Positions 1 through 27,951 of a DNA stretch of 27,951 nt are shown here, one piece after another. The notes under the pieces are model-generated. The model was not told the DNA's origin. It ran no database searches and saw only the letters and a list, made by a program, of their open reading frames with translations. Position numbers and translations under genes: made by a program. The stretch is from Macrostomum lignano (taxonomy: Eukaryota), in NCBI GenBank assembly GCA_002269645.1, contig NIVC01005044.1, forward strand, positions 1 through 27,951, in the 5' to 3' direction. Position 1 is the stretch's first letter. Each line of letters begins with the position of its first letter.

Positions 1-1118
1 ACAAAGAATTTTATTTTAAAGTTGCAGCGATTTTTTATTACATATGCGATTTTTGCAAGCCAAGAGTCAGTGGCAACATGCAACAGGCAATTTGCAATGT
101 GCATTAGGCCTATTTTAACCTCGGACTTGCTTGGACTTAAAGCTTAAAGGTTCTACTTTGCTGTTTCCAAATTTACTCTGCCAATTTATTTAACTCAATG
201 ACTGTAATCTAGAACTATATTTCTACTAGGCCTACATTATGTCTATGTATATCTAATAGCATATTATAAAAACTATAAAATCATAACTAGAATAACATTT
301 TTAAGCATATAGTAACATAATATTGCTGTATATTATTTATGTTTTTGGTTGCTTTAGACCTATTTAATAGGCATTTCATTGCAATTGCCAAGAAGCTTAT
401 TTCATGATCATAAGATTTATAATTGATTCATTGGCTTAATTTGTTTAGGATTCTATAGTCTAGATTATTAACCATAATAAGATAACCATTAATTTAGAGG
501 TTAGATAAAATCAAGATTTTTAGAACAAGGTAGGATTAGGATTCTATTTTTGTTAGGATCCTTGGATTTTAGGATAAGTTATTTCTTATGATAGCTAGGC
601 CTATTTATTTATCATAGATATAATTTTATAATAATGTCATTTTTGTCTATATAATCATGTTTCATTGTTATCAAAAGATTAAAGTAATTAATTAATTAAA
701 AAATTAAGTTAAAGGTTAATCATAAAACAAAGAAAATAATATTTTGCTCTTAGTTAGTATTAGAATTATCAACTATATTTTATTTACCAATATTAGATAA
801 TCTATTTTTTTAACATAATTTTAACTTATTTTAACTTTTATAAGGCCTAAATTATACAAATATTTAGATTTTAAAGCAAGTTAAAAATCTATTTTTGCCT
901 TGAAGGTTTTTGATAACCAACTATTTTGTTTATGTTTTGTATATTGTGTTTTTATTTCTTTTTTGTAGAGATTGGGGCATTTTGTGGAGGTTAGTTGCCA
1001 CTTTTTATAGGCCTACTTTTTAACTAAAATGGTCCTATACCCTCATTAGTAGGACCCCTAGTTACTTGTCATTTTTATTACTTCATTTTAGAGAATTTAA
1101 ATAACACTCATTTTATAG

Positions 1119-1624
1119 TTGAGCTGTTGCCCTTGCCAACTGTTCCAGCCTCAGCAGCAGCCCTGACAACTCGACCTTCATCACCAACATACAAGCATTC
1201 ATACAAGCTGTCTCAATTCATGGGCCGGAAGCAGAGGCTGCCCCGCAGGCAAGAGGACGATGTTGCCATTGCTGGCAGCGTCTTCACTGATTCGCCAGAC
1301 AATGCAGTTGAGGTCGCGACTTCCCTGAGGCGGCCGCTGAGCGTCACCCAGGCAGCTGCCGAGCTGGATGGCGGCGCCACCGTGCCGATTGTGTTCTCGC
1401 CCTCGCCAACTCCGCCGCTGTCGCCCTCGCTGGTGTCAGCGGCTTCATCTTTGCTGTCCTCGCCGCCGATCCCGCTGCTAACAGCGTCGACAAGTTCCGC
1501 TGCTTCGCCGCCGCCACCACCGCCGCGAAAGCAGCTGCGCCTTGTTGCGCGGGCGTCGACTGAGCAGCCGCAGCAGCAGCGACTGCCGCGCAGGCAGAAT
1601 CGAAAGCGAAGCCTTGCAGCTGAG
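1119..1624 (+). CDS. Putative internal coding exon of an unidentified Ser/Pro-rich, basic, low-complexity protein
   Basis: Acceptor ttttatag at 1111-1118 where AT-rich sequence switches to GC-rich; open frame of ORF 1127..1687 with GC-rich third positions (ccg/tcg/ctg/gcg); weak donor GAG|GTGAAG at 1625 in phase 0, matching the exon at 3890. An in-frame ATG at 1220 (MGRKQRLPRRQ) is an alternative start. No recognisable domain. Confidence 0.5.
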
Positions 1625-1831
1625 GTGAAGCCCTTATTGTTGTGTGCACCTGTGTGCGTACAGTTCACAGAGAATCCAGACCATTAGGGTTGCCTCCATT
1701 GTCAAGTTTTTTGTCTGGTCATTTTGTTCGACTTTGGCATTGTGCTAAATATAGATATGCAAAATGGAATATACGTTTTTTAGAACAACTGTTTAAGATA
1801 GGGGGCGAAGTAAACAGGGTATCATGTTATA

Positions 1832-3228
1832 GGACTGGAGGGTAGCACTGAACGACTGGAGGGTAGGCATTAAAAGACCGGAGGGTAACACTAAAGGACG
1901 GGAGGGTAGCACTAAAGGACCAGAGGGTAACAGTAAAGGACTGGAGGGTAGCACTAAAGGACGGAGGGTAACACTAAAAGACCGGAGGGTAGCACTAGAG
2001 GACCGGAGGGTAACACTAAAGGACCGGAGAGTAGCACTAAAAGACCGGAGGTAGCACTAGAGGACCGGAGGGTAACACTAAAGGACCGGAGAGTAGCACT
2101 AAAAGACCGGAGGGTAGCACTAAGACCGGAGGTAGCACTAAAAGACCAAAAGACCGGAGGGTAGCACTAAAGGACCGGAGGGTAACACTAAAAGACCGGA
2201 GGGTAGCACTAAAGGACCGGAGGTAACACTAAAGGACCGGAGGGTAGCACTAAAGGACCGGAGGTAACACTAAAGGACCGGAGGGTAACACTAAAAGACC
2301 GGAGGGTAGCACTAGAGGACCGGAGGGTAACACTAAAGGACCGGAGAGTAGCACTAAAAGACCGGAGGGTAGCACTAGAGGACCGGAGGGTAGCACTAGA
2401 GGACCGGAGGGTAGCACTAAAGGACCGGAGGGTAGCACTAAAAGACCGGAGGTAGCACTAAAGGACCGGAGGGTAGCACTAAAAAACCGGAGGGTAACAC
2501 TAAAGGACCGGAGGGTAGCACTAGAGGACCGGAGGGTAGCACTAGAGGACCGGAGGGTAGCACTAAAGGACCGGAGGGTAGCACTAAAAACCGGAGGGTA
2601 GCACTAAAAGACCGAGGTAGCACTAAAGGACCGGAGGGTAGCACTAAAAAACCGGAGGTAGCACTAAAGGACCGGAGGGTAACACTAAAGGACCGGAGGG
2701 TAGCACTAAAGGACCGGAGGGTAGCACTAAAAAACCGGAGGTAGCACTAAAGGACCGGAGGGTAACACTAAAGGACCGGAGGGTAGCACTAAAAAACCGG
2801 AGGGTAGCACTAAAAAACCGGAGGTAGCACTAAAGGACGGAGGGTAACACTAAAAAACCGGAGGGTAGCACTAAAGGACCGGAGGGTAGCACTAAAAGAC
2901 CGGAGGTAGCACTAAAGGACCGGAGGGTAACACTAAAAAACCGGAGGGTAGCACTAAAGGACCGGAGGTAACACTAAAAAACCGGAGGGTAGCACTAAAG
3001 GACCGGAGGGTAGCACTAAAAGACCGGAGGTAGCACTAAAGGACCGGAGGGTAACACTAAAAAACCGGAGGGTAACACTAAAGGACCGGAGGGTAGCACT
3101 AAAGGACCGGAGGGTAACACCAAAGGACCGGAGGGTAGCACTAAAGGACCGGAGGTAGCACTAAAGGACCGGAGGTAACACTAAAGGACCGGAGGGTAAC
3201 ACCAAAGGACCGGAGGGTAAGCATTAAA
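1832..3228. repeat. 21-bp minisatellite (GGACCGGAGGGTAGCACTAAA)n, about 66 copies with 1-bp indel variants; probably intronic
   Basis: Tandem unit read directly; source of the spurious LPSGPLV ORFs. Confidence 0.97.
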
Positions 3229-3889
3229 GAGCACAATCAACCGCACAGTCACACTTTTGCGGTGACTCGAGCATATTGTTTTTCATTAAAAATTTAGGAA
3301 AGAGCTAGTTATTTAGGAAAGATAAGCGCTGATCTGAAGAGCCCCAGGCCCAGTTAAAGTACTCAGCAGGGGGTGCTGACGTCATCAGAAGCTATTTTGT
3401 GTCACCGCCACTCAGCTAAAGTGAATTGGCATGAATTCTATATAATTTCACATTCATTTATCTCGCCTGCCTACCAGAGAGTACAAAAATGCGTCTTAGA
3501 CATGTGATTCTTGCTTTCTCCTACTTTTCATTCTCTCTAAACCTCACCCACTCTTGCTACAACTGGCTGTGGAACCGGCCGGTCAGATGACCGAGCCGCT
3601 ATTTGAGTGGCGGGTGCAGCCAGTTTTGCATTGCTGCGTACATTCACTCCGCCTGTCTGCCCTGGCCGCTCGCTCTATTAATGGCTAAAGCAAACAAATA
3701 GCTGGGAGGGTCAGGTGACATTGAGGTATCTGATCTGGCTCGGAGCGGCAGTTCCAGATCGAGTTCACCGTTTAGGATTTCTTTAATTTTACTCTTTTGA
3801 TTTTTTTTTGTAAAATTTTACTGCTCATATCCCTGACGCTGTAAGTAGTATGCAAGGCTTTAATATTTTTGTTTACCGTCGTCTTCCAG

Positions 3890-4111
3890 CCTCTCTCCGC
3901 CGCCCGGTTTGCTTCAACGGCCAGCATCTACATTCTGCCGGCGCAGCGCCGCCTTCAGTCGCTGCAACCGCCGGCGCCGCCCTCGCCGCCGATGTCGCTG
4001 TTTGGCAGCGGCGAGTCCACCAACAGCTGCAGCAACCTGAGCCTGCCGGCCTCGGCGGCCACTTCTGACGACTGCGGCTGGCTCGCTTGTAACCGCGAGG
4101 ATTCGCCTGGG
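3890..4111 (+). CDS. Putative coding exon (PLSAARFASTASIYILP...NREDSPG) of the same unidentified gene
   Basis: Acceptor gtcttccag at 3881-3889, donor GGG|GTGAGC at 4112, 222 nt, phase 0 at both ends, open frame, GC-rich. Confidence 0.55.
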
Positions 4112-4359
4112 GTGAGCGGATTGCGGCTTTTGATGTTAGAGAACACCTGGGCAGGAATATTATCTAGAACTCTACTGTTAGAGGGCATATAGGCTGGGCA
4201 CTGATTTCCAATCCAGATATGCTTCGCATTTAGGAGTCCATGATCGAATCGCTGGTCCTGAGTCAGTTGTCCTTGTATCTATGTGTTTGACTGCACAATC
4301 GGTTATTTGTACTGTCAGTAGCTGACAGGAATTTTATTGTTTTTTCTCACCTCTGGCAG

Positions 4360-4488
4360 GCGGCGTCAGTCAGCCTGGCCGAGTCCGACCCGCTCATCAG
4401 CTGCCGGTGGCTCAAAGCTGGCGCCCCCCAGCCTGTCTGCGGCAGCGGCGGTGGCAGTCTTACTAGTCACGTGACAACTCGTCCGTCG
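4360..4488 (+). CDS. Putative coding exon (AASVSLAESDPLISCRWLKAGAPQPVCGSGGGSLTSHVTTRPS); downstream exon not identified
   Basis: Polypyrimidine acceptor tttttctcacctctggcag ending 4359, consensus donor TCG|GTGAGT at 4489, 129 nt, open in phase 0 and continuing the 3890 exon frame. Confidence 0.6.
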
Positions 4489-4685
4489 GTGAGTTTTGGC
4501 GGTTTATTTCAAGGTCAAATTCATTAAGATAAGTAGGCCAATATATTTTGCACTCAATAGATGCTAGAACTGCCATGGTTAAAACTGATTGCATTTAATG
4601 TACTTTATATTCAGTATAAGTTTCTGCTTTTTAAATGATTTGGTATATAATGCACCAACTTGACTCTTCTCATTATGATTGAGCC

Positions 4686-5045
4686 GCCAAAGTCCCAGAT
4701 CTTCCGGATGGGCCACCGTCGGATCCCCAGTTTCTGGGTCTCTGCCTTCCCAGATCCTCAGTTTCTGGGCCTCTGCCCTCCCAGATCCTCAGTTGCTGGG
4801 CCTCTGCCCTCCCAGATCCTCAGTTGCTGGGCCTCTGCCCTCCCAGATCCTCAGTTGCTGGGCCTCTGCCCTCCAGATCCTCAGTTTCTGGGCCTCCCAG
4901 ATCCTCAGTTTCTGGGCCTCCGCCCTCCCAGATCCTCAGTTTCTGGGCCTCCGCCCTCCCACATCCTCAGTTTCTGGGCCTCCGCCCTCCTAGATCCTCA
5001 GTTTCTGGGCCTCTGTCCTCTCAGATCCTCAGGCTGGGCCGCTGC
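4686..5045. repeat. 31-bp minisatellite (CCCAGATCCTCAGTT[G/T]CTGGGCCTCTGCCCT)n, about 11 copies with degenerate ends
   Basis: Tandem unit read directly. Confidence 0.93.
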
Positions 5046-6257
5046 TACCATCCCAAATGTAGAAGATACCCATTGTAGGAGGCTGTGGAAAGTATTCTAG
5101 TCATTTTAATTGTGTTAATGCAAGCATTCAAAAAAGCCTCACACAGTGTCTACAAGTGCTGTGTCCCAAATTTGGAGTTCGAATTCCTCGCGAACAGGCA
5201 GACAAGACAGACAGTTAATAATGCTTCGCACACAAAGACCACGTGGCACAAAGACTTGTGTATGGGAGGGGGTCCCGGACGCCCGGAGACGGAGGCCCTG
5301 CAGTTTTTTCTATTCAAACGACTTTCCTAATTTCCTGTCGAGTGTGTTTAATTGCCTTGGGTGTGGTGTGGAATCAAGGCCCAAGACTGGAAGACTCGGA
5401 GTTCTAGCTGTCTGAGACAAAGACTCGAAAGTCTTTATCTAGCACCCATCCATGGCCTGCGTATAGAAATGCTTAGGGCTCTCACAGACAAAGAGACTGG
5501 CGGTGTCCCGCTGCTGTCAGCGTCTCCCGCTCCGTCTTCATCAAGCCAGGGTTTAAAACGACTCCGAAGAAATTGTTGAGCTGGTATTGCTGGGTGCGTC
5601 TGTGTTGATATTCCTGAGCATAGTGAGCATAGGCCAGATGAGGAGCCTGGCATGCCCTTGTCCGTCTGCCTTCCCATAGCGCGCGCGTGTGACCTACCGC
5701 TCCCCCTTGAGTGACTGCAATATAATATATTTATACCGCGAGTCAGCCAGAGCCAAGTCCGGTCTTTGTGCTGCCAGAGCGGCGAGGCTGTGGGAAGACT
5801 TCGCTCCCAGTCCCAGCTGGCCAATTCTCCCAAACAATTCTTCTCGATTACTCGAAGCCATCTGGCAGAAACAAGAAGATCGCTGCTTCTTTCAAACCTC
5901 CCCCAGCTTTTTTCTTCCCTCTCGCTTTGAATAAATAAAAATCCCAGGCTTCTCCCGCTCGGCCTGGAGATTGGAGTGAACGCTCCCATTGTTGTGCTGA
6001 CGCGTGGCTGGGGGGGGGCTGGGTTCCCGCATCCCCGGATCCAGCTGGTGCGTGCGCTAGCGAAAAAAGCACATGCCCCCCATTATCCCTGCAGCTTTTT
6101 TGGATTATGGCTCTTCTTATCTTAATCCGCAAGCCGGACTCCCCATTCTCCCATCCATTGTTATCCCATGTTTGCTTTGCGGCCTGTCGGATCGCCCGGG
6201 CTGGGCAGGGTGGCTGCGCCGCCCTCTGCCCCGTGTTGTTGGCTCGGTGAAACTTTA

Positions 6258-6340
6258 ATTGGTTGGAAAGTGGAGCTGGGGTGGCTGCGGCCTGCGCTCC
6301 CCTCTCCCATTGCGGCCTCATCTGCATATATAAATATATA
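6258..6340 (+). promoter_or_regulatory. Candidate core promoter of the RhoGAP gene: reverse CCAAT box (ATTGG 6258-6262) and TATA box (TATATAAATATATA 6327-6340)
   Basis: Motifs seen directly; the TATA element lies 65-80 nt before ATG 6406, which has an in-frame TGA (6397-6399) just upstream. Confidence 0.45.
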
Positions 6341-6405
6341 GCTGCACGCTCACTGGGTGAGATCGGAGACGGAATTTGGAAGCAATTCAAAGCAGCTGAA
6401 GAAGC

Positions 6406-8128
6406 ATGGAGTCGCCATTGATGAAGCAGAAGTCAGCCGCGCAGCCTCCGCAGTTTCTTGCCGGGCTGCTTCGCCTGCCAAGCCGGCCGAAGCTGAACCA
6501 GCAGCACCAGCTGCAGCGTTCGTTCTGTTGCCATGGCAACAGCGTCTCTAGCGACGGCAAGTTTTTCGGCCGACCATTGGAACTGCAGCCAACAACGGAG
6601 GTGCCGGGACTTGGCGCGGTGCCAGCCATCCTGGCCGCCTGCTGTGACCATCTGGCCAGTCACGTGACAGACGAGGGCCTGTTCCGCGTTGAGGCGCCGC
6701 GGTCGCGCCTCGTCGAGCTGCGTCGTCAACTCGATGCCGGCGCCGGGGTCGGCGAAGCGACGCCGCCGAGGGACGTCGCCTGCGCTCTGAAGGCGTGGCT
6801 CCGCGAGCTGCCCGAGCCGCTGCTGCCGCCAGCGATCGCCCAGGAGCTCGCCGAGGCTGCCGCTGTCGGTGTTGCCGACGACGATGGGGCTCGAGCTCGC
6901 GACCTGCTGCGCCGGCGATGCCGACCTCCGGCCGTGTCGCCAAGCCAACTGCGGGCGCTGCGGCATCTGTGCGAATTTCTGGCCAAGGTGAGGCAGCTGC
7001 GAATTCCATTTCTGATTTTTCAGTTCTCTAACAATTCCTTTGTTTGACTCTAATTAATTCCTCCTTTCTCAACCCCATCAATCACCTGGCCAGGTGGCTC
7101 GGCACTCCGCCTCCAACCGCATGGACGCTGACAATCTGGCCACCTGCCTCGGGCCCTGCCTTCTGCGACACGTGGGCGCAGCGGCTGCCGCCTCCGCAGC
7201 CTCGCCGTTGCTGCCGCCGGCTTCGCCTCGAGACGCCGTTGCCCGGCTGAACGCCGCCGCCGCCTTGCTGGTCCGGCATCACCAAGCGCTCGGCGCCATC
7301 GACTCGGTGACAGCGGTGGAGCCTCCGCCTCCGGCTGTTGAGGCTGGGAAGCGCGGACGGAGCGGCAGCTGCAGCGGCAGCGGCGGCTCCTTTGCCGCCC
7401 TCCGAGCCGCTGTCGGCCGCTTCGCCAGCAGGTCGCGCTCGCGCAGCCCTGGCAGCCGGCGCGGCCAGGCATCTCCGTTCTCGGCGTCGTCGGCATCGTC
7501 GACAGCGGCGGCTCGGGCCCCGTTGGCCACCTCATTGCGCAACCTGGTGGCCGCCGCCGCCGCTGGCAGGCGTGCCGCGCCGCTCATCGGCGGCCGCCGT
7601 CCGTCAGCGCAGAGTCCCGCCGCGACGGTTGCTGCAGACGCCGTCCCGGCCGAGCCCGACGCCGCCGAGGGCCGGCGGTTCCGGCAGTTTCTGCTGAGCC
7701 GGCTTGGCGGCCAGGAACCGCCAAAGTCGCCCAGCTCGTCCAGCTCTGCCTCGCCGCCTTCGCTGACTTCGCCGTCCTCCCCGCCGTCCAGTCTGGAAGT
7801 GTCGACGCCGCCGTCTCGGTGCCGTCCCGGTGATTCTCGCCGACGGCGCCTCCTGCGATGTCGCCGAGTTGGCGGTGGTCGCCGCGGATTCGACGAGTCG
7901 CCGTCCAGCGGCGGCGGCGGCAGCGGCTTCTCGCCCCGCGACAGCCTGCGCGCCCTCCGGCTTCGGGGAGTTCGTCGGCAGAACGGCGGCGGCAGCGGCG
8001 GCAGCGGCGGCAGCGGTAGCGGCGGAGTCGGCCGGCGCTGGCCGCGGCTTCTGATCTCGCCGTCGTCCATGAAGGCCCGCCTGCTTCGGTCCGAAGGCCT
8101 GCTGAGCTCCGCTCGGTTGAAGCCTTGA
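6406..8128 (+). CDS. ARHGAP11A: Rho GTPase-activating protein, ARHGAP11-like; join(6406..6987,7094..8128), 538 aa; N-terminal RhoGAP domain plus Ser/Gly/Arg-rich tail
   Basis: Motifs GKFFGRPL, VPAIL..CCDHL..H...EGLFR (arginine finger codon 6685-6687), PPRDVACALKAWLRELPEPLLP and, after splicing AAG|GTGAGG (6988) to cctggccag|GTG (7094), FLAKVARHSASNRMDADNLATCLGPCL. The pattern follows ARHGAP11A as recalled (GKIFGVP...EGLFRK...[22 protein letters not shown]...NKMDSSNLA). RhoGAP family is certain; subfamily is a by-eye call. Confidence 0.9.
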
Positions 8129-8460
8129 AGTCAGGAGGATTTGCTTGATAGATAATTGACCGCTTGCTCTTTCACTTTGCAGCATAAATTCTATTGTATA
8201 TAATCTTATACTCTTAGTTTACTATTACTGCCAGTGTCTGCCAATATTTGCACCATACCAATATATTTCGAAATGTGCTGTGCTTTGCATTTTAACTAAA
8301 TTCGAAAAAGCAGCTGCGTCTTGGGATTTTAAATCAATTTTATGCTTTGGAAATATTTTTTGTTTACTTGCGATGCTCAAATTGTTGGTTTTGTGTGGAC
8401 ATTAGTATACAAGTTTATTGTCTTATTCCGAAGGTCCTGTACCTCTGCTTGGTAGGTGCC

Positions 8461-9129
8461 GCTGCTTCTCCCCACTGAGCTTCAGTTGGTGCTGCTTCTC
8501 CCACTGAGCTTCAGTGGGTGCTGCTGTTCCCCCTCCTGAGCTTCAGTGGGTGCTGCTGTTCCCCCTCCTGAGCTTCAGTGGGTGCTGCTGTTCCCCCTCT
8601 TGAGCTTCAGTGGGTGCTGCTGTTCCCCCTCCTGAGCTTCAGTGGGTGCTGCTGTTCCCCCTCCTGAGCTTCAGTGGGTGCTGCTGTTCCCCCTCCTGAG
8701 CTTCAGTGGGTGCTGCTGTTCCCCCTCCTGAGCTTCAGTGGGTGCTGCTGTTCCCCCTCCTGAGCTTCAGTGGGTGCTGCTGTTCCCCCTCCTGAGCTTC
8801 AGTTGGTGCTGGTGTTCCCTCCTGAGCTTCAGTGGGTGCTGCTGTTCCCCCTCCTGAGCTTCAGTGGGTGCTGCTGTTCCCCCTCCTGAGCTTCAGTGGG
8901 TGCTGCTGTTCCCCCTCCTGAGCTTCAGTGGGTGCTGGTGTTCCCTCCTGAGCTTCAGTGGGTGCTGCTGTTCCCCCTCCTGAGCTTCAGTGGGTGCTGC
9001 TGTTTCCCCTCCTGAGCTTCAGTGGGTGCTGCTGTTCCCCCTCCTGAGCTTCAGTTGGTGCTGCTTCTCCCACTGAGCTTCAGTGGGTGCTGCTGTTCCC
9101 CTCCTGAGCTTCAGTGGGTGCTGCTGTTT
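8461..9129. repeat. 32-bp minisatellite (CCCCCTCCTGAGCTTCAGTGGGTGCTGCTGTT)n, about 21 copies
   Basis: Tandem unit read directly; period 32 (for example 8521 and 8553). Confidence 0.97.
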
Positions 9130-10132
9130 CAAAGGTTTTTTCATCCGTGCACTGAAACGGATATAGAACTTGATATAGCGAATTAATCATTGACTGGGTG
9201 CCTTTATTTGCCTTCAGATTTTTCAACTGTTTTTCTCTTAGCATAAGAAAACTTGAAGTCGCTCGCTATAGTTCGGCCTAAACTGTTTACCTTCGTAATC
9301 AAGGGAAACTGATGAAGGGAGCAGCATCCAGCTTCTCCCAGACTGGCCCGCCACTTGCCGAATAGAGCCGTCTGATAGATTTGTCTCCCCGGGGAGTCCG
9401 TAATCCCGACACCTATTCACTGTCCCCAAGCAATTCCCTATTCAGCCCATTGACTTTTTATTTCACACCCGTGCTGGGGTGGGCGCTGCGGGACTGTTGG
9501 CTTCCACTTCACTGATCCTCTGAGCAAACGAATTAAAGTAAATGGATAATTTATCCCCGAACCAGTTTGATTGCGCAACGGGTCCTGCGGGTCTCTGGGC
9601 GGTTTTGAGGAATTAAATCTCTTTTTTTCCTCCTAACCCCATCTTCTGTAAGCAGACTGATTGCTCCCTCCCAGAGTTCCATTCCTGCCAGGTGGGTCAG
9701 GGGGCCGGGAGCTGACATCTGCTTGCTCGGGAAGGGGTTGCGTCACCGCTCGACTTCTGGCGGGAATAAATCTGGGGCTTGGGGGGCTGCTTCTTTTTTG
9801 CAGGTGAAAATGGGATTTCTGCCTGAATTGGGCTGGGGATCTCAGATCGGAGAAGGTTAAAGCTGCGCTGCCGACTTTTCTCCCCTAATATTATTGTTGC
9901 TAAGGCGAGCTGCGGCCTCGCAACTGTTGCGGGTGGTCCCGGCTGGCCGGGCTGGGGCTGGGACTGCCTGGCAATCGGACACCGGCCGTCTCATCTTTCC
10001 TCCGGCTGCGCGCATCTGCGCCTGCCTGCTTTTTTAGGGTTGCGCTGCCGCGCTGAGCTCGGGTTTCCTCCCGGCCCCAACCAGTGGAGCGAAAGTTGGT
10101 GCCGACTGCGGCTGACTTTGCCTGGCCTTGCC

Positions 10133-10217
10133 GTGTCTGTCTGTCTGCCTGTCTGTCTGTCTGTCTGTCTGTCTGTGTCTGTCTGTATGTCTGTCTGTCT
10201 GTCTTTCTGTGTGTGTG

Positions 10218-10249
<32 letters not shown>

Positions 10250-10317
10250 CATGTCTGTCCATGTCTGTCTGTCTGTATGTCTGTCTGTCCATGTCTGTCT
10301 GTCCATGTCTGTCTGTC
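10133..10317. repeat. (TGTC)n microsatellite with interruptions
   Basis: Read directly; source of the TDRQ/CLSV ORFs. Confidence 0.97.
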
Positions 10318-10798
10318 ATTCTGCATATCTATCTAATTGCGTTTTATCAATTGCTGCCGTGTCCCAGCAATTAAATGCAGTTAAAATAAAGTATACTGTT
10401 GTTTTTCACTTTATTACTAAGCTATTCACACGGCAGTAAACACCCGCAGCCCAGCTCACATGAGACAACCCAGCTCTCCATTTCACCAATTCCACAATCC
10501 GATGCGAACATGTTGTGTTGGCCGCATTGTTTATGCATGCATTGTAAATCAAGTGGCTGGCTGGGTGGCACAGGGCTGCCTTACCAATTAATTAATTGGC
10601 CAAGTTTGTGCTTTCCCTGGCGTGGGCAACAAATGAAACCCGATCCACTGCTATCTCCCTGGCTTCCCGAAGGCCGCAAGTGTGCGGGCCACTTCGTAAA
10701 GCAGACACTTTCAATTGTTCACTTTGAAAGATGTGTTCACTTCATAACCAGTTAGCAATTTTTGCAAACACCAACAAGCTTCAATCTTTCGATTGCAG

Positions 10799-10897
10799 GA
10801 GCCTCAGCTGCCGGCTGTGGGGCCGCTGCTGGAGCTGGAGGAGCTGTTCCCGCTGGAGCAGATCTGGTCTCAGCAGGGCGACTGGCTGCTCCCCTAG
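10799..10897 (+). CDS. Possible terminal coding exon EPQLPAVGPLLELEELFPLEQIWSQQGDWLLP* of an unidentified gene
   Basis: Acceptor tcaatctttcgattgcag ending 10798; 33 codons to TAG with the CTG/GAG/CAG codon bias of the real exons in this window; upstream exons uncertain. Confidence 0.33.
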   Translation, partial: EPQLPAVGPLLELEELFPLEQIWSQQGDWLLP

Positions 10898-11540
10898 TGA
10901 CCCCGGCTCGGCTGGGTCCGTGTTCGCTGTTTTCAATTCTGTTTTTGTTTGGAGTTCAGATGCGTTTAGGCTTTGCCAACCGGACTGGTTGATTTTATCC
11001 AGGTAGGAAAATTCCGTTTTAATTCCTCTTGTTTGCTGGCATTTCGGCTGTCATTGCGGCTCTCCCTGTCTTCTAGAAGCGGCAGATGTTCTCAGCTGAT
11101 GCATTTCTGTTAATCGCCAACTTTTTGAGAAAAAAAATTCAAACTCGTTTTTGTTAATCTGGTCTGTAAAAATATTTAGCAAAAGTTATATTATATGTAT
11201 TGTTATTAAACAGTGCATTTCTGCCAGCAATGCTTCACAATGGCGTACATTTCACACTGGCACGCAGCCTTCCAGTTTAAACGCAATTATCGAAATTCTC
11301 TATTTCTCTCATCATTTTTGAGTTTTCAGTTTCTCATCCCGCTGCCTTGTAGCCAGTCGGACATCAGGCCCTGCTCGGTTCCTATTTGATTAGATAGGTT
11401 TATTAAGACAAATAAACAGTTTATGTAAGCCTGCCCGAACTCTTTCCCGGCTTTGGGTTCGGCTGCTTTTTTACTTTTTTTGAATGTTGGTCTTGCTGAG
11501 ATCTTCTTTTAGCTTTACCTGCTAGTGTGGGTTTAGAGAT

Positions 11541-12111
11541 GATTGCTAGTCTAGCCAATCATGGATGCGGGATTAGAGTGGATTGCTAGTCTAGCCAATC
11601 ATGGATGCGGGATTAGAGTGGATTGCTAGTCTAGCCAATCATGGATGCGGGATTAGAGTGGATTGCTAGTCTAGCCAATCATGGATGCGGGATTAGAGTG
11701 GATTGCTAGTCTAGCCAATCACGGATGCGGGATTAGAGTGGATTGCTAGTCTAGCCAATCACGGATGCGGGATTAGAGTGGATTGCTAGTCTAGCCAATC
11801 ATGGATGCGGGATTAGAGTGGATTGCTAGTCTAGCCAATCATGGATGCGGGATTAGAGTGGATTGCTAGTCTAGCCAATCATGGATGCGGGATTAGAGTG
11901 GATTGCTAGTCTAGCCAATCATGGATGCGGGATTAGAGTGGATTGCTAGTCTAGCCAATCATGGATGCGGGATTAGAGTGGATTGCTAGTCTAGCCAATC
12001 ATGGATGCGGGATTAGAGTGGATTGCTAGTCTAGCCAATCATGGATGCGGGATTAGAGTGGATTGCTAGTCTAGCCAAATGGATGATTAGAGTGGATTGC
12101 TAGTCTAGCCA
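11541..12111. repeat. 40-bp minisatellite (GATTGCTAGTCTAGCCAATCATGGATGCGGGATTAGAGTG)n, 13 near-perfect copies plus partial copies
   Basis: Tandem unit read directly; two copies carry CACGG in place of CATGG. Confidence 0.98.
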
Positions 12112-12181
12112 AAGTGAATAAACGATATTGAATTACTAATCTATTCTTTTTCTCAAATCTAATTTTCAGCTGCGGTCGCCC

Positions 12182-13880
12182 ATGGAAACGCAGGACTCGA
12201 CGGCGAGGGCGGCTGATTTGCCACGGCAGGTGCAGCTGCGGCCCGGCAGGCCGGCGGAGGATGCGGAGTTTGTGGCGCTGTGCGTTCGCGACTTGGCGGT
12301 CAGCCACGAGGGCATGCTGCCGTTCTGCCACATGGGCGCCAGCGACCACTTTCGGGTGCTGCAGTCCGGCCTGGCCCGTCTTCTGGTGGCCGAGGCAGCC
12401 GGACGGCCGGCCGGATTCGCGCTGTACACCCGGTGCCACCTGGACAGGCAGCCTAGGCCAGGACTCTACCTGCAGGCTGTGTACGTGTGCGAGGACTACC
12501 GGGGCTGAAGGTGAGAGCGATCAGTGAGGCTGTTATGATGTGCTTAACTAGCTACTTGTAGTAATAAGAGGCACACTTCTAGTAGTAGTAGTACTACTAA
12601 TACTAATACTACTACTACTACTACTACTGCTACTACTACTGCTACTACAACTACTACTACTAATACTACTACTACTTGCAGGTAGGCAAGTCTCTACTCG
12701 TGGCTCTGGCTCGCCAGGCCTTGGCAACCGGCTGCGACCACATCAAGCTGATTGTGCACACAGATAACGAGGCTCTGTCCTGGTACCAGCGCATTGGCTT
12801 CCAGGTGCTCACAGAGACCGAGGGGGTCGCCTTTTTTGAGATGAATGACGTGGACTTTGTTGCTGGCCTGGTGGCCGCAGCCGAGCAGCCGCTGCCAGAC
12901 GGAGCCAGCCTGCGCCTGCGGCCCTGCGACGGCGCCGACGGTAGGCGATTCGAACTTCGGACTTCCGGCTGCGACTGTCGCCTGTTTGGCGCCTCCGAGC
13001 TCAGCTACTGCATGTGGGAGGGGGAGGCGGTGCAGGTGAGAGCTCAGCTACTGCATGTGGAGGGGAGGCGGTGCAGGTGAGAGCTCAGCTACTGCATGTG
13101 AGAGGGAGAGGCGGTGCAGGTGAGAGCTCAGCTACTGCATGTGGGAGGGGGAGGCGGTGCAGGTGAGAGCTCAGCTACTGCATGTGGGAGGGGGAGGCGG
13201 TGCAGGTGAGAGCTCAGCTACTGCATGTGGGAGGGGGAGGCGGTGCAGGTGAGAGCTCAGCTACTGCATGTGAGAGGGAGAGGCGGTGCAGGTGAGAGCT
13301 CAGCTACTGCATGTGGGAGGGGGAGGCGGTGCAGGTGAGAGCTCAGCTACTGCATGTGGGAGGGGGAGGCGGTGCAGGTGAGAGCTCAGCTACTGCATGT
13401 GGGAGGGGGAGGCGGTGCAGGTGAGAGCTCAGCTACTGCATGTGGGAGGGAGAGGCGGTGCAGGTGAGTGCTCATAGGAGGCTTGAGCACAGGAGATGCA
13501 GAAACCCGTCAGCTTCCACTGCCAACCCCCAGATCGACTTGTCGGCCGAGAGGCCGGTCTGCGCTGCCGCATCGGAGTGCGGCGCCGTCAGCTCCGCCTC
13601 GCTGAAGTGCCTGATGGGCCGCCTGCTGCAGCTGGCCGCTGCCGACAAGCCCACCCTACCGTCGCCGCATATCGTGTGGGTTGACACCGTCGCCAACCGA
13701 CCGACTTCCGGCGGACTCGATGACCTGCTGATGCGCGCCGGCTTCGAGAACAACACGGCCAATGAAGGCTGGCTGATCTGCCTGCTGGCCGGCCGGCCGC
13801 TGCACCTGCTGGCCAACAGGCCGCTGAACTGCCGCCTGCACCCGGAGCTGGCCGGCTGCCCGGATTCACTGTCTGACTGA
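12182..13880 (+). CDS. Tandem-GNAT gene 1 (SSAT/SAT2-like domain + degenerate GNAT domain); join(12182..12510,12682..13035,13533..13880), about 343 aa if a 1-nt deletion near 12501-12505 is repaired; otherwise a pseudogene
   Basis: VQLRPG, LLVAE..GRPAGFALY, GLYLQAVYVCEDYRG, VGKSLL, HIKLIVHTDN...WYQRIGFQVLTETEGVAFF match the SSAT-family pattern (SAT2 LTEAEGWHFF). Donors at 12511 and 13036; acceptors end at 12681 and 13532. Exon 1 is 329 nt with in-frame TGA at 12506-12508. Confidence 0.78.
12580..12676. repeat. (TAG)4 followed by inverted (CTA)n microsatellite in gene 1 intron 1
   Basis: Read directly. Confidence 0.9.
12997..13467. repeat. 43-bp minisatellite (GAGCTCAGCTACTGCATGTGGGAGGGGGAGGCGGTGCAGGTGA)x11 made of the last 13 codons of gene 1 exon 2 plus its splice donor
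   Basis: Units start at 12997, 13040 (41 bp), 13081, 13124, 13167, 13210, 13253, 13296, 13339, 13382, 13425. Confidence 0.97.
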
Positions 13881-13886
13881 GAGAGA

Positions 13887-14298
13887 TGTGAGAGTCCTGA
13901 TCCCCACTGTGAGAGGCCTGATCCCCACTGTGAAAGTCCTGATCCCCACTGTGAGAGTCCTGATCCCCACTGTGAGAGTTCTGATCCCCACTGTGAGAGT
14001 CCTGATCCCCAATGTGAGAGTCTTGATCCCCACTGTGAGAGTCCTGATCCCCACTGTGAGAGTCCTGATCCCCACTGTGAGAGTCCTGATCCCCACTGTG
14101 AGAGTCCTGATCCCCACTTTGAGAGTCCTGATCCCCAATGTGAGAGTCCTGATCCCCACTATGAGAGTCCTGATCCCCATTGTGAGAATCCTGATCCCCA
14201 CTGTGAGAGTCCTGATCCCCACTTTGAGAGTCCTGATCCCCATTGTGAGAGTCCTGATCCCCAATGTGAGAGTCCTGATCCCCACTGTGAGAGTCCTG
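13887..14298. repeat. 21-bp minisatellite (TGTGAGAGTCCTGATCCCCAC)n, about 19-20 copies, directly after the gene 1 stop
   Basis: Read directly; source of the HSGDQDS/VLIPTVR ORFs. Confidence 0.97.
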
Positions 14299-14740
14299 TT
14301 TACTCATTATCTCCTTATCTCTGATCACAGGTCATCTTAGGGTTCGAGTCCTGACTTTACAGTTGGACCAACGCTAATCTTCAGTATTTGATTTACTTCT
14401 ATACTACTATGAGTAGGTTCCGCTTATTCTGGTAATCTTTTATGCAAACTTTAACACAGATCTATCGCTTAGCAGCTCAAACTAAATCGCTGTTTTAATA
14501 TATCCTTTTATGCTTAAATTTTAACACTTACACATTGCTCTAACAGTAGTGCGCTGTGCCTAATCCAGTGTAGCTCTCTTAACGTATCAAGCACTCTACT
14601 AACTGATCGCTTGCTGTGCCTTAATATGTTCAACTTTATTTTCTGACTTTAACCTGTTTCTTAACAGAAGTTTTAGTTTTTTGTGGCACTAACCTACCTC
14701 ACATTACATGCAATGTCCTTGATTCTTGACCCTTGACTAA

Positions 14741-15690
14741 TGAACCATCCTTGTCTCTTATGAACCATCCTTGACTCTTATGACCCATCATTGACTCTTA
14801 TGACCCATCATTGACTCTTATGACCCATCATTGACTCTTATGAACCATCCTTGACTCTTATGACCCATCCTTGATTCTCATGACCCATCATTGACCCTTA
14901 TGACTCATCCTTGATTCTCATGACCCATCATTGACTCTTATGAACCATCTTTGACTCTTATGACCCATCCTTGACTCTTATGACCCATCATTGACTCTTG
15001 TGACCCATCATTGACTCTTATGACCCATCATTGACTCTTATGAACCATCCTTGACTCTTATGACCCATCATTGACTCTTATTAACCATCCTTGACTCTTA
15101 TTAACCATCCTTGACTCTTATGACCCATCCTTGATTCTCATGACCCATCATTGACCCTTATGACCCATCCTTGATTCTCATGACCCATCATTGACTCTTA
15201 TGACCCATCATTGACTCTTATGACCCATCATTGACTCTTATGACCCATCATTGACTCTTATAAATAATCTTTGACTCTTATGACCCATCCTTGACTCTTA
15301 TAAACCATCCTTGACTCTTATGACCCATCCTTGATTCTCATGACCCATCATTGACCCTTATGACCCATCCTTGATTCTCATGACCCATCATTGACTCTTA
15401 TGACCCATCATTGACTCTTATGACCCATCATTGACTCTTATGACCCATCATTGACTCTTATAAATAATCTTTGACTCTTATGACCCATCCTTGACTCTTA
15501 TAAACCATCCTTGACTCTTATGAACCATCCTTGATTCTCATGACCCATCCTTGATTCTCATGACCCATCATTGACCCTTATGACCCATCCTTGATTCTCA
15601 TGACCCATCATTGACCCTTATGACCCTTCCTTGATTCTCATGACCCATCATTGACCCTTATGACCCATCCTTGATTCTTTTGACCCATCC
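14741..15690. repeat. 20-bp minisatellite (TGACCCATC[A/C]TTGACTCTTA)n, about 47 copies, with a 200-bp higher-order duplication
   Basis: Read directly; 15121-15320 matches 15321-15520. Confidence 0.97.
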
Positions 15691-15847
15691 ATGGCAAGAC
15701 GTATTTAACTCACCACAATACACGCAAAATTTACTGTCTGCAGCTAATTCTACTTTTAGTAGGCTGTTGCGCCTAGCAAGTCAAAATGCTTAGAATAAAA
15801 AATTATTATTATTAACAACATCCCGCATTTGCAGTCAGCCGGTTGCC

Positions 15848-17143
15848 ATGGAAACTCAGATACAAATTAGACGCGGCACGGCGGACGACATCGAGGCGGT
15901 GGCCGCGCAGGAGCTGGAGCTGGCGAACAGCCACAATGGCATGCAGCTGTACTGCCGGATCGAGTGCGATGAGCACCACCGGATGCTGCTGGCCGGCCTG
16001 CTCAAACTGCTGGTCGCCGCCGACTGCCAGTCCGGCCGGGTGGTCGGCTTCCTGCTGTACACGCCGTCTTACATGCACAGCCAGCCCGAGCCCGGCTTCT
16101 ATGTGCAGAGCCTCTTTGTGGAGCTGGACTACCGGCGGCACAGGGTGAGGCTTCTTGGGGTCCTCAGTGATTGGGCCGCTGCCTCATTTGGGTCCTCAGT
16201 GACTGGGCCGCTGCCTCATTCGGGTCCTCAGTGATTGGGCCGCTGCCTCATTCGGGTCCTCAGTGACTGGGCCACTGCCTCATTCGGGTCCTCAGTGACT
16301 GGGCCGCTGCCTCATTCGGGTCCTCAGTGACTGGGCCGCTGCCTCATTCGGGTCCTCAGTGACTGGGCCGCTGCCTCATTCGGGTCATCAGTGATTGGGC
16401 CGCCAAATCTCGCTGGACCAACTGCAACTCTGGTTGGCAACCCGCAGGTCGGCCAGTCGCTGCTGGCCACGCTGGGCCGCCTCGCCGCCTCCTCCGGCTT
16501 CGGCCACCTGAAGCTGCTGGTGCAGCGCAGCAACGCGCCGGCCGTGAACTGCTACAGACGTCTGGGGTTCGAATTCCTGAGCGATACGGAGAACATCGGC
16601 TTCTTCGAGCTGTGGCCGGCCAAGTTCGTGAACTCGATGCTTCGGGCGGGTCGCCGGCCGCTGCCCGCCGGCCTCAGCCTGGAGCTGCGGGACTGCGACG
16701 GCCGGCTGTCGGGCGGGCTGGAGGCCGGGCGGCGGTTCGCCCTGACCTGCGCGGCCTGCGACTGCCGCCTTCAGGGCACCGCGGCGCTCACCTACTGCAT
16801 GTGGGACGGCTGCATCATGCTGGCCGACCTGCGGCTGGTGCGGCCCGCCTGCGCCCAGCGGCCCTGCCAGCTGCTGAGCGTCGCCAATCTGAAGCGGCTG
16901 CTGGGCCGCCTGGCACTCAGCCTGGCTGCGTCGCCAAGGCGGCTTTGGCTGGAGGCGCCTCGGCAGCAGACCGAGCTGCACCGGATGCTGCTGCACACCG
17001 GACTGGAGGACTTGGACGGCCGCCACGACGGAGACTGGGTCGTCTGCGCGCTGCGGGGCGCCCAGCTCTGCGGCCTGGCGGAGCGGCAAGTCGCGGATCA
17101 TTTTGTGATTGAGGCCGACTGTGCTGCGCCTGCGATTCTGTAG
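15848..17143 (+). CDS. Tandem-GNAT gene 2 (SSAT-like + degenerate GNAT); join(15848..16144,16448..17143), 330 aa
   Basis: IQIRRGTADD...ELA (SAT1 as recalled: FVIRPATAAD...ELA), LLVA...VVGFLLY, FYVQSLFV..DYRRHR|VGQSLL, HLKLLVQRSNAPAVNCYRRLGF. Donor AGG|GTGAGG at 16145, acceptor cccgcag ending 16447, phase 0, intact frame to TAG. Confidence 0.9.
16158..16404. repeat. 32-bp minisatellite (GGGTCCTCAGTGACTGGGCCGCTGCCTCATTC)n, about 7.7 copies, in gene 2 intron 1
   Basis: Read directly. Confidence 0.96.
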
Positions 17144-17684
17144 TGTGCTCAGCAGTGTGCTCAGCAGTGTGCTCAGCAGTGTGCTCAGCAGTGTGCTCAG
17201 TAGTGTGCTCAGCAGTGTGCTCAGCAGTGTGCTCAGTAGTTTGCTCAGCAGTGTGCTCAGCAGTGTGCTTAGTAGTGTGCTCAGCAGTGTGCTCAGCAGT
17301 GTGCTCAGCAGTGTGCTTAGTAGTGTGCTCAGCAGTGTGCTCAGCAGTGTGCTTAGTAGTGTGCTCAGCACTGTGCTCAGCAGTGTGCTCAGTAGTGTGC
17401 TCAGCAGTGTGCTCAGTAGTGTGCTCAGCAGTGTGCTCAGCAGTGTACTCAGTAGTGTGCTCAGCACTGTGCTCATCAGTGTGCTCAGCAGTGTGCTCAG
17501 CACTGTGCTCAGCCGTGTGCTCAGCAGTGTGCTCAGTAGTGTGCTCAGTAGTGTGCTCAGTAGTGTGCTCAGCAGTGTACTCAGTAGTGTGCTCAGCACT
17601 GTGCTCATCAGTGTGCTCAGCAGTGTGCTCAGCACTGTGCTCAGCCGTGTGCTCAGCAGTGTGCTCAGTAGTGTGCTCAGCAGT
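17141..17684. repeat. 12-bp minisatellite (AGTGTGCTCAG[C/T])n, about 45 copies, starting in the gene 2 stop codon
   Basis: Read directly; 132-bp higher-order duplication (17441 and 17573). Confidence 0.97.
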
Positions 17685-18439
17685 GATGCTGAGTTTATTT
17701 GCAGTATTGTTTGCAGTTTGCACTAAACCCAGCGTTTATAATCTGGTTGTACTGATTTTATCTATCGAACGCTCTTTCACGCAATGGCAATATTTTTTGT
17801 ATTTCAAGTTGTGAGAGAAACTCTTTTGCAAACCTTTTTTAGCCTCTCTGCTCTCCATCTTTGATTGCGGGACATTGCAACCCTTCAAAATGCTTTTGTA
17901 CTTTTGTACAGTATATATATACACTGATTGTACGTATTGCTAGCGACCAGATCCCACACCTTGCTGCTATATCCTACTGCCAAGTCTCAATCCCCTACCC
18001 CCGCACCGGTAAGAAATTCTTTTGTTTGCCCTCAAGTGCAGAGTCTGAGAAGCAGCTCAGAATTGGGAAAGCAGAGTGACGCGCGGGGCTCGCGGAACCG
18101 CCTTTTGTCCAAATAAATTTCCTGCTACCTGTCTGATGCAACTGTTAACAATTCAACTATCCCGTTGTCCCCAATCGGATGTACTTTTATTTTGATTAGA
18201 TTTTATTACCATAAGCAGTACAAATCCTGCGCTGTGCAATAAATTTACTTGTCTGATTAGCTTAGAAAATTGTAATTTTTTTAGCTGAGTGCATCGCTTT
18301 ATTGTATCAAATATCATTAGATATGTTATCCACACAGGCGTGGCAAACTGCAGTTTGTCGTTCGTGTTTTTGTCTGCTCAAGTGATTGTATCATTTTCAC
18401 TGCTATGCCAATGTTTTACAGTTCTCTCTGGTGTCGTGC

Positions 18440-18745
18440 GGGATCTTTTAGGGTGAGATTGTGGGATCTTTTAGGGTGAGATTGTGGTATATTTTAGGGT
18501 GAGATTGTGGGATCTTTTAGGGTGAGATTGTGGGATCTTTTAGGGTGAGATTGTGGGATCTTTTCAGTGAGATTGTGGGATCTTTTAGTGTGAGATTGTG
18601 GGATCTTTTAGGGTGAGATTGTGGGATCTTTTAGGGTGAGATTGTGGTATATTTTAGGGTGAGATTGTGGGATCTTTTAGTGAAATTGTGGGATCCTTAG
18701 GAAGTGAGATTGTGGGATCTTTAGGGAGATTGTGGGATATTTTGG
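18440..18745. repeat. 23-bp minisatellite (GGGATCTTTTAGGGTGAGATTGT)n, about 13 copies
   Basis: Read directly. Confidence 0.95.
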
Positions 18746-18908
18746 TATGATATTTCGGGGTCTTGGATGCAGCTTTCAAAGGATCTTGTCAGAACACATC
18801 TTGAGCACCTGATCAGTGAAATTTAGGCCAGATTTTGCTTTAAAAAATTTACTGGCTAAAACTTTTCATTCGTTTCTGCATCCGTTGCCCTAAAACTTTT
18901 CCAGCAAA

Positions 18909-20016
18909 ATGTCTGTTGCCATGGTGACTGGCAGTTGCGGCCAGCCGGCCCAGCCAGCGCTGCTCATCAGGCAGGGCGCCCCGGAGGACCTCCTGGAGGC
19001 CGCCGAGCTGGAGGAGGAGCTGGCAGCCTGCCATGACGGCATGCAGCTGTACAGCCGCTGCAGCGCCGTCGAGCACCGCCTCATGATGCTGGCCGGCCTG
19101 CTCAGGCTGCTGGTCGCGGTTGCTATGGCAACCGGCCGGATTGTGGGCTTCGTCCTGTACACCGTGTCTCACGTGTCCCAGCAGGACCTGCCAGGCCTCT
19201 ACGTGCAGAGCCTCTTTGTTGACGGGGCTTACCGGAGACACCGGGTGAGTACCGGGTCAGGGATGCTGCGAGTTGTCACTGATTGCAAATGGGAATTATT
19301 TAATCCTGAGCCTCATCATCCATCTACATCCCCACCTGCTGCAGGTCGGCCAGTCGCTGCTGGCCACGCTGGGCCGCCTCGCCGCCTCCTCCGGCTTCGG
19401 CCACCTGAAGCTGCTGGTGCAGCGCAGCAACGCGCCGGCCGTGAACTGCTACAGACGTCTGGGGTTCGAATTCCTGAGCGATACGGAGAACATCGGCTTC
19501 TTCGAGCTGTGGCCGGCCAAGTTCGTGAACTCGATGCTTCGGGCGGGTCGCCGGCCGCTGCCCGCCGGCCTCAGCCTGGAGCTGCGGGACTGCGACGGCC
19601 GGCTGTCGGGCGGGCTGGAGGCCGGGCGGCGGTTCGCCCTGACCTGCGCGGCCTGCGACTGCCGCCTTCAGGGCACCGCGGCGCTCACCTACTGCATGTG
19701 GGACGGCTGCATCATGCTGGCCGACCTGCGGCTGGTGCGGCCCGCCTGCGCCCAGCGGCCCTGCCAGCTGCTGAGCGTCGCCAATCTGAAGCGGCTGCTG
19801 GGCCGCCTGGCACTCAGCCTGGCTGCGTCGCCAAGGCGGCTTTGGCTGGAGGCGCCTCGGCAGCAGACCGAGCTGCACCGGATGCTGCTGCACACCGGAC
19901 TGGAGGACTTGGACGGCCGCCACGACGGAGACTGGGTCGTCTGCGCGCTGCGGGGCGCCCAGCTCTGCGGCCTGGCGGAGCGGCAGGTCGACAGCAACAT
20001 CCTGGTTGCCGTGTAG
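18909..20016 (+). CDS. Tandem-GNAT gene 3 (SSAT-like + degenerate GNAT); join(18909..19244,19345..20016), 335 aa (331 aa from ATG 18921)
   Basis: LLIRQGAPED...ELA, RIVGFVLY, LYVQSLFVDGAYRRHR|VGQSLL. Donor CGG|GTGAGT at 19245, acceptor ctgctgcag ending 19344, 100-bp phase-0 intron, intact frame. Confidence 0.9.
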
Positions 20017-20017
20017 C

Positions 20018-20297
20018 CAGTCTGTAATACTGTCAGTCCGTAATACTGTCTGTCTGTAATACTGTCAGTCTGTAATACTGTCTGTCTGTAATACTGTCAG
20101 TCTGTAATACTGTCAGTCTGTAATACTGTCAGTCTGTAATACTGTCAGTCTGTAATACTGTCTGTCTGTAATACTGTCAGTCTGTAATACTGTCTGTCTG
20201 TAACACTGTCAGTCTGTAATACTGTCAGTCTGTAATAATACTGTCAGTCTGTAATACTGTCAGTCTGTAATAATACTGTCAGTCTGTAATACTGTCT
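20018..20297. repeat. 16-bp minisatellite (CAGTCTGTAATACTGT)n, about 17 copies, directly after the gene 3 stop
   Basis: Read directly. Confidence 0.96.
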
Positions 20298-20686
20298 TTC
20301 TGTGACACAGGCTTTAATACTGAAAGCTTGCAGCTACTACAGACTTGCACTGTCCATATTTCTTCATAATTAATTTGTATTGCGACTTTCTTACTGTATT
20401 GCGATTTGCGATTGCGATGTGTTTTACCTTTACTTCAATCAAGCCAGCTGTCTTCGTTTACAGTTCATCAAGTGCTTTTCCAACCAGTTTTTTTATTCGC
20501 TCGATAATCCTGAGATCATTCCTTTGAGCAGATTTTTCTTGACAACTGATTACAGAATGAATTAGATTTTTTAATTCACCTTTTTATCTATTTTTTTATC
20601 CCGATTTGTTTCTTTGGTATCCTTTTATTTTTACTTTTTCGTAAAGCTTTAGTGGGCAGTAAGTGTAGGCGTAGTTGTAGTAGTAT

Positions 20687-20962
<276 letters not shown>

Positions 20963-21017
20963 CAGCAGCAGCCATATATTTCACCGCCACCCCGAATTCA
21001 TGCAGCTGCCAGCAGCC

Positions 21018-23323
21018 ATGAAGCCCGAATCCTCCACCGCCACCGTGGTGATCCGCTACGGCACGCCGGATGACATGTACCAGGTGACCTGCCACGAGAA
21101 GGAGCTGGCCAAGTGTCACGAAAACATGCTGCAGTACTGCAGGCTGGGCAGCGAGGCGCACCGCCAGATGCTCATGGACGGCCTGTTCAGGATTATGGTT
21201 GCCGAGGCCGAGGGCCGCGTCATCGGATACCTGCTGTACACCCCCTCCTACCTGCTGCGGCACGCTGAGCCGGGCTTCTACGTGCAGAGCTTGTACGTTG
21301 AGCCGCTGTACCGCAGGCACCAGGTGAGGCGTCCCTCTGTGTGATTGCACTGTGAATGCACTGTGAATGCACTGTGAATGCACTGTGAATGCACTGTGAT
21401 TGCACTGTGAATGCACTGTGATTGCACTGTGAATGCACTGTGATTGCACTGTGAATGCACTGTGAATGCACTGTGAATGCACTGTGAATGCACTGTGAAT
21501 GCACTGTGAATGCACTGTGATTGCACTGTGAATGCACTGTGATTGCACTGTGAATGCACTGTGAATGCACTGTGAATGCACTGTGAATGCACTGTGATTG
21601 CACTGTGAATGCACTGTGATTGCACTGTGAATGCACTGTGATTGCACTGTGAATGCACTGTGATTGCACTGTGAATGCACTGTGATTGCACTGTGAATGC
21701 ACTGTGAATGCACTGTGATTGCACTGTGATTGCACTGTGAATGCACTGTGATTGCACTGTGATTGCACTGTGAATGCACTTCTATTTGGGGCTGTGGCAT
21801 AAATTCGCTGCGACTCCAGGCTATCCCACATTTTACTGTAAGAAACAGCATCTCATAATGCTCCACTGCACCCCATAATATCCCACTGCACCCCAGAATA
21901 CCCCACTGCACCCCATATTACCCCACTGCACCCCATAATACCCCACTGCACCCCAGAATACCCCACTGCACCCCATATTACCCCACTGCATCCCAAAATA
22001 CCCCACTGCATTCCATAATACCTTACTGCACCCCATAATACCCCACTGCACCCCATAATACCCCACTGCATCCCAAAATACCCCACTGCATTCCATAATA
22101 CCCCACTGCACCCCATAATACCCCACTGCATTCCATAATACCCCACTGCATTCCATAATACCCCACTGCACCCCATAATACCCCACTGCATTCCATAATA
22201 CCCCACTGCATCCCAAAATACCCCACTGCACCCCACGGTAGCACGGGGCATATTAAGAAGCCATAAATATCCCATACAACCAACCAGACCCGCACCGGCC
22301 CTCCCGCAGGTCGGCCAGTCGCTGCTGGCCACGCTGGGCCGCCTCGCCGCCTCCTCCGGCTTCGGCCACCTGAAGCTGTTGGTGCAGCACAGCAACGCGC
22401 CAGCCGTGAACTGCTACAGACGTCTGGGGTTCGATTTTCTAACCGAGACGGAGAACATCGGCTTCTTCGAGCTGTGGCCGCCGAAGTTTATCACTTCAAC
22501 TCTGCAGGCGGGTCGCCGGCCGCTGCCCGCCGGCCTCCACCTGGAGCTGCGGGACTGCGGCGGCCGGCTGTCGGGCAAGCTGGACACTGGGCGGCGGTTC
22601 GCCCTGACCTGCGCGGCCTGCGACTGCCGCCTGCAGGGCACCGTCGCTCTGACCTACTGTATGTGGGACGGCCCTGTGGCTCAGGTGAGATTTCTAGATT
22701 TCTGATTGGCTCACACCATCTACCCAGTCCAGCTCTGATTGGCTGGCACTATGTACCCAACTCAGCTCTGATTGGCTGGCTCTGTACCCAACTCAGCTCT
22801 GGTGGGCTGGCACTATGTACCCAGCTCAGCTCTGATTGGCTGGCACTATGTACACAGCTCAGCTCTGATTGGCTGGCACTATGTACCCAGCTCAGCTCTG
22901 ATTGGCTGGCACTATGTACCCAGCTCAGCTCTGATTGGCTGGCACTATGTACCCAGCTCAGCTCTGATTCGCACGCTTCCCTTAAACGCTTTCCAGGCCG
23001 ACTTGGAGGCGGTTCGGCCGAGCTGTCCGGCCCGCGGCTGCGCCCTGCTGAACGCGGCCAACCTCCGCCGGCTTTTCGGCCGGCTGCTGCTCACCTGCCT
23101 GCCTGTCCGGCCGGTCCGCCTGTGGCTGGAGGCCGGCCGCCGGGACTCCCGGCTGCGCCAGCTGCTCATCAAGATCGGGCTGGAGGACAGCACGGCCAGC
23201 GAGCTGTGGCACGTGTGCGACCTGTCCGGCCCCGGCCTGTCCGAGCTGGCCGGACGCAGCGTGGCCTGTCCGAGTGTTGGCCGACTGGCCATTGATGCAG
23301 GCGCCTTGACAGCGGAGCTTTGA
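21018..23323 (+). CDS. Tandem-GNAT gene 4 (SSAT-like + degenerate GNAT); join(21018..21323,22310..22684,22997..23323), 335 aa
   Basis: VVIRYGTPDD...ELA, IMVAEAEGRVIGYLLY, FYVQSLYVEPLYRRHQ|VGQSLL, NAPAVNCYRRLGF, YCMWDGPVAQ|ADLEAVRP. Donors CAG|GTGAGG at 21324 and CAG|GTGAGA at 22685; acceptors end at 22309 and 22996; all phase 0; intact frame. Confidence 0.9.
21340..21779. repeat. 11-bp minisatellite (CTGTGA[A/T]TGCA)n, about 40 copies, in gene 4 intron 1
   Basis: Read directly. Confidence 0.97.
21861..22234. repeat. 20-bp minisatellite (CCCCACTGCACCCCATAATA)n, about 19 copies, in gene 4 intron 1
   Basis: Read directly. Confidence 0.97.
22701..22969. repeat. 33-bp minisatellite (CTCAGCTCTGATTGGCTGGCACTATGTACCCAG)n, about 8 copies, in gene 4 intron 2
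   Basis: Read directly. Confidence 0.95.
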
Positions 23324-23486
23324 AGCCCCTGCTTTGTTTTTAGCCGTGTCGTTTTGTGATTGTTTTTGTGTGGCTCACCAAGCACTGTCTATTGATCCTG
23401 TCTGGTTTTAGTTGCTATGCTGGACTCTTTTGTGTTCAGTTTTTATTGCTTATGGTAATACCGATTGATCAAGGATAAAGTCGCTA

Positions 23487-24416
<930 letters not shown>

Positions 24417-25345
24417 CTATTTTTACACTCTGTCAATATTTAAATTATCTGTGTCAAGCTGGGTTTGGTTTACCGCCCAACTCCGCGTCTCACATTCAGT
24501 ACACTTTAGTGCTGGTTGCATATGCTAAGATGCATTTCCACTTGCGGGTGCTCTGAAAGTCTGCAATCTGGTCTAATTTGGCCACTGCTATGTGCGGCAG
24601 ACCCCTCACGCTATTGCCGTACTGTATTAAGCTTTCATCATTGTGACTTGATCTCCCCCTCATGTCTCCGATTCGTAACGTCTGCTCGCTCCCTCTGTGT
24701 CCGATCTGTTGTCACAGGCATTTTTTACCGCGCTCTGACCGTCTTCAATGCGATCCTTTGCGATTTGTGATCCTCAATTTGGGAATTCAATTGTGATTTC
24801 GTCTTTATTTACAATAACTCTTGCTTGCTTTACAATTTTGACTTGGTGATAAACATAATTTCCCCTCTACTGTACTCGTACTTATCTACTAAGTAGTCTG
24901 ACGCGTAATTTTTTCCAAGCTGTGATTTTTATCAATAAATCGACTAATCGCTTAAAATAAGTTCGTCCTGTACTTGTGTGCGACTTTCCAACTTGTTATT
25001 GTTTTGCTTCGAGCTGCCGGAACTACCAAATCTATCAAGAATGAACTCAAAGTTTCTTCAAGTGTTTTGAAAGCACTGGAATGCTAGCCGCGCACTGTGT
25101 GTTTATTTTCTTTAGTTTTGTTCCATGGACTGGCCGGTGTGTCTGGCCGGCGCAACACAGCAAATCTGACAGTCTTGAACTGGGCAAAAAGCGTGTGAAA
25201 GAAAGCGGGAAAAAGCAGAGATTAACAAGCAAGTAGTTAAAGTATTTGAGCGAAATAGCAGTGCGACTCATGAGGATCCCTCATGAAGCTGGCTGAGTCA
25301 GAATGTCACCTGCAGCCTCAGGCGCTGCGGCTGAGGCTGCGATAG

Positions 25346-25759
25346 GATTTTGGGGATTCGATTTTAGGGATTCTAAAATGTGGGATTAGATTTTGGGATT
25401 CTAAAATGTGGCACTCGATTTTGGGATTCTACAATGTGGGACTCGATTTTGGGATTCTAAAATGTGGCACTCGATTTTGGGATTCTACAATGTGGGACTC
25501 GATTTTGGGATTCTAAAATGTGGGACTCGATTTGGGGATTCTAATAAAATGTGGGATTTGATTTTGGGGATTCTAAAATGTGGGATTGGATTTTGTAGAT
25601 TCTAAAATTTGGGATTGGATTTTGGGATTCTAAAATGTGGGACTCGATTTTGGGATTCTAAAATGTGGGACTCGATTTGGGGATTCTAATAAAATGTGGG
25701 ATTGGATTTTGGGATTCTAAAATGTGGGATTGGATTTTGGGATTCTAAAATGTGGGATT
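25346..25759. repeat. About 28-bp minisatellite (GATTTTGGGATTCTAAAATGTGGGACTC)n, about 14-15 degenerate copies
   Basis: Read directly. Confidence 0.93.
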
Positions 25760-25819
25760 TGTTGGGTTCGAATTTGATTTCAGACTGGATTTCGCTTTCA
25801 CCGAACCTCTGGCTGTCAA

Positions 25820-26332
25820 TCAGTTGTCAACCGACTGTCTCAGCGACTCGTCGATGCTGAGCACCTGCGGCCGCAGCCGCTGCCGACCCGGCAGCTGGTG
25901 GTCGGAGCCGGTGCTGGGCAGGCAGAGGCGCCGGGGCTCGCGCTCCACCAGCCGGCCCTGCCGCTGCTGCTCGGCGAGGTGCTGCACGGACAGCCGCTGC
26001 TCGGACCGCGTCAGCGACTGCTGCAGAGGCGGCGAGGACGAGGCGGAGTCCGGGCCTGCGGCATGCTGGCTGGCCTGCCGCCTGACGCTGTGCTTTGCCC
26101 GCTCCTGTTGAGGCTGCTGCGGACCCTCCGGCTCTGAGCGGAGGCTGGTGACCCGGGGAGTTGCCTTCGGCTCCCCGATGAAGAAGCTCTGATGCTGCTG
26201 CGGCTGGTGCGGCTCCTGCAGCGACGGCTGCTTCCTGGGCGTTGACCAGGCCTCGCGCAGGCCGCGGGCTGCCGCGAGCTGCTCCCAGGACTTGGCGAGC
26301 CGCCCGCTGCTGCTGCCGCCGCTTGACGACAT
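25820..26332 (-). CDS. Last (possibly only) coding exon of an unidentified Gln/Ser/Arg-rich protein, 170 aa from ATG 26332
   Basis: Open frame with almost all third positions G/C (CAG, GAG, CTG, CGG); minus-strand acceptor ...gaaaccag|A-ATG (AG at 26335-26334); stop TGA at 25822-25820; no recognisable domain. Confidence 0.7.
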   Translation of the reverse strand: MSSSGGSSSGRLAKSWEQLAAARGLREAWSTPRKQPSLQEPHQPQQHQSFFIGEPKATPRVTSLRSEPEGPQQPQQERAKHSVRRQASQHAAGPDSASSSPPLQQSLTRSEQRLSVQHLAEQQRQGRLVEREPRRLCLPSTGSDHQLPGRQRLRPQVLSIDESLRQSVDN

Positions 26333-26630
26333 TCTGGTTTCTAAAATTTGAGATTTGGGATTCCAGACTAAACCGTTACGACATATAATTTAGGTTTGGG
26401 ATTTGGAATAGTGGGTTCTAGATTTGCGATTTAAAATTAGATTGCGGACAATTATTGTCTTTGTGATTCGAGTTTGAGGTTTGAATTTTTTTAAACCTAG
26501 GATTCGGACTTTGAAATGATGGGCTTTTAGGTATACCTGAGTTGGAGATACAGGATGAGACCAGATACTCTTTGTTGTCAACCTTTGTTGGCCTGTTGTC
26601 AGCCTATCCCAATCCACGGTGTGCAACTCT

Positions 26631-27440
26631 CTGACAGACTCCCTGACAGACTTATTGACAGTCTCATTGACAGACTCCCTGACAGACTTATTGACAGTCT
26701 CATTGACAGACTCCCTGACAGACTTATTGACAGTCTCATTGACAGACTCCCTGACAGACTTATTGACAGTCTCATTGACAGACTCCCTGACAGACTTATT
26801 GACAGTCTCATTGACAGACTCCCTGACAGACTTATTGACAGTCTCATTGACAGACTCCCTGACAGACTTATTGACAGTCTTATTGACAGACTCCCTGACA
26901 GACTCGCTGACAGACTTATTGACAGTCTTATTGACAGTCTCATTGTCAGACTTATTGACAGTCTTATTGACAGTCTCATTGTCAGACTTATTTACAGTCT
27001 CATTGACAGTCTCATTGACAGTCTCATTGACAGTCTCATTGACAGACTTATTGACAGTCTCATTGACAGTCTCATCGACAGACTTATTGACAGACTCCCT
27101 GACGACTTATTGACAGTCTCATTGACAGTCTCATTGACAGACTCACTGACAGACTTATTGACAGTCTCATTGACAGACTCCCACTCCCTGACAGACTTAT
27201 TGACGGTCTCACTGACAGACTCCCACTCCCTAACAGACTCAGTAACAGACTCCCTGACAGACTTATTGACAGTCTCATTGACAGACTCCCTGACAGACTT
27301 ATTGACAGTCTCATTGACAGAATCCCACTCCCTGACAGACTTATTGACAGTCTCATTAACGGACTCGCTGATAGACTCTTAGATAATATTTATGACTACC
27401 TGACGGACTACCTGACGGACTACCTGACAGACTACCTGAT
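26631..27440. repeat. 36-bp composite minisatellite of three 12-bp subunits (GACAGACTCCCT GACAGACTTATT GACAGTCTCATT) that decays to free 12-mers, then (ACTACCTGACGG)x4
   Basis: Read directly; source of the LIDSLIDRLPDR ORFs. Confidence 0.96.
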
Positions 27441-27951
27441 AGAAAACTCGAAGTTCTGTTCCGCCTACCTTGGCAGGCCGCGCGCCAGGAGTCGCCCTCA
27501 GAGTTCTCTAGCCGTTGATGAGCTGCTCACAAAGAAGGATTGATTCGACTGCTGCTGCAGCTGTCGAGCTGAGATGAGGCGTCGCCCGTCTAGGAGTTCA
27601 GCTCCCGCCTCAGGCCGGGCCTTATTAAGCGTATCTTGGGTTGCCGGCAGCCCACAGCCAACCAGAGCCGGCATCCCTGCATCCCGCCTGCCCCAGTGCC
27701 TCCTTCCATTGTGCCCGCAAACTCTCTGCACTGCAATTCGCATTGCAAGCCGCAGCGGCCGTGACCTGTGCTGCTGGGTGGGCGAGGCCGCAGTGAAACT
27801 CCTTCCAGCTTCTCTACCTCATCTGTCTGCGTGTTTTTCTCCGCTCCTCCCCCCCCACCCACCCAAGAGCTGGCGCAATGCGACTTCGCAGACATCTGGA
27901 CTGGATAGAATCCGGACCGACAGGCTCCGAGGCCGACGGCAAGAATTCTTG

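Follow-up and report, generated by a model that had tools for sequence, protein, structure and literature searches.

In the flatworm Macrostomum lignano, two tandem acetyltransferase genes, g2 and g3, have last exons that are identical over a block of 645 bp while their first exons have diverged and their introns and flanks are unrelated. This mosaic comes with a contrast in dS between the two exons, with tails and flanks specific to each copy, and with lineage-specific substitutions shared by the two paralogues. Its cause is very probably recurrent interlocus (non-allelic) gene conversion between g2 and g3, members of a putatively lineage-restricted SSAT-like GNAT cluster.

The identical block and its surroundings

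The window, 27,951 nucleotides long, is a whole contig of the M. lignano Mlig_3_7 assembly, with four GNAT (SSAT-like) acetyltransferase genes in tandem, g1 to g4. RNA-guided annotation on three contigs has them as separate genes, and the spliced product of g2 is the annotated protein PAA46119.1 (P0001). The features relevant to the analysis are the following.

12182-13880, + strand: g1, first and most diverged GNAT paralogue (gene models and translation), with exons at about 12182-12510, 12682-13035 and 13533-13880 (gene models)
15848-16144, + strand: g2 exon 1, 99 codons, N-terminal half of the GNAT domain, copy-specific (ATG at 15848; donor AGG/GTGAGG)
16145-16447, + strand: g2 intron 1, nearly all a 32-nt minisatellite (16158-16403; TRF), left limit of homology
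16444-17088, + strand: identical block copy A, 4 nt of acceptor and 641 nt of g2 exon 2 (645/645 match to 19341-19985), encoding GNAT motif A/B and the C-terminal half of the g2 protein
16448-17143, + strand: g2 exon 2
17089-17143, + strand: g2-specific C-terminal tail, Q-V-ADHFVIEADCAAPAIL then stop, right limit of homology
17142-17690, strand not assigned: 12-nt minisatellite directly 3' of the g2 stop codon (TRF)
18909-19244, + strand: g3 exon 1, 112 codons, copy-specific (library proteins P0002/P0009)
19245-19344, + strand: g3 intron 1, 100 nt, without repeat, unrelated to g2 intron 1
19341-19985, + strand: identical block copy B, 4 nt of acceptor and 641 nt of g3 exon 2
19345-20016, + strand: g3 exon 2
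19986-20016, + strand: g3-specific short C-terminal tail, Q-V-DSNILVAV then stop
20018-20296, strand not assigned: 16-nt minisatellite directly 3' of the g3 stop codon (TRF)
21000-21323, + strand: g4 exon 1; annotated products begin at or near the second ATG, 21018
22310-22684, + strand: g4 exon 2, whose first 363 nt (22310-22672) are a probable older, partly decayed conversion tract common with g2/g3
22685-22996, + strand: g4 intron 2, with a 33-nt minisatellite
22997-23323, + strand: g4 exon 3, counterpart of the 3' portion of the g2/g3 block, not homogenised with it (dS 0.68, dN 0.54 versus g2/g3)

A design like that of UGT1A or the clustered protocadherins, with variable first exons and one shared constant exon, was rejected: each first exon has its own 'constant' exon, stop codon, tail and 3' flank.

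A preliminary description of this DNA had reported base-for-base identity of 16444-17088 and 19341-19985 (offset 2897), and all 645 bases indeed agree; that the identity is exactly 100% rather than at least 99.5% is a property of the assembled consensus, in which Illumina/RNA-seq polishing could erase a few true exonic differences. The nearest mismatches outside the block lie at 16443/19340 on the left and at 17089/19986 on the right, and the flanks, compared at this offset, agree at about 20-30% of positions, as expected by chance. BLAST between g2 and g3 gave no significant similarity in intron 1 or in the upstream and downstream regions, which bears out the earlier statement that introns and flanks are unrelated. 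The block begins 4 nt inside the intron (GCAG), exon 2 proper running from 16448/19345. The start of the identity at the acceptor, as described, is less informative than it looks, g4 too being identical over the first 69 nt of the exon; and since the (c/t)gcag acceptor is common to all four genes, the intron nucleotides of the block carry no information. On the other side identity stops at a synonymous CAA/CAG difference, two codons ahead of the divergence of the protein tails (...ERQV), again as described.

The first exons of g2 and g3 are 73% identical over 263 nt. Their dS is 0.59, their dN 0.39 and their pS 0.41, on 98 nucleotide differences. They share the 52 identical residues counted previously, over an aligned length of 99 instead of 93. 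Exon 2 has dS 0, with 0 differences over about 177 synonymous sites, and the two exons, for which an equal dS would have spoken against conversion, are clearly unequal. At the divergence of exon 1 the calculated probability of 645 identical bases is about 10^-87, which excludes chance. In a permutation test of the GENECONV type, as the preliminary description had proposed, the identical run spans 255 consecutive polymorphic sites and is reached in 0 of 10000 permutations.

Exon 2 encodes acetyl-CoA-binding motifs, and the extreme GC3 (0.85-0.94) cuts the usable synonymous states, so that purifying selection and codon bias alone might be thought to hold it identical without sequence exchange. 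The probability of this explanation is negligible, the contrast in dS between exons 1 and 2 refuting it: exon 1 has a similar GC3 (0.85-0.88) and yet a pS of 0.41, the same exon in g1 differs from g2/g3 with a dS of about 1.0 and a dN of about 0.47 and shows no such constraint, and the absence of synonymous differences has a calculated P of about 10^-40 at the pS of exon 1. Nor do the data uphold the earlier idea of a constant CoA-binding and C-domain part joined to a diversifying specificity exon. The dN/dS of exon 1 between g2 and g3 is 0.65, below 1 and within the range of 0.47-0.85 found in the family between g1 and the other paralogues; the tract limits are explained more simply by the end of homology, and the adaptive reading is left unsupported.

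The two remaining paralogues differ in their relation to the block. As previously noted, exon 2 of g4 starts almost like that of g2/g3 and then drifts, with no difference in the first 69 nt, 3 up to nt 120 and 34 up to nt 363. Identity is 91% over 363-367 nt; past the first 363 nt the sequences are 35-45% different, with no match beyond. The dS of g4 versus g2/g3 is 0.79-0.85 in exon 1, 0.79 being the value for g2, 0.205 in exon 2 and 0.68 in exon 3, the last in line with the claim that this exon is far more distant. Runs of 20-23 between g4 and g2/g3 were reached in 0 of 10000 permutations. By comparison, g1 shows dS 0.7-1.0 to g2-g4 in every segment and its pairs give no significant result in the permutation test: g1 takes no part in the homogenisation. 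Within 12491-12510 of g1, a G-run has 4 G in the window versus 5 in two other contigs (L003 and L005), which creates an in-frame TGA in the window.

Comparison of haplotype types

Five contigs were compared, all of them consensus sequences assembled within a single project from a single inbred line. They represent two haplotype types, and because four of the five have the same type in the g2-g3 interval the number of independent samples is two. The other type is found in contig NIVC01000731.1 (L003), a diverged copy of the g1-g4 locus with 92-98% non-coding identity to the window and a dS of 0.01-0.03 between orthologous exons. It has the same mosaic, exon 2 of its g2 and g3 differing at 2 sites, both synonymous. 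Introns and upstream regions are unrelated between g2 and g3 and each is conserved with its L003 orthologue. The 3' tails and 3' flanks are likewise copy-specific and conserved with the respective orthologues, which rules out that the mosaic arose by one unequal crossover or by recent duplication of a segment.

At positions 395 and 445 of the block, g2 and g3 of the window type both have G and T, whereas those of L003 both have C and C; judged by the outgroups g4 and g1, each type has one derived state. Substitutions shared by the paralogues within a type place conversion after the split of the haplotype types, and it probably occurred in both of them, on a signal of 2 sites that were polarised with g4, an outgroup whose own exon is very diverged around them. 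Read from sequence, paralogue-shared sites that distinguish the types are the signature of concerted evolution after the haplotype split.

The window taken by itself would look the same after a single recent replacement, by 'exon shuffling' or by one conversion, with one identical patch amid old diverged surroundings and no ongoing process. Such a single event is very unlikely given that each haplotype type has a substitution common to both paralogues, which implies conversion after the types diverged, and that g4 has a separate, older tract. The exon shuffling that the preliminary description had offered beside exon-limited gene conversion is consequently not needed. Conversion limited to one exon is strongly supported by the dS of 0 versus 0.59, the permutation test, the paralogue-shared substitutions in two haplotype types assembled independently and the g4 tract.

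Consensus collapse, another concern raised beforehand, would mean that the exons truly differ and were equalised in assembly, or when Pilon polished them with Illumina or RNA-seq reads mapping to more than one place. Early PacBio reads were assembled with Canu to give Mlig_3_7, which was polished by Pilon with Illumina shotgun and STAR-mapped RNA-seq reads (PMC5730564); RNA-seq polishing works on exons only, and the assembly is redundant, with chimeric scaffolds making up 36% of its length (PMC10733133). An artefact of this kind is nevertheless highly improbable. The two copies of the block are 2.9 kb apart, well within read length, and lie between unique copy-specific flanks. The L003 exons differ from each other at 2 sites and from the window at 2 further, type-specific sites, so that copies and haplotypes were resolved. 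In a redundant and poorly polished contig (L004; many uncorrected indels, 44 gap openings in 15 kb) exon 2 of g2 and g3 still has 0 substitutions, along with 2 homopolymer deletions inside g3 exon 2. Protein models P0008 and P0003 of the independent ML2 assembly give the same exon-2 protein sequence, in combination with exon 1 of g2 and with exon 1 of g3. A nucleotide divergence of about 27%, the level of exon 1, is beyond the reach of polishing, which could erase a few SNPs at most. The other contigs thus largely answer the concern.

Tract limits and donor

In recurrent conversion between the paralogues, g2 and g3 would be old duplicates (exon 1 dS about 0.6) whose last exon was overwritten repeatedly, one copy probably serving as repair template for the other and divergence being reset to zero. 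On the 5' side the tract would be limited by the unrelated introns, one of them a minisatellite, and on the 3' side by the unrelated last 8-16 codons and the downstream minisatellites. Because homology ends at the exon edges, the homogenised patch would coincide with the exon, and no mechanism that 'recognises' exons would be required. Conversion would also have acted earlier on g4 exon 2, bounded by the two non-homologous introns of g4, the tract having since decayed to about 9% divergence, while g1 would be too diverged to take part. Loss of homology is the presumed cause of the tract limits, DNA-templated repair the presumed mechanism, and the flanking minisatellites may start the breaks. 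As a rule, paralogues convert each other in their exons only, introns dropping below the homology threshold (PMC3966223).

The donor could alternatively have been a reverse-transcribed spliced mRNA of one paralogue that overwrote the last exon of the other. Intron 2 stands at one and the same codon position in g1 and g4, where g2 and g3 lack an intron with no net length change, and a cDNA donor would also explain this absence. The 3' bias of the converted part fits priming at the 3' end, the established model of RT-mediated intron loss. Homogenisation limited to coding sequence, with unrelated introns, is moreover the criterion for a cDNA donor used by Mullis et al. for fungal ribosomal protein genes (PMC6993855). 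This donor is still improbable. A poly(A)-primed cDNA should carry the 3' end of the gene, so it counts against it that identity ends 55 nt (g2) and 31 nt (g3) before the stop codon, the 3' UTR regions being unrelated and the tract not running through the mRNA 3' end (stop codon, 3' UTR). In addition, intron 1 is retained and exon 1 unconverted, and 9 of the 12 nt that immediately precede the site of the lost intron differ from g4, so that the loss is not obviously 'clean'. Neither copy today has an intron inside the tract, and loss of homology explains the limitation to the exon equally well. The present data do not separate a genomic from a cDNA donor, and the loss of intron 2 either was spread by conversion or predates the duplication.

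In the human fetal globin genes HBG1 and HBG2, the converted stretch reportedly includes intron sequence, in which Slightom, Blechl and Smithies are said to have proposed a (TG)n repeat as initiation site in 1980. The flatworm genes resemble this pair as tandem duplicates that are near-identical in one part through interlocus conversion and diverged in the rest, with a tract edge at a simple-sequence repeat in an intron. They differ in that the introns are not shared, the tract is one exon, and the repeats are minisatellites of 12-43 nt whose role is presumed. Tandem paralogues of Caenorhabditis also reveal conversion as mosaic identity (PMC3966223). Conversions there are reported mostly in exons, introns being below the homology threshold, and regions that escape are read as functionally diverging (PMC3966223). 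Surviving tracts in Caenorhabditis are typically 50-200 nt and often include short introns (PMC3966223), whereas the flatworm tract has at least about 575-645 nt and covers a whole long exon between fully non-homologous introns. Duplicated fungal ribosomal protein genes likewise have homogenised coding sequence and diverged introns and flanks (PMC6993855); their dS is far below intron divergence and cDNA is the proposed donor (PMC6993855). In contrast to those genes, which are dispersed, highly expressed and homogenised over the whole CDS (PMC6993855), the flatworm genes are in tandem and only the last exon is affected, exon 1 and the C-terminal tail escaping homogenisation.

Protein family and significance

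Pfam PF00583 (Acetyltransf_1) matches residues 56-140 of g2 and 68-153 of g3 (46.1 and 48.9 bits, cut-off 20.7), the match in g2 spanning the junction of exons 1 and 2. The PDB chains nearest to g2 residues ~5-158 are NATA1-like/GNAT8, thialysine acetyltransferase and SAT1 (entries 7ovv, 8xj9, 12jc and 2b3u; E 1e-10 to 5e-6). With these SSAT-like GNATs (plant NATA1/GNAT8, thialysine acetyltransferase, human diamine acetyltransferase SAT1) the flatworm proteins share the motif ...Y(V/L)(Q/E)..FV...YR..G.G..LL and the NxxAxxxYxxxGF segment. They are however twice as long, with ~170 extra C-terminal residues for which Pfam has no family match, and in the R-x-x-G-x-G/A loop another residue takes the place of the first Gly. 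Gln takes the place of the Glu of the NATA1 'YxED' strand in all four paralogues, and no NCBIfam model reaches its cut-off with the flatworm proteins. The case draws attention to a lineage-restricted, double-length SSAT-like acetyltransferase family with putative activity.

In a profile search against metagenome and genome proteins, the best non-Macrostomum matches are tandem two-domain SSAT-like GNATs of ~320-340 aa (P0017-P0020 and others; E 1e-25 to 1e-17), similar in length to the flatworm proteins. The 17 residues that close the conserved part of the flatworm proteins (DWVVCALRGAQLCGLAE) align weakly with the end of the second domain of these GNATs (hhalign probability 13.6%; E 0.03 in a separate comparison). 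Both domains of the latter are clearly GNAT, whereas the C-terminal half of the flatworm proteins is not detectably so by Pfam; that it is a degenerate second GNAT domain is a suggestion.

It is conceivable, though improbable, that the minisatellite-filled introns and spacers act as homology insulators, perhaps also as break-prone initiators, giving concerted evolution at the resolution of a single exon, and that selection keeps a common acetyl-CoA/C-terminal module while the acceptor-binding N-terminal halves diverge. If true, the locus would be a functional analogue of variable-exon/constant-exon loci, achieved through conversion and not through splicing.

The g2/g3 case is clean but ordinary: it exemplifies a well-known process and involves no new mechanism. 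The block is an unusually clean illustration of tracts that end where homology ends, and within this one locus an active tract in g2/g3 can be compared with a decaying one in g4 and with g1, a copy that has escaped. The presence of two haplotype types makes conversion datable relative to the divergence of the subgenomes. Short or RNA-seq reads from the exon shared by g2 and g3 are not assignable to one gene. In the neopolyploid genome of M. lignano, per-gene trees and dS dating of paralogues are wrong unless carried out exon by exon.

A homogenised exon in two tandem acetyltransferase genes

The window is the complete contig NIVC01005044.1 in assembly GCA_002269645.1 (Mlig_3_7) of Macrostomum lignano. 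In it a RhoGAP gene precedes four tandem genes on the same strand, g1 to g4, coding for SSAT-like GNAT acetyltransferases. Our spliced models are identical to the RNA-guided models in the protein database (P0001, P0009/P0002 and P0013). Genes g1 and g4 have three exons, an extra intron splitting what is a single exon in g2 and g3.

Features of the window
6406-8128 (+), RhoGAP (PF00620)-annotated ORF, GC 64-71%, 5' of the cluster
12491-12510, G-run in g1 exon 1
12997-13474, g1 intron 2
15830-15847, AG-to-start context of g2, tttgcag/TCAGCC…ATG
15848-16144 and 16448-17143, g2 exons
16444-17088, block copy in g2
18900-18908, AG-to-start context of g3, ttttccag/CAAAATG
18909-19244 and 19345-20016, g3 exons
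19341-19985, block copy in g3
21000-21017, start region of g4

The two copies of the block, separated by an offset of 2897, are identical at 645/645 bases, bearing out the equality that the preliminary description had read by eye. The first mismatches beside it are at 16443/19340 and 17089/19986. Around the block the sequences match at 12-34% at the same offset, which is the random level, and BLAST with short words between the g2 and g3 intron 1, upstream and downstream regions found no significant similarity; introns and flanks are thus unrelated, as had been proposed. The 5' end of the block consists of the last four intron bases, GCAG, which are uninformative because all four genes have a (c/t)gcag acceptor. 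Its 3' end is a synonymous CAA/CAG difference two codons ahead of the divergence of the protein tails. The conserved part of the protein stops at ...ERQV, the exact end of the block, and the tails that follow differ in all four genes.

Divergence along the genes
g2 vs g3, exon 1: dS 0.59, dN 0.39, 98 nucleotide differences in 99 codons (73% nucleotide identity)
g2 vs g3, exon 2: dS 0 in the first part and in the rest of the block, ~177 synonymous sites in total
g4 vs g2/g3: dS 0.79-0.85 in exon 1, 0.205 in g4 exon 2, 0.68 in g4 exon 3
g1 vs others: dS 0.7-1.0 in every segment

The contrast in dS between exon 1 and exon 2, which the preliminary description had put forward as a check, rules out chance or constraint as the cause of the identity. 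Codon bias does not explain it, since exon 1 is just as extreme in GC3 (0.85-0.88) as the converted exon (0.94). GC3 values this high throughout make the comparison uninformative as to GC-biased conversion. In a permutation version of Sawyer's test on the g1-g4 codon alignment, akin to the GENECONV analysis that had been suggested, the identical g2-g3 run spans 255 polymorphic sites, a length reached by none of 10000 permutations (0/10000). Runs of 20-23 polymorphic sites between g4 and g2/g3 were likewise reached in 0/10000, while the g1 pairs were not significant. The g4 zone of similarity begins at the acceptor with 69 nt identical to g2/g3 and ends 12 nt before the g4 intron-2 donor. Over 120 nt it differs at 3 positions and over 363 nt at 34, so that both the three early differences noticed at first reading and the later drift of exon 2, with a more distant exon 3, hold in the alignment.

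Every intron and spacer of the cluster contains a minisatellite unrelated to the others, with a period of 9-43 nt (9, 11, 12, 16, 20, 21, 23, 32, 33, 40 and 43 nt between 11500 and 24400). GC content is 63-75% in the exons and goes down to 35-45% in spacers. In the 43-nt minisatellite of g1 intron 2 (~11 copies) each unit joins the final ~33 nt of g1 exon 2 to the donor (…CTACTGCATGTGGGAGGGGGAGGCGGTGCAG/GTGAGA). The same splice donor is found 11 times in tandem after exon 2, and use of a later one would shift the frame because 43 is not a multiple of 3. The G-run of g1 exon 1, CCGGGGCTGAAG/GT, has 4 G in the window and in contig L001 (position 6655), creating an in-frame TGA that shortens the annotated product to 180 aa. 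Contigs L003 (2407) and the near-identical L005 (3541) have 5 G and an intact 343-aa frame. The 4-G state is most likely a homopolymer-length assembly error rather than the mark of a pseudogene.

For g2 and g3, the partial CDSs in the database begin directly after AG, 4-13 nt upstream of ATG. Deposited g4 starts vary among contigs and only the L003 model begins directly after AG (tcatgcag/CTGCC). These starts would fit spliced-leader trans-splicing, more loosely for g4, a process reported for 38.8% of M. lignano genes (PMC5730564); the second ATG, at 21018, would then fit as the true g4 start. The RhoGAP ORF, annotated likewise on L001, has no bearing on the block.

Haplotype types and reliability of the consensus

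Four further contigs of the assembly carry this cluster. Three are of the window type in the g2-g3 interval: the left part of L001 (9 mismatches in 15 kb), L004 (4 in 15 kb) and L005 (3 in 6.2 kb). With 0.03-0.06% mismatches they were set aside as independent evidence, and L003 (NIVC01000731.1) is the only independent sample of the locus. It has 92-98% non-coding identity to the window and an orthologous exon dS of 0.01-0.03, a divergence within the published range for the three M. lignano subgenomes (1.9-2.4% SNPs; PMC10733133).

L003 has the same mosaic and its block stops at the same bases. Its g2 and g3 exons differ by two synonymous substitutions, at block positions 16 and 163, both private to L003 g2. 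At positions 395 (Val/Leu) and 445 (synonymous) L003 differs from the window type, yet g2 equals g3 within each type. With g4 and g1 as outgroups the derived state is found in L003 at 395 and in the window type at 445. For both paralogues of one type to have gained the same new substitution, a copy event must have followed the split of the types, and such paralogue-shared, type-specific states indicate a recurrent and recent process. These two sites suggest that conversion probably took place after the split in both lineages.

Mlig_3_7 is a Canu assembly of PacBio reads polished by Pilon with Illumina and STAR-mapped RNA-seq reads (PMC5730564). RNA-seq polishing acts solely on exons, which raises the question of an artefact limited to them. 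Polishing could at most have removed a few true SNPs, because the copies lie 2.9 kb apart between unique flanks and L003 retained paralogue-specific and type-specific differences. Furthermore, the poorly polished L004 (44 gap openings, homopolymer deletions within g3 exon 2) has zero substitutions between the two exons and agrees with the window. The separate ML2 assembly, which is independent, points the same way: in its models P0008 and P0003 both first exons are followed by one and the same exon-2 protein sequence. That the g2 and g3 exons are at least 99.5% identical is therefore robust, while the exact 645/645 is a property of the assembled consensus.

Two observations concern the contigs themselves. 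Comparison of L001 (NIVC01004736.1, ~14800-20400) with the window (~20700-26000) and L003 reveals type switching: L001 is window-type up to the g3-g4 spacer, L003-type through g4, with 100% identity in several 400-nt windows, and window-like again later. The first switch lies inside a (GTA)n / 9-12-nt repeat region (20601-20962), and L001 is either chimeric or a genuine recombinant haplotype. L004 (NIVC01004743.1), which begins within g1, and L005 (end of NIVC01001629.1), which ends within g3 exon 1, are 99.6-99.9% identical to window 8923-27951, nearly all differences being 1-nt indels. Such redundant contigs have the appearance of one locus split or duplicated in assembly, or of two subgenome copies that hardly differ here.

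Routes to exon-limited homogenisation

Both flanks of the block are copy-specific and orthologously conserved, which defines it as a non-reciprocal patch. Copy-specific flanks on both sides exclude a single unequal crossover and, together with their orthologous conservation, a fresh duplication. The exon-limited gene conversion put forward in the preliminary description is thus supported by these flanks, the dS contrast, the permutation test and L003. The pattern is most simply read as interlocus conversion in the course of recombinational repair, each tract stopping where homology stops, as is general when paralogues convert one another (PMC3966223). In g2/g3 the homologous island is exactly the last exon minus its tail, and in g4 it is exon 2, flanked by two non-homologous introns. 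Exon 1 and g1 are presumably under the identity needed for conversion. The minisatellites beside the tracts might be where the breaks arise.

A cDNA donor is possible. Loss of intron 2 is common to g2 and g3, and homogenisation is confined to the exon, the criterion applied to cDNA donors in fungi (PMC6993855); this limit is, however, expected without cDNA too, the tract ends ahead of the stop codon, the 3' UTRs of g2 and g3 are unrelated, intron 1 is kept and exon 1 is untouched. Intron 2 is absent from g2/g3 without net length change (16810-16821 vs g4 22673-22684). The 12 nt upstream of its former junction read TGCATCATGCTG in g2/g3 and CCTGTGGCTCAG in g4 (9/12 differ), and the loss may not be a clean cDNA-type excision. 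Searching the literature for gene conversion in M. lignano yielded no relevant record.

Encoded proteins and functional reading

All four proteins match Pfam PF00583 above cut-off (~residues 56-140 in g2). NCBIfam returned generic GNAT matches only, all far under cut-off. The nearest solved structures, plant NATA1-like/GNAT8, thialysine acetyltransferase and human diamine acetyltransferase SAT1, cover ~residues 5-158 only. The exon 1/exon 2 junction falls just ahead of the acetyl-CoA loop (YRRHR/VGQSLL); exon 1 thus encodes the N-terminal half of the GNAT domain, which generally shapes the acceptor site in GNAT enzymes, and the shared exon encodes the CoA-binding half and ~170 further residues. 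In the strand before the junction (g2 residues 85-93, FYVQSLFV) the Glu of the aligned plant NATA1-like enzyme (FYIEDIFV) corresponds to Gln in all four paralogues, and the CoA loop, R-x-x-G-x-G/A, has another residue in place of its first Gly (RRHRVGQ). Because of these changes the mechanism or activity of g1-g4 may differ from that of canonical SSAT-type enzymes.

A Pfam search of the ~170-residue C-terminal half gave nothing even at E 10, and AlphaFold2, given a 3-sequence alignment, yielded an unusable model of g2 (mean pLDDT 45.5, C-terminal half below 50). A word-indexed protein search retrieved M. lignano proteins only, and an exhaustive profile search brought up no close relative from any other species. 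The best outside matches of the profile search are tandem two-domain SSAT-like GNAT proteins of ~330 aa. Profile-profile comparison of the C-terminal half with them gave a hint, a match of only 19 columns at 13.6% probability, and the conserved end DWVVCALRGAQLCGLAE can be aligned, weakly, to the terminal part of their second domain. This suggests that the C-terminal half might be a degenerate second GNAT-like domain.

It had been proposed that the CoA-binding and C-domain part is held constant while a specificity exon diversifies. This was not borne out: dN/dS of g2 vs g3 exon 1 is 0.65, below 1 and inside the family range (0.47-0.85 for g1 vs others), so that per-exon dN/dS gives no sign of diversifying selection on exon 1, and this analysis yielded no evidence for selection maintaining conversion. 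The escape of exon 1 is compatible with selection for divergence without requiring it. The block is a clean further case of gene conversion, itself a well-known process, within a lineage-restricted cluster of SSAT-like GNAT genes in M. lignano.
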